NCBI GenBank assembly: GCA_965215945.1 | Contig: CBDCFC010000047.1 | Span: 20,643 to 84,642 of the forward strand | Source of the DNA: Arenicellales bacterium | GTDB taxonomy: Bacteria; Pseudomonadota; Gammaproteobacteria; Arenicellales; JAHEKD01 | Reading direction: 5' to 3' | DNA length: 64,000 nt | In this document: positions 1 to 64,000 of the stretch, in pieces | Layout of the letters: each line of letters starts with the position of its first letter | Numbering within the stretch: position 1 is the stretch's first letter | Notes under the pieces: model-generated | What the model was told of the DNA's origin: nothing | Seen by the model: only the letters and a program-made list of their open reading frames with translations | Database searches by the model: none | Position numbers and translations under genes: made by a program

Positions 1-632
1 GTGTTAATGCCAAATTCAAATATAGCAAAGGTAGGACGACTAAAACTTTGATCTGTATCCAGAGCAAGATCAATCAGCGATTGAGCTGCAGATTCAATAT
101 TTTTGATTTCGCCATTACTCGAATCAAATTGATAATTGGCATCAATAATTGAATCATGGTCCAAATCCAATGGATAAAAAGATTCAATCTGATTAGTTAG
201 TTGTCCTTTTGTTAAAGATAAACAGCCAAGACCTCCAATTAAATTATTACTTTTGACCATCGAACTTTGGGTGTTAGTTGTTAGTTCAATAAGCTGAGTT
301 CTGTAACTGCTAACCAGACTGTAACCGTTCAGTGCAAAGTTGATTATTGTGATTGCAGCAGTGGCCTGTGAACTTTTGAATAGATGATTTAAATACGAAT
401 GATTTTTTGTCTCTGTTACTGGCAGTGAACTCAAATTAATTCCAGCAGTAATAGTTGCGAATTTTAGATCCGATTCAAGCACTGCTATCTCTTTGGCTTT
501 ATTAAAAAGTTTGGCCAGGTTGATTTGTTTGTTAAGAGACAAGCTTGATTGCAAAGCCAAAACCGAGCTAATACTGGTGAGTGTGATAGCGATCAATAAA
601 ACTAAGGTGATTGAGCCAGCTTGATTATTCAT
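1..632 (-). CDS. PilX-like type IV pilus minor pilin/assembly protein; the 3' end runs off the window
   Basis: I checked codon by codon that the minus-strand frame is open from the ATG (630-632) to the window edge, 210 codons with no stop. The N-terminus MNNQAGSITLVLLIAITLTSISSVLAL is a PilX-type hydrophobic segment. The start overlaps the stop of the upstream PilW-like gene. Confidence 0.5.
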   Translation of the reverse strand, partial: MNNQAGSITLVLLIAITLTSISSVLALQSSLSLNKQINLAKLFNKAKEIAVLESDLKFATITAGINLSSLPVTETKNHSYLNHLFKSSQATAAITIINFALNGYSLVSSYRTQLIELTTNTQSSMVKSNNLIGGLGCLSLTKGQLTNQIESFYPLDLDHDSIIDANYQFDSSNGEIKNIESAAQSLIDLALDTDQSFSRPTFAIFEFGIN

Positions 633-1455
633 CGATATTGGGCAGTTCGATAATCTTGGAAATAGCATAAGATGTATTGCTGAGCTTTATTTTTAATCGC
701 AAATAAATAGCAAAGACTTTTTTCCAATCGTTGACATCAGTTGCAGTTTTGAAGACTAATGTGTCGGCGCTTATTTGTTCTCCATAGCCAATTTTTAAGC
801 TCTCAATATTGTCCATCAGAGGCTCATTTCTTGGATTACCGGTTTTACTGAGATATTGGCGGTATAAAATCAGCTCGCCATCAACTTCTCTGATGTAATA
901 AATAATAGATTGCAGGGGATAGATCGCTGGGTTATTGGTAGTCAATGTCGAATTGAGACCACGTGTTACTTCTGCTATTGAACAGTTGGTAATATAAAAG
1001 ACACGTTGTGGTTGTGAACTTAAATTGTTAATGTTTGATTGATCGCTAATAACAGCAAACATAAGATATATCGCGTCGTTGTTATTTTGAATATTAGTAT
1101 TATCAAAGTATGGCGATGAAGGCAGCCATGTCCCGTTTTCTTGGCCGAGTAGCCAAGGATGAGCCAATCGATTCGCAATTGAAATGGGTTGTGCAAATAT
1201 CAAGTCGCGAATGTTTCTTTTATCCAAAAGGCAACCAGTTAATGCGGTTGATTTTATGTCTGACTCCAGCTGAGTTAATGATTGCCGAAGTTGATTGACA
1301 ATCCGGATGATCTTATCTTGATGTTGAATTGTTTTTAGCCCCATATTGTTGATCGAAACTACGGCCGCGATAATTAGCAAGGTCAGTGTCATTGAGACCA
1401 ACAATTCAACGAAAGTATGCCCATGGCAGTTTGAATCGCGACAAGTCATGGGCAT
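625..1455 (-). CDS. pilW: PilW-like type IV pilus minor pilin with a prepilin N-terminal cleavage/methylation motif
   Basis: 276-aa ORF. Its N-terminus, G/HTFVELLVSMTLTLLIIAAVV, has Glu at +5 after the Gly, followed by a hydrophobic helix. It overlaps both neighbouring pilin-like genes, which suggests an operon. Confidence 0.6.
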   Translation of the reverse strand: MPMTCRDSNCHGHTFVELLVSMTLTLLIIAAVVSINNMGLKTIQHQDKIIRIVNQLRQSLTQLESDIKSTALTGCLLDKRNIRDLIFAQPISIANRLAHPWLLGQENGTWLPSSPYFDNTNIQNNNDAIYLMFAVISDQSNINNLSSQPQRVFYITNCSIAEVTRGLNSTLTTNNPAIYPLQSIIYYIREVDGELILYRQYLSKTGNPRNEPLMDNIESLKIGYGEQISADTLVFKTATDVNDWKKVFAIYLRLKIKLSNTSYAISKIIELPNIDE

Positions 1456-1721
1456 TTACTTGCATGTTCAATTAAGCAACTCAACGATTCAAACTGAGGA
1501 TCAGAACTAATATTTACATACGTTTGCTTGAGTTTATTTAGTGTAAATAATTGCTGCTGCAATTGAATTTTTTGGAATTCAGTTAAATTTAAATTAGAAG
1601 ATGATTGGACGTGATGGAGAGTCTTGAATGATCCGACAGCCAGAATAGAAAGCAATAATAAACTAACTATGATTTCGGCCAGGGTAAATCCGAGCGAATG
1701 AGCAAAGTCCTTGTTATCCAT
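1446..1721 (-). CDS. Small type IV pilin-like protein with a prepilin-type N-terminal motif
   Basis: 91-aa ORF whose N-terminus, LG/FTLAEIIVSLLLLSILAVG, matches the G-FTLxE prepilin peptidase motif. It is the first gene of the minor-pilin cluster on the minus strand. Confidence 0.55.
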   Translation of the reverse strand: MDNKDFAHSLGFTLAEIIVSLLLLSILAVGSFKTLHHVQSSSNLNLTEFQKIQLQQQLFTLNKLKQTYVNISSDPQFESLSCLIEHASKCP

Positions 1722-1808
1722 ACACCACTTCCTTGTGATTTGAACTACATAATAATCCTACTTTTTTGCTAAGTCAAAATTGCCGGATTAATATTTCCCA
1801 ACAATTTA

Positions 1809-3323
1809 TTATGCGGCTGATTGTTGAATTTTAATTTTCCACTCGCTAGGGCCGCTTTGATGCACTGACTGACCATCACTGGATACAGCTACAGTAACCG
1901 GCATATCTTCGACTTCGAATTCGTGTATAGCTTCCATACCTAACTCTTCAAATGCGACCACACGCGAAGCGCGGATGGCTTTAGAAACAAGATAAGCCGC
2001 ACCGCCTACAGCTATCAAATAAACAGCTTTGTGTTTTTTGATGGCTTCGATAGCAACGGGCCCACGCTCGGCTTTGCCGACCATTCCTAGCAGGCCCGTT
2101 TCTTCCAGCATGAATTCGGTGAACTTATCCATTCGCGTCGAGGTGGTCGGGCCGGCAGGGCCTACTGCTTCATCTCTGACTGGGTCAACTGGCCCTACGT
2201 AATAAATAAAGTGATTTTTGAAATCAACATCTTCGGGCAGGCCTTCACCAGAAGTGATTAATTCATGAATGCGTTTGTGGGCGGCATCGCGTCCGGTTAA
2301 CAGTTTTCCCGATAAGAGCAAGGTTTCCCCGGGTTGCCAGCTTTGAATTTCCTCAGCCGTGATTTGATCAAGATTAACTCGTCTGGAGCTGGCCCCGGCA
2401 TCCCAAGTCACTTGCGGCCAATCCTCTAATTTAGGTGTGGGTAATTCAGCAATCCCGGAGCCATCCAAAGTGAAATGCACATGACGAGTGGCCGCACAGT
2501 TAGGAATCATTGCAACCGGTTTGGATGCAGCATGGGTAGGATAATCCAGAATTTTAATATCCAATACAGTGGTTAAACCACCAAGCCCTTGAGCACCGAT
2601 GCCCAGCGCATTAACCTTCTCGAATAATTCCAGGCGCAGCTCCTCAACACGGTTCTCCGGCCCCTTGGCTTTTAATTCCTGAATATTAATAGGGTCCATT
2701 AGCGACCGTTTAGCCAATTGCATTGCTTTTTCAGCGGTGCCGCCTATGCCAATGCCCAGCATCCCCGGGGGGCACCAACCGGCACCCATTGTTGGAACAG
2801 TTTTCAAAACCCATTCAACAATATCATCGCTTGGATTGAGCATAGTAAATTTCGATTTATTTTCTGAACCGCCACCTTTGGCTGCAACTGTAATATCAAC
2901 TTTATCTTCTGGCACCAGTGATGTATGAATTACGGCAGGCGTATTGTCTTTGGTGTTAATCCGTTTTCCGGCTGGATCAGCCAGAATAGATGCACGCAAT
3001 ACATTGTCAGGATGTAGGTAAGCCTGACGTACACCCTGGTTGATCATATCTTCAAGCGGTACTTCAGCATCCCATTGCACATCCATGCCGATGTCAACAA
3101 AAACAGTGACAATACCGGTATCCTGACAAATAGGGCGTTTGCCTTCGGCGCACATGCGCGAGTTAACCAAAATCTGTGCCATCGCATCCTTTGCCGCTTC
3201 GGATTCTTCCATTTGGTAAGCTTGGTACAAAGATTGGATATAATCCTGCGGATGGTAATAAGAAATATATTGCAACGAATCTGCAACACTTTGAATCAGG
3301 TCATCTTGTTTGATAATAGTCAT
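1809..3323 (-). CDS. fumA: Class I (Fe-S) fumarate hydratase
   Basis: The start was trimmed to MTIIKQDDLIQ (ATG at 3321-3323). The 505-aa protein carries class I fumarase signatures (RPICQDTGIVTVFVDIG, GGGSENKSK, GMLGIGIGGTAEKA). The longer 581-aa ORF in the track runs through a tRNA gene. Confidence 0.9.
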   Translation of the reverse strand: MTIIKQDDLIQSVADSLQYISYYHPQDYIQSLYQAYQMEESEAAKDAMAQILVNSRMCAEGKRPICQDTGIVTVFVDIGMDVQWDAEVPLEDMINQGVRQAYLHPDNVLRASILADPAGKRINTKDNTPAVIHTSLVPEDKVDITVAAKGGGSENKSKFTMLNPSDDIVEWVLKTVPTMGAGWCPPGMLGIGIGGTAEKAMQLAKRSLMDPINIQELKAKGPENRVEELRLELFEKVNALGIGAQGLGGLTTVLDIKILDYPTHAASKPVAMIPNCAATRHVHFTLDGSGIAELPTPKLEDWPQVTWDAGASSRRVNLDQITAEEIQSWQPGETLLLSGKLLTGRDAAHKRIHELITSGEGLPEDVDFKNHFIYYVGPVDPVRDEAVGPAGPTTSTRMDKFTEFMLEETGLLGMVGKAERGPVAIEAIKKHKAVYLIAVGGAAYLVSKAIRASRVVAFEELGMEAIHEFEVEDMPVTVAVSSDGQSVHQSGPSEWKIKIQQSAA

Positions 3324-3445
3324 GGTGATTGCTCGAATAAAATCGATATTTAGTTTAACAAAATAACAAATAAAAATTACTACATCTGACTGACTTGTAA
3401 AATAATCTCTCTTTGTGCAAATTAGTGAGTTAAAATCCATCCCAC

Positions 3446-3522
3446 GCGCCCGTAGCTCAGTTGGATAGAGTATCTGGCTTCGAACCAGGTGGTCGGGAGT
3501 TCGAATCTCTCCGGGCGCGCCA
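3446..3522 (+). tRNA. tRNA-Arg (anticodon UCG)
   Basis: 77-nt cloverleaf read by hand: acceptor GCGCCCG/CGGGCGC, D-arm GCTCAGTTGGATAGAGT, anticodon loop CTTCGAA, T-arm GGGAGTTCGAATCTCTC, CCA end. Confidence 0.9.
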
Positions 3523-3583
3523 CATTCATGTAAATGATCTCTCAGGAAGGACACTCAGATCAGCACACCAGTGCAGTAGCTAG

Positions 3584-3603
3584 GCTCTACAATATTAACG
3601 GGG
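3584..3603. repeat. Solo copy of the 20-mer GCTCTACAATATTAACGGGG
   Basis: It is identical to the unit that is tandemly repeated at 25899-25998. It directly abuts the break point of the IS5 transposase fragment. Confidence 0.8.
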
Positions 3604-3796
3604 GTTGGCAATACGGATTCTCCACCCAACGCTCTACCACCGACTCATTAAACGCATACTTCAAGTAATGTAAACCCACCAGCAGGCGTGTCGGTAACGG
3701 CGGCTGACCCGCACCAGCCGTGTACAACTCATCCATTTCTGACTCTAATCGCGACCAGTCAATCCGTTCGCTTAAGCGCACTAACGGATGCGACAT
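3587..3796 (-). pseudogene. IS5-family transposase, N-terminal fragment only
   Basis: The 69-aa ORF reads PLVRLSERIDWSRLESEMDELYTAGAGQPPLPTRLLVGLHYLKYAFNESVVERWVENPY, which is the typical IS5/InsH-type N-terminal domain. The reading frame breaks exactly where the 20-mer repeat begins. Confidence 0.6.
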
Positions 3797-3946
3797 ATTT
3801 AATAATTGGGCCGACTAGATAGGGACAAATTTGTCTTATCAACATATCAACGCGCCTATCTGACGAGATGGAAACAGGTGGACTCTTTGGGTTCCGATTT
3901 AGATAGATGCCTACACGTCCTTTTTTGCTCTTGATTTGCCTGACAA

Positions 3947-5470
3947 TCAACTTTTACTGACCAAATCGCCAAGAAACTTCGCAAACGGTACTATATTGCC
4001 GTTAACGCTTGCTTCTTCAAGGGACTGCATATAATCATTGTGCTGTTCTACCGGTATTACAGTCCACGGATATCCGCCCGAAGCTAGCATGGCATTCATC
4101 AAAAAACGTCCTATACGCCCGTTACCATCCATATAGGGATGAATATAGACAAAGACCCAGTATCCAAGTACGGCCCTGACACCTGCATGTTTTTCATTTC
4201 GTAACTGATCAAAAAAGTTAGGCATACAATCAAGCACAGCATCTTTGTTGAGTGGAACGTGCATTGAATTACGGATATAAACCTGGTTATTCCGGTAACC
4301 CGCAAGGTCGCTCACTTTCAAAATGCCTGCATCAACACTTGGGCCGAACAGAGCACGGTACCAGTCACCATGATCGTCAGAGACGACTTCTCCTGCATTT
4401 TGTTTTTCTAGGATTTTCTTGATACTTTCCTTAACCTCGTTAAAAGCCAGCCAATACCCACGGGCGGCCATCGCATCACGTTGTTCGTGGTCTGCCTGAT
4501 TATTATCGGGGTTCCATGATCCTTTCCTAACATGTTCAATGAATGCTTCACTAACTCGATATCCTTCAATAGACAAGGAATGGTAGGCATCTGTAACATA
4601 TATATCATCGACAGCTTTCAAGTATTTGTCTATATCCGTCGGAATACCAGGGGGGGACGGAAAGTGTTTGATGACGCTTTCACGCATGCTCTGCCAGCTC
4701 GCATATAAGCGATTAATATAGGCCGAACGTGTTCGTATCGGCAAGTTGATAGTTAAATCATATTCGAATGGATCGGATTCGTTTACAATGTAACCCGCAG
4801 CGCGCATTGCTTTTAATATGTTATCGGCTACCTTGCCACGTCCGATATTACGGAATGCCCCGGCAAGGCGACCAGCAATTGTGCTATGCCCGCCCTCTAA
4901 AAGTATAGTCAGCAACTCAGAAGCATCACGGATTGCTGTCAGGGCTGCTCGCGCATCAACCGGATATGAATGGAAAAATCTAACGCCGCTACCTACCAAT
5001 GCATGTGTTAGCTTAAATGTGCGTAAACCACCAACTTCTTCTAGGGCATCACGCTTAGCGACTTGGGCTCGAACTTCAAGAATAGATGTTCCATGTGTAA
5101 GATTAGTGATTTTATTACGGGCCTTCGGAGAGCGAATTAAAAGTTGCTTGGGTACAGTGCGGTTTCCGGCATGAATAAGGATTGACTGCTCAGGCGAAAG
5201 ACTCCACCCATCGCCAAAACGATGGTCCAGATAGGCAGCACAAAAATCCCAAAATGATGCGTACCAAGAGGTGGTTTCTCCATCACTTATCTCCTCTGGT
5301 CGTGACGGAATATACCAACCTTTAATGACTGGTTTAAGAAATCCATTTCGGGTGAGACGTTCTCGATGCCGTCTTGCCAATTCTTTAGATTGGATCGCTA
5401 CAACTCCTCTATCCTGGAGAGCTTTTAAAGCCTCTAAGGCTTCGGCGAGATGTTCTTGCGGACTGATCAC
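3947..5470 (-). CDS. Fic-domain protein (putative AMPylase) with an AbiEi-like N-terminal wHTH segment
   Basis: 507 aa with a GTG start preceded by the purine-rich GAGAAGAG. It has the Fic core HPYMDGNGRIGR, the inhibitory-helix motif SLSIEG ([ST]xxxE[GN]), and an N-terminus (GVVAIQSKELA...GFLKPVIKGWYIP) resembling AbiEi antitoxin N-domains. Confidence 0.85.
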   Translation of the reverse strand: MISPQEHLAEALEALKALQDRGVVAIQSKELARRHRERLTRNGFLKPVIKGWYIPSRPEEISDGETTSWYASFWDFCAAYLDHRFGDGWSLSPEQSILIHAGNRTVPKQLLIRSPKARNKITNLTHGTSILEVRAQVAKRDALEEVGGLRTFKLTHALVGSGVRFFHSYPVDARAALTAIRDASELLTILLEGGHSTIAGRLAGAFRNIGRGKVADNILKAMRAAGYIVNESDPFEYDLTINLPIRTRSAYINRLYASWQSMRESVIKHFPSPPGIPTDIDKYLKAVDDIYVTDAYHSLSIEGYRVSEAFIEHVRKGSWNPDNNQADHEQRDAMAARGYWLAFNEVKESIKKILEKQNAGEVVSDDHGDWYRALFGPSVDAGILKVSDLAGYRNNQVYIRNSMHVPLNKDAVLDCMPNFFDQLRNEKHAGVRAVLGYWVFVYIHPYMDGNGRIGRFLMNAMLASGGYPWTVIPVEQHNDYMQSLEEASVNGNIVPFAKFLGDLVSKS

Positions 5471-5489
5471 GATTAACTCTTCTCTTTTT

Positions 5490-5577
5490 AAAATTAGCTT
5501 ATTATGTTATATCAAAATTAGCTTATTGTGTAAAGTAAAATTAGCCTATTACGTGTTGTTTTAATTAGCTTATTATG
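5490..5577 (-). promoter_or_regulatory. Four phased 17-bp direct repeats (AAAATTAGCTTATTATG-like) over the Fic promoter region; putative operator array
   Basis: Copies start at 5490, 5514, 5537 and 5561, giving a spacing of 23-24 bp. They have 0-3 mismatches and lie 20-107 bp upstream of the Fic start codon. Confidence 0.45.
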
Positions 5578-5814
5578 CTCAATTTTGTCAGCTATAGTCC
5601 AAAGCTCCGTCTTAATATCAAGGGTTCAACAAGATAACTCAATCTACTGGGTCCAAGCCTAAGTCGGAGGAGAAAATACGTCGGTATCGTCGTAAGCGCA
5701 GACGTGACATGAGGCCAGCTCTAGATATAGCTCAGTTAGGTGATATTTCATTTGCCTATAGATAGATGTCCTGCTTTAAATCACCATCCAAAACAGTTAC
5801 AATCCCTCGCCTGC

Positions 5815-5891
5815 GCGCCCGTAGCTCAGTTGGATAGAGTACCTGGCTACGAACCAGGCGGTCGGGCGTTCGAATCGCTCCGGGCGCGCCA
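5815..5891 (+). tRNA. tRNA-Arg (anticodon ACG)
   Basis: 77-nt cloverleaf with the same acceptor and D arms as the first tRNA-Arg, anticodon loop CTACGAA, T-arm GGGCGTTCGAATCGCTC and a CCA end. Confidence 0.92.
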
Positions 5892-5900
5892 ATAAAATCA
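5844..5900 (+). repeat. attL-like 57-bp direct repeat (48 nt of the tRNA-Arg(ACG) 3' end plus 9 nt of flank)
   Basis: It matches 25786-25842 perfectly (TGGCTACGAACCAGGCGGTCGGGCGTTCGAATCGCTCCGGGCGCGCCAATAAAATCA). Confidence 0.75.
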
Positions 5901-6568
5901 AGTACTTACACCATTATTTTAATCCTAATCCAACTTCCTCTGGGTTTTATTTGGGTTAAAAACCGCTTAATTTCAATTCTTTTTATAACATTTTTTATCA
6001 CTTTGCCCCTATAAATACTAGCCACAATGGCCAAGGGCCAGGCCAAAAACCAGGTGGTCGAAACGGATGTATTTACATGTTTATTTACGGTGTATGAACG
6101 AGCAACTTCCAACTCGCCCTTAATACGCAATTCGGTCATTGTAAATAGCCAAAGACTACATAGTAAAACTCCAGAAACAGTCATTTTGGATTGTCAAAAA
6201 TTAATATTCAAATGCTCTTAAAAACGGATCGCGACCTCATCATTAATAGTGATGAATTCGTAATGATTTCTCGTATAGTTGTCTGCGATTGGTTTCAAAG
6301 TCGAAAAATTACTATGGTACAAACTTTTCCCAATGAATTTTTATGTATCAATAATTCGATGTAATACATATCAACTCTTTTGGGCGATGATCTGGGGAGG
6401 AGCCAGTTTGTTCAATAGTTTGGCTTTTTCCGAGAGAGTTCCTTCGCTACCTAATATATGGATTTACTAATATTTTCAGCGATTTATTCTAGTAACCCAG
6501 ACTATTAATCAACAACTTAGAGCAACTAATTGATTCGATTTTAAATTAAAAAATAATTTCTAATAGAT

Positions 6569-6584
6569 TGTGATTTTTATCACA
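6569..6584. promoter_or_regulatory. Perfect CRP-type palindrome TGTGA-N6-TCACA
   Basis: The sequence is TGTGATTTTTATCACA in the intergenic region, about 140 bp upstream of the first gene of the island operon. An extra TGTGA half-site lies at 6591. Confidence 0.45.
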
Positions 6585-6724
6585 GAATGTTGTGATGCCA
6601 TTGATTATCATCGCGTCGTTTTATTTCTGAACAAAACCTAATAATTTAACTTGACTGGGGTAGGTCGATGTTGATAATACCCCCCCCCAATACATTAATT
6701 TATTTTAATAGACAAGGTTTGACA

Positions 6725-7060
6725 ATGAAAAAAAGATTGCTAGCGGTGTTCATGGTGCTATCTAGTTTAAGTGTGCATGCCGATGTTTGGACACCTTATG
6801 TTTCTATTAGTCGATTTAAAAGTTACACACATAGCGATAACTTTTATGTGTTATCCGCAACCACATTGAGTGTGCCCGGTTGTTCGGACGCACAATGGTT
6901 GTATTTTAGAATTGATGAAAAAAATGGACAAACTGCCAGTCGGCTCAAGCAAGCGAAAGTGGTTGCTTTAGCCGCTCAAATGTCGGACAAGAAAATTAGG
7001 GCCTATGGTGATTGTTTTAATGCAAGTACATTTGAGGTCCATAGCTTTGACATTATGTGA
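6725..7060 (+). CDS. Small secreted protein of unknown function
   Basis: The start was trimmed to MKKRLLAVFMVLSSLSVHA/DV, a Sec signal peptide with an AxA-like cleavage site. The mature part has two Cys residues. It is the first gene of a tightly spaced same-strand cluster. Confidence 0.55.
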   Translation: MKKRLLAVFMVLSSLSVHADVWTPYVSISRFKSYTHSDNFYVLSATTLSVPGCSDAQWLYFRIDEKNGQTASRLKQAKVVALAAQMSDKKIRAYGDCFNASTFEVHSFDIM

Positions 7061-7084
7061 CGGGTCGAAGCGAGTTTGTACCCG

Positions 7085-7510
7085 ATGAAAAACTTACTAC
7101 GCATCCTTAGTATTTACCTGTTAGGAGTGTCGACAATTAATGCTGCAGATTCACTGCACGGTGCTAGCAATATTGTATTGTTACAGGCGGCTTGTCCTAC
7201 TGCCTGGGAAAAAGTCGACAAAGTATATGCAAAGCCGTCGTCCGTGCCCTGGGCGAATGAAACCGACCGGCAAAAGAACCTTGAATTTCAACGTAATTTT
7301 ATCTTGCAACAAACCAAGACCGGCTCACGGGATACAGATTCCGTCAGCCGGGATGTGATCACGGTATTAAGTGAATGTGTCAAACGCCATAATCTGGTGG
7401 TGCGGGCGGAATTCAATAAAACGATTGGTAAATTACCGGAGCTGAAAGAGCGTGTGGATATTACCCAGATTTTAATGCTGTTACTGTTGGATGATTCAGA
7501 TGAGAATTAA
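7085..7510 (+). CDS. Secreted protein of unknown function
   Basis: The start was trimmed to MKNLLRILSIYLLGVSTINA/AD (signal peptide). Its end overlaps the next gene. Confidence 0.55.
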   Translation: MKNLLRILSIYLLGVSTINAADSLHGASNIVLLQAACPTAWEKVDKVYAKPSSVPWANETDRQKNLEFQRNFILQQTKTGSRDTDSVSRDVITVLSECVKRHNLVVRAEFNKTIGKLPELKERVDITQILMLLLLDDSDEN

Positions 7511-7514
7511 TTAC

Positions 7515-7877
7515 ATGAATAAGGTGGGTTGTTTGGCGTTAACAGTGCTGTTAGGTGCCTGCGGCGGTGGGGGTTCAAGTAGTGGCGGTAGCAGTGCCGA
7601 TACCGATGTGACCCGCTGTATTCGTGCCGAATCTGTCGCTACGAATATAGATGTTTTCACCAGTAAAGCGCGATATACCAACACCTGCGATTTTGCCGTG
7701 AGTCTGGCTTACCGGACGGTTACCATAACAGTAGCAGGCCCAGTGACGGTAATACCGGGTGGTATGCATGAGGATTTGCTGGGTCGAATCGGTGCGGGCG
7801 AATTTATTGCTTGTCGCCCGCCGTCGCAGGGCACGAACAAAGGGGATTTGCCCAATCCAGAATTGGGCTGTACCTGA
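7515..7877 (+). CDS. Lipoprotein of unknown function
   Basis: MNKVGCLALTVLLGAC has the lipobox LGAC and is followed by a Gly/Ser linker (GGGGSSSGGSS). Confidence 0.6.
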   Translation: MNKVGCLALTVLLGACGGGGSSSGGSSADTDVTRCIRAESVATNIDVFTSKARYTNTCDFAVSLAYRTVTITVAGPVTVIPGGMHEDLLGRIGAGEFIACRPPSQGTNKGDLPNPELGCT

Positions 7878-7908
7878 TGATTATCGATGTAAAGTGAGTA
7901 CGGATTAA

Positions 7909-8472
7909 ATGAAAATAAAACTGTTAGTCATTATTTTAGCGGGTGCGTTTGTTGTTGCTAGTTCGTATTACGGGTGGCAAGCGAAACGGACCACTAAGGG
8001 TGCATTGGTACTCGATCAAAAGCATCAATATCTCGTTCGAACAACAGCAACTAATTCATCAGATGAAGACCGTTCAGTCACAGCGAAACCTGAACCTGAA
8101 ATTAAAAGCGATTTGGTCCAAAGTGGTACGGCCGAGTCATCCCTAGCAGAATTACCCATCGAACAGCGCAGCGAAAAACCGATCGATCACACGAGATACA
8201 AAGCCCAACACGCCTTGCCTGAAATACAGCCAGTCACGATGCCCAGTTCTGTGACGATGGCAAATTCACTGACATTGACGCAAATCAAAGCCCTTGACGT
8301 GGAGGATTTATCGCCGCCGACGATGATGAAAGGCGATGCATCCGGTGAAATCTCATCTGTAGGCGGTGCGTATTCAACCGATTCGGCTTATGAGGCACCA
8401 CTTAAAGTGATTGATTCGGTAAGCCGTCAAAGCGGAATTCCCGCCGCTGATTTGCAACAGGCTTTTGATTGA
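7909..8472 (+). CDS. N-terminally membrane-anchored protein, predicted to be largely disordered
   Basis: It has an N-terminal hydrophobic segment (KLLVIILAGAFVVASSYY), and the rest is low-complexity and Ser/Thr/Glu/Pro-rich. Its stop overlaps the next ORF. Confidence 0.5.
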   Translation: MKIKLLVIILAGAFVVASSYYGWQAKRTTKGALVLDQKHQYLVRTTATNSSDEDRSVTAKPEPEIKSDLVQSGTAESSLAELPIEQRSEKPIDHTRYKAQHALPEIQPVTMPSSVTMANSLTLTQIKALDVEDLSPPTMMKGDASGEISSVGGAYSTDSAYEAPLKVIDSVSRQSGIPAADLQQAFD

Positions 8473-8486
8473 GGGTTGATAAGCGT

Positions 8487-17856: not shown

Positions 17857-18207
17857 ATGCAGTTAAAAATTTTATTAGGTTTGATCCTGTCAGGGTTCGT
17901 TATTGCTTTAAGTGGTTGCGGAAATTCTAATGCTATAAACAATAAACTATCGTTGTCTGTTATTGATATGGACATAGAAGACATACAATTAAATACATGT
18001 AATTCCAGTATTAAATTAAATGCTAGTATAGGTAATCTAACTTATGAGCATACTGGTTGTTCAAACACTGATTATCATTTGGTGTTAATTTATAAGGACG
18101 GGTTCGTTGTAGATGAAAATTTTGGCTATATTCCTGGTGGTGAATCTGTTCATCATAAAATTATAGTTAGGGATAGAAAAATAGAATCATCAACAGAATC
18201 AAATTAG
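17857..18207 (+). CDS. Putative cognate Rhs immunity lipoprotein
   Basis: 116 aa, starting 2 nt after the Rhs stop. It has a lipobox (VIALSGC/GNS). Its position directly after the toxin is the standard toxin-immunity arrangement. Confidence 0.65.
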   Translation: MQLKILLGLILSGFVIALSGCGNSNAINNKLSLSVIDMDIEDIQLNTCNSSIKLNASIGNLTYEHTGCSNTDYHLVLIYKDGFVVDENFGYIPGGESVHHKIIVRDRKIESSTESN

Positions 18208-18474
18208 TTTAGAAAACACATGTAGTCAGATTTGATTTTTATTTGACTAAGTATGTGATGTAAAGTGCAAAACAGCTTTGAACTTTGCGCTATTTGCCAT
18301 TGAAATTATTGACAGACGAATGTTTAAATCCTGTCTATGCAAAAATTATTTAATGGCTTATAGACATTTTTTAAGTAACGTTCTTTTTAAATTAAAACTG
18401 CCAAGCTAACGCCTTGTTTGTGTTAGGGAAATTTACAATTTAGTTGATAAATTGCATTAGACCCACCCGTACAC

Positions 18475-19752
18475 ATGAGGGGCCGCGTGTATGATCCGGT
18501 ATTCGGGCGGTTCCTGTCACCTGATCCGCATATTCAAAGCCCGCTCAACAGCCAAAGCCTGAATCGCTACAGTTATGTCTTGAACAATCCGCTTAGTCTT
18601 ACTGATCCAAGCGGGTATTTCTTCAGCTGGTTTAAAAAGCTGTTTAAGAAGATTCTCAAAGTGATCAAGAAGATCATCAAGAAGATCGTGAAGATCATCA
18701 AAAAAGTCATCAAGGCGATAGAAAAAGTCATTACCAAGATCATCATGGCTTTGCCGGTGGAGATACGGATTATTGCGGCGATAGTAGTGGCGATCTATGC
18801 GCCTCAGATTGCCGGGGCGCTGCTCAATGCAGCCCCAGCGCTAACGAGTGGTATAATCAATGCAATTGGTTACGGTGCGTTTAAAGGTGCAGTCGGTGGA
18901 TTTTTGGCGGGCTTGATTACCACGGGTTCGTTTACAGGAGCCTTAATTGGTGGGGTCACAGGTGGGGCGTTTGGTGCGATAGGAAGTCATTTCAAGAATA
19001 TTGGCATCCAGAACCAAATGGCAGCAGGTGTGTCTCGCTATCAAGGTATCGCCAATGCCGGTTCAAATTTACTGAAAAATGGCCTGACACGATTGCAGTT
19101 TGCGACACAGTCACTCGCGCATGGTGTTGTTGGAGGATTAAATTCCAAGCTTAGTGGTGGTAGCTTTAGTAAAGGTATACTAACTGGGTTTTTAAACAAG
19201 ATTGCCAGCCCGATAGTATCAAGTACGAATTCATTTGTGAGTTTGGTGCGTCATACAGCCTTTGCGGGTATTGTAAGTAAAATAGCGGGTGGCAGTTTTA
19301 GTCAAGGTGCTAGAATTGGATTTATGGCAACGTTGTTTAATGAACTTGGCAATGGGAGAGGTGATAAGCTTTGGGCAGATACGAAGAAATGGTTTGGGGA
19401 ACATTTTCGATTTGGTGATACTGTAAACTTACGCGCAGGTGGTTTTGGTATTGAGCTTGATCATCGCTCAGCTAAATTATCAGATTATTCTAGTTCGGAG
19501 ATGACTAAAAATGGGAAAGTAATTAACTTTTCGGAATCTAGAACTAAGTTTGCTGTGGAAGCCTTTGGAACAGGCTTTGAGTTTGAAAATACTTATGATG
19601 CAAGTGGAAATTTAATATCACGCGATTTGAATTATAGGTTTTTTTACTATGATATAAATGCTCAAGCGTTCACTATTGATATTTCTATAGGATTGGGGCT
19701 TTCTTTTGATTACAAGATTCCAATTTATGATCCTATCGAACCCGCCTATTAA
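18475..19752 (+). CDS. Orphan Rhs C-terminal cassette 1 (end of Rhs core, conserved delivery module, alternative toxin tip)
   Basis: It begins at the conserved core sequence M(R)[16 protein letters not shown] and contains DPSGY plus the same Lys/Ile helix and GGSFS motifs. The last ~140 aa are unrelated to the main toxin. I see no clear Shine-Dalgarno upstream, so it may be silent. Confidence 0.75.
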
Positions 19753-19754
19753 GA

Positions 19755-20024
19755 ATGAATATGTTTGGTTTTCTTAATGACCTCAAATCTTCGCATGAAA
19801 TCTTATATTACGGTATATTGATTGGCTTGCTGATATTTGTTGCATATTGTATTTCTGAAATTATTGTTGACTTTCAAAATTTCAAAAACACCCATTGGTT
19901 TAAAGTTATTATTTATCTTCATTTGATAGCAGTGTGTTTGTTGATTATCCATCCCGCCTTATTATTCATTGCTCCTGTAGGTTATTTGGTTGTCAGGTTT
20001 TTATATGGTTATTTAAATAAGTAA
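19755..20024 (+). CDS. Putative immunity protein for orphan cassette 1 (small multi-pass membrane protein)
   Basis: 89 aa, starting 2 nt after the orphan stop. It has two or three hydrophobic segments (ILYYGILIGLLIFVAYCI, VIIYLHLIAVCLLII, LLFIAPVGYLVV). Confidence 0.6.
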   Translation: MNMFGFLNDLKSSHEILYYGILIGLLIFVAYCISEIIVDFQNFKNTHWFKVIIYLHLIAVCLLIIHPALLFIAPVGYLVVRFLYGYLNK

Positions 20025-20054
20025 AGTGTAGGCACAATAGGATAGAAAGGTTCG

Positions 20055-20513
20055 GTGAAAATTGGAGGTGGAGGAATTGGTGGGAAAGTAACTAGGGGTG
20101 TTATTGCAGGTACGATAGGAGGTATTGCATCAAATCTTATTGGTGGCTCGTTTTCGATGGGAGCCAGGTTGGGTGCAATGAGCCGGTTTTTTAATGATGA
20201 GCATGGATTTGCTAGAGTTAAAGATTTTGGTAAACAGGTTTGGAATGGAGTAAAGGAATGGTTTGCCAATGGTCCAGATGCGCATATTAACCGCAATGTA
20301 AATCAGAGTTGTCCAACTACTTGTGATGGAATTAACAATGGTGATTATTTTGAGGAAGGGCAGGCACCATTACATGGCGGTGATGAGGGTTATTTTACTT
20401 ATCGAGGGATAGGGCCGGAGAACCGGGGCTTTCAGTGTACTTACCAGACGCAGTGCAGTGGAAATCCAGCGGCTCCATTAATCCAGGATCCGGCTTATGC
20501 GGGTAACCGCTAA
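20055..20513 (+). pseudogene. Orphan Rhs-CT fragment 2 (only the last pre-toxin motif plus a third toxin tip, no immunity gene)
   Basis: It shares LIGGSFSMGARLGAMSRFFN with the main Rhs CT (LIGGSFSMGARLGAFSRFFN) and then diverges. It runs into the recombinase remnant. Confidence 0.5.
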
Positions 20514-20784
20514 AGGTAAGCGGGTGATTGTAGGGACATTAGGAGAGTGGGTGCGTAATTATTTGGATGAAGCGGAAATTACAAAGCCGGGTGCCTGCCA
20601 TTTGTTTAGGCATACGGTTGCGACCATGATGCTGGAAAACGGTGCCGACATTCGTTATATCCAGGAATTACTAGGGCATTCGAGTATTACCAGTACCCAA
20701 ATCTACACCAAAGTAACGATTAACAAATTAAAAGAAGTGTACAGCCGCACGCACCCAAAAGTAAATAAAAGGGGACGCCCATAA
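20497..20784 (+). pseudogene. Tyrosine recombinase/integrase, C-terminal remnant
   Basis: The 95-aa ORF carries the catalytic C-terminal signature [39 protein letters not shown] (HxxR...LLGH...Y). The N-terminal two-thirds of an integrase is absent. Confidence 0.7.
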
Positions 20785-21039
20785 GTCGTTAAAAGTCAAT
20801 AGTTCATAACGGTATATAAGGGTAACCCCTTGGCTCTCTATAAACAGAGTTTAATGAGCGCATCTGAATTTATGATTGTGAGCTACTTTTAGATAAAGTG
20901 CTTCAGTCACCCATCAGGATTAAGGCGATACACCGTTCAGGTGCTTCCCTTGGCCGTATTCAGTCCCATTAAATAATCAGTACCTTGAGATCACTAGTCA
21001 GTATGTGATGATGGATTGTCAGTCAGTCCCATTGTAGTT

Positions 21040-22416
21040 GACCTCAAGGGCACTTTATTAAACGCTATTTCGATGATACTGGCGGTGGATACTCAGAGGA
21101 CCGGGTTATTAACCATTCCCCTTTTGATCTTACCGCCAGATAAAACGGTCAGCCAAACGCTAAGTGAATATCGAAGGGTTGCTGGCGACTTAACATATGG
21201 TATACCGCCCGGGTTAATTTGTTGGCGATCGTTTTTTTCGCCACCATAACAGGTACTTTCTTAGACTTACGTTGATAATACCGTTTAATCGTAGGATTCC
21301 AGATGCAAGCATAATGTGCCGCTTCCACAAACGCCATGGCCAGATAGCGATTACCATTTTTGCTATTGCCTTTGGCTTTGAGTTTGCCGTTACTGATTTT
21401 ATTGGCCGGCACACACCGTGCATAAGAGGAATAATGACCCACTTTAGAGAATCGTTCGATCGGTCCTGTTTCCAGTAAGATGCTCATGCCCAGGATTTGA
21501 CCAATGCCCGGGACACTGGTGAGCAACTCGTAGTCAGTGCGGTCACATCGTGCTAACACAAATACCTCAATGGCTTTAATTTGCTGGCGTAGTAGGTGGA
21601 GTAAATGATGGGGTTGTTGGGCGGTAAACAACATCACCGGATCATTAAAATACTGATCTAAGTTCTGTTGATCGAGTTGTTTGATCTGATGGCTGGTTAA
21701 GCGTTTACCGGTATGTCGATTGATCAGACTCTGTAAACTTAATAGCTGAGCGGTGCTTTGTTTGACCAACAGTAGTCGCCGTCGTAATAAATCACGCACG
21801 GACCGCATGGCTTTTGGGTAAATATAACCGGTGGGTAAGATGCCTAGTCGAAGTAAATGGGCTAAGTGACGGGCATCACTGGCATCATCGGTGTACTTCA
21901 GACCGTTGTATTGCTGAATCGCTAAGGTATTGGCCAAGTGAACCGGATACCCTTGTTCGATTAAACCGTCCACTAGCCAGTACCAGTTGTAGGTGGATTC
22001 CACCACAATCCCTTGAATTTGTGATTGATAGGGTGCTAAATAACCAGTAATTACGTCAAGCTGGTTGGGCAGGCGTTTCTCACGGATTAACTGATCGGTT
22101 TCATTGATGATTGAAACCATACAATTATTGCTATGTAGGTCTATTCCGCAGTAAAGTGTCATAAGTCGTCTCCTCAGGTTTAGTTGACCTTCTACTGTAG
22201 TACACGGACGTGGCAGTAGAGAGGCGACTTATGATTTTCAGAGGGATTAAAAAGTAGGCAGTTGCTTACAATAAATGGTGTCCGACTCGATTTAATCTTC
22301 CAACTGTGATTTAGCAGGTCTGCCTCTAATAAAAGGTGCCGGAGGGATTATTTTTTAGGCACAGCAGGTGGTTTAGTCAGGCTGTTCAAATTTTAACCCC
22401 ATCCCCATTTACAGCC
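21040..22416 (-). mobile_element. IS110-family insertion sequence (ends approximate)
   Basis: It contains the transposase at 21149-22162. The right limit is set by the start of Rhs homology at 22417. The left limit is a guess, placed at a 10-bp motif (TAGTTGACCT) that also occurs at 22182. Confidence 0.5.
21149..22162 (-). CDS. IS110-family (DEDD) transposase
   Basis: 337 aa. The N-terminus CGIDLHSNN plus the central and C-terminal VPGIGQILGMSILLETG...SKNGNRYL pattern are typical of IS110-family recombinases. Confidence 0.9.
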   Translation of the reverse strand: MTLYCGIDLHSNNCMVSIINETDQLIREKRLPNQLDVITGYLAPYQSQIQGIVVESTYNWYWLVDGLIEQGYPVHLANTLAIQQYNGLKYTDDASDARHLAHLLRLGILPTGYIYPKAMRSVRDLLRRRLLLVKQSTAQLLSLQSLINRHTGKRLTSHQIKQLDQQNLDQYFNDPVMLFTAQQPHHLLHLLRQQIKAIEVFVLARCDRTDYELLTSVPGIGQILGMSILLETGPIERFSKVGHYSSYARCVPANKISNGKLKAKGNSKNGNRYLAMAFVEAAHYACIWNPTIKRYYQRKSKKVPVMVAKKTIANKLTRAVYHMLSRQQPFDIHLAFG

Positions 22417-25203
22417 CCCTTATTAGCCGGAACCTATATTAATGGCACAAATCCAGTGGCTTGGGAGCAAACGGCCATTGATAGTTATGATAATCCGAAT
22501 GTGGGGCCGTTCAAGTCCTCACCGATTCCCGGTGCTCAACTGATCTCATGGGATTCGGATGACAAGAACGGCCCGGAGAAGTGGTGGATCAATCACACTA
22601 CAGGGGAAATGGCAGCCGCCGAAAAATTGCCAATATACAAAAAACATAATTGCGATGAAGAAGAGGGCGATAACATTGACGATGACGAACTCTATGCACA
22701 GATTTCGCATGGTCAATTAGGTACAGACATTGCTGCCTTGCATAACAGTAAATTTTTTGAGCGTAATTACATTTATTACCAATACAAAGAGCTGGCCGAT
22801 CCGATCAATCAACTGGTGGAACAGGCGAACAGCACCTTTGAAACGGTCGAAACCCTGAAAACGGATTATGAAAACAGTGGTAGTACGTACTGGGAGGCAC
22901 TGGCCTATGCCCCGGACGGGCAGATCAAAAAAGCCAAATACGGCAACGGGGTGGAATCAAATTGGAAGTACGACCCGCGTGGTCGGACTTATGAGATTCA
23001 AGCCAAGAAAGGCAGCGGTGACTATTTACAGAACATGTTCTTTGACTACGACAACATCGGCAATCTCGTTTGGCGTGATGACCGGGTTAACCAATATGAT
23101 GAGCGATTCGAATACGATGTATTAAACCGTCTTGAATCGTCCACGTTAAGTGGCAGTGCGGTGGCGGAATATGCCAATCTGGGTCTTCAGAGTACGAATT
23201 ATGAATACGATGCGTTGGGTAATCTGACCTGTAAGTCGGATGTGGGTAATTACACTTACGGTCAGGGCATAGGCAGTGGTGCAGGTGTCCATGCGGTGGT
23301 CTCGACCAGCGGAACGGGCAATTCAAGTTGCAGCAGCAATGCTATCTACAGTTTTGCCCCGGCCAGTTTCAGTTATGACGATAACGGCAATCAGATCAGC
23401 GGCAACGGGCGTACGGTGACGTATTCACCGTTTAACAAGCCCACAAAAATCGTTAAAGGCGCGAATGTAAATGATTTTATCTACGGCCCGGAACGTCAAC
23501 TCATTTACCAGCGTGAAAAAATCCATGATGAGTACCGTGAAACCCGCTATGTGGGTGGGATATACGAGGAAACCATCAAGGACGGTAATGATAACAACGC
23601 TGAAGCGGTACATCATCTGACCATGGCCGGGCATACCATTGCGATATTAAAGACCAACACAGATCTAACCCAGGAGAAAAGCCGGCATTACCTGCACCAG
23701 GATCATCTTGATTCTGTGGTGATGATCACCGATCGTGATGGAAACGTGGTCGAGAAAAATCACTATGATCCGTTTGGTAAAAAGCGGTTAGCCATCATCG
23801 AGAATCCAACGATCTACGCCGCTGGATTCCTGCCGATCACGGATCGAAGCTTTACCGGACATAGGTATCTGCCCAAACAGGAATTGATTCACATGAAAGG
23901 GCGCGTCTATGATCCGGTGTTTGGTCGATTTCTCTCACCGGACCCGCACATACAGTCATCACTGAATAGTCAAAGCCTGAATCGCTACAGTTACGTGCTG
24001 AATAATCCACTCTCATTGGTTGATCCCAGTGGGTATTTCTTTAGCTGGTTTAAAAAGCTGTTCAAGAAAATTCTCAAGATTATCAAGAAGATCATCAAGA
24101 AGATCGTCAAGATCATCAAAAAGGTGATCAAGGCGATTGAGAAGGTGATTACTAAGATCATCATGGCCTTGCCGGTGGAGATACGGATCGTGGCGGCCAT
24201 AGTAGTGGCGATCTATGCGCCTCAGATCGCGGGGGCGATCTCCGGACTTCTTGGCGGAACTGCAACGGCACTGGGAACATTTTTTACGACTAAAATTGGC
24301 GTCGGTTTAGTTGGTGGATTCTTGTCTGGGTTAATTACAACAGGCTCATTTAAAGGGGCTTTAATTGGTGGGTTGACCGGAGCAGCGTTTGGTGCAGTTG
24401 GGGCTAGATTCAGCAATGTTGCCAGTAATAACATTAATACGGCAAGACTCGCGGGTCAAACACTTCAACAAGCTGGGCGTATTGCCAGTGGTGTGTTTAG
24501 GGGTTTAAGCTCGGGACAGGCATTCTTACAATCACTGGCGCATGGTATAGTGGGTGGATTGAATTCGAAACTGAGTGGCGGCAGTTTCAGCAAAGGTATC
24601 CTGACAGGATTTTTAAATAAGATTGCCAGTCCGATAGTATCTAGCACAAATTCATTTGTAAGTTTAGTTCGACATACACTATTTGCAGGAGTAGTGAGTA
24701 AGATAGCTGGAGGGAGTTTTAGTAGAGGGGCTAGAATAGGATTTTTGGCAACGTTGTTTAATGAACTTGGACATGGTAGAGGCGGGAAATTACTTGCAGA
24801 TACTAAGAAAACTATAGGCTCTACGTTTCAGGCAGTGAAACACTATTTTTTCGGTAACGGTGAATCCGTGGCATTAGATCAATATACTAAAGACTCGATA
24901 ATAAATTCAAACGATCAGAAATACCGTAGTCATCGAATACGAACTGGACAAACAACACGATTGTCCGGTAATTATGGAGTTGATGTCACAGACAAAATGT
25001 ACCATGTTGGAGATACAACTGTGAGCTATGATACGCAATGTGGAGTGAGTACATGCACTACAACATATACTGGTCAGGGAGATGGTTTTTGGGATCCGGT
25101 TATAGATGTAGATGGAATTGGGTCAGGAGGTGAAATTCCAGGCGGTACTCCGTATCCTTATGATCCTTTTTCATGGTCAGAAACATATCCAAATCCTTAT
25201 TAG
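22336..25203 (+). CDS. 5'-truncated Rhs paralogue (large orphan: part of the insert module, YD repeats, core, delivery module, alternative toxin tip)
   Basis: Rhs homology starts at 22417 (PLLAGTYINGTNP versus PLLPGKYINGENP in the main gene). The first 27 codons of the tracked ORF come from IS-flanking sequence. The last ~150 aa are unique (HYFFGNGESVAL...GDGFWDP...GGTPYPYDPF). Confidence 0.75.
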   Translation: MPEGLFFRHSRWFSQAVQILTPSPFTAPLLAGTYINGTNPVAWEQTAIDSYDNPNVGPFKSSPIPGAQLISWDSDDKNGPEKWWINHTTGEMAAAEKLPIYKKHNCDEEEGDNIDDDELYAQISHGQLGTDIAALHNSKFFERNYIYYQYKELADPINQLVEQANSTFETVETLKTDYENSGSTYWEALAYAPDGQIKKAKYGNGVESNWKYDPRGRTYEIQAKKGSGDYLQNMFFDYDNIGNLVWRDDRVNQYDERFEYDVLNRLESSTLSGSAVAEYANLGLQSTNYEYDALGNLTCKSDVGNYTYGQGIGSGAGVHAVVSTSGTGNSSCSSNAIYSFAPASFSYDDNGNQISGNGRTVTYSPFNKPTKIVKGANVNDFIYGPERQLIYQREKIHDEYRETRYVGGIYEETIKDGNDNNAEAVHHLTMAGHTIAILKTNTDLTQEKSRHYLHQDHLDSVVMITDRDGNVVEKNHYDPFGKKRLAIIENPTIYAAGFLPITDRSFTGHRYLPKQELIHMKGRVYDPVFGRFLSPDPHIQSSLNSQSLNRYSYVLNNPLSLVDPSGYFFSWFKKLFKKILKIIKKIIKKIVKIIKKVIKAIEKVITKIIMALPVEIRIVAAIVVAIYAPQIAGAISGLLGGTATALGTFFTTKIGVGLVGGFLSGLITTGSFKGALIGGLTGAAFGAVGARFSNVASNNINTARLAGQTLQQAGRIASGVFRGLSSGQAFLQSLAHGIVGGLNSKLSGGSFSKGILTGFLNKIASPIVSSTNSFVSLVRHTLFAGVVSKIAGGSFSRGARIGFLATLFNELGHGRGGKLLADTKKTIGSTFQAVKHYFFGNGESVALDQYTKDSIINSNDQKYRSHRIRTGQTTRLSGNYGVDVTDKMYHVGDTTVSYDTQCGVSTCTTTYTGQGDGFWDPVIDVDGIGSGGEIPGGTPYPYDPFSWSETYPNPY
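22549..23643 (+). repeat. Second copy of the 1,095-bp identical block (see 15188-16282)
   Basis: Same evidence as for the first copy, at an offset of 7,361 bp. Confidence 0.9.
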
Positions 25204-25218
25204 TTTTTAGGACGTGAA

Positions 25219-25656
25219 GTGGTTAATTTAAAGAAATTATTCTCATTAATATTTTTCACGTGTGTTGCCTTGATACAGGGTTGTTCTAGTAGTGAATTAC
25301 CTTATGAGTTGAAATTAACTTCAAACAGCAGTTATATGTGGATTGTTGATAAAGATGGTTGGGGTGTACTGACAGAAGGGAATAATACCTCAGATGATAA
25401 GTTAACAGTTGAAATCGTTAAGCTGAATAGGTTTTTTCTATTAGAAGATAGCCTTATTGTAGAGTGTTTACAAGATGGTGGTGATCTCATTTATGTTTTT
25501 CTTCAACCTTCATCAGGAGATAACTTATCTTTTCGAACACAACTTTTTACGAAAAAAGAATTTTATAATTTCCTTTCAATTAGTGAAAAATTTAATAACT
25601 TAGAGTTAGACTGGAAAGACTTTCGATTAAGTATATTTGAAAAAATAGGGATGTAA
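25219..25656 (+). CDS. Putative immunity lipoprotein for the large orphan
   Basis: 145 aa with a GTG start 15 nt after the orphan stop and AGGA upstream. It has a lipobox-like signal, FFTCVALIQGC/SSS. Confidence 0.6.
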   Translation: MVNLKKLFSLIFFTCVALIQGCSSSELPYELKLTSNSSYMWIVDKDGWGVLTEGNNTSDDKLTVEIVKLNRFFLLEDSLIVECLQDGGDLIYVFLQPSSGDNLSFRTQLFTKKEFYNFLSISEKFNNLELDWKDFRLSIFEKIGM

Positions 25657-25785
25657 TTATCGATGTGCTAAATTTGTGCCAAAGTAGTTGTAATTTACTG
25701 TTGTTTTCTGTCATTTACTGGCACATTTGAGTCTGGCAAGCGCCGCAAGTGTTTGATTTTAAAAGAAAGTAGTTTTAACTAAATG

Positions 25786-25842
25786 TGGCTACGAACCAGG
25801 CGGTCGGGCGTTCGAATCGCTCCGGGCGCGCCAATAAAATCA
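25786..25842 (+). repeat. attR-like 57-bp direct repeat (partial tRNA-Arg(ACG) 3' end plus flank)
   Basis: It matches 5844-5900 perfectly. No tRNA 5' half is present upstream of it. Confidence 0.75.
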
Positions 25843-25898
25843 GGAAGGACACAATAACTTACAGTAATTTTCTAGCATTTCATTAAACACCGTGTGCG

Positions 25899-25998
25899 GC
25901 TCTACAATATTAACGGGGGCTCTACAATATTAACGGGGGCTCCACAATATTAACGGGGGCTCTACAATATTAACGGGGGCTCTACAATATTAACGGGG
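25899..25998. repeat. Tandem repeat, 5 x 20 bp (GCTCTACAATATTAACGGGG)
   Basis: Five head-to-tail copies. The third copy has one T-to-C change. A partial sixth start (GCT) merges into the ISL3 end. Confidence 0.9.
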
Positions 25999-26009
25999 GC
26001 TGGCACTCA

Positions 26010-26150
26010 TTAAACCCTGTTGATAATACCATCCCATCCACATTGGGTTAGTACTCTCAATCGATAATTTTCAAAATTTCTAAATCCGTAAGCGCGTCTT
26101 GTCATCATTTCCATTTTGGTATGGAAGCCTTCAGTAATTCCATTTTCAGG
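26010..26150 (-). pseudogene. ISL3-family transposase, C-terminal fragment only
   Basis: The minus-strand translation is PENGITEGFHTKMEMMTRRAYGFRNFENYRLRVLTQCGWDGIINRV*, which is the conserved ISL3 transposase C-terminus. There is no upstream remainder of the gene. Confidence 0.6.
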
Positions 26151-26619
26151 TTGGCACATCAGTGCAGTATCCACATTCTGTTATCAAAGCCACAACAAGT
26201 ACAGTAACCACTTATTCATAACAAAATTGACTACTCTAAATCCAAGAAAGCAGAATCTCAGTTACCCTATAATAAATCAGAGCTTGGAAAAGCTGTAAGC
26301 TTTAAAGGAAACTATTGTAGTTATACTCCAACTGTTTTAATGCTACAATCTGCCTCGATGATTTTTAGATAAGGGTGGGTAAAAACCATCCAAACAGGGG
26401 CTGGAGAAAGGCGGGATCAAACCCGCCTTAAGTCCTCGCCACCACAACAATTATTTCATCCCTTCAATTTCTCGTCTTAACTCTTTGTTTTAGAAGCGTA
26501 TTGTATTTGTTTGTCTATTTGAGGTTGAAATTATAAGTTGTCCTAAGTGGACTTATTAATCTGGTTTTATGGGGATGATTTGTCCATTTGACCAATATTG
26601 GTTGTGCTAAAATCGCTCA

Positions 26620-26730
26620 CCGGCAATGTCTCGTCTCCATGGTGACGGAAAGTTGTAAACCCGGTCAGATCCGGAAGGAAGCAGCCGTAGCAATTATTTT
26701 GGGTACCGGGTAAGGCGGGTCATTGCCACT
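26620..26730 (+). ncRNA. ffs: Signal recognition particle RNA (4.5S RNA)
   Basis: It contains the conserved domain IV sequence GGTCAGATCCGGAAGGAAGCAGCC. The terminal helix pairs GGCAATG with CATTGCC. An extended -10-like TGcTAAAAT lies at 26605-26613. It sits immediately upstream of dnaX. The ends are accurate to about +/-5 nt. Confidence 0.8.
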
Positions 26731-26768
26731 TATTTAGAAGAATTATTGTCAGTGATCCAGATTCATTA

Positions 26769-28412
26769 GTGAGTTATTTAGCTTTAGCACGAAAATGGCG
26801 ACCACGAGATTTCTCTCAAGTGGTTGGCCAGGAACACGTAGTTAACGCGCTTGAACACGCGCTGGATACGAATCGTGTTCATCATGCATTTTTATTGACT
26901 GGCACAAGAGGTATTGGCAAGACAACACTAGCCAGAATTCTGGCCAAATCACTTAATTGCCAAATCAATGGTGTTTCGTCGAATCCTTGTAATACCTGCA
27001 GCAACTGTGTTGCGGTTGATGAAGGTCGATTTATTGATTTAATTGAAGTCGATGCGGCTTCACGAACCAAAGTCGATGATACACGTGATTTGTTGGACAA
27101 TGTTCAGTATGCGCCAACTACAGGTGAATATAAAATTTATTTAATTGATGAAGTGCACATGCTTTCCGGGCACAGTTTTAATGCGCTTTTGAAAACCCTG
27201 GAAGAACCGCCGCCACATGTAAAGTTCGTGCTGGCAACGACTGATCCACAAAAGTTACCTGTCACTGTATTATCGCGTTGCCTGCAATTTTACTTAAAAG
27301 CGCTGAGTATTGAGCAGATTACAGCTCAATTAAAAAACATCCTCGAGCAAGAGAAGGTGAGTTTTGAGGATTCTGCGCTGAGGTTACTGGCCAGATCGGC
27401 CAAGGGCAGTATGCGCGATGCGTTAAGTCTACTTGATCAGACCATAGCATTTGGTGGTGGGGAAGTCGAAGAAACACATGTTCGCTCGATGCTTGGGTTG
27501 GTTGATGATCGTTTTGTGTTCCGTATTTTAGATGCTCTGGCGGCGAGTGATGTAAGTCAGGTGCTTGAAGTGTCAGCCGAAATGGCCGAGAAATCAGTTG
27601 ATTTCATCAATGCCTTGGAAGAACTGTTATCTAAAATCCATCAGATTAGCCTACTACAATTCTCACCTGACATTGATATCGAGACGATTATCGATAAAGA
27701 GTTGCTAACAAAGTACGTTGATGTATTTGATAAAGAGACCATACAGCTTTTTTATCAAATGGCATTATTAGGCAAACGTGATATCTATCTGGCCCCCGAT
27801 TTGCGGACGGGTATTGAGATGACGTTGTTGAGAATAATTGCTTTTACTCCAGAACAACCCGGAAATGTGGAAACGGCAATTGCAAACAAAACAACAACTG
27901 AACCAAAAGCTCAGGCAACTAAAAAAGCCAAAAAACCAGCTTCTTTAAACAGCCAGTTTAATGAGCCTGACGAATTGAAAAAACCGGTTGCGACAGGGCA
28001 GCAACCGACTAAACCTGAGACTTCAATAGAGTTAACTAATTCTAATTGGCCTGAATTTGCGCAGTCGTTGAGTGTGACCGGATTCGCACGCGAAGTCGTC
28101 ATGAACTCGCTAGTCAATGAATGTAAAGGAGATACTATTGAGTTGCACGTTGCGGATGCCTGTTCGCATTTGGTCAATGACAAGCGCAAGAAACTGATTC
28201 AGACGGCATTTATCGAAAAATTAGATCGAGATGTTAATGTGAAACTTACGGTTAGTGATTTGACCGAAAAAACGCCGCAGCAGCTTAATAAGGAAAAACA
28301 GGATCAAAATTTGCTTGCGGCAGAGCAGGAAATTTTGAGTGATCCAAATATTAAAGAATTAATGGATAGCCTGGATGCAAGTATCATTCCGGGATCTGTA
28401 AAAGCAACTTAG
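26769..28412 (+). CDS. dnaX: DNA polymerase III subunit tau/gamma
   Basis: 547 aa with a GTG start. It has the Walker A motif GTRGIGKTT, a zinc module (CQINGVSSNPCNTCSNC) and DEVHML. Confidence 0.92.
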   Translation: MSYLALARKWRPRDFSQVVGQEHVVNALEHALDTNRVHHAFLLTGTRGIGKTTLARILAKSLNCQINGVSSNPCNTCSNCVAVDEGRFIDLIEVDAASRTKVDDTRDLLDNVQYAPTTGEYKIYLIDEVHMLSGHSFNALLKTLEEPPPHVKFVLATTDPQKLPVTVLSRCLQFYLKALSIEQITAQLKNILEQEKVSFEDSALRLLARSAKGSMRDALSLLDQTIAFGGGEVEETHVRSMLGLVDDRFVFRILDALAASDVSQVLEVSAEMAEKSVDFINALEELLSKIHQISLLQFSPDIDIETIIDKELLTKYVDVFDKETIQLFYQMALLGKRDIYLAPDLRTGIEMTLLRIIAFTPEQPGNVETAIANKTTTEPKAQATKKAKKPASLNSQFNEPDELKKPVATGQQPTKPETSIELTNSNWPEFAQSLSVTGFAREVVMNSLVNECKGDTIELHVADACSHLVNDKRKKLIQTAFIEKLDRDVNVKLTVSDLTEKTPQQLNKEKQDQNLLAAEQEILSDPNIKELMDSLDASIIPGSVKAT

Positions 28413-28430
28413 TCGAAAGGAATATATCTG

Positions 28431-28748
28431 ATGAAAGGTTTGGGAAATATTATGAAGCAGGCGCAGGAGATGCAGGAAAAACTGAAATCCGCGCAGGAAG
28501 AGCTTGCTTCATTGGAAGTTGAAGGAGTTTCTGGTGGAGATATGGTGAAAGTGATCATGACCTGTAAGCATGATGTTAAGCGTATAACCATTGATTCTGT
28601 TCTTATGGAGGATGATAAAGAAATAATAGAGGATATGATTGCGGCTGCTGTTAACGATGCCGTGCGTAAGGTTGAAAAAACAACCCAGGAAAAAATGTCT
28701 GGATTGACGTCTGGCCTTAATATTCCAGGACTGAACTTACCTTTTTGA
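28431..28748 (+). CDS. ybaB: Nucleoid-associated protein YbaB/EbfC
   Basis: 105 aa reading [25 protein letters not shown]. It holds the conserved position between dnaX and recR. Confidence 0.88.
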
Positions 28749-29344
28749 TGTCGCCAACCAGTGCTATAGCAGCGCTGCAACAGGCGCTAAAATGTTTACC
28801 AGGGGTAGGCCCTAAAAGTGCACAACGCATGGCCTTTCATTTGCTTGAGCGCGATCAAGATGGTGCTCGAGAAATTTTAGCTTCATTGGATCATGCTCTT
28901 AACACGGTTAAACATTGTTCCCGCTGTAATAATTTCAGCGCGACTGAGTTATGTAATATTTGTGCTTCAACCAATCGAAACGCGGAACTGCTATGCGTGT
29001 TGGAGACACCGGCTGATCTAGAGTCGGTCGAGCAGGCAGGTATTTATAAAGGCATGTATTTTGTTCTGATGGGCCATCTTTCGCCTCTGGATGGTATCGG
29101 ACCGGATGAACTCGGCGTGCGTAATTTAATCCAACTGCTTGAGAGTGATCAAGTCAATGAAATTATTCTGGCTACAAATTTGACCGTTGAAGGTGAGGCT
29201 ACCGCTGATTATATTGGTGATATTGCGCGCAAACGAAACATCAGAGTTACTCGGTTAGCTCGTGGCTTGCCGATGGGCGGTGAACTCGAATACATGGATC
29301 AGGGAACGCTCAGTCAGGCTTTTGAGGGTCGGCGCGAATACTAA
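28745..29344 (+). CDS. recR: Recombination protein RecR
   Basis: 199 aa with [17 protein letters not shown], a Cys4 zinc finger ([16 protein letters not shown]) and a Toprim region. Confidence 0.92.
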
Positions 29345-29738
29345 TCAGCAAGCTCAACTCTGCAAAAATAACAGTTGTTGGTTGCTGATCTGACATGTAA
29401 AAATTCAACTGTTTCCTGATTCAAGAGCTGCCGCGCCTTATTTTCAAACTCTTCGGTTCGTATAACTTCACCTGTACCTTCGATGATTCGTTCATTTTTA
29501 TTATCGTTCGCGTAAGCGACAGAATACCACGGGCTTGCGAACAATCTCCTGTGCTATTTGGGCCTGACAGGTCAGTGATGTACTTAATAGCCCGTTTTGA
29601 CGTACATGTTGAAACAGATCGGGATAACTGAAAGAACGGAGGAATTTGAGATGCCGGTGGATGAATGAGTGTATATAGATTGAACATCGCTCCTTAAATA
29701 AAGTGCGATGTTCATCGGATCAGTCCGCAAGGGCTTAC

Positions 29739-31122
29739 ATGGACACTGCCGATTTGCCACGTTAAATTAAATAAAAAGAAGATCAATTGCACACTTACAT
29801 CCGGCCTGTTATTGAAGTGGCGTGTTTCGACACTTCTGGCCCCAATGGAATACGCCGACAGGTTCCCTATCTGTTACTCGGAGTTTTACATCTCCAACCT
29901 TTTCGCCGGGGTTTCCCTGTCGCGGTCTGACCTGTTTTACCATCTATTTCACTTGTCGCAATCTGTCTGAGGGTTAATTATTAAGTACTTGATCATCGTT
30001 GTGTTGTTAAATTATCGAGCTATTGCTTGATAGGCTTGACCTGACGTTACTACACGCCATGCAATCCGTGCGGTTTTATTCGCCTGGGCCACACATGCCT
30101 TGTTGACATGAGTCCGATTCATTAATGCCGTGAGCCATGGTGATTTGTTTTCCATTCCAGCCCGTTGGCGGCGTTTCACACTGCAGATCACTGAGCGTGC
30201 ACCATGGACCAATAACATTCGCACATAGCCATCCCCTCGTTTGGATATGCCCAACAATCGCTGCTTACCCCCACTGGATGCCTGTCGAGGCACTAATCCC
30301 AAATAGGCCGCTAATTGACGGCCATTGTTAAATGCACGGCCATCACCGATCGTGCCGACCAACGCCGTTGCCGTTAATATACCAATCCCAGGTATGCGGG
30401 TTAATAATTGGCTCTTCTCACAGTGTTGGTGCCATCGCGTTATCGACTGTTCAATTTCATCAATCTTTTGTTGATACATGACATAGTGTTCGTATAAGTT
30501 TGACAGTAAGGTGCGCATAGCCGGATTCAGCTCATTTGACGCATCCGCCAATATATCCGCCATACGATGACCAATATGGTGGTTGCCCTGGGGGATTACG
30601 ATGCCAAATTCGCTTAATGTCCCCCGAATATGGTTGCTCAGCGCAATGCGTTGGGACATCAGCAATCGTCGTGAGTGGTGTAAATGCAGTATCGTTTGCT
30701 GATCTATAGATTTGACCGGTGCAAAACGCATGCTGGGTCGTTGTACCGCTTCGCAGATCCCTTGGGCATCATTTTGATCATTTTTATTTGATTTGATATA
30801 CGGGGCCACAAACTGTGGGGCCATGGCCCGTACGGTATGCCCAAGTTTAGCAAATTGACGGGCCCAGTAATGCATGGCACCACCGGCTTCAATCCCAATC
30901 AAACACGGTGATAGGTTGGCCAACAATGCAAGCAGCTGTGTACGGTTTACTTTCTTTTGTAAAACGACTTCACCGTGATCGTCTATCCCATGCAGTTGGA
31001 AACTATTTTTTGCCAAATCAATGCCTAATACGCTAATCTTGTTCATGGATACTGCCTCTTTTGTTAATTGAAATTTCAATTATGGCACTTTAGATGCCGA
31101 ATGTTATTGAGGCAGTGTCCAT
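29739..31122 (-). mobile_element. IS1111-like (IS110-family) insertion sequence, copy A, delimited by a 12-bp inverted repeat
   Basis: The perfect inverted repeat is ATGGACACTGCC (29739-29750) and GGCAGTGTCCAT (31111-31122). Copy B lies at an offset of 24,060 bp. Shared but more diverged sequence extends to 29497 and 31169. Confidence 0.65.
30012..31079 (-). CDS. IS110-family (DEDD) transposase, copy A
   Basis: 355 aa with LGIDLAKNSF at the N-terminus and IPGIGILTATALVGTIG...GISKRGDGYVR at the C-terminus. The protein is 100% identical to the ORF at 54072-55139. Confidence 0.92.
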   Translation of the reverse strand: MKFQLTKEAVSMNKISVLGIDLAKNSFQLHGIDDHGEVVLQKKVNRTQLLALLANLSPCLIGIEAGGAMHYWARQFAKLGHTVRAMAPQFVAPYIKSNKNDQNDAQGICEAVQRPSMRFAPVKSIDQQTILHLHHSRRLLMSQRIALSNHIRGTLSEFGIVIPQGNHHIGHRMADILADASNELNPAMRTLLSNLYEHYVMYQQKIDEIEQSITRWHQHCEKSQLLTRIPGIGILTATALVGTIGDGRAFNNGRQLAAYLGLVPRQASSGGKQRLLGISKRGDGYVRMLLVHGARSVICSVKRRQRAGMENKSPWLTALMNRTHVNKACVAQANKTARIAWRVVTSGQAYQAIAR

Positions 31123-31164
31123 TCCATTTGATGCGGTAACAACCCCGAGTTTACCCGGGGGAAT

Positions 31165-31491
31165 CTATTTTAATTCTGAAAAAATCTGATCAGTTTTAGC
31201 GGCACAAATAAAGTCATTGATTGAAACGCCACCAGCAGAGTGGGTAGTAAATTCAACAACACATTTTTTATAGTAGATATGTAGATCAGGATGGTGATCC
31301 TGCTGGTCAGCCATCTGACCAACTGCAACCGCAAATTTTGGGCCATCAGCATAAGTGCTGAATTTAAAAGTTCGACTTAGCATATTTCGCTCAGACTCAA
31401 ATGACCACTGTGAAACTTGTGCTAACAGTTCATTGATCTGATCTTGATGCAGAATCTGCATTTGATGCGAGCAATTTTCATTGATAAGCAT
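31165..31491 (-). CDS. phhB: 4a-hydroxytetrahydrobiopterin (pterin-4-alpha-carbinolamine) dehydratase
   Basis: 108 aa containing the family signature DHHPDLHIYYKKCVVEFTTHSAGG. Confidence 0.8.
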   Translation of the reverse strand: MLINENCSHQMQILHQDQINELLAQVSQWSFESERNMLSRTFKFSTYADGPKFAVAVGQMADQQDHHPDLHIYYKKCVVEFTTHSAGGVSINDFICAAKTDQIFSELK

Positions 31492-31557
31492 GGAATGATT
31501 TCCTTTGGTCTGTTAGTCTTTATGCTAGCATAACCTCACCCGATAGCAGGAGTAATA

Positions 31558-32100
31558 ATGCCGCAGGATGCTAACGCATTGGTATGGATGGATTTGGAAA
31601 TGACGGGTCTTTATCCAGAGAAAGATCGAATAATTGAAATTGCCACAGTTATTACCGATCAACATCTGAATATTATCGCTGAAGGTCCTGTCTTGGCAAT
31701 TAACCAACAAGAATCGTTACTTGAGCAAATGGACGATTGGAATCAGACAACACATTGTGAAACAGGTTTAATTGAACGCGTGCGAAATTCTTCGATTACA
31801 GAACAACAGGCGGAACAATTAACGCTGGCTTTTATTCGTGAACATGTGCCTAAAAATACGTCGCCATTATGTGGCAATTCAATTTGTCAGGATCGACGAT
31901 TCCTGTATCCTTACATGCCGGAGCTTAACGCTTATCTGCATTATCGTAATCTCGATGTCAGTACTCTAAAAGAACTGGCGATGCGTTGGCGGCCCGAAAT
32001 TGTTGCCGGCTTTGAAAAGCACAATACCCATAAGGCCCTAGACGATATAAAAGAATCGATCCAAGAATTGAAATACTATCGCCGGACGATGTTTATTTGA
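31558..32100 (+). CDS. orn: Oligoribonuclease
   Basis: 180 aa with [11 protein letters not shown] (the DEDDh exo I motif), [12 protein letters not shown] and [13 protein letters not shown]. Confidence 0.92.
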
Positions 32101-32108
32101 ATTAGTGT

Positions 32109-32441
32109 TTAGAATTCATCCGTTATTATTCTAGACGTGTTGCTGAAATCTATATTTCTTGTGCGTACCAGTTTGCCAGCCCAATAAAACTTAAGATTAT
32201 ATTTGTCCTCTACTTTAGGCAGCTTGAGAAAGCTATACTCGCCATTTTCATTAGTAAATGACGGGCGAAGATTATCTACAACACTAGGGTCAGGGTGTGA
32301 GAGTACGATTTCCATTCCTGGGACTGGTATTCCATCTTTAGTGACTTTCCCAATCAATGACTCTGCTGAACAAGGTTGAATTATCATAAATACTAACGCT
32401 GCAAGAAAACTAGTGAATTTTTTAATGTTACATTTTTTCAT
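32109..32441 (-). CDS. Small secreted protein with a carboxypeptidase-regulatory-like beta-sandwich pattern
   Basis: It has a signal peptide (FLAALVFMIIQPCSA/ES) and then GKVTKDGIPVPGMEIVL...TNENGEYSF, a pattern typical of CarboxypepD_reg-like domains. Confidence 0.45.
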   Translation of the reverse strand: MKKCNIKKFTSFLAALVFMIIQPCSAESLIGKVTKDGIPVPGMEIVLSHPDPSVVDNLRPSFTNENGEYSFLKLPKVEDKYNLKFYWAGKLVRTRNIDFSNTSRIITDEF

Positions 32442-33099
32442 TATTAATCCCTCCGTTTGGAGTCATTGTATAGCTATTGAATATTTCCAAATCATTTTTC
32501 GTTGTGCCAACCTGTTCTGGATTTTCAACAAGATGCTCAGTATCAGCTTCAATGTGAATAGTATTAGCAGGTTTTTTTATGTTATAACCACTTTGATTGT
32601 CAAACTTTAAGCTACCTAAAAAGCCTTTGGTTAATGTTATTTCTGTCGGTACGTAACCTGCTGCATTTAAAGTCGCCATAAAATCCCCCTTATGATCCGA
32701 GATAAAGCTTTTAGAGAACTTGCCATCGGTGTCAACGTTGATATGTTCTGGAGATTCACAATGAGGTTCTATAACTAATTTTGATGCAGCGGGCAGTGCT
32801 TCCTGTGCGATAAATCGTCCAGAGACAGACCATCTTTGATTGTCTTTTGAGAACCAAATTGCAGTAAAAAGAAACACAAATCCACAGACAAAAAATGCAA
32901 GAGCTGGATATCGTGTCGAAATTTTGATTTGATTCATTAATTCGACACTAATTGAATTATCGCAAGATGCTTCCTTTAGCCTAATAATACCTTTGTAGAT
33001 TAATAGTAGCGAGCCTATAACCATTATTACTCCACATAAGGCGCACATTAGAATTACTAATTCGAAAATGCCTATAACATTCATAACCGATTCCTCCAA
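32428..33099 (-). CDS. Two-pass membrane protein with a C-terminal carboxypeptidase-regulatory-like domain
   Basis: It has two hydrophobic segments (IFELVILMCALCGVIMVIGSLLLI and ALAFFVCGFVFLFTAIW) and then SVSGRFIA...VDTDGKFSKSF...AAGYVP. It overlaps the downstream gene. Confidence 0.45.
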   Translation of the reverse strand: MEESVMNVIGIFELVILMCALCGVIMVIGSLLLIYKGIIRLKEASCDNSISVELMNQIKISTRYPALAFFVCGFVFLFTAIWFSKDNQRWSVSGRFIAQEALPAASKLVIEPHCESPEHINVDTDGKFSKSFISDHKGDFMATLNAAGYVPTEITLTKGFLGSLKFDNQSGYNIKKPANTIHIEADTEHLVENPEQVGTTKNDLEIFNSYTMTPNGGINNEKM

Positions 33100-33230
33100 A
33101 TTTCAAAATAACTATTTTTATCCGTTATGCTATTTTTTCTTTTTGAGAATTAGAATATCAAAAATATGGTATAGATTCTGTGTAGTAGATCACATTTTTG
33201 GTAATAAGTTGTGATGTATGAATCTTGGGG

Positions 33231-34283
33231 TTATACGATTTGTTGCTCTAAAGCCCACTCTACATGCTCTCTCACAAGCTCTGATTGATCGTTATAGCGC
33301 GATTTTAGAGCCATGATTACAGCATCAGATTTTGGTGCATTACCAAGCGCAACAGCGATGTTCCTTAGCCAGCGTTCATGGCCGATTCGGCGGATAGCTG
33401 AACCTTCTGTTTTACTTTGGAAAATTTCTTTATCCCATTGAAAAGATTGAGATAAATTCACTGAGTTGAGGTTGTTTTTAGGGAGAAAATCAATTTCCCT
33501 GGTCGGTTTAGCAAACTTGTTCCAGGGGCAAACAAGCTGGCAATCATCACAGCCATAGATACGGTTGCCCATGGCTCTTCGATACTCTATTGGAATTGAC
33601 CCTTTTAATTCAATGGTGTGATATGAAATGCATTTTCTGGCATCGACAATGAAGGAAGCGACGATTGCCTGAGTAGGACAAACGTCAATGCAACGTGTGC
33701 AACTTCCACAGTGTTCCTGACTGATGGGTTCATCAACAGGCAGTGGCAGATCAGTATAGAGTTCACCTAAAAAAAACCACGACCCCTCATGTTGATTGAT
33801 TAAATTTGCGTGTTTGCCAATCCATCCAAGTCCGGCTTTTTCTGCAAGCGGTTTTTCTAACACAGGAGCACTATCACAAAAAACCCGGTAACCAAAGTCG
33901 CCAATATATAACTGAATTTCGTCGGCCAATTTTTGTAATCGTTTCCTGACCAATTTATGGTAATCACGACCAAGGGCATAACGTGAGACATAGCCATGAT
34001 CTGTTTTTTCAAGCTCAGCCTCGGCCTGATCGTCAGGCCAGTAATTAATTCGTACACAAATAACTCGAATTGTTCTATTGACTAACTTATCAGGTTTCCA
34101 ACGTTTATCACCATGAACGGTCATATAATTCATTTCACCGTGATAACCTTTTTTTAGCCACTGTTTGAATTTAGTCGAGGCTTCTGTAAGGTCGATATCA
34201 GTAATACCGACTTGATCAAAGCCTAATTTTAATCCTGAGGATTTAATCTTGGCTTTTAGTTTCTGGTAATCTATCTGTGTCAT
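33231..34283 (-). CDS. queG: tRNA epoxyqueuosine(34) reductase
   Basis: 350 aa with 4Fe-4S motifs (CGSCTRCIDVCP and CDDCQLVCPWN) and HEAT-like C-terminal repeats. Confidence 0.85.
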   Translation of the reverse strand: MTQIDYQKLKAKIKSSGLKLGFDQVGITDIDLTEASTKFKQWLKKGYHGEMNYMTVHGDKRWKPDKLVNRTIRVICVRINYWPDDQAEAELEKTDHGYVSRYALGRDYHKLVRKRLQKLADEIQLYIGDFGYRVFCDSAPVLEKPLAEKAGLGWIGKHANLINQHEGSWFFLGELYTDLPLPVDEPISQEHCGSCTRCIDVCPTQAIVASFIVDARKCISYHTIELKGSIPIEYRRAMGNRIYGCDDCQLVCPWNKFAKPTREIDFLPKNNLNSVNLSQSFQWDKEIFQSKTEGSAIRRIGHERWLRNIAVALGNAPKSDAVIMALKSRYNDQSELVREHVEWALEQQIV

Positions 34284-35796
34284 GAGATTATCTAATACAA
34301 GCGATTTACCTGAAGCATTATATACCGCTGCGCAGAGCCGTGATATTGATCGATGTGTGATTGTGAGCGGTCAAGTTAGTGGTTATGAACTTATGCTGCG
34401 GGCAGGACAATTTGCATTTGACTGCCTAAAAGAAAAATATCCTCAAGTCAAAAACCTAATCATATTTTGCGGTGGTGGTAATAATGGCGGAGATGGTTAT
34501 GTGATTGCTGCTTTGGCAAAGCAGTTGGGAATGACGGTTAAAGTCTATGCGGTAGCTGGACCCAGCACTGACGATGCGAAATCTGCTCTCGACTTCGCCC
34601 AACAACAAAACTGTGAAGTTATTCAATATTCTGGAAATTCATGCTCAAGTGATATTTTCAAAACGGCCGATCTGATTGTTGACGCTTTGTTGGGAACCGG
34701 CGTAGATCGCCCGGTTACCGGAGGATTGGCTGATTTGATTGATTTGATAAACAGTTCGAATCTGCCGGTTTTAGCCTGTGATGTGCCGACTGGGTTGAAC
34801 AGCGACACAGGCTGCAAAATGGGCTGTTCAGTAAAAGCAGACCTGACTACAACCTTTATTGCCTTAAAAGCTGGAATGTTTACCGCTGACGGAAAAGAAT
34901 GTTGTGGCGAAATTAAATTTGCTGATTTGCAAATTGATCCCCGAGCATATCTTGAGCATAAACCCGCAGCAAAACTAATAACAGAATCTAATCTCAAGCA
35001 AGCCCTATTACCGCGCTGCGAAAATGCACATAAAGGCACAACAGGTTATGCCGCTGTGATAGGAGGTGCATCGGGTATGTTGGGGGCGGTGTTGATGGCA
35101 GGTAAAGCCGCATATCGTATTGGTGCCGGCAGGGTGAAGGTACTAACAGACCCTCTGCATTGTTCTCAGTTAGCTTTGTCGTGTCCTGAATTATTGACTC
35201 AGGGTGTCGGAAATAGTGATTTCGATATAGACTTCAGGCAATTTCAAGCCATGGCCATTGGACCAGGGTTAACACAAAGTGATTGGGCAAGAGCGCAATT
35301 TAATCAGGCAGTACAAACTGATTTACCGCTAGTAGTAGATGCCGATGCTCTGAACATATTGGCATCGGAACAACTACAGCGTCAAAATTGGATTTTGACA
35401 CCTCATCCGGGGGAAGCGGCAAGATTATTAAATTGCAAAGTCAGCGATGTTCAAAGTGATCGTTTTGCGGCAGCCAAGCGAATTGTTGATCAATATGGTG
35501 GTGTTTGTGTTTTGAAGGGATCTGGTACTTTAGTGGCGACTCAAGGTCGTGTTACTCGAGTTTGCACTAAAGGTAATTCTGGTCAGGCAACAGCCGGGAT
35601 GGGTGATGTGTTAACCGGCTGTATCCTCGGTTTGGTTGCCCAGGGGTATGAGTTATTTGATGCTAGTTGTTTAGGTTCGTGGATTCATTCAGCAGCAGCC
35701 GATATTTGTGCTGATGAAAATGGTAAAATTGGGATGATGGCGACGGATTTGCTTGCCAAGTTGAGAATTGTTCATAACCATCTGGCATGCGAGTAG
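34282..35796 (+). CDS. nnr: Bifunctional NAD(P)H-hydrate repair enzyme (epimerase/dehydratase)
   Basis: 504 aa with a YjeF-N domain (CGGGNNGGDGYV) and a YjeF-C kinase-like domain (GPGL, TPHPGEAARLL, GMGDVLTG). Confidence 0.85.
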   Translation: MRLSNTSDLPEALYTAAQSRDIDRCVIVSGQVSGYELMLRAGQFAFDCLKEKYPQVKNLIIFCGGGNNGGDGYVIAALAKQLGMTVKVYAVAGPSTDDAKSALDFAQQQNCEVIQYSGNSCSSDIFKTADLIVDALLGTGVDRPVTGGLADLIDLINSSNLPVLACDVPTGLNSDTGCKMGCSVKADLTTTFIALKAGMFTADGKECCGEIKFADLQIDPRAYLEHKPAAKLITESNLKQALLPRCENAHKGTTGYAAVIGGASGMLGAVLMAGKAAYRIGAGRVKVLTDPLHCSQLALSCPELLTQGVGNSDFDIDFRQFQAMAIGPGLTQSDWARAQFNQAVQTDLPLVVDADALNILASEQLQRQNWILTPHPGEAARLLNCKVSDVQSDRFAAAKRIVDQYGGVCVLKGSGTLVATQGRVTRVCTKGNSGQATAGMGDVLTGCILGLVAQGYELFDASCLGSWIHSAAADICADENGKIGMMATDLLAKLRIVHNHLACE

Positions 35797-36203
35797 AACC
35801 ACAAATTATTAATGATGAAAACGAAATGATTGCTGCCGGGGAATCATTCAGCTATTGTTTAAAACCGGGTGATACAGTTCATATGTCCGGCGATTTGGGG
35901 GCAGGAAAAACAACATTTGTGCGAGGTATTTTGCTTGCTCTAGGATATGAAAACGTGGTTGTAAGTCCGACATTTTCATTGGTTGAGAGCTACGAGACTG
36001 CTAAATTTGCCGTGCAGCATTTTGACTTATATCGCGTGGAAGATAAAAACGAGCTGGAGTTGATAGGGTTTAGGGATTATTTTACAAACGATAACGTAAT
36101 AATTATTGAATGGCCCGAAAGAGCTATGGAAATGCTCGCCGCTCCCAATTATGATATCCGCATTCAACAACAAGGTGAAAAACGACAGCTTTTTATTCGA
36201 TAG
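35787..36203 (+). CDS. tsaE: tRNA t6A37 biosynthesis ATPase TsaE
   Basis: 138 aa with the P-loop GDLGAGKTTFVRGI, SPTFSLV and HFDLYR. Confidence 0.85.
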   Translation: MRVEPQIINDENEMIAAGESFSYCLKPGDTVHMSGDLGAGKTTFVRGILLALGYENVVVSPTFSLVESYETAKFAVQHFDLYRVEDKNELELIGFRDYFTNDNVIIIEWPERAMEMLAAPNYDIRIQQQGEKRQLFIR

Positions 36204-36207
36204 AAAA

Positions 36208-37413
36208 ATGGCAAATCGAATCGCGTTATTGATATCTGTTTTTATATTGCTGGCTAGCCAATGCTTCTCAATCGTTTATGCGGCAAATGTGAACGCGATG
36301 CGTTCATGGCATTCGCCGGAAGGCTCAAGACTGGTTTTCGATGTCGATAAACCAATTAATTACAATGTATTTATCTTATCTAATCCCGCCAGAGTTGTTG
36401 TTGATCTAAAGTATTCTCGGTTTCACGCAAAAGTCCCGTCACCCAAAGCAGAATTCAGTGTTATTCGCCACATTCGCACCGGGCAAAATGATAAAAACAC
36501 CTTCCGAGTTGTCATTGAGATTAGCGAGAGCGTCAAGGCTAATGCATTCCAATTAGCACCAAATGAAAAATATGGACAACGTTTGGTTGTTGATTTGAAT
36601 CGGGTTAATCCAAAACCTGACCCACAGTTGGTCAGCAAGGCTATCGAGCCAAAAGTAAATAAAAATCCTTCATCAACATCTAAAAACACAAGTCAGCAAA
36701 CAGGATCTAGGGAGTTAGTGGTCGCGGTCGATGCGGGGCATGGTGGTGAGGATCCTGGTGCGATTGGCAAGCGTGGTACATTTGAAAAAAACGTGGTGTT
36801 ATCAATCGCCAAAAAACTAGCCGCTAAAATTGATGCCCACCCACGAATGCGGGCAGTGATGATTCGCAAAGGTGATTATTACGTTGGATTAGGAAAGCGA
36901 ACACGTTTGGCTCATGATTATGGTGCCGACTTGTTTGTCTCAATTCACGCTGATGCAGTTAAAAGACGAAGTGTTAAAGGCTCGTCAGTTTATGCGCTAT
37001 CTGACAAACGCGCTTCGAGCGAAATGGCTAAGTTTCTAGCACAAAAAGAAAATGCAGCCGATCAACTTGGTGGTGTCTACCTCGGTAACAAAGATGATGA
37101 TGTTAAAAGTGTGTTGTATGACTTAATGATGGATAATACAAAAAGTGAGAGCATTATTTTTGCGCGAGATGTTTTACACGAGATGAGCCGCGTTGGGCCA
37201 GTATTAAGAAGTGATGTTGAACGGGCCAGTTTTGCTGTGCTTAAATCACCAGATATTCCCTCTATATTAGTCGAGACTGCATTTATTTCTAATCCTGATG
37301 AAGAAAAGAAACTTAAAAATAGTAAGTTTCAAAACAAGATTGCCGGTGCCATTTTTAATGGTATCAATCGCTATGCCGAGAAAAATGGCTTCAGAGTCCT
37401 GGCCGACAATTAA
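36208..37413 (+). CDS. amiB: N-acetylmuramoyl-L-alanine amidase with an AMIN domain
   Basis: The start was trimmed to MANRIALLISVF (signal sequence). It has an AMIN-like segment (RLVFDVDKPINYNVF...RVVVDL) and an Amidase_3 core (VDAGHGGEDPGA, SIHADA, VETAFISNP). The gene order matches E. coli tsaE-amiB-mutL. Confidence 0.82.
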   Translation: MANRIALLISVFILLASQCFSIVYAANVNAMRSWHSPEGSRLVFDVDKPINYNVFILSNPARVVVDLKYSRFHAKVPSPKAEFSVIRHIRTGQNDKNTFRVVIEISESVKANAFQLAPNEKYGQRLVVDLNRVNPKPDPQLVSKAIEPKVNKNPSSTSKNTSQQTGSRELVVAVDAGHGGEDPGAIGKRGTFEKNVVLSIAKKLAAKIDAHPRMRAVMIRKGDYYVGLGKRTRLAHDYGADLFVSIHADAVKRRSVKGSSVYALSDKRASSEMAKFLAQKENAADQLGGVYLGNKDDDVKSVLYDLMMDNTKSESIIFARDVLHEMSRVGPVLRSDVERASFAVLKSPDIPSILVETAFISNPDEEKKLKNSKFQNKIAGAIFNGINRYAEKNGFRVLADN

Positions 37414-37419
37414 TAGTCA

Positions 37420-39231
37420 ATGGCAGCTAATAATTCAGCGAATCGTGTAAAAGCCCTAGACGATCATCTTATCAATAAAATCGCCGCCGGTGAAGTCATA
37501 GAGCGCCCGGCGTCCATTGTTAAAGAACTGGTAGAAAATGCACTCGATGCAGGCGCCAGTAAAATCATTGTAGATATAGAAAAAGGGGGTATAAAACGAA
37601 TAACTGTAAGCGATAACGGCTCTGGTATTGTCAGCGATGATTTGCCACTGGCCTTATCTCGTCATGCGACTAGCAAGTTACTAAAAGAAAATGATCTTTA
37701 TGAAATTGCAACCCTGGGTTTTCGCGGCGAAGCACTTCCCAGCATTATTGCAGTTTCCCGGTTTTCTATTATCACCAGAACTGCTGAGGATAATCATGCC
37801 TGGCAACTCCAGGTTGAGGGTAATAGTGAAATGCCTTTTGTCCGACCAATTGCCGCACAAACAGGTACAACAATTGAAGTCGAGGATTTGTTTTTTAATA
37901 CGCCGGCCAGACGCAAGTTTGTTCGTACCGAGATAACTGAATTTAACCATATAGAGCGCGTAGTTCGACAGCTGGCATTATCGGCAATGACAGTTGAATT
38001 CGAATTGATTCACAACGGCCGAAAAATCTACCATCTACTATCTTCAGAAGAATCAGCGGCACTAAAACAACGCCTTCAGCGTTTGATGGGTGAAGAGTTT
38101 ATTAATAATATGATTGAGCTCAGCGCGGGGGCTGGAGAAGTTTCCTTAACAGGTTGGATATCGAGACCAACCTATACCCGTAGCCAGCGTGATCGACAAT
38201 ATTTATTTTTGAATTCACGATTTATAAAGGATAAAACTATATCGCACGCCATAACACGTGCATATAGAGACGTGGTTTACCATGATCGTCATCCCGCATT
38301 AATTTTATATCTGAGTATTAGTCCAAAGTTGGTTGATGTGAATGTGCATCCGGCTAAAGCCGAGGTTCGCTTTCGCGATGGACGAGCTGCGCATGATTTT
38401 GTTTATCGTAGTATTAAGCAAACCATTGCTGCAGATAGTCCGGATAGACAGATTAGTGAACAAAATAGTGATTTCTCGGTTGAAGAAAACCCTAACAGCG
38501 CACGATTCGCACGACCCCCAACTGCTAGTCCATCTGCGCAAATGCAGATGCTGGTGAAAGAGTCGTTACAAACATATAAAACGTTACATGGGACAGAAAA
38601 AGATGAAATAGACCTTGGTCATGAGAAACACCTTGTTGATTACGATTCCGCGCCACTGGGATATGCGCTTGGTCAATTGCATGGTATTTATATCATCGCG
38701 CAAAATCAGCTAGGCATGGTAATTGTGGATACACATGCGGCACATGAACGAATTACTTATGAAAAACTCAAGTCACAGTATGAATCTGCAAACGTTGTTG
38801 TTCAGCAATTAGCAATTCCCATTGAAATTAAAATGACAGTGCAGGAGGTAAATCGAGTCACACAACTTCAGAGTATATTCTCTGATACGGGTTTTGAAAT
38901 TAACAGCTTGAGTGAAACGGCTATTGTGGTCCGTTCAATTCCAGCGTTGTTAGCCAAGACTGATGCTGAGCAACTGATCAAAGATATCCTTGCTGATCTC
39001 GACGAGTTGGGCCGCTGTGATAAAACCGAAATATTAGCGAATGCAATTCTTTCAATCAGTGCATGTCATGGTTCGGTTAGGGCCAATCGCAAATTAAGTC
39101 TTGAGGAAATGAATGCATTGCTCAGGCAGATTGAGCAGACTGAACGTAGTGGTCAATGTAACCACGGCAGACCTACTTGGTTCAACTTTGAATTATCCCA
39201 AGTCGATAAATGGTTTAAGCGTGGTCAATAA
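37420..39231 (+). CDS. mutL: DNA mismatch repair protein MutL
   Basis: 603 aa with IAAGEVIERPASIVKELVENALDAGA, DNGSGI, TLGFRGEAL and the C-terminal dimerisation domain. Confidence 0.93.
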   Translation: MAANNSANRVKALDDHLINKIAAGEVIERPASIVKELVENALDAGASKIIVDIEKGGIKRITVSDNGSGIVSDDLPLALSRHATSKLLKENDLYEIATLGFRGEALPSIIAVSRFSIITRTAEDNHAWQLQVEGNSEMPFVRPIAAQTGTTIEVEDLFFNTPARRKFVRTEITEFNHIERVVRQLALSAMTVEFELIHNGRKIYHLLSSEESAALKQRLQRLMGEEFINNMIELSAGAGEVSLTGWISRPTYTRSQRDRQYLFLNSRFIKDKTISHAITRAYRDVVYHDRHPALILYLSISPKLVDVNVHPAKAEVRFRDGRAAHDFVYRSIKQTIAADSPDRQISEQNSDFSVEENPNSARFARPPTASPSAQMQMLVKESLQTYKTLHGTEKDEIDLGHEKHLVDYDSAPLGYALGQLHGIYIIAQNQLGMVIVDTHAAHERITYEKLKSQYESANVVVQQLAIPIEIKMTVQEVNRVTQLQSIFSDTGFEINSLSETAIVVRSIPALLAKTDAEQLIKDILADLDELGRCDKTEILANAILSISACHGSVRANRKLSLEEMNALLRQIEQTERSGQCNHGRPTWFNFELSQVDKWFKRGQ

Positions 39232-40165
39232 ACCTCCACTGGTTTCAAATAAAAGTAAAGTTATATTTATTATGGGGCCGACGGCCTCAGGAAAAACTGA
39301 TGCGGCTGTAAATCTGGCTCAAAATTACGATATTGAAATAATCAACACTGATGCAGCACAGGTCTACAAATATATGGATATCGGTACGGCGAAGCCCAGT
39401 GCCGAAGAATTATCCAAAGCACCACATCGTTTAATTGATTTTGTTGATCCCGCAGCGTCCTATTCGGCCGCTGCGTTTCGGAATGATGCACTAATTGAAA
39501 TAGAAAATGCATTCACCAAAAACAAAACTCCCGTCCTTGTCGGTGGCAGTATGTTCTACTTTAAGGCACTCGAGCAGGGGTTATCAGCATTTCCTGAGGC
39601 CGATGCAGGGGTTCGTAACCGGATTGCACTCAAGGCAGAAGATATTGGTTGGCAGGCTTTGCATGAAAAGCTTACCTTAATTGATGCGCAGAGTGCGGCG
39701 ACGATTGATAAAAACGATCCACAGCGAATTCAACGAGCGCTTGAAATTTATGAAATAACGGGAAAGTCTCCAACCGAGCTTGCCCAAGTGTCACAGTCGA
39801 ACCCGATGCCATATGCAGCCACCAAGATAGTTGTCATGCCATATAACCGACAGGCACTTCACCAACGCATTGAATTGCGTTTTTTGCAAATGTTGAAAAT
39901 GGGCTTAATCGAGGAAGTTGAGACGTTGCGCCAGCGTGGTGATTTATCATTAGATTTACCTTCCATGCGCACTGTGGGCTATCGTCAGGTTTGGCAATAT
40001 CTGGATGGCAAAATTGATAAGCTAGAAATGATCAATCAAGCGGTAGCAGCAACCCGGCAGTTGGCAAAACGGCAGCTGACATGGCTTAGAAATCAGCCTG
40101 GATTGGTCTGGTTTGTCGGTTATAATGATATTACCTATGATGCAATGCAAAAATATTTTGCTTAA
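39221..40165 (+). CDS. miaA: tRNA dimethylallyltransferase
   Basis: I propose a GTG start overlapping the mutL stop. It has the P-loop IMGPTASGKT, and the rest matches MiaA. The longer tracked ORF overlaps mutL by 119 nt. Confidence 0.88.
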   Translation: MVNKPPLVSNKSKVIFIMGPTASGKTDAAVNLAQNYDIEIINTDAAQVYKYMDIGTAKPSAEELSKAPHRLIDFVDPAASYSAAAFRNDALIEIENAFTKNKTPVLVGGSMFYFKALEQGLSAFPEADAGVRNRIALKAEDIGWQALHEKLTLIDAQSAATIDKNDPQRIQRALEIYEITGKSPTELAQVSQSNPMPYAATKIVVMPYNRQALHQRIELRFLQMLKMGLIEEVETLRQRGDLSLDLPSMRTVGYRQVWQYLDGKIDKLEMINQAVAATRQLAKRQLTWLRNQPGLVWFVGYNDITYDAMQKYFA

Positions 40166-40307
40166 CAAATTTTAACGCAAAAAATAATTGCACGTTGGGA
40201 TTGAATCGGTAATACTCTCGCTTGAGCGTAAGCTCCTAGTGTAAGTTGTAACCAAATCAACTATAAAAATAGTTGGACAATCAATAATTAAACTTTGGAG
40301 AAAATAA

Positions 40308-40550
40308 ATGGGCCAGCAGAAAGGTACGGCACTACAAGACCCTTTTCTAAATGTACTACGAAAGGAGAAAGTTCCAGTTTCCATCTATTTGGTGAACGGA
40401 ATTAAACTGCAGGGGCAAGTTGATTCATTCGACCAATTTGTTGTGCTGCTTAAAAATACCGTAAGTCAGATGGTTTATAAACATGCCATTTCTACTATCG
40501 TTCCAAGCCGCATGGTGAAAGTTGCACCAGCAGAAGATGATGACGATTAA
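40308..40550 (+). CDS. hfq: RNA chaperone Hfq
   Basis: 80 aa reading [47 protein letters not shown], a near-canonical Sm1/Sm2 sequence. Confidence 0.96.
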
Positions 40551-40706
40551 AACTGAACTGGTAGAGCGATAAATAAAAACCCATCATTAGTAGACAGTCT
40601 TACGGCTGTCAATCAAGAGCCAATTGGCATAAGGGATCCTTTAGCGGCGATAATTGTTCATCAGTTTAACGATAATCGCAGTAAAGATTTTTCCAGTGTT
40701 GAAGAA

Positions 40707-41897
40707 TTGTTGTTGTTGGTTGATTCCGCCGGTGCGGACGTTAAATTTACATTAACAACAACTCGTCGTGTGCCTGTATCGGCTAGCTATATCGGTAAAG
40801 GCCGGGTTGAAGATTTGGTTAATCTGGTTAATGAGCATGATGCCGGTTTAGTTGTTTTTAACCACACATTAACACCAGTACAGGAAAGAAATCTTGAAAA
40901 AGCACTGCAGACACGGGTATTAGATCGCACTGGTTTAATACTGGATATTTTTGCTCAACGTGCTGCTAGTCATGAAGGCAAATTACAAGTTGAATTAGCA
41001 CAACTTAAACATTTATCGACTCGGTTAATCAGAGGTTGGACTCATCTGGAACGACAGAAAGGTGGCATAGGATTGCGTGGCCCGGGTGAAACTCAGCTAG
41101 AGACAGATCGTCGTTTAATCGGTAAACGAATTCGCAGTTTACAGGCACGATTGGAGAAAGTTCGTTCGCACCGCAGTTTACAGCGTAAAGCACGGCGTCG
41201 GATTCCAATTCCGGTGATTTCACTGGTTGGTTATACCAACGCCGGTAAGTCGACATTGTTTAATAGATTAACTGAATCAAAAGTTTTTGCGGCTGATCAA
41301 TTATTTGCAACACTGGATCCGGTAATGCGCAAACTTGAGTTACCAAATACCGGTCCAGTAATTGTATCCGATACGGTTGGTTTTATCAGTAATCTGCCGC
41401 ATTCATTAATTTCAGCGTTTCATTCAACACTGGAAGAAGTTGCCAGTGCAGCACTATTAATTCATGTAGTGGATGTTAACGATACCAGGCAGCAAGAACT
41501 GCTTGAGCATGTTGACAAAGTTCTAGAAGAAATCGACGCGCATCAAGTGCCGCAAATTGTTGTTTTTAACAAAATTGATAAAACCCAACTCGAAGCGAAA
41601 TACATACCTGCAAACTTAAATTCTACGGCCAAGGTTTGGCTGTCGGCCGTCACAGGTCAAGGTGAGGAATTGTTGTTAGAGGCTATTTCAGATTATTTTA
41701 AAAACAAGCAAATTCAGCTTACTGTTAAGGTTCCTCCAGCATTATCCAAGTTAAGAGCGATGTTCTACCAAAATAACTGGGTTCAAAGCGAAATAATCGA
41801 TGACAAAGGCTTCAGTATTTTGGATGTTTCATTGATTAAATCTGAATTTAACAGGTTGAAAAAGCAGCAAGAATTCAAAGATTGTGAAATAATTTGA
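40707..41897 (+). CDS. hflX: GTPase HflX (start codon uncertain; homology extends upstream)
   Basis: It has GKLQVELAQLKHL, GGIGLRGPGETQLETDRR, the G1 motif GYTNAGKST, DTVGF and NKID. The frame is open back to 40578 and encodes HflX-like AAIIVHQF, but there is no ATG, GTG or TTG before 40707. Confidence 0.85.
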   Translation: MLLLVDSAGADVKFTLTTTRRVPVSASYIGKGRVEDLVNLVNEHDAGLVVFNHTLTPVQERNLEKALQTRVLDRTGLILDIFAQRAASHEGKLQVELAQLKHLSTRLIRGWTHLERQKGGIGLRGPGETQLETDRRLIGKRIRSLQARLEKVRSHRSLQRKARRRIPIPVISLVGYTNAGKSTLFNRLTESKVFAADQLFATLDPVMRKLELPNTGPVIVSDTVGFISNLPHSLISAFHSTLEEVASAALLIHVVDVNDTRQQELLEHVDKVLEEIDAHQVPQIVVFNKIDKTQLEAKYIPANLNSTAKVWLSAVTGQGEELLLEAISDYFKNKQIQLTVKVPPALSKLRAMFYQNNWVQSEIIDDKGFSILDVSLIKSEFNRLKKQQEFKDCEII

Positions 41898-41989
41898 GAT
41901 TGAATTGTTGTTATTGAGAGTTCTCAACCGCATATACACTCATGCTACACTACGCACTATTTTGAAGACATAACAAAGCAGGTTTTACT

Positions 41990-43237
41990 ATGCCATGGAA
42001 TGAACCCGGATCGGGTGATAAAGACCCCTGGGGCCGTAAAGATCAAAAGCAGGGTCAGGGTCCACCAGATCTTGACGAACTGGTCAAGAATATCGGTGAC
42101 CGCGTCAATACAATACTGGGCGGTAAAAAACGGCCCTCTGGCTCTTCAGGAGGCAGTGGTGGCGGTGGTAGTTCAGCCCCCAGTCTTCCCAGTAAAATGT
42201 CATTTGGCTTAATCGCGCTAATTGCCTTTGTAGTTTGGGTGGGTTCTGGTTTTTATACTATTCAACAAGGTCAACAAGGTGTGGTGTTGCGATTAGGAGA
42301 ATATTCTTCAACCAGGGATGCCGGTTTGCACTGGCGGCCGCGTTTTATTGACGAAGTAGAAGTTGTTGACGTGCAAAATATCAACACCGTTGAGGTCGGT
42401 TACCGGGCCAATGGCCGAGGTGCTGGAAAGACCAAGCAAGAGCGTGAGGCATTAATGCTGACCGAAGATGAGAACATTATCGACATCGAATTTGCGGTTC
42501 AATATGATATTAAAGATCCGCGTGAACTATTGTTCAACGTCAGCGAGCCAGCCTCGATTGTTGTACGCGGTGCGACTGAAAGTGCAGTGCGGGAAATTGT
42601 TGGACGTAACTCTATGGACTTTGCAATTACTGAAGGCCGAGCGGCAATTGCCAGTGAAACTAAACAATTGGTTCAGCAGATATTAGATCGGTACAAAACC
42701 GGGATTAATATTAAGGCCGTTGAGGCTCAGAACGCACAACCTCCATCGCAGGTTAAATCCGCGTTTGATGATGCTGTAAAAGCACGTGAGGATCAGGTCA
42801 GGGCGCGTAACAGGGCTGAAGCTTATCAAAATGATATCTTACCGCGGGCACGCGGGCAAGCAGCGAGGATAATTCAGGAGGCAGAGGGCTATAAAGCCAG
42901 CGTGGTTGCCAGAGCGGAAGGTGATGCACAGCGATTTTCCAGTATTCTAGAGGAATATGCCAAGGCGCCCGATGTAACCCGAGACCGGCTTTACATTGAG
43001 GCTATGGAACAAGTGCTAGGAAATGCCAGTAAGTTGATGATCGATAAAGACAGTAGTTCAGGTAGTGTGATGTATTTACCCCTTGATCAGTTGTTGAAAA
43101 ATAACAATCAATCTGGTGGTACATCAACGTTGCCACGATCAGGCACTTCGACTCAATCTTCGACTAGTCGCTCCAGCAGTTCTTCAGGTTCGCAGTCGAC
43201 AGGCAACTCCATACGTCAAGGGAGGAATCTTAACTAA
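41990..43237 (+). CDS. hflK: FtsH protease modulator HflK
   Basis: 415 aa with MPWNEPGSG at the N-terminus, a Gly/Ser-rich linker, a TM segment and an SPFH/band 7 domain. It sits in the hflX-hflK-hflC order. Confidence 0.9.
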   Translation: MPWNEPGSGDKDPWGRKDQKQGQGPPDLDELVKNIGDRVNTILGGKKRPSGSSGGSGGGGSSAPSLPSKMSFGLIALIAFVVWVGSGFYTIQQGQQGVVLRLGEYSSTRDAGLHWRPRFIDEVEVVDVQNINTVEVGYRANGRGAGKTKQEREALMLTEDENIIDIEFAVQYDIKDPRELLFNVSEPASIVVRGATESAVREIVGRNSMDFAITEGRAAIASETKQLVQQILDRYKTGINIKAVEAQNAQPPSQVKSAFDDAVKAREDQVRARNRAEAYQNDILPRARGQAARIIQEAEGYKASVVARAEGDAQRFSSILEEYAKAPDVTRDRLYIEAMEQVLGNASKLMIDKDSSSGSVMYLPLDQLLKNNNQSGGTSTLPRSGTSTQSSTSRSSSSSGSQSTGNSIRQGRNLN

Positions 43238-44109
43238 TGGGTACAAAAGCTAAAGCAATTTTAATTGTACTGGCTCTGATTGTATTAGTCATCGCTGGTT
43301 CCATCTTTAGAGTCGATGAGCGTGAAAAAGCGCTGGTATTTCAATTCGGTCGAATCGTGCAGTCAAATGTCGAGCCTGGTCTGAATTTCAAAATCCCTTT
43401 TATCAACAATGTTCGTTTTTTTGATGGTCGTGTTCAGACCATGGACCAGGAAGAAGAAAGCTATTTAACCATTGAAAAGAAGAATCTGATAGTTGATGCC
43501 TTTGTCAAATGGCGTGTTAGTAATCCGGCAAAGTATTATGTGACTGTCGGCGGATTAATTAGTAATGCCAGTGCCCGTTTGGCACAGCGCGTTAATGATA
43601 GTTTGCGGCAAGAATTTGGCCGGCGTACAGTTAAAGACGTTATTTCCGGGGATCGTGTCACTATTATGAACACGGTGCGTGATGCTGTTAACGAGGAAGC
43701 GATTGAGATTGGTGTTGAAGTCGTGGATGTACGTTTAAAACGAGTGGATCTTGATCCACAAGTCAGTGATAGTGTTTATTCTCGAATGGAAGCTGAACGT
43801 GAACGCGTAGCTAATGATTTTCGTGCAAAAGGTGCAGAGACCGCTGAGAAAATCAGAGCTGATGCCGACAGGCAACGTGAAATTATTCTTGCTGATGCGT
43901 ATAAACAGGCAGAGCAGATTCGTGGTGAAGGTGATGCGCAAGCGACCGCTATTTATGCGGCGGCGTTTGGTAAGGATCGAGAATTTTATAATTTATTCCG
44001 TAGCTTGAATGCGTACAAAAACACATTCAATGACAAGTCAGATTTAATGATTGTCGAACCGGATTCTGAGTTTTTTAAATACTTCAATCAATCCAAAGCT
44101 AATCCGTAA
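43237..44109 (+). CDS. hflC: FtsH protease modulator HflC
   Basis: 290 aa with an N-terminal TM segment and an SPFH domain. The start is coupled to the hflK stop. Confidence 0.9.
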   Translation: MGTKAKAILIVLALIVLVIAGSIFRVDEREKALVFQFGRIVQSNVEPGLNFKIPFINNVRFFDGRVQTMDQEEESYLTIEKKNLIVDAFVKWRVSNPAKYYVTVGGLISNASARLAQRVNDSLRQEFGRRTVKDVISGDRVTIMNTVRDAVNEEAIEIGVEVVDVRLKRVDLDPQVSDSVYSRMEAERERVANDFRAKGAETAEKIRADADRQREIILADAYKQAEQIRGEGDAQATAIYAAAFGKDREFYNLFRSLNAYKNTFNDKSDLMIVEPDSEFFKYFNQSKANP

Positions 44110-44126
44110 TTGTTAAGGAGCACTCA

Positions 44127-44318
44127 GTGCTTGACTGGCAGACTTTACTTAGCGCAATAGCACTGGTGCTGGTGCTAGAAGGGCTATTACCTTTTTTTAA
44201 TCCTTCCGGTTATAAGTCACTATTGGAGCAATTGCGTCATTTGCCCGAATCGCAGTTACGCAATTTCGGTATTGGTTTGATTACAGTTGGATTGATTCTG
44301 CTCTATTTTGTTCGCTGA
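44127..44318 (+). CDS. yjeT: DUF2065-family small membrane protein (YjeT-like)
   Basis: 63 aa with a GTG start. LVLVLEGLLPF...GIGLITVGLILLYFV resembles E. coli YjeT, and the gene holds the same position after hflC. Confidence 0.6.
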   Translation: MLDWQTLLSAIALVLVLEGLLPFFNPSGYKSLLEQLRHLPESQLRNFGIGLITVGLILLYFVR

Positions 44319-45499
44319 TGTCAGCAGATAAAAACAAATGGCTATTGCCTGATGGCATAGAGGAGTTGCTCCCAGAGCAGGCTAAATTACTAGAGCAAAG
44401 CCGACGTTTGGTACTGAATGCATTCTCAGTGAATGGTTACCAACTTGTTCAGCCACCTCTGCTTGAATTTCTTGATTCATTATTGAGCGGCGCGGGAAAT
44501 GATCTAGATTTATTAACTTTCAAGGTTACTGATCAATACAGCGGTCGAATGATGGGCATCCGTGCCGACATGACACCGCAGCTATCCCGAATTGATGCCC
44601 ATGTGCTGAATAAAATAGGCCCCAGTCGATTGTGCTATCTTGGTTCCGTGTTGCAAACAGCCGATCGATCCGGTTTTCATAGTCGTGAGCCAATCCAATT
44701 CGGAGCTGAACTATTTGGCCACTCAGGACCTCAGGCTGATGTGGAAATAATCAGGCTCTGTGTCGACGTATTAAAAGCGCTTGGCATTGATAGTGTTTGT
44801 ATTGATCTGGGCCACGTTGGCATATTCCGTGCGCTGGTTCATCAAGCTGGTTTTAATGAACAACAATCGACCGATATCCTGAATATCTGTTTGCGGAAAT
44901 CATGGCCTGACTTGCAGGCATTTGTAGATGCACATCGAGTGGACGAACAAATTTCTCAGATATTCGCAGGGTTATTAACACTTGAAGGGACAGCCGAGCA
45001 GATTTTTCCTAAAGCCATTACCTTGCTTGAGGATTGCGATGAGAATGTGAAAAGCCAGTTAAATGACTTTCAAAGCCTTGTGCAATTATTGTCTGAATAC
45101 TTGCCAGAAATTGAATGTACAATCGACTTTTTGGAGTTGCGCGGTATCAATTATCATACCGGCGTGGTCTTTAGTGTATATTCTCATCAATATGCTCATG
45201 CGATTGCAAAGGGTGGGCGTTATGATGATATAGGCCAGGCATTTGGTCGGGCCCGGCCGGCCACTGGTTTTAGTGCGGATTTGCGCCAATGTTTAAATTT
45301 TTCCAAACTCAAGACAGAATCAGCAAATGGAATTTATGCTCCGTTCGACACAGATAAAGAATTAAAAACACTGGTTCAACAACTAAGGGACCAAGGGGAG
45401 CAGGTGATCATTGGATTAGAGCAGGAAGAATTGCAAACCTGTGATCGAGAAATCATCAAGCAAGATGGTCGATGGAAAATCATTGATAGAAATAGCTGA
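44318..45499 (+). CDS. hisZ: ATP phosphoribosyltransferase regulatory subunit (HisRS paralogue)
   Basis: 393 aa with WLLPDGIEELLP at the N-terminus and class II aaRS-like motifs (FGAELFG, GGRYDD) but no anticodon-binding domain. It lies immediately upstream of purA. Confidence 0.8.
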   Translation: MSADKNKWLLPDGIEELLPEQAKLLEQSRRLVLNAFSVNGYQLVQPPLLEFLDSLLSGAGNDLDLLTFKVTDQYSGRMMGIRADMTPQLSRIDAHVLNKIGPSRLCYLGSVLQTADRSGFHSREPIQFGAELFGHSGPQADVEIIRLCVDVLKALGIDSVCIDLGHVGIFRALVHQAGFNEQQSTDILNICLRKSWPDLQAFVDAHRVDEQISQIFAGLLTLEGTAEQIFPKAITLLEDCDENVKSQLNDFQSLVQLLSEYLPEIECTIDFLELRGINYHTGVVFSVYSHQYAHAIAKGGRYDDIGQAFGRARPATGFSADLRQCLNFSKLKTESANGIYAPFDTDKELKTLVQQLRDQGEQVIIGLEQEELQTCDREIIKQDGRWKIIDRNS

Positions 45500-46801
<1,302 letters not shown>

Positions 46802-47028
46802 GTCTCATATTCATATTCACTGTGTGTCATCTGGAGCACCATAGGGCATAAACTTGTCGAGGGATCTGTTGAATTACAAATGAGGATAAAACTTGAAAAC
46901 CATAAGCTAATAAGTTTCGCCTTCATGTTTTTACGGATTGGAGTGATTCATAAAAACCTAAATTAAAGCTTTTTATAAATCAAAATAAATAGTATTATGA
47001 TGCATAAAATGGAGTTTTATACATCATA

Positions 47029-48138
47029 ATGTGGAATTGGGAACAAAAAGACTGGCCAAACTTTACCTATGATCAAGCTGCATTAGCTGATCTAGAGCTG
47101 GAATTTATCAAACAGACCAGTGAGTGTTATGGTGTTTTCAAACATGTTTCTGATGAAGATAAAGAGCAAATTAAAATTGAGATTATCAGCGAAGAAGCAC
47201 TGAAAACATCAGAGATAGAAGGGGAGTTTCTCGACCGAGATAGTTTGCAGTCCTCTATCTGCAAGCAATTTGGATTGAGAACAGATCAACGGCGCATTTC
47301 TGCTGCCGAGCAGGGTGTTTCAGAAATGATGGTTTCGGTCTATCGGAATTTTGATAACTCCCTAGATCACGAAACTCTATTTTCTTGGCATCGAATGTTG
47401 ATGAAAGGCCGAGTTGGATTGATAGATATTGGAGTTTATAGAACACATGATGACCCTATGCGGATTGTTTCTGGTGCAATACATGAGCCAAAAGTACACT
47501 TTCAAGCGCCACCATCTGATCAAATTCCAGATGAAATGGGTCGATTTATCCAGTGGTTTAACCAAACAGCGCCCACTGCAAAGAACCCATTACCAGCACT
47601 AACGAGAGCAGGGATTGCTCATTTGTATTTTGAATGTATCCACCCGTTTGAAGATGGTAATGGTCGTATTGGCCGTGCAATTTCCGAGCAGGCTATTGCG
47701 CAGAACTTAGGTTACCCCAGTCTGATTGCATTGGCCTATACTATCGAAAGAAACAAAAAAGCATATTACAACACTTTAGAAGAAAACAGTCGAACAAACA
47801 AAATTACAGACTGGCTGGTTTATTTTGGTGAGACAATACTTAACGCTCAAAAAAATACACAAAAACGTATCGAGTTTATTCTTGCCAAAGATAAATTGTT
47901 TAGACGTTTGCATGGACAACTAAATGAAAGACAAGAAAAAGTTCTAAACCGAATGTTTCGAGAGGGCATAGATGGCTTTAAAGGGGGTTTAAGTGTGGCT
48001 AACTATATCAGCGTTACCAAAACAACCAGGCCGACAGCAACCAGAGACCTTAGAGATTTAGTTAATAAGCAGGTTTTGCTCAAAACAGGGCAGTTAAAAT
48101 CAACGCGCTATCACCTGAATATTGGCAATGAAATTTAA
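47029..48138 (+). CDS. Fic-family protein (DUF4172-type N-terminus, Fic core, C-terminal wHTH)
   Basis: 369 aa with the N-terminus MWNWEQKDWPNFTYD, the inhibitory motif TSEIEG, the Fic core HPFEDGNGRIGR and a C-terminal wHTH-like segment (TRPTATRDLRDLVNKQVL). Confidence 0.85.
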   Translation: MWNWEQKDWPNFTYDQAALADLELEFIKQTSECYGVFKHVSDEDKEQIKIEIISEEALKTSEIEGEFLDRDSLQSSICKQFGLRTDQRRISAAEQGVSEMMVSVYRNFDNSLDHETLFSWHRMLMKGRVGLIDIGVYRTHDDPMRIVSGAIHEPKVHFQAPPSDQIPDEMGRFIQWFNQTAPTAKNPLPALTRAGIAHLYFECIHPFEDGNGRIGRAISEQAIAQNLGYPSLIALAYTIERNKKAYYNTLEENSRTNKITDWLVYFGETILNAQKNTQKRIEFILAKDKLFRRLHGQLNERQEKVLNRMFREGIDGFKGGLSVANYISVTKTTRPTATRDLRDLVNKQVLLKTGQLKSTRYHLNIGNEI

Positions 48139-48664
48139 AAAGAAAATTAGAGCGTTATTGCCAAAATGATTATAGATTCAGGATAGAATTCACTGGTTAG
48201 TGTACTGAGTTTCGGATTTGAAATTACCAACGAAGATTTTATTTTCAGTTATCGAAATCGAAATCTGAAAATGTTCGGTTGCGTAACGGTGGTTCCTGAA
48301 TGAAATTATCTTTTTTTACCTTCTCTCATCTTGGACTACAATTCGCTAGTTCCTAGGAAAATATTTGCTTGCCGTACTGTTTTTATAGTTAGGTAGAATT
48401 AAGTAATCTGAAATGGTATTGAGGCTGGATTCGAGTTCCCCAAACTTCGTTGATCGAGGTTGCCTGTTGATTGTAAAGCTAGTTAGAAACTCTGGTGATA
48501 ATGGATATGCTGGTTAGCAAACCGATGATTCCTAGATATACTTATCGAAGTCGATTTCTGAAAGCAATCGATTTCTCCAAACGAAGTTGGGACTTGGATT
48601 CGAGTTCCTAAACTTTAATAAACATTTATGGTTACTGATAGGATATAACTACTTGAAAAGTATG

Positions 48665-48751
48665 TGGTACCGAGGAAAGGACTTGAACCTTCACGGGGTT
48701 GCCCCCACTAGCACCTGAAGCTAGCGCGTCTACCAATTCCGCCACCTCGGC
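48665..48751 (-). tRNA. tRNA-Leu (anticodon CAG)
   Basis: 87-nt type II tRNA on the minus strand: GCCGAGGTGGCGGAATTGGTAGACGCGCTAGCTTCAGGTGCTAG..., with a long variable arm, the T-arm GGTTCAAGTCC and a CCA end. It is very similar to the E. coli leu(CAG) tRNAs. Confidence 0.92.
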
Positions 48752-48793
48752 ATGTGAGGCGGCTGACTCTACAATGACTTAATAGGGTTGTCA

Positions 48794-50812
48794 ATGAACC
48801 TAAAAAAAAGTAAACAACATAAAGTAAAAACCAAGGTCCAAACTATTACCGGAACCGTTATAGGGCATCCAAAGGGATTCGGTTTTCTCGAGCGTGACGA
48901 CAAAGATGGCGATGATATTTATTTGCCTGCTTATGAGATGGACACTGTATTACATGGTGACAAAGTTAAGGTCGAGGTTAAGTTAAAGCGCAAAGAGAAT
49001 AAATTAAGCGGCAGAATTATAAAAATTCTTGAAAGAGCGCATAAACGAATTAGTGGGGTGGTTCGCACTTATAACCGGAAATTATATGTGCAGCCGCTGG
49101 ACAAGCGTATTTCACATGATTTATACGTGAATAAGAAGTCACTCAAAGGAATCAATGTAGGTGATATTGTCGAGGTTCAAATCACTCAATATCCTGATCA
49201 CAACAAGAAACTATTATTGGGAGATGTGGTGCAGGTATTTGGTGACTTCACTGACGCGCAAATGCCGGTGACTTTGGCGCTGTATAAGCACCAAATACCT
49301 TATATTTGGTCACAAGCCGCCCAGGCTGCTGCTGAAGCGAGATGTCCTGAAAAAGTAACGAATCACGATGTACGATCGAGAACTGATTTACGTGATTTGG
49401 ATTTCGTCACCATTGATGGTGAAACGGCTAAAGATTTTGATGATGCAGTATTAGTCTCCAAGACAACAAAGGGCTATACGTTATATGTGGCGATTGCAGA
49501 TGTTTCGCATTACATAAAAGCAAATTCTGTGCTCGATAAAATTGCTTATGAACGCGGTACATCGGTTTATTTTCCAAATCGTGTTCGTGCCAATGTTGCC
49601 GGAAGCTTATTCCAATGGAATCTGTTCGCTGAAACCGGATGTCGATCGTCTGGTAATGGTTTGTGAAATTTCGTTAGATGACCAAGGCAATCGACGGGAT
49701 TATAAGTTCTACGAGGCCGTGATTCGATCAAAAGCCCGACTGACCTACACCAAAGTCTGGGATTATTTAAATGGTTCAAAGGTGAATAAAGACGTAGGGC
49801 CAATTAAAGAGACCATAGATCATGCTCACGAATTATTTCAAAAGCTACTGGATTTACGTAAACAAAGAGGCGCATTGGAGCTTGAGTTGCCCGAGGCTTT
49901 GGTTGTGTTTGATCAAGATAATAAAATCGAGAGCATTGAGCCAATAGTCAGGAATTCCGCTCACAGGCTAATTGAAGAGTTTATGTTATCGGCAAATATA
50001 TGCGCAGCGGAATTGATTCAGGAAAATTTCGAAACAGGCATGTTCAGGGTTCATGAAAAGCCAGACGATGAAAGAGTGGCAGACTTGAGATATTTTTTGT
50101 CAGATTTTGCTCTTGAATTACCCGGTGGTGACCGACCGAGTAGTGAAGATTTTGTTAAGGTTTTGAATGATCCTAAAGTTCGTGATGAGTGGAAGTATGT
50201 CATCAGTACAATGATGTTGAGAACTCAAAAGCAAGCCCGTTACAGTGAACAGTCAGGCATTCATTTTGCTTTAAATTACGATACTTATACACACTTTACG
50301 TCACCGATTCGCCGCTATCCTGACTTGGTTGTGCATCGTTTACTCAAAAGTATTATTAAAAAGCGAATACCAGGGAAAATCTTGTGGATAACTTGTCCGT
50401 CATTGCCGAACATTGCAGCAACACAGAGCGAAGGGCTGAGGAAGCATCACGTGAAGTCGTCAGTTACTATAAATTACAATATTTGCAAGCGCATGTTGGA
50501 GATGGCTTTGTTGGTGTTATCACAGGGGTCAGTAGCTTTGGTTTTTTTGTCGAACTGGAAAAAGTTTTTACCAGTGGTTTGGTGCATGTAACCAGTTTGC
50601 TTGATGACTATTATTTTTATGATCCCTTAAAGCAGCAGCTTATCGGTGAACGATCTGGGAAAGTGTTTAAAATTGGCCCAAAAGTCGAAGTGCAGATTTC
50701 TAACGTCGACTTAGAAGACAAGAAACTGGATCTTATTATTCCTACTCAACACAAACAACAGAATGAGTCTAGAAAGCAAAAGAAACGCAGACGTAGGAAG
50801 AATAATGGTTAA
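48794..50812 (+). pseudogene. rnr: Ribonuclease R, interrupted by two frameshifts (or sequencing errors)
   Basis: Three consecutive ORFs in frames F, F+1 and F carry contiguous RNase R homology. The first has the cold-shock/OB N-terminus. The second has [24 protein letters not shown] and the RNB domain. The third has ...SNTERRAEEASREV plus an S1 domain and a Lys/Arg tail. The breaks are near 49587 and 50358-50363. Confidence 0.8.
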
Positions 50813-51563
50813 ACACACTACCGCAACTCATGCTTATGGATTTCATGCGCTGACTGCATTGATCCGCCAGTCACCAGAACGAGTTGATCGCGTATTTATA
50901 GATAGGAATAAAAAAGATGTTAGAACACTCAAGTTTATAGATTTACTAAAAGCAAACAAAATCGATTTGGAATTTTGTGGGCGTGGTTTTTTACAAAAAC
51001 GCCTAGGTGATGTCGTTCACCAAGGTGTAATGGCTATTGTTAATGAATCTGCTGATAGTAAAAAAATCAATCTCGAAACTGCGTTGAGTAACCTGAATGA
51101 ACACGAGACGCTGTTGATTCTTGATGGTGTCCAGGATCCGATGAACTTAGGTGGTTGTTTGAGAGTGGCCGATGCAGCCGGTGTTAGGCATGTTATTTTA
51201 CCCAAGGATAAAAGTGCTTCGGTCACTGCTGCCACACGTAAAGTATCTGCAGGAGCGGCTGAATCGCTTTGTATTCATACAGTAACAAATCTTGTTCGAA
51301 CCATAGAGTTACTCAAGCAGCATAATTTTTGGGTTGTTGGTATGGCGGAAGAAGCTGATTGTTCGCTTTATCAATATCAGTTTAGCGGAAGAACCGCATT
51401 AATTTTAGGGAATGAGGGCAAAGGCTTAAGACAGTTGACACGAAAAACATGTGACCAAATCCTTTTTATACCCATGCACGGGCAGGTCGAAAGCCTCAAT
51501 GTTGCAACTGCCGCAGCAGTAAGCTTATTTGAAATTTCTCGCCAAAGTAGTGCACTAACATAG
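50805..51563 (+). CDS. rlmB: 23S rRNA (guanosine-2'-O)-methyltransferase RlmB
   Basis: The start was trimmed to MVKHTTATHAYGFHAL. It has SpoU-family motifs (LILDGVQDPMNLG, LILGNEGKGL, IPMHGQVESLNV) and follows rnr as in E. coli. Confidence 0.85.
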   Translation: MVKHTTATHAYGFHALTALIRQSPERVDRVFIDRNKKDVRTLKFIDLLKANKIDLEFCGRGFLQKRLGDVVHQGVMAIVNESADSKKINLETALSNLNEHETLLILDGVQDPMNLGGCLRVADAAGVRHVILPKDKSASVTAATRKVSAGAAESLCIHTVTNLVRTIELLKQHNFWVVGMAEEADCSLYQYQFSGRTALILGNEGKGLRQLTRKTCDQILFIPMHGQVESLNVATAAAVSLFEISRQSSALT

Positions 51564-51675
51564 TGCTTTTTTACACAATTTTAATAAAATAACAATTTAA
51601 ACTATTGATTAATAATTATATTTAAAATGGCATGATATTTGCTTATTATAGCTAACTAATACAAAGGTTAGCTTT

Positions 51676-52014
51676 ATGAATTTAATCATAGCAATTATTA
51701 AGCCCTACAAATTAGATGATGTCAGGGAATCACTAAACTCAGTTGGTGTGACGGGAATGACGGTCACAGAAGTCAAAGGCTTTGGGCGTCAACAAGGGCG
51801 TCATGAACTCTACCGCGGTGCTGAATATGCTGTGGATTTTGTACCTAAAATCAAGCTCGAAATAGCCGTTTTACAAAATCGAGTCGAAGAAGTCACCGAA
51901 ATCATTCGCCGTGAAGCTAATAGCGGCGAAATCGGTGATGGCAAGATATTTGTTCTTCCTTTAACTCAGGTTACCCGTATTCGTACCGGTGAACTTAATG
52001 AAAGCGCGATTTAG
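51676..52014 (+). CDS. glnK: Nitrogen regulatory protein P-II (GlnK type, adjacent to amtB)
   Basis: 112 aa reading MNLIIAIIKPYKLDDVRESL...TEVKGFGRQQG.HELYRGAEY (T-loop) ...GDGKIFV. Confidence 0.88.
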   Translation: MNLIIAIIKPYKLDDVRESLNSVGVTGMTVTEVKGFGRQQGRHELYRGAEYAVDFVPKIKLEIAVLQNRVEEVTEIIRREANSGEIGDGKIFVLPLTQVTRIRTGELNESAI

Positions 52015-52021
52015 GAGATAA

Positions 52022-53287
52022 GTGATGGAAAATAATATTTTTGAATTACAGTATGCAATTGATACGTTTTATTTTTTGATATGCGGTGCTTTGGTAATGT
52101 GGATGGCGGCTGGTTTTGCCATGCTTGAGGCCGGCCTGGTTCGCTCTAAGAATACGACGGAGATATTGACCAAAAATGTCGCGCTGTTTGCCGTAGCCTG
52201 CACAATGTATTTAGTCTGTGGTTACCAGTTTATGTATGATGGCGGCTTTTTCCTTTCCGGTGTAGATAGTGTTGCATCCATCGATGTCGAGTCTGTTTTA
52301 GCTGCGTCGGCTGAAAATGGGTTTGCTGGGGATTCTGTTTACTCGGGTGCATCTGATTTTTTCTTCCAGGTCGTATTTGTAGCCACTTGTATGTCTATTG
52401 TTTCTGGAGCGGTGGCAGAACGCATGAAGCTGTGGGCATTTTTAGCCTTTGCTGTGGTCATGACAGGAGTCATTTATCCTCTGGAAGGTTCATGGACATG
52501 GGGCGGAAAGAGTGTGTTTGGCTTATTTGAATTAAGCTATAGCGACTACGCGGGCTCAGGTATTGTACATATGGCAGGTGCTGCTGCTGCCTTGGCAGGT
52601 GTATTAATTCTCGGGCCACGCAAGGGCAAATACACAAAAGATGGCCGGGTAAATGCGATACCGGGAGCAAATCTACCATTGGCAACCCTCGGAACGTTTA
52701 TCTTGTGGCTAGGCTGGTTTGGTTTTAATGGTGGCTCGACCTTAAAGCTAGGCGGTATCGAAGCGGCCAATGAAGTGGCCAATGTATTTTTAAATACTAA
52801 TGCCGCTGCATCAGGGGGGTTGATTGCGGCGCTGCTGGTCGCCAGACTTATGTTCGGCAAGGCAGATTTAACCATGGCCTTGAATGGAGCTTTGGCTGGA
52901 CTGGTGGCCATAACGGCGGAGCCAGCTGACCCCAGCGCCTTACTGTCAACAATTATCGGAGCGATCGGTGGAGCCATTGTGGTTTTTAGTATTCTGTCTT
53001 TAGATAAACTAAAAATAGATGATCCTGTCGGTGCAATATCCGTACACGGTACAGCCGGTCTATGGGGTATTTTCGCTGTATTATTATCCGATGCAGATGC
53101 AACGCTGATGGGTCAGTTCATCGGCGCAGCAACGATTTTTATCTGGGTGTTTGGTGCGAGTTTGATTATTTGGGTAGCACTGAAGATGACATTAGGAATA
53201 AGAGTATCAGAACAAGAAGAGTATGAAGGTGTCGATATATCTGAATGCGGAATGGAAGCCTATCCTGAATTTAAGGTCACTACGTAA
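52022..53287 (+). CDS. amtB: Ammonium transporter
   Basis: 421 aa and multi-pass, with Amt signatures (DYAGSGIVHMAGAAAAL, LWLGWFGFNGGS, VHGTAGLWG). Confidence 0.92.
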   Translation: MMENNIFELQYAIDTFYFLICGALVMWMAAGFAMLEAGLVRSKNTTEILTKNVALFAVACTMYLVCGYQFMYDGGFFLSGVDSVASIDVESVLAASAENGFAGDSVYSGASDFFFQVVFVATCMSIVSGAVAERMKLWAFLAFAVVMTGVIYPLEGSWTWGGKSVFGLFELSYSDYAGSGIVHMAGAAAALAGVLILGPRKGKYTKDGRVNAIPGANLPLATLGTFILWLGWFGFNGGSTLKLGGIEAANEVANVFLNTNAAASGGLIAALLVARLMFGKADLTMALNGALAGLVAITAEPADPSALLSTIIGAIGGAIVVFSILSLDKLKIDDPVGAISVHGTAGLWGIFAVLLSDADATLMGQFIGAATIFIWVFGASLIIWVALKMTLGIRVSEQEEYEGVDISECGMEAYPEFKVTT

Positions 53288-53424
53288 TTTTCGTCATGGA
53301 ATTTAATTAGTTTGCCTGCCCTAGTTATGCCTGATGCTGTTTAAAAATAGTAGGCAGTGTCAGGTATAACAATTTCGAATAGATTTCAAAACTTAAAATT
53401 AAATATTGTTAATGTTTTGCAAAT

Positions 53425-53440
53425 TGTGACTTTTCTCACA
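53425..53440. promoter_or_regulatory. Perfect CRP-type palindrome TGTGA-N6-TCACA
   Basis: The sequence is TGTGACTTTTCTCACA, flanked by AAAT and GAAA. It is intergenic, 138 nt after the amtB stop and ~90 nt before a strong hairpin. Confidence 0.4.
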
Positions 53441-53528
53441 GAAAAAAATCCGTAAAAGTTGTAAGGTTATTCCAAACAAAAACAATAAATAAATTGGGGG
53501 GAATAGGTACAACGACACTAGATGCATT

Positions 53529-53558
53529 AAAGGTCAAAGTTTAACGACTTTGACCTTT
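53529..53558 (+). terminator. 12-bp perfect stem-loop followed by a T-rich tract
   Basis: AAAGGTCAAAGT - TTAACG - ACTTTGACCTTT, followed by CTTTATTAT. The sequence shared with IS copy A begins immediately after it. Confidence 0.4.
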
Positions 53559-53798
53559 CTTTATTATCGTTCGCGTAAGCGACAGAATGCCACGGGCCGA
53601 GGAATCTCTTGTGCTGTTCAAACCTGACAGATCAGTGATGCACTTAATAGCCCGTTTTGACGTACATGTTGAAACAGATCGGGGTCACTGAAAGAACGGA
53701 GGAATTTGAGATGCCCGTGGATGAATGAGTGTATATAGGTTGAACATCGCTCCTTAAATAAAGTGCGATGTTCATCGGATCAGTCCGCAAGGGCTTAC

Positions 53799-55182
53799 AT
53801 GGACACTGCCGATTTGCCAAGTTAAATTAAATAAAAAGAAGATCAATTGCACACTTACATCCGGCCTGTTATTGAAGTGGCGTGTTTCGACACTTCTGGC
53901 CCCAATGGAATACGCCGACAGGTTCCCTATCTGTTACTCGGAGTTTTACATCTCCAACCCTTTCGCCGGGGTTTCCCTGTCGCGGTCTGACCTGTTTTAC
54001 CATCTATTTCACTTGTCGCAATCTGTCTGAGGGTTAATTATTAAGTACTTGATCATCGTTGTGTTGTTAAATTATCGAGCTATTGCTTGATAGGCTTGAC
54101 CTGACGTTACTACACGCCATGCAATCCGTGCGGTTTTATTCGCCTGGGCCACACATGCCTTGTTGACATGAGTCCGATTCATTAATGCCGTGAGCCATGG
54201 TGATTTGTTTTCCATTCCAGCCCGTTGGCGGCGTTTCACACTGCAGATCACTGAGCGTGCACCATGGACCAATAACATTCGCACATAGCCATCCCCTCGT
54301 TTGGATATGCCCAACAATCGCTGCTTACCCCCACTGGATGCCTGTCGAGGCACTAATCCCAAATAGGCCGCTAATTGACGGCCATTGTTAAATGCACGGC
54401 CATCACCGATCGTGCCGACCAACGCCGTTGCCGTTAATATACCAATCCCAGGTATGCGGGTTAATAATTGGCTCTTCTCACAGTGTTGGTGCCATCGCGT
54501 TATCGACTGTTCAATTTCATCAATCTTTTGTTGATACATGACATAGTGTTCGTATAAGTTTGACAGTAAGGTGCGCATAGCCGGATTCAGCTCATTTGAC
54601 GCATCCGCCAATATATCCGCCATACGATGACCAATATGGTGGTTGCCCTGGGGGATTACGATGCCAAATTCGCTTAATGTCCCCCGAATATGGTTGCTCA
54701 GCGCAATGCGTTGGGACATCAGCAATCGTCGTGAGTGGTGTAAATGCAGTATCGTTTGCTGATCTATAGATTTGACCGGTGCAAAACGCATGCTGGGTCG
54801 TTGTACCGCTTCGCAGATCCCTTGGGCATCATTTTGATCATTTTTATTTGATTTGATATACGGGGCCACAAACTGTGGGGCCATGGCCCGTACGGTATGC
54901 CCAAGTTTAGCAAATTGACGGGCCCAGTAATGCATGGCACCACCGGCTTCAATCCCAATCAAACACGGTGATAGGTTGGCCAACAATGCAAGCAGCTGTG
55001 TACGGTTTACTTTCTTTTGTAAAACGACTTCACCGTGATCGTCTATCCCATGCAGTTGGAAACTATTTTTTGCCAAATCAATGCCTAATACGCTAATCTT
55101 GTTCATGGATACTGCCTCTTTTGTTAATTGAAATTTCAATTATGGCACTTTAGATGCCGAATGTTATTGAGGCAGTGTCCAT
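53799..55182 (-). mobile_element. IS1111-like (IS110-family) insertion sequence, copy B
   Basis: It has the same 12-bp inverted repeats (53799-53810 and 55171-55182) and an identical interior to copy A. Confidence 0.65.
54072..55139 (-). CDS. IS110-family (DEDD) transposase, copy B
   Basis: The 355-aa protein is identical to copy A. Confidence 0.92.
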   Translation of the reverse strand: MKFQLTKEAVSMNKISVLGIDLAKNSFQLHGIDDHGEVVLQKKVNRTQLLALLANLSPCLIGIEAGGAMHYWARQFAKLGHTVRAMAPQFVAPYIKSNKNDQNDAQGICEAVQRPSMRFAPVKSIDQQTILHLHHSRRLLMSQRIALSNHIRGTLSEFGIVIPQGNHHIGHRMADILADASNELNPAMRTLLSNLYEHYVMYQQKIDEIEQSITRWHQHCEKSQLLTRIPGIGILTATALVGTIGDGRAFNNGRQLAAYLGLVPRQASSGGKQRLLGISKRGDGYVRMLLVHGARSVICSVKRRQRAGMENKSPWLTALMNRTHVNKACVAQANKTARIAWRVVTSGQAYQAIAR

Positions 55183-55474
55183 TCCATTTGTTACGGTAAC
55201 AACCCCGGCTTTAGCCGGATTTTAGTAAACCTATTGAGGTTCCGGCACAAGCCCGGGGGAATCTATTCTTGCGAAAGAGCCAATCATCACACGTGGCTAA
55301 TAATATCGAACCTTGGCAGCCTAGACTTGTGATGATTTTACGGCGGAACAGCTTGAGATAAATGCCAGTGATCAGATCGTTGTGTTGAATCGGATCACTT
55401 ATTCGACTGGAAAATAAAATTATACAAATTAAAACACAAGAAAAGGCGGGGCGGATATATTCAGTTACAAACGT

Positions 55475-56314
55475 TCAGCCGGTTAGATTTTTTGCATGAT
55501 GGGCTATATGATCTCCCATAAAAGTAGCGATAAAATAATAGCTATGATCGTAGCCGTCATGAATTCTCAGGTTTAATTCTTGATCATTCTCATCACAAGC
55601 TTGTTGCAATAGCTCGGGTTTTAACTGCTCATTAAGAAAATCATCTGCGGCACCTTGATCGACCAGAACTGTACCGTCAATTTTTTTGCCTGCTTTTATT
55701 AATTCGACGGCATCATACTCTTGCCAGCTTTGTGAATTCGAACCCAGATAGCCGCCCAAAGCCTTGTGACCCCAGGGACATTGAGATGGCGCGCAAATCG
55801 GTGCAAACGCGGATACGGATTTATAAATATCGGGATTCTTAAGTGCGATTGTTAATGCACCGTGTCCGCCCATGGAATGACCAGTAATGCCCTGGCGATT
55901 CACATCAAGATTAAACTCGTTAAAAATAAGTTCAGGTAACTCTTGAGTGATGTAGCTATACATTCGGTAGTTTCCAGACCAGGGTGATTCCGTGGCATCG
56001 ACGTAAAAGCCAGCACCACTGCCGAAATCGTAACTTTCGTCTTCGCCTTCAATTTTTGCACCACGTGGGCTGGTATCCGGGGCAATCACGCATAGACCAT
56101 GTTCGGCAGCGTAACGCTGTGCGCCTGCTTTAACGGTGAAATTTTCTTCAGTGCAGGTCAGACCGGACAAATACCACAACACCGCCGCTTTTTTTTCATG
56201 TGGTTGCTCCGGCGCGAAAATCGAAAAGCGCATGGGTGTTTTGGTTTGTGTTGATTCATGCGAATAAACAGCTTGGGTACCACCAAAGCAGCGGTTTTGA
56301 CTGACTAATTCCAT
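55475..56314 (-). CDS. fghA: S-formylglutathione hydrolase (esterase D family)
   Basis: 279 aa with the GHSMGGHGAL nucleophile elbow and the conserved C-terminal DHSYYF. It is adjacent to the class III ADH gene. Confidence 0.87.
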   Translation of the reverse strand: MELVSQNRCFGGTQAVYSHESTQTKTPMRFSIFAPEQPHEKKAAVLWYLSGLTCTEENFTVKAGAQRYAAEHGLCVIAPDTSPRGAKIEGEDESYDFGSGAGFYVDATESPWSGNYRMYSYITQELPELIFNEFNLDVNRQGITGHSMGGHGALTIALKNPDIYKSVSAFAPICAPSQCPWGHKALGGYLGSNSQSWQEYDAVELIKAGKKIDGTVLVDQGAADDFLNEQLKPELLQQACDENDQELNLRIHDGYDHSYYFIATFMGDHIAHHAKNLTG

Positions 56315-56327
56315 TATCTAACCTTTA

Positions 56328-57437
56328 CTAGAATTCAACGACAGCACGGATCGATTCGCCTGCATGCATTAAATCAAAGCCTTTATTAATATCTTCCAAA
56401 GCCAGCTTATGGGTAATCAGATCGTCAATATTAATTTTGCCGTCCATGTACCAGTCGACTATCTTGGGGACATCAGTGCGACCCTTGGCGCCACCGAATG
56501 CAGTGCCGCGCCAAACCCGTCCAGTGACCAGCTGAAAAGGTCGGGTGCTGATTTCCTGACCGGCGCCTGCTACACCGATAATCACTGACTCACCCCAGCC
56601 TTTATGACAGCACTCCAGCGCCTGGCGCATCACATCAACATTGCCAATACACTCAAAGCTGAAATCGGCACCACCTTTGGTTAAATCAACAATATAAGGA
56701 ACCAGATCACCCTCGACTTCATCTGGATTGATGAAATGAGTCATTCCGAAATGTTCACCTATAGCTTTGCGCTCCGGATTGAGATCAACACCGACAATCA
56801 TATTGGCACCTACCATCCGTGCTCCCTGAATTACATTAAGTCCAATACCGCCCAGACCGAATACCACCACATTATCACCCGGTTTTACCTTAGCCGTGTT
56901 GATTACAGCACCGATACCAGTGGTTACACCACAACCGATATAGCAAATCTTATCGAACGGTGCATCTTCACGAACTTTAGCCAGGGCAATCTCAGGCACA
57001 ACCGTATGATTGGAAAAAGTGGAGGTACCCATGTAATGAAAAATTTTGTCCTCGCCAATGGAGAACCGACTGCTGCCATCAGGCATCAGGCCTTGCCCCT
57101 GCGTCTCCCGGATTTTTTGGCAAAGATTGGTTTTGCCGCTGGTGCAATATTCACATTCTCGGCATTCCGGAGTATATAAAGGAATGACATGGTCGCCTTT
57201 TGCCAGAGTGGTCACTCCGGGTCCAACGTCGACCACAACTCCTGCGCCCTCATGGCCTAAAATGGCGGGGAATAAACCTTCGGGGTCTGCACCCGAACGG
57301 GTGAATTCGTCGGTGTGACAAATGCCTGTCGCCCTGATCTCGACCAGCACTTCGCCCTCTTTGGGGCCGTCCAGATTTACGGTTTCGATGACTAAAGGTT
57401 CATCTGCTTTATAGGCAACTGCTGCGCGAGTTTCCAT
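56328..57437 (-). CDS. frmA: S-(hydroxymethyl)glutathione dehydrogenase / class III alcohol dehydrogenase
   Basis: 369 aa with GICHTDEF, GHEGAGVV, the structural zinc cysteines CRECEYCTSGKTNLC and GLGGIGL. Confidence 0.92.
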   Translation of the reverse strand: METRAAVAYKADEPLVIETVNLDGPKEGEVLVEIRATGICHTDEFTRSGADPEGLFPAILGHEGAGVVVDVGPGVTTLAKGDHVIPLYTPECRECEYCTSGKTNLCQKIRETQGQGLMPDGSSRFSIGEDKIFHYMGTSTFSNHTVVPEIALAKVREDAPFDKICYIGCGVTTGIGAVINTAKVKPGDNVVVFGLGGIGLNVIQGARMVGANMIVGVDLNPERKAIGEHFGMTHFINPDEVEGDLVPYIVDLTKGGADFSFECIGNVDVMRQALECCHKGWGESVIIGVAGAGQEISTRPFQLVTGRVWRGTAFGGAKGRTDVPKIVDWYMDGKINIDDLITHKLALEDINKGFDLMHAGESIRAVVEF

Positions 57438-57590
57438 GAATGCCTCCTATGTATCGTTTGAATTTGTGTTCTGACTTTATACCGGATTCTTTTTATTTAC
57501 ACAAATGTCCTGATCGATAAACTTTAAAAGGTCTTTTATGTATGGTAGGATTTTCTTGAAAATTAACCCCAGTGCCAAAGGAGACTAATA

Positions 57591-57938
57591 ATGATGAGAC
57601 TATTGCGTGTCCTCGCGTGCACTATTTTTGTAATGTCAAGTTCAGCCTTTAACTTAGTTTTTGCATAAGCTGGTTTGTTAACTGGTGGGGCAACAGAGCT
57701 TGAACCTATCACTTTAGGATCGGGTCAGCCTTTAGCAGAGAAGCCATACGAATTAGAGTCAGGGAAGTATTACAAGCTTGATATTAATTCTGACGGCACG
57801 GCGGAACTAGCACTTGAAGGTCCAAGTTTTTTTCGTAACGTTTGGATTAATGAGATAGTTATCAATGATATTGAAATTCGACCCCTGGGCGTTGAAAGCC
57901 TTGAGTTTGATGATGAAGGAACCGCTACCATTTCTTAA
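57591..57938 (+). pseudogene. Secreted-protein gene with an in-frame TAA at the signal-peptide cleavage site and a 3' end fused to a pqqC remnant
   Basis: AAAGGAG lies 7 nt before the ATG at 57591. MMRLLRVLACTIFVMSSSAFNLVFA is followed by TAA (57666-57668). The same frame then continues as AGLLTGGATELEPITLG..., which is the tracked ORF at 57675-57938. Confidence 0.5.
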
Positions 57939-57939
57939 G

Positions 57940-58431
57940 CGCATCCATGATCATGATGGTGATGAAAATAATAGTGGTGGTATAGAAGCTTGGGTTCAAC
58001 TTGCACTGGCATGCGGAATTGACAGAGATGATTTAGTTTCATTAAAGCATGTGTTACCCGGGGTCAGATTTGCTGTCGATGCCTATGTTAATTTTGCCCG
58101 TAATCATACATGGCAACAAGCCGCTTGCTCTTCGTTAACAGAATTGTTCGCGCCAGAAATTCATGAATCAAGATTAAAGTCTTGGCCGGAACATTATGGA
58201 TGGATTGATCAAAAAGGCTTAGGGTATTTTCAAAACCGTCTGTCACAAGCCAGACTTGATGTTAAACATGGTTTGGACATTACTCTCAATCATTTTCGCA
58301 GTTATGAGCAACAACAAAGTGCTTTTGAAATTCTACGTTTCAAATTGCAGGTGCTTTGGTCCATGTTAGATGCTATGGAACTAGCCTATGTTCAAAACAA
58401 GCCACCGTTTTTCAATTGCAATGATGGATGA
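57940..58431 (+). pseudogene. pqqC: Pyrroloquinoline-quinone synthase PqqC, missing about the first 85 codons
   Basis: From RIHDHDG onward the protein closely follows the PqqC consensus ([58 protein letters not shown]). The upstream in-frame sequence is unrelated to PqqC. Confidence 0.75.
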
Positions 58432-58705
58432 GTCTGATAAAAACAAGCCGATAGTTTTGGCTAAAGGGTACCGTTTCCAATGGGAACCTGCACAGGATTC
58501 ACATGTTTTGCTTTACCCTGAAGGCATGGTAAAGCTTAACCAGACAGCCTCGTTGATTCTCTCCCAAGTGGATGGAATACGTTCGACCCAGCAAATCGTT
58601 GAATTGCTCAGCAAACAATATCCTGATGCTGATGTGGATACAGATACTGAGGCATTTATTATGACTGCGCTTGAAAATCGCTGGATTTTGCTAAGCACTG
58701 AGTAG
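58421..58705 (+). CDS. pqqD: PQQ biosynthesis peptide chaperone PqqD
   Basis: About 94 aa. The start overlaps the pqqC stop. [31 protein letters not shown] matches the PqqD pattern. Confidence 0.75.
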
Positions 58706-58727
58706 AGAACCTGCTATTAAGTCGCTA

Positions 58728-60236
58728 ATGGACTACCAAGTCGTAAGTTCAGTTAAGAATCTTTCAGGATACGACTGTTTATTATTTCCAGTTATCAATC
58801 AAAAACTAGATCGAGGCGTCAAAAAAATCGATAACGATTTAGTTTATAAGCTTAGGGTTACTATCCAAAAGTCATCTCGGACTCACCATCAGGGAAATGC
58901 TGAATTAATCACAAAACAATCTTTGGATAATAATGCAATGGTTTTACTTTTATATTTCGATAATACGAAAGGTCGTAAAATCAATGATATAAAGAAAACC
59001 CTATTTAAAGCCATAACGATTTTAAATACCACCCATGCCAAATCAATTCTCGTCAGCCTGGATAATCTTCGATCAAGCTTTATTCATAGGGGTGATTTTT
59101 ACCTGCAACTCACCACGTTTTTTGAACAATCCGCATATCGATATGAAGAGACTAACCCCCCCAAAAAGCCTGAATCAAGTGTTCAAAACATCACTTTTTT
59201 TGAGCCTCAGCAACGATATGTCACTTACGCAGACAGTATTATTCAAAAAGCAAAAGCGATTGCCGAAGGTATCAACTACTCCAGGCGATTATCTGATCTT
59301 CCCGCAAATATTTGCACACCGTCTTACTTAGCCAAAAAGGCAGTTTCGTTATCCAAAAAGATTAACTTAAAAGTAACAGTGATTAATGAAAGACAAATGA
59401 AAACCCTAGGCATGAATCTCATTCTTGCCGTCTCTAAGGGCAGTCAGCAACCAGCTAAACTGATTACGCTGGAATATCAAGGCGCTGATTTATCGGAGTC
59501 GCCGATAGTGCTGATCGGTAAAGGCCTGACATTTGATAGTGGTGGTTATTCTATTAAATCTGCACCGGCAATGGATGAAATGAAGTATGACATGTGCGGT
59601 GCTGCAGCGGTGATGGGAACCATTTTAGCTGTTGCTAAAATGAGTTTACCGATTAATCTTACTGTTGTTATTCCAACAAGTGAGAATGTGATCAATGGCA
59701 AGGCGTTTAAACCAGGAGATGTGTTAACAAGTATGTCCGGTCAAACTGTCGAAATATTAAGCACTGATGCAGAAGGACGGTTACTGATAGCCGACGCTTT
59801 GACTTATGTTGAACGTTATTGTCCATCTCTTATTGTTGATGTAGCAACCTTAACCGGCGCTTGTATTACGGCGTTGGGTAGTGAAATTTCGGGGTTGATG
59901 AGCAATAACCAAATGTTAGCCAGGCGTTTAGCTGCAGCCGGGGAAAAAAGCCACGATCATGTTTGGCAATTACCTTTATGGAAAGACTATGAACAGGTGC
60001 TTCGAAGTAATTTTGCAGACATGGCAAGTTCCGCCGGCCGTGATGACACATCAGGTGCAGGTGCGATAGTTGCCGCATCATTTTTATCCAAATTCGCCAG
60101 CTCTCAGCGGTGGGCGCATCTTGATATAGCCGGCCCCGCCTGGCTAAGGGGCAAAGACAAAGGAGCAACGGGCAGGCCCGTTTCTCTGTTATGTCAGTTT
60201 ATTATAGATTATTGCGATAAACCGTTTTCGAAATAA
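58728..60236 (+). CDS. pepA: Leucyl aminopeptidase (M17 family)
   Basis: 502 aa with VGKGLTFDSGGYSIK, MKYDMCGAAAV and NTDAEGRL-type STDAEGRLLIADAL. Confidence 0.87.
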   Translation: MDYQVVSSVKNLSGYDCLLFPVINQKLDRGVKKIDNDLVYKLRVTIQKSSRTHHQGNAELITKQSLDNNAMVLLLYFDNTKGRKINDIKKTLFKAITILNTTHAKSILVSLDNLRSSFIHRGDFYLQLTTFFEQSAYRYEETNPPKKPESSVQNITFFEPQQRYVTYADSIIQKAKAIAEGINYSRRLSDLPANICTPSYLAKKAVSLSKKINLKVTVINERQMKTLGMNLILAVSKGSQQPAKLITLEYQGADLSESPIVLIGKGLTFDSGGYSIKSAPAMDEMKYDMCGAAAVMGTILAVAKMSLPINLTVVIPTSENVINGKAFKPGDVLTSMSGQTVEILSTDAEGRLLIADALTYVERYCPSLIVDVATLTGACITALGSEISGLMSNNQMLARRLAAAGEKSHDHVWQLPLWKDYEQVLRSNFADMASSAGRDDTSGAGAIVAASFLSKFASSQRWAHLDIAGPAWLRGKDKGATGRPVSLLCQFIIDYCDKPFSK

Positions 60237-60527
60237 TAAGGTGATCGTTTATTAACACGATGCGACATCGGAATACCACTGAGCTATCTGCTTGACTCAT
60301 TGTCAGTTAAGCAAACTTCACCAGTAAAGCTATTCTGAAACCTTCAGATATTGTTTAATATGTTCTAACGTTTTTAAATTGAGGCTGCTGTTCGACTAAG
60401 TAAATTCGGTAACTTCTATGGTTTCGAGTTTACCCAGTTTTTCTAATGAGATTTGTGGGTACAGAGCTTAAGCAATTAATTTGAGACGTTCATGGTTAAT
60501 TATTTTTTCATGGCAGGGAATAGGAAG

Positions 60528-61748
60528 TTAATATCTTCTCAATTTATGATTACTCAGATTTAGTCTTTCCATAATGGATTTGAAATTAGGACTCCTAATA
60601 TCTATGAAAATAAACTTATCGTCCCAGCCAAATGCGATATCGTGATATGATGGTTCTTTCCCTTTGTGTAAAACAATAACCATGGGCATGTCATTTAGTC
60701 GGTAGTTTGCTAAAAATTTTGGCAGCATTCGTTGTTGATAACCGATGATAATAATATCCGCTTTAAGAGTTTCCTGAATCAGTAGTTTTAGATTTCGATC
60801 TGACTCACCAACAAAGGTTTTACAGCAGCTTAGTTTTTTAAACGGATCAAATTGTGATTGATTATAATTTTTTATTATGTTACTTAACAATATTTCTTTG
60901 TCAGCACTTAATGCAAGGTTGCTAATATTTTCTATCAATATATCAAATGCCCGCTCGAATCCATCGGAAAACAGTCGAAAGCTAATAGATGAATGATCAA
61001 AATAGGATAGAAATTTTACGATAAATTGATAATATTCATCAATGGTAAAAAAAGGATCGATATCTATATTTGCGGATTCAATTTCCTTTAGGTCATGGTG
61101 TTCACGTAACCAACCTGCTCTTCTTTTGTCAACAGGAACAAAGGTATGCCACGGGGTGTTTACAACTGCTGTGTCACCTTGCCTGATATGTACCATCATG
61201 CGTAGGCGTTTGGAATTTCTATTTGTGGGTATAAGTGAGTAGTTCTTCGTTTTAATAAAGCCTGTTTTAAGATTCAGTCCATCAGGTAATTCTGGTATCT
61301 GAGTGTGAATATGAGTAAAAAATTTTCTACCTGCATCAAGGCTAAAACGAATCAATATTTGACTTGACCTAATATCAAATTCAGCTAAATGGCAATTAAT
61401 ATAATTTTTTATTTCGTGAATAGAGAAATTCTTTTTTTGCAAAAAATCCTGTCTTCCAATTGGTAAATCGATAATTTGAAGGTTTTCATTATTTGATCTG
61501 CTAACACTGATTTCAGTAAAGATTAAATTAAATCCCAGAAATTCGTAGACGTCCATGGGGGGTTTATTGATACTGACTATTTTTTCATACCATGCTTTGT
61601 GTTTGTGGTTGCTCATGCTTCTTGAAGAACAAAAAGTTGTATGTAGGTATTGAAATTGCAATGCACGTCCAAGTTTATAAAAAGCATTAAACTGCATCAT
61701 CTGATCAGTAAAACCCGAATTTGTTGGAATTATAGTGAAGTAAATCAT
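60528..61748 (-). CDS. Putative glycosyltransferase (fucosyltransferase-like HxRxGD motif)
   Basis: 406-aa AT-rich ORF. MVHIRQGD resembles the HxRRGD motif of GT11/GT23-type fucosyltransferases. This single motif is the only support for the functional call. Confidence 0.45.
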   Translation of the reverse strand: MIYFTIIPTNSGFTDQMMQFNAFYKLGRALQFQYLHTTFCSSRSMSNHKHKAWYEKIVSINKPPMDVYEFLGFNLIFTEISVSRSNNENLQIIDLPIGRQDFLQKKNFSIHEIKNYINCHLAEFDIRSSQILIRFSLDAGRKFFTHIHTQIPELPDGLNLKTGFIKTKNYSLIPTNRNSKRLRMMVHIRQGDTAVVNTPWHTFVPVDKRRAGWLREHHDLKEIESANIDIDPFFTIDEYYQFIVKFLSYFDHSSISFRLFSDGFERAFDILIENISNLALSADKEILLSNIIKNYNQSQFDPFKKLSCCKTFVGESDRNLKLLIQETLKADIIIIGYQQRMLPKFLANYRLNDMPMVIVLHKGKEPSYHDIAFGWDDKFIFIDIRSPNFKSIMERLNLSNHKLRRY

Positions 61749-61770
61749 TATTGATCTATATTTATAATCA

Positions 61771-62475
61771 CTAGCCTGAGAGTTGATCTAATCCATATTT
61801 TAATTGCTTAAGTTTATTTCCAACACCCATAGTCCAGTTTGCATGATGAAGAATAATATTTTTTGGAAAATTAATCGTGTCACCTGGGTTCCACATTTTG
61901 CTTTGGTAGATTCCAGGAGAAAATATCTCATCGGGAAAATAATTCCACTTTAGCTGAGCTGGATTAAAATATCTTTCGCGTGCTTGAAAATCACATCGTT
62001 TCGAAAAATTATTAAGGTTATATTTATTTAATAAATAATTATTTACGAGGGCCTGATCTGAATGTTTATCTTGAGATTCAAGTTCTTGTTTTACATGATT
62101 CCATAGAGCTCTGTTTTTAGCATTTCCTTTCGCAGCAAAAAAACCAGTACATACCCGATTATCTATAGAATTTCTTTGAAAAATTACATCATAATCTTTG
62201 ATTTGACTTAAAATTAATTCTTTTGTAGGTTGATAGAAGTAAATATCAACATCTGAATAAACAAAAACTGCATCAAGATTTTCCTCTATAGCCTGAAGAA
62301 TTAAGTTTGCTTTTTGCACCATATTTCTTATCCACCCTGCAGACTTAAATCTTGCTGTTGGACAAATCTGACAATGTGCCTCCAGGTTTATTTCATAGTC
62401 ATCTTTTAAACTAGACAAGAACCAATCATGAACTAATTCTCTATGAGAAGGAGTATAAAAACTATAAAGATTCAT
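61771..62475 (-). CDS. Putative nucleotide-diphospho-sugar transferase (DxD)
   Basis: 234 aa. VFVYSDVDIYF is a DxD-type motif in a Rossmann-like context, and the gene is adjacent to the other transferase-like gene. Support is motif-level only. Confidence 0.45.
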   Translation of the reverse strand: MNLYSFYTPSHRELVHDWFLSSLKDDYEINLEAHCQICPTARFKSAGWIRNMVQKANLILQAIEENLDAVFVYSDVDIYFYQPTKELILSQIKDYDVIFQRNSIDNRVCTGFFAAKGNAKNRALWNHVKQELESQDKHSDQALVNNYLLNKYNLNNFSKRCDFQARERYFNPAQLKWNYFPDEIFSPGIYQSKMWNPGDTINFPKNIILHHANWTMGVGNKLKQLKYGLDQLSG

Positions 62476-62482
62476 TTCTGCA

Positions 62483-63445
62483 TTATTGATTGCTTTGTGC
62501 CATCTGCCCGACTATGATTCCATCGATAATAAGTTGAATTGTATGATAAGCGATAATAGGCAGACTGATCAGGGCAAGATTAGAATTATCACTGAACAAA
62601 ACGGTCACAATCGGCAGGCCTAGGGCAAGTGTTTTTTGAGTAGCAGTGATGATGAGACACTTTCGGTCGGCTAGGCTGAAACTGGCTGCCATCAACTTGG
62701 ATGAGTGCCAGGTAAATATAGTCAACAATATTTTCAATGCCAAGCTTAATACTGCAATGTATACAAGTTCAATTATTTCAAGATCTATGCCCTGTCCAAA
62801 CGCATTAATAAATGCAATTAACATGATTGCTAAAATCATCCAGTTCGTCCCTGATTTGGCCAACACTGAGTTAACAGTTATGGAGAAATAGTTACGACCT
62901 ATTTGTCCGGCTAAAAACGGTAAAATGACTAACAGCATTAATTTTTTGATCGCCGCGATTGGATCAAGGGCAATGCTTTGCCCTATAAAAAAATAAATTA
63001 ACAAAGGGGTGACAAAGATTCCAAGTATGTTACCCAAAGTGGCATTAAACAATGCCGCTTCCTCGTTACCGCCGGCATTGCGGGTGAAAACAACGCAGCT
63101 GGTTATAGTCGTAGGAATACAGGCTAAAACAATAAAACCAACATAGATAAGATTTGTTAAGTCGGCAGATTCGCTTAACCATGCGGTCATTATTACGACA
63201 GCAGGAAACAGCACAAACGAAATCAATTGTATCCACAGGTGTAGTTTCCAGTTTTTTATTGATTGCAATAATTTGCCTGAGTCTATGGTCAAGCCGCTTA
63301 ATAAAAATATGCAAATGATTAATGTAAATTTGATGAAGTTTGAGTGATCTTTGGACAGGGCAAAACTTGTTTGCGAAATCAAATAAGCAACGAAAATAAC
63401 TATAAAAATTGCAATGCTAAACCATTGTTTTTTTAGTGTGTTCAC
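62483..63445 (-). CDS. Bile acid:sodium symporter (BASS/YfeH-like) family transporter
   Basis: 320 aa with about 9-10 hydrophobic segments and a family-like core (LACIPTTITSCVVFTRNAGGNEEAALFNATLGNILGIFVTPLL). Confidence 0.7.
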   Translation of the reverse strand: MNTLKKQWFSIAIFIVIFVAYLISQTSFALSKDHSNFIKFTLIICIFLLSGLTIDSGKLLQSIKNWKLHLWIQLISFVLFPAVVIMTAWLSESADLTNLIYVGFIVLACIPTTITSCVVFTRNAGGNEEAALFNATLGNILGIFVTPLLIYFFIGQSIALDPIAAIKKLMLLVILPFLAGQIGRNYFSITVNSVLAKSGTNWMILAIMLIAFINAFGQGIDLEIIELVYIAVLSLALKILLTIFTWHSSKLMAASFSLADRKCLIITATQKTLALGLPIVTVLFSDNSNLALISLPIIAYHTIQLIIDGIIVGQMAQSNQ

Positions 63446-63478
63446 TCTATTTCAGATTGGCAGAAAGTTTTGCAAAAG

Positions 63479-63991
63479 TTAGAGTTTAGTGAATTTGTCG
63501 CCGACTTTGATCCTGCCGTCTTTAATCACCTTGGCGTAAATACCTCTTAAACGATTTTCCCGACCACGTTTATCGTTAACAAATTTAGATGCATCGCGGC
63601 CAAAGCGATCGGCAAATTTCATACAGGCATTGTGTGCCTCGGCGGTGATTTCCAGCGTACTCCCCCCAAGTGCAAGTTGGTCTCCCGGGTTTAAGTTTTC
63701 TACACTCAAATCCATGTCAATGAATAAATTATCACCCGCCAACGCCCATCGGTCCGGATCAGTCTCAATCGATTCAATGCATCTGGCATTCATGATGCAT
63801 ACTTGCACGTCGGGGTGGGGAGAGCCATCTTCCAACGTCAACCAGCATTCATCAGCCCATTTGTCACCTGCTACGCCTTTGGCAGCGCTTAGTTCTATTG
63901 AATCATGGGTTACTCGTTCATCAGATACAGGTCGAGTAACAATCAGTCTCAATTCACCTTCATCCTTGGGGGCGGCGAGAATATAAGGCAA
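63479..63991 (-). CDS. MOSC domain-containing protein
   Basis: 170 aa. GDNLFIDMDLSVENLNPGDQLALGGSTLEITAEAHNACMKF...RGIYAKVIKDGRIKVGD matches the MOSC/YiiM-like beta-barrel pattern. Confidence 0.7.
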   Translation of the reverse strand: MPYILAAPKDEGELRLIVTRPVSDERVTHDSIELSAAKGVAGDKWADECWLTLEDGSPHPDVQVCIMNARCIESIETDPDRWALAGDNLFIDMDLSVENLNPGDQLALGGSTLEITAEAHNACMKFADRFGRDASKFVNDKRGRENRLRGIYAKVIKDGRIKVGDKFTKL

Positions 63992-64000
63992 TTTATGCTC

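Follow-up and report, generated by a model that had tools for sequence, protein, structure and literature searches.

Two copies of the 3' end of a tRNA-Arg(ACG) gene, about 20 kb apart on a contig of an Arenicellales bacterium, raise the question whether the DNA between them arrived as one integrase-driven island or was assembled in several events. We analyzed the whole 64-kb stretch around the locus, here called the window, following an earlier note on its sequence.

The duplicated tRNA-Arg(ACG) 3' end

The intact tRNA-Arg(ACG) gene, the presumed integration target, is at 5815-5891 on the forward strand (ARAGORN; Rfam 63.3 bits). Its last 48 nt plus 9 further nt (5844-5900) recur at 25786-25842 in direct orientation. 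The two copies are identical in 57 of 57 nt and on both sides the identity stops there, as expected from the perfect 57-bp duplication reported in the earlier note. Chance is excluded as its origin because self-BLAST of the window gave an E-value of 1.9e-22. The duplicated stretch begins at tRNA nt 30, which is the third base on the 5' side of the anticodon stem, and ends with CCA followed by ATAAAATCA. The left copy (tRNA nt 30-77 plus ATAAAATCA) would be an attL core, and the right copy, also on the forward strand, is a promoterless 3' fragment in which ARAGORN called no tRNA. When the island was searched at low stringency, no further, degenerate copy emerged.

The usual hallmark of an island is a tRNA gene together with a displaced 3' fragment of it, and among attP classes the anticodon-centred one is the most frequent.(PMC4383910) As in the tDNA islands collected by Islander, there is an intact tRNA at one end of the segment (5815-5891), and the opposite end carries a displaced 3' fragment, 100% identical and directly oriented. 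This fragment begins within the anticodon stem-loop ('A' class(PMC4383910)), and the size of ~20 kb and the accessory cargo fit as well.

The same kind of promoterless fragment, without a complete tRNA, was found in seven unrelated public contigs of mobile elements, one metagenomic (L081) and six viral (L087-L091 and L093). It starts at nt 31-33 in these contigs and at nt 30 here; L093, with 41% GC, has an identical 45-nt core. In L081, L087, L088, L090 and L091 Pfam searches located a tyrosine integrase no more than ~350 bp from the fragment, the L087 match scoring 25.7 bits, just below the Pfam cut-off of 27.1. In L093 the ORF adjoining the fragment matches the L081 integrase by tblastn. Except for the L088/L090 pair (71%), these integrases share at most about 25% identity, and those of L081, L088 and L090 have an N-terminal Arm-DNA-bind_3 domain.

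Elements that integrate into tRNA genes carry the 3' part of the tRNA; the gene is rebuilt upon insertion and a promoterless 3' fragment ends up at the other junction. The two copies in the window have the anatomy of such an integrase-type att duplication. Since seven unrelated elements carry the same fragment, at least five of them beside a tyrosine integrase, we regard an integrase origin as well supported by sequence comparison. The copies would result from site-specific recombination by a tyrosine integrase around the anticodon loop of tRNA-Arg(ACG).

The earlier note also considered that the right copy could be a truncated third tRNA-Arg gene. In this case a second tRNA-Arg(ACG) gene would have been cut by an unrelated insertion without involvement of an integrase. 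Indeed, tRNA-Arg genes are duplicated at the locus (the TCG and ACG genes are 88.7% identical, ~20 nt upstream included), and gene duplication could also give the identity of the 9-nt flank. The break at nt 30, however, lies within 1-3 nt of the fragment start in seven integrase-linked att sites, a coincidence that a random break in 77 nt would produce ~5-10% of the time. Furthermore, arm-type repeats flank the fragment on either side at canonical distances, and tRNA-Arg(ACG) occurs once in the 21.5 kb examined of the relative L098. A truncated gene is thus disfavoured and we consider it highly improbable.

Arm repeats at the two junctions

Alignment with the attP flanks of L081 and L087-L090 and with flanks of relatives identified a P'-type arm at 5892-5961 (forward strand), which we assign to element type X. 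It contains a conserved motif, ATAAAATCAAGTACTTAC, and a repeat pair, TGGGTTTTATTTGGGTT, in which TGGGTT recurs with an 11-nt period at +50/+61 after the tRNA end. The left-arm 19-mer is unique in the window and the left junction has no TGTGC. The sequence following the tRNA is conserved between the public elements and the left junction (ATAAAATCAAG in L081; ..AATCAA(A)GnACTTAC..), and in both an 11-nt-period repeat pair follows at +35 to +71. The 9 nt beyond the tRNA had been read as duplicated chromosomal flank. Judging from their conservation, also in L081 with its 60% GC, they are instead the start of a P' arm common to elements targeting tRNA-Arg(ACG).

The right site has different repeats. 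Upstream of the core, putative P-arm-type integrase arm sites of an element type Y were recognized at 25664-25725 (no strand assigned) by a 19-mer match to L097 and by attP geometry. They comprise TGTGCTA at 25664 and TGTGCCA at 25675 as direct repeats and an inverted TGGCACA at 25719. The 19-mer, the sole match in the window, is identical at 17 of 19 positions to the P' pair of L097. TGTGC(T/C)A sites occur at −170, −159, −115 (inverted) and +60, and the first three positions match those in the attPs of L087, L088 and L090. Downstream, the segment 25843-25899 (forward strand) is a P'-type flank of type Y, homologous to the tRNA-Arg(TCG) flank of L097 (45 of 54 ungapped columns identical, 83%; BLAST 76.5% over 115 nt). 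It has an 11-nt insertion (..GGAAGGACAC..) and is cut off after the first arm site, the TGTGC at +60. The remaining P' arm is replaced by five tandem copies of the 20-mer CTCTACAATATTAACGGGGG (25898-26001, forward strand).

An element with a single attP should leave the same arm repeats in attL and attR. In four validated attPs used as controls the same repeat was present on both arms, the P' arm repeat recurring on the P arm at −160 to −204. Here, the TGGGTT pair at attL contrasts with TGTGCCA-type sites on both arms of the right site, a difference that also sets the locus apart from Islander islands. The two copies are therefore probably not attL and attR of one element, as had been assumed, and in its geometry the right site resembles an attP that has not recombined or the junction of a tandem array. 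Because the arm repeats of the two ends mismatch, successive integrations followed by deletions most likely produced the island. The arm motifs are short, but given where they lie and that 17 of 19 positions match L097, chance is an unlikely explanation.

The type Y assignment takes the L097 flank to be the P' arm of an element, as its geometry suggests. If that flank were native chromosome, the right flank would be native B' DNA and a simple attL/attR pair would regain ground: one integration of a single island with genuine attL and attR, the integrase module being deleted later. This would agree with the presence of only two att copies, both perfect. The right flank and the flank of the paralogous tRNA-Arg(TCG) have TCAGGAAGGACAC and the 20-mer CTCTACAATATTAACGGGGG in common, so that both may be native, and the 83% identity in ungapped columns to L097 is close to the 77-80% of orthologous chromosomal DNA between the window and relatives. 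Against it stand the TGGGTT P' arm facing a TGTGCCA P arm, which the matching arms of the four validated attPs contradict, and the canonical P' layout of the right flank, with an arm site where L097, L098 and L096 predict one. The location of ffs-dnaX away from tRNA-Arg in relatives also argues against it. A single integration is accordingly unlikely in our view.

Relatives and the predicted empty site

Synteny with relatives (BLAST against L094 and L095) resumes at 26335, upstream of ffs, the SRP RNA gene at 26628-26724 (forward strand; Rfam RF00169, 57.8 bits), which precedes dnaX-ybaB-recR. In the closest relatives the gene upstream of ffs-dnaX is tRNA-Ser(GGA), not tRNA-Arg. The 25 nt upstream of tRNA-Arg(ACG) are conserved in L098, which has GGTACACGG arm repeats after this gene. 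In L096, 14 nt separate tRNA-Arg(TCG) from the end of an integrase, and L097, from the same sample and with the same fumarase protein, has a different flank. Because close relatives (fumarase 93-94% identical in amino acid sequence) carry other elements at their tRNA-Arg genes, these genes are active hot spots.

In the comparison with relatives proposed in the earlier note, the Rhs island was not conserved at their tRNA-Arg genes, which carry other elements. Neither an empty site nor an excised form turned up; the relatives are rearranged at the locus, and in the protein collection the source genome stands as a singleton. A single metagenome scan gave no circular or empty form either. An empty site in which tRNA-Arg is directly followed by ...AATAAAATCAGGAAGGACAC, as the earlier note predicted, is unlikely to be ancestral since this flank is element-like and the closest relatives have tRNA-Ser(GGA) before ffs-dnaX.

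The recombinase remnant and mobility

The only tyrosine recombinase detected is a dead XerC/D-like stump at 20497-20784 (forward strand) comprising the C-terminal 95 aa. It covers positions 101-169 of 172 in Pfam PF00589 (Phage_integrase) and 241-330 of 365 in NCBIfam XerC PRK01287. The gene is truncated at its 5' end, where a stop codon precedes the Met by 5 codons, and has an internal deletion of ~35 aa relative to homologues. Being on the wrong strand, that of tRNA-Arg, and belonging to the wrong class, it probably did not serve as the integrase of this island.

A second tyrosine recombinase was found in the window neither by Pfam, which was run on the island and on most flanking ORFs outside ~31.5-40.2 kb, nor by tblastn with the seven tRNA-Arg-linked integrases as queries against all 64 kb. 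The same searches gave no excisionase and no Arm-DNA-bind_3 integrase beside the att site. Pfam and tblastn thus agree with the earlier statement that this stump is the sole recombinase and that a working integrase is lacking. Islander requires a qualifying tyrosine integrase, one of neither Xer nor integron class, and explicitly leaves out Xer-class matches,(PMC4383910) which leaves this locus, with its Xer-like stump, outside its definition.

The P4-like L081 has the same tRNA-Arg(ACG) core, the same following 11 nt (ATAAAATCAAG) and the same P' arm layout, with a repeat pair of 11-12-nt period. Its genes encode an integrase with Arm-DNA-bind_3, AlpA, DUF3987 and NotI-type restriction-modification. 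In contrast, the window has no homologue of any of its genes and no integrase, AlpA or replication module.

The block could still move as a non-autonomous, cis-mobilizable unit if the integrase of a related element, located elsewhere in the genome or newly integrated beside the block, recombined the two cores. The cores are perfect over 57 bp while the internal rhs duplicate is at 90%, which hints at a recent event or at core maintenance, and natural elements, including L093, target exactly this core. Nevertheless, the Pfam and tblastn searches of the 64-kb window gave no integrase or excisionase outside the stump, the mismatched arms should hamper an excisive complex, and the metagenome scan showed neither a circular nor an empty form. 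Present-day mobility is therefore quite unlikely.

A probable composite island

The arrangement is probably best explained by several integrase-driven integrations at tRNA-Arg(ACG) that later decayed into a composite Rhs island. The 19.9 kb between the copies would be horizontally acquired DNA, looking like a patchwork of at least two mobile elements, with the left junction as the P' arm of one element type and the right site belonging to a second, related type. Successive integrations at one tRNA gene may have led to tandem accretion. The internal att junction(s) and every int/xis module would then have been lost by deletion, an IS110 element would have inserted into the block, and a rearrangement may have brought the locus to ffs-dnaX. 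Today the block would be incapable of self-excision and act only as a fixed toxin/immunity arsenal. Where the earlier note left a choice between immobilization and successive insertions, the latter is the better fit.

Cis-mobilizable elements (CIMEs) and accretion-mobilization have been described for ICESt1/ICESt3 of Streptococcus thermophilus. The locus resembles a CIME in being an att-flanked block without recombination and transfer genes and in its signs of tandem accretion at one tRNA-type site followed by deletion. It differs in host phylum and integrase family, mobilization here is putative, and no cognate autonomous element was identified in the source genome. Such decay and a composite make-up are nothing unusual for tRNA-linked islands.

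Rhs toxin cargo

The DNA between the copies is accessory, as described before, and the secreted ORFs, Rhs genes, orphan modules, IS110 element and recombinase fragment were all confirmed. The translations indicate that the cargo is an Rhs polymorphic-toxin locus with a full-length rhs, a candidate immunity gene, two orphan modules and a truncated second rhs. It is preceded by five small ORFs (6668-9284, forward strand) with signal-peptide/lipobox N-termini and no Pfam or NCBIfam domain match.

The main rhs gene (9365-17854, forward strand) encodes 2829 aa and matches the Rhs effectors 8qja, 7q97 and Tse5 in a PDB sequence search. The protein starts with a signal peptide, FG-GAP repeats and TcdB_toxin_midN, continues with RHS repeats (PF05593, 73 bits) and a core ending in DPSGY, and closes with a Lys/Ile-rich plus Gly-rich segment and a variable C-terminus. 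Directly after its stop codon is a candidate immunity gene for a lipoprotein-like protein of 116 aa (17857-18207, forward strand) without a Pfam family match.

Orphan module 1 (18475-20024, forward strand; TIGR03696, Rhs_assc_core) consists of a 425-aa ORF beginning within the Rhs core end and an 89-aa membrane protein as candidate immunity partner; 18469-18814 is 82% identical in nucleotides to 16526-16871 of the main rhs (self-BLAST). Orphan toxin fragment 2 (20055-20513, forward strand) shares the pre-toxin segment GGSFSMGARLGA...RFFN with the main Rhs, with 76% nucleotide identity between 20116-20195 and 17349-17428. Its 3' end is cut off where it joins the integrase stump, and it lacks an immunity gene. 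An IS110-family element follows on the reverse strand (approximately 20785-22335), present once in the window, with its transposase at 21149-22162 (Pfam DEDD_Tnp_IS110 and Transposase_20; NCBIfam transpos_IS110, 177 bits). Next is a 5'-truncated second rhs copy (22336-25203, forward strand; RHS_repeat, TIGR03696), a 955-aa ORF that ends in a putative C-terminal toxin of its own; after it comes a candidate immunity gene for a lipoprotein-like 145-aa protein (25219-25656, forward strand), assigned by position and translation. Self-BLAST gave 90.3% nucleotide identity between 22477-24401 and 15116-17052, and this copy may be a truncated second rhs gene that a neighbouring element contributed, not a displaced C-terminus.

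DPSGY is present in the main rhs, the orphan module and the 955-aa copy. Beyond the conserved cores the C-termini differ, with a small ORF, a candidate immunity gene, after each; neither Pfam nor NCBIfam recognized a toxin or immunity family among these. The layout is that of rhs loci in E. coli, Salmonella and Dickeya,(PMC3150448, PMC7043789) where a full-length rhs is likewise followed by small immunity-type genes and downstream rhs-CT fragments keep 3' core homology. The YD/RHS repeats and a core ending in the DPxG motif are also as in Rhs polymorphic-toxin loci, and the IS element inside the array has a parallel in those reported for orphan arrays of related CDI toxin systems. Unlike the loci of those three genera, the proteins here have a conserved Lys/Ile-rich, Gly-rich segment of ~300 aa between DPSGY and the toxins. 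Whereas T6SS Rhs proteins have a PAAR/VgrG-linked N-terminus, the front end here is a Sec signal peptide with TcB-like FG-GAP/TcdB_midN domains. A comparison of composition, suggested in the earlier note, showed moderately atypical GC content and tetranucleotide signature across the rhs core, which could reflect the composition of Rhs repeats rather than foreign origin.

The att-type repeat and the contents of the island

The island of about 20 kb is bounded by a perfect att-type duplication of the 3′ end of tRNA-Arg(ACG), as the earlier note had claimed. ARAGORN and Rfam both placed tRNA-Arg(TCG) at 3446-3522 and tRNA-Arg(ACG) at 5815-5891 on the plus strand. The segment 5844-5900 is identical to 25786-25842 at 57 of 57 positions in direct orientation (self-BLAST E-value 1.9e-22), and both edges are the exact limits of identity. 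Each copy starts at tRNA nt 30, which is the third base on the 5′ side of the anticodon stem, covers the rest of the tRNA as far as the CCA end and closes with ATAAAATCA. A low-stringency search for a third, degenerate att copy found none. The predicted recombinant junctions are tRNA-Arg(ACG) directly followed by ATAAAATCAGGAAGGACACAATAACTTACAG for an empty site, and 25785 joined to 5901 across one core for a circle.

Behind the left copy, 770 bp of non-coding AT-rich DNA precede five small ORFs (6668-9284) with signal-peptide or lipobox N-termini, none of which matched a known family. The Rhs toxin cargo starts with a gene for a 2829-aa protein (9365-17854) that has a signal peptide, FG-GAP repeats, TcdB_toxin_midN, RHS repeats and the DPSGY core end, after which come a conserved Lys/Ile-rich and Gly-rich segment and a variable C-terminus. 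The 116-aa lipoprotein-like ORF directly after this gene is, by its position, a candidate immunity gene. Orphan module 1 (18475-19752) starts inside an Rhs core end (TIGR03696) and is followed by an 89-aa membrane ORF, and the fragment of another orphan toxin (from 20055 to about 20500) is cut off at its 3′ end where it meets the integrase stump (20497-20784). An IS110-family element has its transposase at 21149-22162 on the minus strand; its boundaries inside the island could not be fixed from repeats. The right part consists of a 955-aa rhs 3′ copy (22336-25203), which has its own C-terminus and is 90.3% identical to 15116-17052 at the nucleotide level, and a 145-aa lipoprotein-like ORF that ends 129 bp before the right repeat. 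The earlier inventory of a secreted-protein operon, Rhs, orphan cassettes, IS110 and a recombinase remnant was accurate.

The GC content, for which a comparison inside and outside the island had been proposed, was 44.5% in the island versus 42.1% in the rest of the window, with 47-48% in the rhs cores and about 40% in the toxin/immunity ends. The tetranucleotide distance peaked at 0.32 over the rhs core versus a background of 0.13-0.2. This composition is the usual Rhs pattern and weakly favours a foreign origin.

All three Rhs copies share a conserved segment of ~300 aa after the DPSGY core end (16750-17400, 18610-19300 and 24030-24700), in which a Lys/Ile-rich helix is followed by Gly-rich hydrophobic stretches before the variable toxin, and for which no Pfam match was obtained. 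Since the toxin directly follows the core in most described Rhs proteins, this segment may be a membrane-insertion or translocation module.

The recombinase stump

No functional integrase was found in the window by Pfam scans of the island and most flanking ORFs and by tblastn with seven tRNA-Arg-linked integrases, and a search of the window for P4-like integrase remnants was negative. The 95-aa stump covers only profile positions 101-169 of the 172 of PF00589, has a stop codon in its reading frame five codons upstream of the Met, and lacks about 35 aa that homologues have between the GKGxK strand and the HxxR box. The recombinase is dead. Its best NCBIfam matches are the XerC and XerD models, and the Islander island definition leaves out Xer-class hits (PMC4383910). 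The stump lies on the tRNA strand, whereas the tRNA-Arg-linked integrases that were examined are all encoded on the other strand than their tRNA fragments. To the Xer-like integrase of the viral contig L091 it shows only generic similarity (32-36% over about 50-60 aa). The stump was therefore rejected as the integrase of the island itself; we conclude that it is debris from other mobile DNA, located where the left and right halves of the island meet.

The best 120 listed database relatives of the stump (P0002-P0120; L082-L084) are all short, at 73-167 aa. Several are on large contigs, and two that were examined lie near IS21 or IS3 genes; the genomic context of the short Xer-like fragments P0014 and P0016 showed IS neighbours and no Rhs link. 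This shortness may be an effect of the search method, or the recombinase family may often survive only as C-terminal fragments.

The attachment core in public mobile elements

With 32 nt spanning core and flank as query, a metagenome scan gave a single contig, L081 (60% GC). It has no complete tRNA; it has the same 3′ fragment, and the 11 nt behind this fragment (ATAAAATCAAG) are those of the window's left junction. The fragment adjoins an integrase (Arm-DNA-bind_3, Phage_int_M, Phage_integrase), which matches the P4-type model instead of the XerC and XerD models matched by the stump, then AlpA, DUF3987 and a NotI-type restriction-modification pair. A paired GGGTACAAGT repeat flanks the core on both sides, and the L081 site is an attP.

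Viral contigs gave no match with the 32-nt core-plus-flank query and seven loci with the 32-nt tRNA part. Six of the seven have the fragment only, starting at tRNA nt 31-33. A Pfam-recognised integrase adjoins the fragment in four of these six, and in L093 the adjacent ORF weakly matches the L081 integrase. The integrases at tRNA-Arg(ACG) fragments are very divergent from one another; with the L081 integrase as query only distant relatives were found, and a GenBank phage search gave only generic tRNA-Arg matches. Given the fragment-only loci and the mutual divergence of their integrases, this piece of tRNA-Arg(ACG) is a recurrent attachment core for several integrase lineages. It matches the anticodon-centred class, the commonest in Islander with 2083 of 3919 islands (PMC4383910). 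If the right copy were instead a third tRNA gene truncated by an insertion, a random break would fall in the 4-nt zone where such fragments start in only about 5-10% of cases.

Arm repeats at the two ends

On the 3′ side of the core, the public elements have a scaffold in common with the left junction of the window and with the flanks of tRNA-Arg at three loci from relatives. It begins with (A)ATAAAATCAA(n)nACTTAC, followed at about +35 to +71 by a repeat pair with an 11-12-nt period. The sequence of this P′ repeat (P and P′ being the element arms that flank the core) varies from element to element: GGTACAAGT in L081, CTGGGTAGCAA and TGGCCACCA in the viral contigs L088 and L090, GGTACACGG, TTCCGACA and TGTGCCA in the relatives' loci L098, L096 and L097, and TGGGTT (+50/+61) at the window's left junction. 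L081, L087, L088 and L090 carry their P′ repeat on the opposite arm as well (-160 to -204), and L087 has an additional inverted copy at -110.

The right site of the window has this two-sided geometry, with TGTGC(T/C)A at -170, -159, -115 (inverted) and +60. The 19-mer TGTGCTAAATTTGTGCCAA (25664-25682) agrees with the L097 pair at 17 of 19 positions, the sole such match in the 64-kb window versus 0.02 expected by chance. The right flank (25843-25899) agrees with that of L097 at 45 of 54 ungapped positions, with an 11-nt insertion in addition. The TGGGTT 19-mer occurs in the window at the left junction only.

The arm repeats are thus mismatched between the ends, TGGGTT on the left and TGTGC(T/C)A on the right, and the two copies are probably not attL and attR of one element. 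We infer from the arms that the left junction is probably B-core-P′ of an element type X, B being the bacterial side, and the right site P-core-P′ of a related type Y. Such a P-core-P′ layout would be expected at a tandem-element junction or an unrecombined attP, not at the attR of X. The 9 identical nt beyond the tRNA would then represent the conserved start of the P′ scaffold, not duplicated chromosome.

Two further sequences recur in the flanks. TCAGGAAGGACAC is found at 3542 and 25840, in the window only 3′ of tRNA-Arg(TCG) and of the right att copy, where it constitutes the 11-nt insertion relative to L097. The 20-mer CTCTACAATATTAACGGGGG occurs once at 3585 and in five tandem copies at 25900-25999, and the two sequences have the same order in both flanks (3542-3604 and 25840-25999). 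A small mobile repeat, gene conversion and a binding-site array are candidate origins.

Relatives and the empty site

The source genome, represented here by a 169.7-kb contig, was a singleton in the protein collection (cluster look-up) and therefore has no strain-level empty site to compare. Exact-protein look-ups of dnaX, ybaB, the stump and the IS110 transposase in the position index gave no match. Among the matches listed in a dnaX scan of genome contigs, relatives were about 63% identical or less, mostly 45-50%, and the tRNA next to dnaX in these distant relatives was mostly tRNA-Ser(GGA), which is uninformative. Protein searches led to the nearest genomes (dnaX 79-84%, fumarase 93-94% identical); the nearest named fumarase relatives are Competibacteraceae MAGs at about 82%. 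Relatives' contigs were retrieved in stretches (ERZ25767047 ctg36945, the 5.05-Mb contig of ERZ25070167, and GCA_028284225.1).

In the nearest genomes guaA-tadA-tRNA-Ser(GGA) precedes ffs-dnaX-ybaB-recR; the stretch between them measures 578 nt in L094 and is an IS-rich insert of 8.7 kb in L095. Homology with the window starts only at 26335 (L094 9567; L095 9470), about 290 nt upstream of ffs, and on the 5.05-Mb contig over 3 Mb separate this region from the fumarase and tRNA-Arg locus. From the different context of ffs-dnaX and the start of homology at 26335, we conclude that the window genome or its relatives probably rearranged just right of the island. A simple empty site was not found in the available data, in which the relatives are rearranged at the locus. 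To the left of 26335 the window has the tRNA-Arg island, L094 has 288 nt plus tRNA-Ser(GGA), and L095 has 8.7 kb with IS and accessory genes; the sharp boundary looks like a second hot spot or a large-rearrangement breakpoint.

At the tRNA-Arg genes of relatives, one contig stops exactly at the tRNA-Arg(TCG) 3′ end. L096 has an integrase gene whose end is 14 nt away from tRNA-Arg(TCG), and another integrase gene, SIR2 (SIR2_2) and DUF87 come after it. L097, a low-coverage variant contig of the same metagenome sample, differs in its flank at the same tRNA. Behind its tRNA-Arg(ACG), L098 has an arm of the GGTACACGG type and a gene with YadA_head/Peptidase_S74 domains. These loci show that the tRNA-Arg genes are hot spots. 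The Rhs island is absent from L096, L097 and L098, and neither the same 20 kb in relatives nor an intact third tRNA-Arg, either of which the earlier note would have counted against its reading, was encountered.

L096 (1-8400) and L097 (1-330) encode an identical fumarase protein and diverge right after tRNA-Arg(TCG), the former into an integrase-led island with SIR2_2 and DUF87 that looks defence-like, the latter into a TGTGCCA-type P′ arm. The difference is strain-level turnover at the neighbouring tRNA.

Proposed history of the locus

We propose that at least two related elements, probably three, integrated successively at tRNA-Arg(ACG). Deletions would then have brought together what was left of two elements, the left part of one (P′X, the small ORFs, and rhs with its orphans) and the right part of the other (a 5′-truncated rhs, its immunity gene and PY). 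The internal junction and every int/xis gene would have been lost in these deletions. The Xer-like stump and IS110 would mark the fusion zone at 20.5-22.4 kb, with a remnant P′Y and the tandem 20-mer to the right. The 955-aa rhs copy would then be the truncated second rhs gene of the neighbouring element, and it would not have to be a displaced C-terminus of the classical kind. The block today would be a fixed toxin/immunity locus. With both cores intact, an integrase acting in trans could in principle excise it; with mismatched arms this is unlikely.

Cis-mobilizable elements that lack an integrase, are flanked by att sites and were formed by accretion are known from streptococcal ICEs. The block resembles them in being integrase-less, att-flanked and, on the proposed history, formed by accretion. 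The retained perfect tRNA-Arg(ACG) cores could allow related integrative elements alongside to fuse with the block and carry its rhs/immunity array to a new host; we regard such a hitchhiking cis-mobilizable arsenal as improbable. If it were true, the family's modular P′ arms, in which exchangeable arm-site pairs of 11-nt period (+47 to +61) sit on a conserved scaffold, would be a system of interchangeable integrase specificities at one tRNA site.

The block has the signature of a tDNA island but not the integrase that defines one, and it resembles Rhs loci with orphan arrays (PMC3150448, PMC7043789). It falls within known kinds, and the principles are established. What it adds is a TcB-like Rhs locus with a Sec signal and several toxin modules, from a gammaproteobacterial lineage of which few genomes have been sampled, and evidence from arm-repeat geometry for a composite origin. 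On the proposed history, the case illustrates the route by which a chromosome acquires a fixed toxin/immunity arsenal: integrative elements accumulate at a single tRNA gene, after which decay strips the mobility genes while the att scars stay intact. For annotation it follows that a perfect tRNA-fragment repeat may not delimit a single element, and that comparing arm repeats with real attP sites of public element contigs can make a composite origin detectable without an empty site.

Other features of the window

A 507-aa Fic-domain protein is encoded between the two tRNA-Arg genes (3947-5600, minus strand), with four AAATTAGCTTATTATG-like boxes just upstream of the gene start (about 5490-5580). 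In L098 this interval holds 7.7 kb of metabolic genes and RecQ instead, so that it is also variable. A second Fic gene (DUF4172-Fic, 47029-48138) adjoins tRNA-Leu(CAG) at 48665-48751. The gene for RNase R (domains OB_RNB, CSD2 and RNB) consists of two overlapping ORFs, 48788-49666 and 49542-50591, which points to a frameshift, to a pseudogene or to a sequencing error. A 1.66-kb IS110-family element with a 355-aa transposase, distinct from the IS110 of the island, is present in two copies that are 98.5% identical (29497-31158 and 53560-55218), and related ends occur in L095.

Follow-up and report, generated by a model that had tools for sequence, protein, structure and literature searches.

The 64,000-nt window of contig CBDCFC010000047.1 (Arenicellales bacterium, assembly GCA_965215945.1), which is the whole stretch of DNA considered here, contains a giant Rhs toxin gene (the main gene) and, 7,361 bp downstream on the same strand and in the same codon phase, a large truncated copy of its 3' end (orphan 2). 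A segment of 1.1 kb is nearly identical in the two copies, and the sequence on both sides of it is diverged. This raises the question of how the identity arose and whether the repeat allows the main gene to exchange its toxin tip for that of the orphan. Orphan 2 is probably a silent 3' cassette of the main gene, in which the identical tract results from recent conversion and would act as a substrate for tip fusion.

Organization of the locus

The main gene encodes a protein whose shell is recognized by RHS/YD repeats (PF05593, E 2e-20; TIGR01643, E 1.5e-13) and whose TcB-like regions match FG-GAP_3 (E 3.7e-9) and TcdB_toxin_midN (E 9e-8). A weak precomputed match to SpvB is found only in the relative L082. 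The core ends at aa 2433 and is followed by a delivery module of ~260 aa and a tip of ~130 aa. The Rhs-associated core (TIGR03696) covers aa 2347-2436 of the main protein and aa 477-566 of orphan 2. The core-end motif NNPLSL[TV]DPSGY occurs in the main gene, orphan 1 and orphan 2, with Y replacing the usual L of PxxxxDPxG[L]. By sequence, the nearest solved structures are the T6SS Rhs proteins 8qja, 7q97 and 8cp6 (E 1e-16 or weaker), and no solved Tc structure was matched. Neither PAAR nor VgrG was matched in the main gene or the five upstream ORFs. Together with the N-terminal Sec-type signal peptide, this suggests that delivery is probably independent of the T6SS, which would weaken the classical T6SS Rhs label and leave membership of the Rhs superfamily intact. 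No TcA-like gene was found in the 64-kb window, where no other ORF exceeds 603 aa, or within ±10 kb in the relatives L001 and L002.

Downstream of the main gene, the array runs through orphan 1, the orphan 3 remnant, an integrase fragment and an IS110 element, whose ends could not be mapped, to orphan 2 (Table 1). Orphan 3, which had gone unnoticed before, has no immunity gene and continues into the integrase fragment. The three or four tips are mutually unrelated, and each except that of orphan 3 is followed after 3-16 nt by a small ORF; homologues of these candidate immunity ORFs were not found. The tips are putative toxins that may be neutralized by the products of the downstream genes. The whole locus lies inside a 19.9-kb island at tRNA-Arg, between 57-bp direct repeats for which the chance expectation is 0 matches. 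The island is probably immobilized, because its integrase persists only as an internal C-terminal fragment.

Table 1. Features of the toxin locus and its island, in window coordinates
Feature	Position	Strand	Remarks
attL	5844..5900	+	last 48 nt of tRNA-Arg(ACG) (5815-5891) plus 9 nt; exact 57-bp repeat of 25786-25842
Main toxin gene	9365..17854	+	2,829 aa; Sec signal, FG-GAP, TcdB_toxin_midN (TcB-like), RHS/YD repeats, Rhs-associated core, delivery module, tip
Recombination tract, main copy	15188..16282	+	1,095 bp, 1,094 identical to 22549-23643
Second identical tract, main copy	16400..16485	+	86 bp
Candidate immunity gene, main tip	17857..18207	+	assigned by position and lipoprotein signal (…ALSGC); no homologues
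Orphan 1	18475..19752	+	425-aa ORF; last ~43 core codons, delivery module, distinct tip; database protein P0001
Candidate immunity gene, orphan 1	19755..20024	+	89-aa multi-pass membrane protein
Orphan 3 remnant	20055..20513	+	last ~35 delivery-module residues (…GGSFSMGARLGAMSRFFNDE) and truncated tip
Tyrosine recombinase/integrase, C-terminal fragment	20497..20784	+	95 aa
IS110-family transposase	21149..22162	-	337 aa; <=254 nt from orphan 2 start
Orphan 2 (large orphan)	22417..25203	+	homologous to main aa 1898-2829
Recombination tract, orphan 2 copy	22549..23643	+	identity comparison at offset 7,361
Second identical tract, orphan 2 copy	23761..23846	+	86 bp
Candidate immunity gene, orphan 2 tip	25219..25656	+	lipoprotein-type signal (…LIQGC)
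attR	25786..25842	+	57-bp copy of tRNA-Arg 3' end; distal island end

Orphan 2 lacks the first 1,897 codons of the main gene, the Sec signal among them. It consists of 1.6 kb of core, the DPSG|Y motif (24022-24036), a delivery module (24034-24753) and a tip (24754-25200). On the 5' side its frame stays open as far as a GTG at 22336, and the NCBI record lists a CDS of 955 aa here (P0008). No signal peptide and no recognizable ribosome-binding site or promoter was found for it, although consensus scans for promoters and terminators were uninformative, with results no better than chance. Orphan 2 is probably untranslated and silent, and its CDS is better labelled an orphan Rhs C-terminal cassette than a complete gene.

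The tip of orphan 2 was earlier described as unique, which holds within the window. Elsewhere, its family has 294 homologous clusters, in which it is always C-terminal, including one 2,613-aa full-length Rhs protein. This distribution marks it, as far as homology can tell, as a genuine C-terminal toxin-type domain. Its AF2 model has a pLDDT of 92, and the family is without a solved relative. The lipoprotein-like immunity gene proposed for this tip was recovered with its signal. It is an ORFan that matched only itself among 5.8 billion clusters, and the gene located 3' of a tip homologue is unrelated to it.

Two identical tracts between diverged copies

The main gene and orphan 2 were compared ungapped at an offset of 7,361 bp. 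By tblastn, their homology begins at 15056/22417 (main aa 1898), where the earlier note had placed it. The first 132 nt, left of the tract, are 64% identical. The following tract has 1,094 of 1,095 identical bases. The earlier note had called it a perfect repeat; its length, position and offset were right, and a single mismatch (15244 T versus 22605 G) falls in a synonymous GGT/GGG codon pair, leaving a longest perfect run of 1,038 bp (15245-16282). Identity then drops to 69% over 117 nt (16283-16399 of the main gene) and returns to 100% in the second tract, whose ends are CACTATGATCCG...ATCACGGATCG. From 16486 to ~16850 identity is about 85%; across the delivery module it falls to 35-65%, and the two tips show no relationship. 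The pattern of ~130 nt diverged on the left, ~110 nt diverged and ~85 nt identical on the right, which had been read by eye, was therefore reproduced as sharp blocks and not as uniform divergence. The identical off-frame ORFs cited in its support also recur, since all nine of at least 40 aa within the tract are repeated at the same offset. They are a trivial consequence of the identity.

A chance origin of the long identical run is excluded. When the 139 differences among the 1,795 aligned sites were placed at random 20,000 times, the longest difference-free run was 180 nt, compared with the 1,038 observed, and the analytic bound is ~1e-50.

The age of the blocks differs strongly. Between the main gene and orphan 2, pS is 0.004 for the 1,095-bp tract and 0 for the 86-bp block. 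The blocks next to them have pS values of 0.79, 0.79 and 0.56, with pN/pS at about 0.05-0.28. Directly outside the tracts, pS is 0.78-0.79, which represents saturation. Therefore, the flanks are old and under selection, whereas the tracts are recent. Because the identity includes synonymous sites, it points to recent recombination and not to constraint on the protein. The diverged sequence on both sides also fits the overwriting of a diverged copy better than a fresh duplication. The recent conversion or recombination claimed earlier is strongly supported by these values. The claimed patchwork beyond the second block fared differently: divergence through the delivery module was found, and further recent exchange was not. 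Beyond 16486, pS is 0.37-0.9 and pN 0.02-0.09. The sequence there, including the stretch at ~85% identity, reflects ancient divergence under amino-acid constraint, that is, purifying selection.

With L082 as outgroup, orphan 2 is nearer than the main gene in block b1 (32 versus 28 of 44), and the main gene is nearer in block b2 (33 versus 28 of 39), counts that are too small for significance. In the delivery module, orphan 2 is again nearer (87/117, versus 55/112 for the main gene). Given this inconsistency between blocks, several events may have taken place, or third alleles may have been involved in the exchange.

Origin of the tracts

The preferred explanation starts from orphan 2 and the main gene as old, diverged alleles with saturated synonymous sites. 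The 1,095 bp and the 86 bp would then have been overwritten in one or two homologous exchanges of very recent date. The simplest route would be non-reciprocal gene conversion with patchy heteroduplex repair, and conversion is favoured here over other recombination routes by inference.

Functional constraint, whether it acts on the protein or an embedded element (the off-frame ORFs shared by both copies might be cited for it), has practically no probability as the cause of the tract. It is effectively refuted by the contrast in pS (0.004 versus 0.79 next door) and by the divergence between species. The segment is not unusually conserved, with 253/355 aa identical to L082 (69-71%) and 211/340 to L001 (~62%), and the off-frame ORFs are short and mechanical. 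An artefact of assembly or polishing, through homogenized paralogues or a duplicated contig end, is very unlikely. The identity is read from the assembled sequence, polishing with ambiguously mapped short reads can remove small differences between near-identical repeats, and the main protein is absent from the protein collection, which does contain the products of orphans 1 and 2 and of the immunity gene for orphan 2 from the same 169.7-kb contig. However, a collapse deletes a copy and does not make one. The copies sit in different continuous frames with distinct flanks and retain one mismatch, and with single-copy flanks the reported order is the only linear path. Polishing hides a few per cent at most, so that the tracts would still stand out against flanks with 30-36% divergence. 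The same pattern is also seen in L005, a MAG assembled to chromosome level from a different genus. Independent expression of orphan 2, as a gene of ~930-955 aa for a TcC-like half-shell with toxin, is improbable, though less so than an artefact. TcC subunits are close to this size, the frame is open from the GTG at 22336 and recorded as a CDS in the source, and a further ORF of comparable length (932 aa) occurs in L081. Against this, the first 27 codons are unrelated sequence adjoining the IS, and a signal peptide, ribosome-binding site and promoter were not recognized, as described above. The only TcB-like partner is fused to its own shell half and is not free, and the L081 orphan begins 60 residues earlier, so that no domain boundary is shared.

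Two further accounts concern the history of the array, and each is unlikely but deserves more weight. The somewhat stronger one regards orphan 2 not as a displaced tip but as what is left, at the 3' end, of another full-length paralogue, such as an older island copy in tandem at the same tRNA. Its 5' 5.7 kb would have been lost in connection with the IS110/integrase region, and the tract would still derive from later conversion. The position of IS110 within 254 nt upstream of the homology boundary fits this account. So do the truncated integrase and truncated orphan 3 across the IS, which show deletions around it, the unusual length of orphan 2 with its 1.6 kb of core, and the order integrase fragment-IS-orphan 2-immunity gene-attR, which resembles the integrase-proximal end of an island. 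On the other side, the IS ends are not mappable, a search for a degenerate third att copy found none, and similar-sized orphans without an adjacent IS occur in L081/P0010 (from main aa ~1838) and in L005. Slightly less probable is that the tract is the crossover footprint of an array-building event. A 7,361-bp circle (core fragment, tip M, immunity gene, orphan 1, orphan 3, integrase fragment, IS110) would have integrated by a single crossover, the original 3' end of the resident gene would now be orphan 2, and the identity of donor and recipient would be pre-existing. The scenario corresponds to C-terminal displacement as modelled by Jackson et al. (2009), who set out the need for identical crossover sequences (PMC2935791). 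The exact 7,361-bp unit holds mobile-element debris abutting the 5' boundary of orphan 2, and the locus lies within a tRNA-Arg island. A weak hint is that the 'incoming' orphan 2 b1 and main b2 are both nearer to L082 than their counterparts, in counts that are not significant, and this pattern fails rightward, where the delivery module is L082-like in orphan 2 and not in the main gene. Moreover, an earlier exchange is still needed to create 1.1 kb of identity beside saturated sequence, and the 86-bp tract beyond 117 diverged nt is better explained by patchy conversion.

Predicted tip switching

The 1.1-kb in-phase direct repeat would be an efficient substrate for RecA-type recombination. Unequal crossover, either direct or via a tandem duplication that retains the main immunity gene, would join main codons 1-2,306 to the last 519 codons of orphan 2, and the delivery module and tip of the orphan would then be expressed. 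The deletion of 7,361 bp that the earlier note had predicted is in frame. Because both copies share one codon phase, the product of such a crossover would be intact and free of stops, a chimera of 2,825 aa. With a simple deletion, however, the immunity gene of the main tip would be lost together with the orphan 1 module, which is likely counter-selected among kin. Owing to this loss of the immunity gene, a duplication intermediate would more likely be selected, as in Salmonella. No second strain, strain-level relative or metagenomic copy of the locus was found in the collections searched, no variant with a deletion, duplication or circle was seen, and the locus is represented by one genome only. 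Tip switching in populations is a prediction from the arrangement of the repeats. The copy-specific flanks offer experimental potential, as they provide primer sites for detecting deletion, duplication and circle products.

Comparison with known systems

The host is a marine gammaproteobacterium with Arenicellales MAGs as its nearest relatives, and L082 is the closest relative in the protein comparison of the tract. Relatives show the same anatomy. In L005, a 628-aa orphan shares 1.45 kb at 98.7% with its own main gene, and in L003, a main/orphan block of 220 nt is 95% identical.

In Salmonella Typhimurium LT2, recombination between main and orphan genes was demonstrated by experiment, and it fused the main gene to the orphan tip while the main tip and immunity gene were deleted (Koskiniemi et al. 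2014, PMC3967940). Both loci have a full-length rhs gene with a co-oriented orphan (core fragment, tip and immunity gene) downstream of it, and a near-identical direct repeat as recombination substrate. The repeat is 522 bp at 95% in Salmonella and twice as long here (1,095 bp at 99.9%), and the spacer here is 7.4 kb, with two more orphans, an integrase fragment and IS110. The Salmonella protein is a T6SS-associated Rhs of ~1,400 aa, unlike the 2,829-aa Sec-signal TcB-like protein of this locus. Recombinants were seen in Salmonella, whereas this locus is known from sequence. The enterobacterial C-terminal displacement arrays likewise show dissociated tips after an intact gene, core fragments of variable length, and evolutionary decoupling of cores and tips, for which homologous recombination via circular intermediates was the proposed mechanism (Jackson et al. 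2009, PMC2935791). The present array differs in its marine gammaproteobacterial host, its tRNA-Arg island and an extra conserved mosaic delivery module between core and tip. Tip swapping through main/orphan recombination is therefore already known, and the locus is a clean but ordinary example that matches the Salmonella paradigm and the displacement model. Its interest lies in unusually clean sequence evidence for a mechanism known from enterobacterial T6SS-linked Rhs also in a distant branch of the superfamily, the giant Sec-signal TcB/TcC-like proteins of marine bacteria.

The orphan cdiA-CT/cdiI modules also place silent tip/immunity pairs downstream of an expressed gene with retained upstream homology, on a filamentous haemagglutinin-like two-partner secretion scaffold instead of an Rhs/YD shell (Poole et al. 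2011, PMC3150448). The analogy with Neisseria pilE/pilS and Borrelia vlsE, already drawn for rhs arrays (PMC2935791), rests on an expressed gene with silent partial copies whose conserved segments mediate non-reciprocal exchange. In those systems, many short cassettes feed high-frequency variation of surface antigens, whereas here whole toxin/immunity modules are carried in few cassettes, with no sign of programmed or high-frequency exchange.

The TcB-TcC cocoon of the Tc toxins of Photorhabdus and Yersinia, and its fused BC form, shares with the main protein the FG-GAP propeller, TcdB_toxin_midN, the RHS shell and, at the C-terminus, a variable region that is cleaved. Tc systems obtain alternative toxic ends from alternative TcC genes. 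Here, in contrast, the ends are truncated cassettes that need DNA recombination and are not separate subunits, and a TcA-like gene is missing from the window.

Delivery module

The locus offers three or four uncharacterized tip/immunity pairs and a conserved, uncharacterized delivery module. This module of ~240 aa separates the tip from the Rhs cleavage site and comprises an amphipathic helix rich in Lys, a hydrophobic helix and a Gly-rich, GxxxG-rich segment ending in FNxxG. Between orphan 1 and orphan 2, pN is 0-0.09 and pS 0.57-0.79 over aa 2617-2695, values which indicate that purifying selection maintains the orphan delivery modules. A broader proposal, regarded as doubtful, is that the exchangeable unit is a two-part cassette and that the module acts autonomously as a previously undescribed membrane-translocation device in BC-type Rhs toxins that are exported by Sec and lack TcA. 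Two ancient allelic types of the module would be shuffled independently of core and tip, and the 1.1-kb tract would be kept by frequent conversion for swapping delivery-plus-tip on demand. The module matches DUF637, a CdiA-associated domain, only weakly (17.7 bits, under the Pfam threshold of 26.6), a likeness to the cdiA-CT modules that stays below threshold. Delivery modules of this type occur at at least 587 loci in marine Gammaproteobacteria, Bacteroidota and others.

Sequence shared by the main gene and orphan 2

The main Rhs gene and the large orphan downstream of it, orphan 2, share a nearly identical tract of 1,095 bp. An ungapped comparison at an offset of 7,361 found 1,094 of 1,095 positions to be identical between 15188-16282 and 22549-23643. 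The sole mismatch, T at 15244 and G at 22605, is synonymous (GGT/GGG), and the longest perfect run covers 1,038 bp (15245-16282). The earlier note had described this repeat as perfect; its position, length, and offset were correct, but one base differs. Homology of orphan 2 to the main gene starts at 15056/22417, which corresponds to main residue 1898, and its first 132 nt are 64% identical. To the right of the tract, 117 nt at 69% identity are followed by a second identical block of 86 nt (16400-16485 and 23761-23846). These values agree with the roughly 130 diverged, 110 diverged, and 85 identical nucleotides noticed earlier, and the 86 nt include the sequence quoted at that time. Identity then remains near 85% to about 16850 and drops to 35-65%, while the final ~130 codons of the two genes are unrelated. 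The computed alignment also bore out the description of sharp identical and diverged blocks in place of uniform divergence. When 139 differences were placed at random on 1,795 aligned sites 20,000 times, no difference-free run exceeded 180 nt, and the analytic bound for a run of 1,038 nt is ~1e-50. The repeat is thus confirmed and lies far beyond chance.

A codon-level comparison of synonymous (pS) and replacement (pN) differences per site, conducted block by block between the main gene and orphan 2, split the blocks into two age classes (Table). In the flanks, synonymous sites are saturated and replacement sites are constrained. Silent-site identity beside saturated flanks can be explained only by recent homologous exchange. 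The protein encoded by the tract is 71% identical to its closest relative, locus L082, and 62% identical to locus L001, values similar to those of its surroundings, and the tract is not a specially conserved protein segment. The proposal of recent recombination between the main gene and the orphan is therefore well supported, both by the contrast in pS and by this limited identity to relatives. The patchwork proposed to the right of the tract held for the second tract and not beyond 16486. From there to 16850 and in the Lys-rich helix, all three pairs of the main gene, orphan 1, and orphan 2 have a pS of 0.37-0.9 and a pN of 0.02-0.09, so the higher identity there is old divergence under amino-acid constraint. 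By these codon comparisons, the recent tracts number only two. A single conversion with patchy repair could have produced both, or each may have arisen in its own event.

Organization of the locus

The main protein contains FG-GAP and TcdB_toxin_midN regions, RHS/YD repeats, and an Rhs-associated core domain that ends at residue 2433. After the core-end motif, all copies have a common delivery module, which begins with a Lys-rich amphipathic stretch (16 K/R in 60 residues) and continues with a hydrophobic helix and a Gly-rich segment of ~230 aa (18% Gly, 8-14 GxxxG motifs). The module terminates in the motif FN(E/T)(L/E)G and is followed by unrelated tips of ~130 aa. It is a mosaic, and its C-terminal half exists as two ancient protein types. 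One type occurs in the main gene and in the orphan 3 remnant, the other in orphans 1 and 2 and in the relative L082. In a scan by pattern and tblastn, at least 587 loci had a related delivery module; most belong to marine Gammaproteobacteria, with further ones in Bacteroidota, Verrucomicrobiota, and other groups. In Pfam, the module yields only a sub-threshold match to DUF637. Glycine-zipper segments mediate the translocation of a T6SS effector (PMC10240207), and by analogy the delivery module may have a similar role in translocation.

Table. Features of the Rhs locus and its surroundings, with pS and pN between the main gene and orphan 2
Feature	Position	Length	pS	pN	Remarks
tRNA-Arg(ACG)	5815-5891
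57-bp repeat, first copy	5844-5900	57 bp			tRNA 3' 48 nt + 9 nt
Five small ORFs	6668-9284				upstream of main gene
Main gene	9365-17854	2,829 aa			Sec-type signal peptide at start
Diverged block	15056-15187		0.79	0.22
Tract	15188-16282		0.004	0
Diverged block	16283-16399		0.79	0.18
Second tract	16400-16485		0	0
Block right of second tract	16486-16850		0.56	0.03
Delivery module, main gene	16663-17445
Lipoprotein-type ORF	17857-18207				after main gene
Orphan 1	18475-19752				only ~43 core codons kept; accompanied by 89-aa membrane ORF
Delivery module, orphan 1	18604-19395
Orphan 3 remnant	20055-20513				delivery-module tail + truncated tip (~95 aa)
Integrase C-terminal fragment	20497-20784	95 aa
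IS110 transposase	21149-22162	337 aa			opposite strand
Orphan 2	22417-25203
Delivery module, orphan 2	24034-24753
Tip, orphan 2	24802-25203
Lipoprotein-type ORF	25219-25656				after orphan 2
57-bp repeat, second copy	25786-25842	57 bp
ffs	26628-26724

The orphan 3 remnant had escaped the earlier note. Its delivery-module tail is 75% identical to 17349-17433; it has no immunity gene and runs, in another frame, into the integrase fragment. Attempts to locate the ends of the neighboring IS110 element did not define them: a distant blastn search against plasmids hit only sequence within the transposase gene, Rfam gave no family match, and the 5' non-coding region is no more stably folded than its shuffled versions (z = -0.45). 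In 17700-26800, scans for promoters and terminators yielded as many candidates as shuffled sequence did. Another, different IS110-family element, encoding a 355-aa transposase, occurs twice, at 30012-31079 and 54072-55139, with flanks (29538-29837 and 53598-53897) that are 95% identical. The two 355-aa transposases and the 337-aa transposase indicate an IS110-rich genome. At an unrelated locus, L080, a stray core-end fragment (P0002) adjoins an IS200-type transposase.

A shared domain boundary for the large orphans was considered and rejected. Orphan P0010 of locus L081 begins at main residue ~1838 and orphan 2 at 1898, and database fragments begin at many positions.

Relatives and known systems

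Exact-protein look-ups of the main gene, YbaB, the main immunity gene, the IS110 transposase, and the orphan 1 protein (P0001) returned no identical record. Searches of genome-contig collections for sister strains found only relatives at ≤54% identity, and in metagenome scans no match exceeded 32%. The closest relatives of the main gene are in an Arenicellales MAG (L001, 2,831 aa) and in metagenomic contigs. Judged from these best hits, the organism is probably a marine gammaproteobacterium. L082 has frameshifts that seemingly coincide with orphan boundaries, but these were dismissed as sequencing errors or coincidence. One is in an A8 homopolymer and the other is ~36 codons before the orphan 1 start, on a contig with 1.7x coverage. 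Protein collections lack the main protein, although they contain orphan 1, orphan 2, and the immunity gene of orphan 2, all from its 169.7-kb contig. In a word-indexed protein search, no match to the main core exceeded 1,043 aa. A length effect in the database could account for the absence, as could a different annotation of the gene in the source record.

The locus matches, feature by feature, the main/orphan organization and recombination substrate of Salmonella rhs (PMC3967940). The match extends to enterobacterial rhs arrays (PMC2935791) and CDI orphans. In contrast to all three systems, the scaffold here is a Sec-exported, TcB/TcC-like fused giant, a conserved delivery module intervenes, and the locus lies inside a tRNA island. 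No PAAR, VgrG, or TcA was found nearby. The main/orphan recombination arrangement is thus already known, whereas the scaffold is unusual and the delivery module and tip family are uncharacterized.

Origin of the repeat

Three routes could have led to this arrangement, and post-insertion gene conversion, in which an old orphan and the main gene would have exchanged sequence to make the tract, is favored on the alignment because the tract has diverged sequence on both sides and is followed, 117 nt on, by a second, short tract. The tract could also be the crossover site at which a 7.36-kb circle integrated in a Campbell-type event, as in the C-terminal displacement model (PMC2935791). Comparison with L082 and L001 gave a weak hint of such integration in the two blocks adjoining the tract and failed further downstream. 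As outgroups for separating reciprocal crossover from conversion, these two loci were set aside, as their pattern was inconsistent and the counts were small. Orphan 2 could likewise be what remains of another full-length copy that was truncated beside IS110, a route compatible with either conversion or circle integration.

An assembly artefact is an unlikely source of the repeat. Assembly collapse removes copies and creates none, each copy of the tract is continuous with its own distinct flanks, and one mismatch persists between the copies. An equivalent pair also exists in a chromosome-level MAG of another genus, Ca. Porisulfidus (OZ243950; L005 13937-20839, minus strand), in which an Rhs main gene and a 628-aa orphan have 1.45 kb in common at 98.7% identity (19 mismatches, spacing 2,487 bp). 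That locus converges on a further Rhs gene of 2,138 aa.

Predicted chimera and tip switching

The tract starts on a codon boundary in both copies, each in its own frame, so a crossover anywhere in it would give an uninterrupted protein of 2,825 aa. The computed chimera joins main residues 1-2306 to the last 519 residues of orphan 2, and the excised unit is exactly 7,361 bp. With it would go the main tip and orphan 1, each with its candidate immunity gene, as well as the orphan 3 remnant, the integrase fragment, and IS110. A simple deletion mutant, having lost the main immunity gene, would be exposed to the toxin of its siblings. In Salmonella, recombinants occurred alongside the ancestral locus, and a duplication step that keeps the main immunity gene was proposed (PMC3967940). 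By analogy, a duplication step retaining the main immunity gene would be expected here too. On this precedent, tip switching can reasonably be predicted.

The orphan 2 cassette

Orphan 2 retains the Rhs core domain and the cleavage motif, and its delivery module is maintained by purifying selection. Its tip belongs to a family of 294 clusters (E ≤ 1e-3) among 1.84 billion representatives. Among the 150 matches listed, the domain is C-terminal in every protein (76 to 2,613 aa), and in one full-length FG-GAP/Rhs protein it follows the same …NNPLxxTDPTGYF core end. Near-invariant residues of the tip include G..GDGFWD and GTPY.Y. An AF2 model built with 37 family members (mean pLDDT 92) has three helices packed on an antiparallel sheet. 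The tip had no Pfam match even at E = 10, and a Foldseek search of the model against PDB returned nothing below E = 0.26.

The gene after the orphan 2 tip carries a lipobox-like signal, in line with its earlier description as lipoprotein-like. Lipoprotein immunity genes would predict that the tips act in the periplasm, and the gene after orphan 2 would be expected to be expressed, unlike orphan 2 itself. A homologue search found none for this gene, an ORFan, and the gene after P0003, a tip homologue at 57-63% identity on a TARA contig, is unrelated to it; its immunity role is therefore assigned by position only. On that contig (L083, 2,601 bp), which has another Rhs scaffold, a miniature orphan array runs in the order Rhs 3' end, tip, small ORF, orphan P0003 with a tip of the orphan 2 type, and an unrelated ORF of 133 aa.

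The tRNA-Arg island

The 57-bp direct repeat is exact and brackets 19.9 kb, comprising the entire Rhs locus and the five small upstream ORFs. This places the Rhs array inside an island integrated at a tRNA, and all that is left of the island's integrase is a fragment. GC content is 0.445 inside the island and 0.42-0.43 outside. In eight related loci, no tRNA occurs within ±10 kb. Beyond the repeat are ffs, dnaX, ybaB, and recR. A 20-nt tandem repeat, GGCTCTACAATATTAACGGG (25898-26001; 5.2 copies, 97% match), is located just outside the bounding repeat attR, in a ~0.8-kb non-coding stretch before ffs and dnaX. Just upstream of the island, between the tRNA-Arg genes 3446-3522 and 5815-5891, a 507-aa Fic/DOC-domain protein is encoded on the minus strand (3947-5470). 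The five small ORFs match no Pfam or NCBIfam family. Homologues of four of them (144, 128, 187, and 271 aa) lie downstream of a main-like gene or an orphan in L001 (12211-14355) and L081 (5791-7004), and together they form a conserved accessory gene set of variable position.

What the first reader, a model, noticed from the sequence alone, without database searches (positions are those of the whole stretch)
29497..31169. Two identical IS1111-like copies sit inside a shared, more diverged ~290-bp context and carry a long 3' non-coding end (candidate guide RNA)
Seen: copy A (29739-31122) and copy B (53799-55182) are bounded by a perfect 12-bp inverted repeat, ATGGACACTGCC, and encode identical 355-aa DEDD transposases. 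Similarity continues outside the inverted repeats, over ~240 bp on the transposase-3' side (29497-29738 versus 53560-53798) and ~45-85 bp on the 5' side. This outer sequence has clustered substitutions, a 3-nt indel, and a ~43-bp extra segment in copy B (about 55209-55251). The 3' side holds 273 nt of non-coding sequence inside the inverted repeat and includes hairpins, for example GAACATCGC-N14-GCGATGTTC at 29683-29714. Copy B starts right after a 12-bp-stem hairpin. Established, as I recall it: IS1111-subgroup elements have subterminal inverted repeats, insert at specific sequences (often repeated or palindromic), and are reported to encode their guide RNA downstream of the recombinase gene. 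Inference: there are two possibilities. The true IS may be ~1.67 kb with rapidly evolving ends, or a 1.38-kb IS may have twice targeted a pre-existing dispersed repeat. In either case 29497-30011 is a prime place for a bridge- or seek-type RNA.
Basis: partly seen in the sequence, partly recalled or inferred. Interest (0 to 1): 0.55.

Follow-up and report, generated by a model that had tools for sequence, protein, structure and literature searches.

The report
RNA-guided IS1111-type element nested in repeat
Two near-identical copies of an ordinary RNA-guided insertion sequence (IS1111 family) each sit at the same spot inside an older, roughly 300-bp non-coding repeat that the element's own guide RNA is programmed to recognise, the arrangement already described for IS1111 in Coxiella.

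Summary
Both copies are a 1,394-bp IS1111-family insertion sequence at 29736-31129 and 53796-55189 on the minus strand. Each has a 12-bp subterminal inverted repeat, a 7-bp left and 3-bp right terminal extension, a 344-aa DEDD transposase and a 276-nt 3' non-coding region.

The non-coding region encodes a seek/bridge-type RNA. It is conserved in about 60 relatives, and 15 of 19 consensus base pairs show compensatory changes. Its guide segments match each element's own flanks far more often than other elements' flanks.

In the window, the guides specify GTAAC|AG|CCCTTGCG, which is exactly the junction inside the outer sequence. The outer ~240 + 47-78 bp is therefore the target, not part of the IS. 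It is non-coding, strongly structured and 7% diverged, against 0.14% for the IS. It is absent from the closest related IS.

At locus A the outer sequence is a discrete insert. Its ends coincide with the points where homology to syntenic relatives breaks.

The RNA lies at 29736-29971, not in 29497-29735. No IS-free copy of the outer repeat could be found or excluded, because the source genome is not searchable here. The verdict is a new member of a known kind, paralleling Coxiella IS1111 in the QMITE2 repeat.

The parts
29736..31129 (-). IS copy A, 1,394 bp: 7-bp left extension, sTIR, transposase gene, non-coding region, sTIR, 3-bp right extension
   Evidence: Family-wide end pattern in 69 elements. 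Nucleotide homology to the L001 IS stops within 2 nt of these ends. Coordinates.
53796..55189 (-). IS copy B, 1,394 bp. Differs from copy A at 2 positions (53820 and 53960, equivalent to 29760 and 29900).
30012..31046 (-). Transposase gene, copy A (344 aa from the ATG). Copy B is at 54072-55106.
   Evidence: Pfam PF01548 and PF02371. NCBIfam NF033542 'IS110 family RNA-guided transposase', 343.5 bits against a cutoff of 140. Identical to P0121. Contains the GL-P----SG motif (YLGLVPRQASSGG).
31111..31122 (.). Left subterminal inverted repeat, copy A (copy B: 55171-55182). The 7-bp terminal extension AAATGGA is at 31123-31129 (copy B: 55183-55189).
29739..29750 (.). Right subterminal inverted repeat, copy A (copy B: 53799-53810). 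The 3-bp terminal extension GTA is at 29736-29738 (copy B: 53796-53798).
29736..29971 (-). Conserved 3' non-coding region encoding the seek/bridge RNA, copy A (copy B: 53796-54031)
   Evidence: nhmmer family model, E = 1.6e-35 and 6.2e-37; these are the only significant hits in the window. Covarying structure.
29896..29905 (-). Target guide 'T'. Copy A reads CGAAAAGGUU; copy B reads CGAAAGGGUU at 53956-53965. It pairs with the top strand of the right flank, AGCCCTTGCG.
   Evidence: The copy A/B difference at 29900 lies in this guide.
29871..29877 (-). Target guide 'B', GUAACAG (copy B: 53931-53937). It is identical to left flank GTAAC plus core AG, so it pairs with the bottom strand across the insertion point.
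29844..29851 (-). Donor guide AUUCCAUU, complementary to the left IS end AATGGAAT (copy B: 53904-53911)
   Evidence: It covaries with the left extension in relatives (for example L001, L040, L073).
29794..29800 (-). Donor guide AUGUAAG, identical to the right IS end CAT-GTA plus core AG (copy B: 53854-53860)
   Evidence: Across relatives the RNA triplet and core follow the right extension and core almost without exception.
29755..29760 (-). -35 box of the predicted circle-junction promoter. Copy A reads GTGGCA; copy B reads TTGGCA at 53815-53820. After a 17-nt spacer, the -10 box TAAAAT forms across the joined right and left ends.
   Evidence: CTTG(G/C)(C/A)A is conserved in this position in relatives.
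29497..29735 (.). Outer repeat, long arm, copy A (copy B: 53560-53795). Non-coding, with several hairpins.
31130..31169 (.). Outer repeat, short arm, copy A (copy B: 55190-55267, with about 43 extra nt inside a CCCCGG/CCGGGG hairpin)
55190..55206 (-). Left part of the reconstituted target hairpin in copy B: GGGGTTGTTACCGTAAC. It is followed, once the IS is removed, by AGCCCT at 53790-53795. The IS sits in the 3' arm of a 10-bp hairpin.
29347..29499 (-). C-terminal remnant of a DUF1203 gene (residues 106-156 of 157), cut exactly at the outer repeat's end
   Evidence: tblastn, 59% identity, E = 1.4e-17. The gene is intact in relatives L094-L096.

Best explanation
Each copy is a canonical 1,394-bp IS1111-family insertion sequence. 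It encodes a DEDD transposase and, downstream of it, a seek/bridge RNA.

Inferred from the family: after excision the ends join into a circle, and the junction forms a promoter (TTGGCA, 17 nt, TAAAAT) that drives transcription of the transposase and the RNA. One internal loop of the RNA pairs with the IS ends. The other pairs with both strands of a target, GTAAC|AG|CCCTTGCG.

That target lies in the 3' arm of a small hairpin inside a structured, non-coding repeat of about 290-335 bp. The IS entered the same position, in the same orientation, in two older copies of this repeat.

Shown here: the IS ends, the conserved and covarying RNA, the match between guides and flanks, the age gap between the IS and the outer sequence, and the discreteness of the outer element at locus A. 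Inferred: transcription, circle formation, and that the two insertions were independent events.
For: **Ends.** In 69 related elements the inverted repeat is preceded by N[A/G]ATGG[A/G] and followed by [G/A/C][T/C/G]A. The first base of the left extension equals the first base after the right extension, giving a shared core. This matches the published 7-bp/3-bp rule (PMC11187229). The closest relative, L001 (78% aa identity), shares nucleotide homology only over window 53794-55187.

**RNA.** The non-coding region is detected by nhmmer in about 60 loci. In the consensus structure, 15 of 19 pairs carry compensatory changes. 93.7% of cells are paired against 66.5% in shuffles and 28-45% when partners are slid. 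The covariation score is 0.69 against 0.18.

**Guides.** Across 56 elements, the T-guide columns pair with the element's own right flank over 7 or more nt in 77% of cases, against 5.7% for other elements' flanks. The B guide does so in 57% against 2.9%. The window IS scores 7 and 7. The donor guides track the left extension and the right extension plus core.

**Outer sequence.**
- It is 92.6% identical between copies, against 99.86% for the IS.
- It has stop codons in all six frames.
- Its fold z-scores are -4.5 and -3.95.
- It does not match the RNA family model.
- It is absent from all 105 fetched loci.

**Locus A.** Three syntenic relatives have recR-DUF1203-PCD-orn with no IS and no outer sequence. 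In the window, homology breaks at 29499 and 31171, which are the ends of the A/B similarity.

**Precedent.** 20 of 21 Coxiella IS1111 copies sit in the QMITE2 repeat, with most of the repeat lying 3' of the transposase gene and 10-20 bp lying 5' of the IS. The occupied copies are more diverged than the empty ones (PMC5896051).
Against: - No IS-free copy of the outer repeat was found. Only two copies are visible and both are occupied, so independence of the repeat from the IS is inferred, not shown.
- The left flank of copy A (GCATC) matches the B guide at only 3 of 5 positions. The T guide has one mismatch and one G-U pair against the shared right flank.
- The outer element has no terminal inverted repeats and no visible target duplication, so its own way of spreading is unknown.
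- The single-sequence fold of the RNA is no more stable than shuffles (z = -0.45).
- There are no expression data.
Confidence: 0.8

Rival explanations
1. The mobile unit is the whole ~1.67-kb block (29497-31169), an IS with long, fast-evolving ends.
For: Both visible copies carry the outer sequence. At locus A the block's outer ends coincide with the breaks in synteny.
Against: The donor guides in the RNA specify ends at AATGGAAT and CATGTA|AG, not at 29497 or 31169. The target guides pair with the sequence immediately outside 29736/31129. Relatives share nothing beyond those ends. The outer sequence is 7.4% diverged against 0.14% for the IS. A 43-nt indel is tolerated in the outer part.
Confidence: 0.03
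2. The IS inserted once into the outer element. The composite (repeat plus IS) was then copied to the second locus by the repeat's own mobility or by recombination. The IS parts were later homogenised, by gene conversion or by excision and re-entry from a sister copy.
For: No IS-free copy is known. The position and orientation are the same in both copies. At locus A the composite as a whole replaces ancestral DNA. The genome holds at least six IS copies that could act as conversion donors.
Against: This needs an extra homogenisation step confined exactly to the IS. Divergence begins 2-4 nt outside the left IS end (GATGCGG versus GTTACGG) with no gradient. RNA-guided re-targeting explains the identical position and orientation without extra steps.
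Confidence: 0.12
3. The 240-bp arm is a hitchhiking module mobilised by the IS transposase through alternative ends, as the ssr9 module is by ISPpu9 (PMC12288879).
For: It lies directly downstream of the transposase side of the IS and is strongly structured.
Against: The repeat continues on the other side of the IS, so the IS is inside it rather than beside it. The arm has no sTIR-like motif (no GTCCAT or ATGGAC) and no match to the family model. Its distal end, GATAATAAA, does not resemble CCATGTA.
Confidence: 0.04

Closest known systems
IS1111 of Coxiella burnetii nested in the QMITE2 repeat (Wachter et al. 2018, PMC5896051)
   Same: An IS1111-family IS sits at a fixed point of a palindrome inside a small non-coding repeat. 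Most of the repeat lies 3' of the transposase gene and a short piece lies 5' of the IS. The occupied repeat copies are more diverged than the IS.
   Different: The repeat here is longer (about 290-335 bp against 150-190 bp). It has no detectable terminal inverted repeats or direct repeats, and no sequence similarity could be tested. IS-free copies are documented in Coxiella but not here. The target is GTAAC|AGCCC, not a GTAG palindrome.
ISEc11, ISPa11, ISKpn4 and ISPst6, with their seekRNA (Siddiquee et al. 2024, PMC11187229)
   Same: 12-bp sTIR, 7-bp/3-bp extensions, non-coding region downstream of the transposase gene, T guide 5' of B guide with both matches meeting at the insertion point, and a -35/-10 promoter formed at the circle junction.
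   Different: The transposase is only distantly related: the best hits among plasmid records are below 60% identity. The target differs. Nothing here has been tested experimentally.
IS621 and its bridge RNA, IS110 group (Durrant et al. 2024, PMC11208160; PDB 8wt6)
   Same: A DEDD recombinase. A two-loop RNA in which one internal loop reads the target, the other reads the donor ends, and both share a core.
   Different: In IS621 the RNA is upstream of the gene and the inverted repeats are only 2-3 bp. Sequence similarity to the IS621 protein is weak and limited to the C-terminal domain (E = 4.6e-6).
ISPpu9 with its ssr9 module (Pares-Guillen et al. 2025, PMC12288879)
   Same: An IS110-family IS inserted in repeats, with an extra non-coding block downstream of the transposase gene.
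   Different: ssr9 is bounded by copies of the IS end boxes and lies beside the IS. Here the IS is inside the repeat and no end-like boxes exist.
[quoted passage not shown]
   Same: An IS1111-family IS that uses a sequence within another mobile element as its landing site.
   Different: The host element here is small, non-coding and of unknown type.

Membership tests
IS1111 family (within IS110) | DEDD/RuvC-like transposase with the IS110-type C-terminal domain and the GL-P----S(T)G motif | tested here: met
   PF01548 and PF02371. NF033542, 343.5 bits against a cutoff of 140. The motif GLVPRQASSG is in the translation.
IS1111 family (within IS110) | Subterminal inverted repeats of 11-13 bp | tested here: met
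   A perfect 12 bp, ATGGACACTGCC/GGCAGTGTCCAT
IS1111 family (within IS110) | Asymmetric terminal extensions (7 or 6 bp left, 3 bp right) and no target duplication | tested here: met
   The pattern holds in 69 relatives with a shared core base. Homology to L001 ends within 2 nt of these ends. The donor guides specify the same ends. No empty site was available to confirm directly.
IS1111 family (within IS110) | Long non-coding region downstream of the transposase gene | tested here: met
   276 nt from the stop codon to the IS end, against 64 nt between the left inverted repeat (IRL) and the ATG, or 83 nt from the left IS end to the ATG
IS1111 family (within IS110) | seekRNA with a top-strand guide 5' of a bottom-strand guide, both matching the flanking target and meeting at the insertion point | tested here: met
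   Own flank versus other flanks: 77% against 5.7% (T guide) and 57% against 2.9% (B guide) for runs of 7 or more nt. The window element scores 7 and 7.
IS1111 family (within IS110) | Conserved RNA secondary structure | tested here: met
   15 of 19 pairs with compensatory changes. Covariation score 0.69 against 0.18 in shuffles and 0.06-0.12 when partners are slid.
IS1111 family (within IS110) | Circular intermediate whose junction forms a promoter; RNA bound to the transposase; transposition to the cognate target | not testable with these tools
   Sequence only. Joining the ends gives TTGGCA, 17 nt, TAAAAT in copy B.
MITE-like landing-pad repeat (as QMITE2) | Multiple genomic copies, including copies without the IS | tested here: inconclusive
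   Two copies, both occupied. None elsewhere in the window. The source genome is absent from genome, metagenome, viral, plasmid and phage collections.
MITE-like landing-pad repeat (as QMITE2) | Terminal inverted repeats and flanking direct repeats | tested here: not met
   No inverted repeat between the ends (TTTATTATCG... and ...GGGGGAATCTATT). No inverted pairs were reported. At locus A the element replaces DNA, so no duplication can be read.
MITE-like landing-pad repeat (as QMITE2) | A discrete, non-coding insert relative to the ancestral locus | tested here: met
   Stop codons in all frames. Synteny breaks at 29499 and 31171 coincide with the ends of the A/B similarity.
ISPpu9-ssr9-type modular hitchhiker | A module bounded by copies of the IS end boxes and lying beside the IS | tested here: not met
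   The outer sequence flanks the IS on both sides. It has no sTIR-like motif and no match to the family model.

The most novel reading that the evidence does not exclude
The outer element of about 300 bp is a new kind of non-autonomous mobile element. It has no terminal inverted repeats and no target duplication. It spreads by RNA-guided recombination supplied in trans, for example by one of the two IS110-family transposases in this window, and it doubles as the dedicated landing pad of the IS. A related reading: the two private substitutions of copy A, one in the target guide and one in the -35 box of the junction promoter, reflect selection that silences or re-programmes that copy.
Probability: 0.08. 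Interest if true: 0.55.

Novelty: new member of a known kind. Interest (0 to 1): 0.3.

Why it matters
It gives a clean worked example, from sequence alone, of how to read an IS1111-family element. The guide RNA states both the true IS ends and the target, which settles whether flanking similarity belongs to the IS. It adds an uncatalogued IS lineage with a defined 15-nt target. It also points to an uncharacterised structured repeat that appears to have replaced part of a gene. None of this changes current understanding of RNA-guided transposition.

Tried and rejected
**Search for IS-free copies of the outer repeat.** All searches came back empty:
- BLAST and a pattern search of the window.
- A 34-nt pattern in genome contigs.
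- A 21-nt pattern in metagenome contigs.
- A 26-nt pattern in viral contigs.
- blastn against plasmids and phages.
- All 105 fetched loci.

Both window copies contain the genome contigs and metagenome contigs patterns exactly, so the source genome itself is not in those two collections.

**Access to the source assembly.** Exact-protein look-ups of the transposase failed. The cluster table nonetheless shows it on 4 contigs of an NCBI/ENA assembly, plus a frameshifted copy on a fifth contig.

**Relatives and synteny.** The genome-contig search for relatives returned only full-length relatives at 30-45% identity, plus contig-end fragments. Synteny for locus B could not be recovered. The adhC hits came from an unrelated organism. 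The closest esterase loci lack the amt neighbour.

**Rfam.** It has no family for this RNA or for the outer element. Only chance-level hits appeared.

**Rejected readings of the outer sequence.**
- Coding: rejected.
- A decayed copy of the IS non-coding region: rejected.
- A module bounded by IS ends: rejected.
- An IS200/IS605-type element with matching subterminal hairpins: rejected, because the two hairpins are unrelated in sequence.

**Other.** Single-sequence folding of the seekRNA is not significant, so structural support rests on covariation. The promoter and terminator scans added nothing decisive.
Full report
**Observation.** The 12-bp inverted repeat ATGGACACTGCC/GGCAGTGTCCAT bounds 29739-31122 and 53799-55182. 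The transposase ORFs on the minus strand are identical. They match Pfam DEDD_Tnp_IS110 and Transposase_20 and NCBIfam NF033542, 'IS110 family RNA-guided transposase', at 343.5 bits. The ATG start gives 344 aa, and that product is what public collections hold.

Similarity does continue outside the repeats. On the 3' side of the transposase gene it is 92.6% over 242 columns, with a 3-nt indel. On the 5' side there are 36 nt at 86%, then a further 16-nt block, with about 43 extra nt in copy B. The copies are not quite identical. They differ at 29760 and 29900.

**True ends of the IS.** I collected one close relative (L001, 78% aa identity), 80 metagenomic relatives and 12 genomic ones. In 69 elements the inverted repeat is preceded by a 7-bp block N[A/G]ATGG[A/G] and followed by a 3-bp block such as GTA, ATA or ACA. 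In nearly all of them the first base of the left block equals the first base after the right block. This is the 7-bp/3-bp terminal extension described for the family (PMC11187229), with a shared core.

Nucleotide homology between the window and L001 covers 53794-55187 only. Beyond that the flanks are unrelated. The IS is therefore 1,394 bp: 29736-31129 and 53796-55189.

**The RNA.** The 276 nt between the stop codon and the right end is conserved at the sequence level in about 60 loci. In the window, the family model hits only 29736-29971 and 53796-54031.

An RNAalifold consensus over 55 sequences gives 19 pairs, of which 15 have compensatory changes. On that structure 93.7% of cells pair, against 66.5% in shuffles and 28-45% when partners are slid. 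The covariation score is 0.69, against 0.18 in shuffles and 0.06-0.12 when slid.

The architecture has two parts. A long stem encloses an internal loop and a terminal hairpin. A second stem is flanked by single-stranded segments. The single-sequence fold of the window RNA reproduces these helices but is no more stable than shuffles.

**Guides.** The two sides of the first internal loop are the variable columns. Across 56 elements, the 5' side pairs with the top strand of the element's own right flank over 7 or more nt in 77% of cases, against 5.7% for other elements' flanks. The 3' side equals the element's own left flank plus core in 57% of cases, against 2.9%. The order, top-strand guide 5' of bottom-strand guide with both matches meeting at the insertion point, is the one published for IS1111-type seekRNAs.

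In the window the guides are CGAAAGGGUU (53956-53965) and GUAACAG (53931-53937). They read the target GTAAC|AG|CCCTTGCG, which is the sequence flanking copy B.

Two further segments read the IS ends. AUUCCAUU is complementary to AATGGAAT at the left end. AUGUAAG equals CAT-GTA plus the core AG at the right end. Across relatives this second segment follows the right extension and core almost without exception. The RNA therefore confirms the ends independently.

Joining the ends gives TTGGCA, 17 nt, TAAAAT. The -35 block is conserved in relatives, in line with the junction promoter known for the family.

**The outer sequence.** Because the target guides pair with bases immediately outside 29736/31129, the outer sequence is target, not IS. 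It is 7.4% diverged between copies, against 0.14% for the IS. It has stop codons in every frame and no Rfam match. It does not resemble the IS non-coding region.

With the IS removed in silico, it folds far better than shuffles on both strands (z = -4.5 and -3.95). The insertion point lies in the 3' arm of a 10-bp hairpin, GGGGUUGUUA-CCG-UAACAGCCCU. L001 also sits in a small palindrome (CTCCCC...GGGGAG).

**Locus A compared with relatives.** Three metagenomic contigs at about 77-80% nucleotide identity carry recR-DUF1203-PCD-orn with no IS and no outer sequence. In the window, homology runs to 29426 at the nucleotide level and to 29499 at the protein level, where DUF1203 is cut after residue 105. 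It resumes at 31171-31172, two codons before the end of the PCD gene.

These break points are the ends of the A/B similarity (29497 and 31169). The outer element is therefore a discrete piece of DNA that replaced about 420-500 bp here. It is not conserved local context. I found no equivalent comparison for locus B.

**Mechanism.** The most likely history is that an older, structured, non-coding repeat was present at both loci, and the IS entered each copy at the site its RNA specifies. That explains the identical position and orientation and the age gap between IS and repeat.

This is the arrangement documented for the founding family member. 20 of 21 Coxiella IS1111 copies sit in the QMITE2 repeat, with most of the repeat 3' of the transposase gene and 10-20 bp on the other side, and the occupied copies are more diverged (PMC5896051).

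The main rival is that a composite of repeat plus IS moved once and the IS parts were later homogenised. I cannot exclude it, because no IS-free copy of the repeat could be searched for. The source genome is absent from every collection available.

The '1.67-kb IS' reading is rejected by the donor guides, the relatives and the divergence. The ssr9-type hitchhiker reading is not supported, because the IS lies inside the repeat and the repeat has no IS-like ends.

**Detail on copy A.** Its two private substitutions fall in the 10-nt target guide (29900, weakening the match to the shared flank) and in the -35 box of the junction promoter (29760, TTGGCA to GTGGCA). Its left flank (GCATC) also fits the guide less well than that of copy B (GTAAC). 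Relatives and the target both indicate that copy B has the ancestral state. With only two events this may be chance.

**Verdict.** This is a real and well-formed IS1111-family element with a seek/bridge RNA, nested in a repeat that serves as its target. It is a new member of a known kind.

Noticed in passing
window 29760 and 29900 (copy A) versus 53820 and 53960 (copy B): The only two differences between the IS copies hit the -35 box of the predicted circle-junction promoter and the 10-nt target guide. Both changes are in copy A and both move it away from the family or target consensus. This could be chance, or silencing or re-programming of that copy.
   Followed up: partly
window 21149-22162 (-): A second, distantly related IS110-family transposase (337 aa; Pfam DEDD_Tnp_IS110 and Transposase_20; 29% identity over a 96-aa C-terminal stretch to the IS studied here). 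It lies inside an Rhs toxin locus, between the main rhs gene and a downstream rhs fragment. Its ends and RNA were not analysed.
   Followed up: partly
window 9365-17854 (+), 18475-19752 (+), 22336-25203 (+); repeats 15116-15415/22477-22776 and 16526-16825/18469-18768/23887-24186: A large Rhs/TcdB-type protein gene (2,829 aa), followed by repeated rhs-related segments at 80-93% identity. This looks like a polymorphic-toxin locus with spare C-terminal modules.
   Followed up: partly
window 5815-5891 and 25783-25833: The 3' 51 nt of tRNA-Arg(ACG) is repeated exactly about 20 kb downstream. This is the signature of an island integrated at the tRNA gene, and it would enclose the Rhs locus and the second IS. 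No integrase was looked for.
   Followed up: no
window 29347-29499 (-) and 31165-31171 (-): The outer repeat's insertion left a DUF1203 pseudogene holding only the last 51 codons. It also supplies the last codon and the stop codon of the pterin-4a-carbinolamine dehydratase gene, whose C-terminus differs from relatives (...FSELK* against ...FSKFSN*).
   Followed up: yes
L001 5920-7300; L105: The closest relative of the IS (78% aa identity) comes from ENA sample ERZ25070167. The same sample holds a 5.05-Mb circular contig encoding the esterase homologue at 83% identity. That sample may contain organisms related to the source of this window.
   Followed up: no
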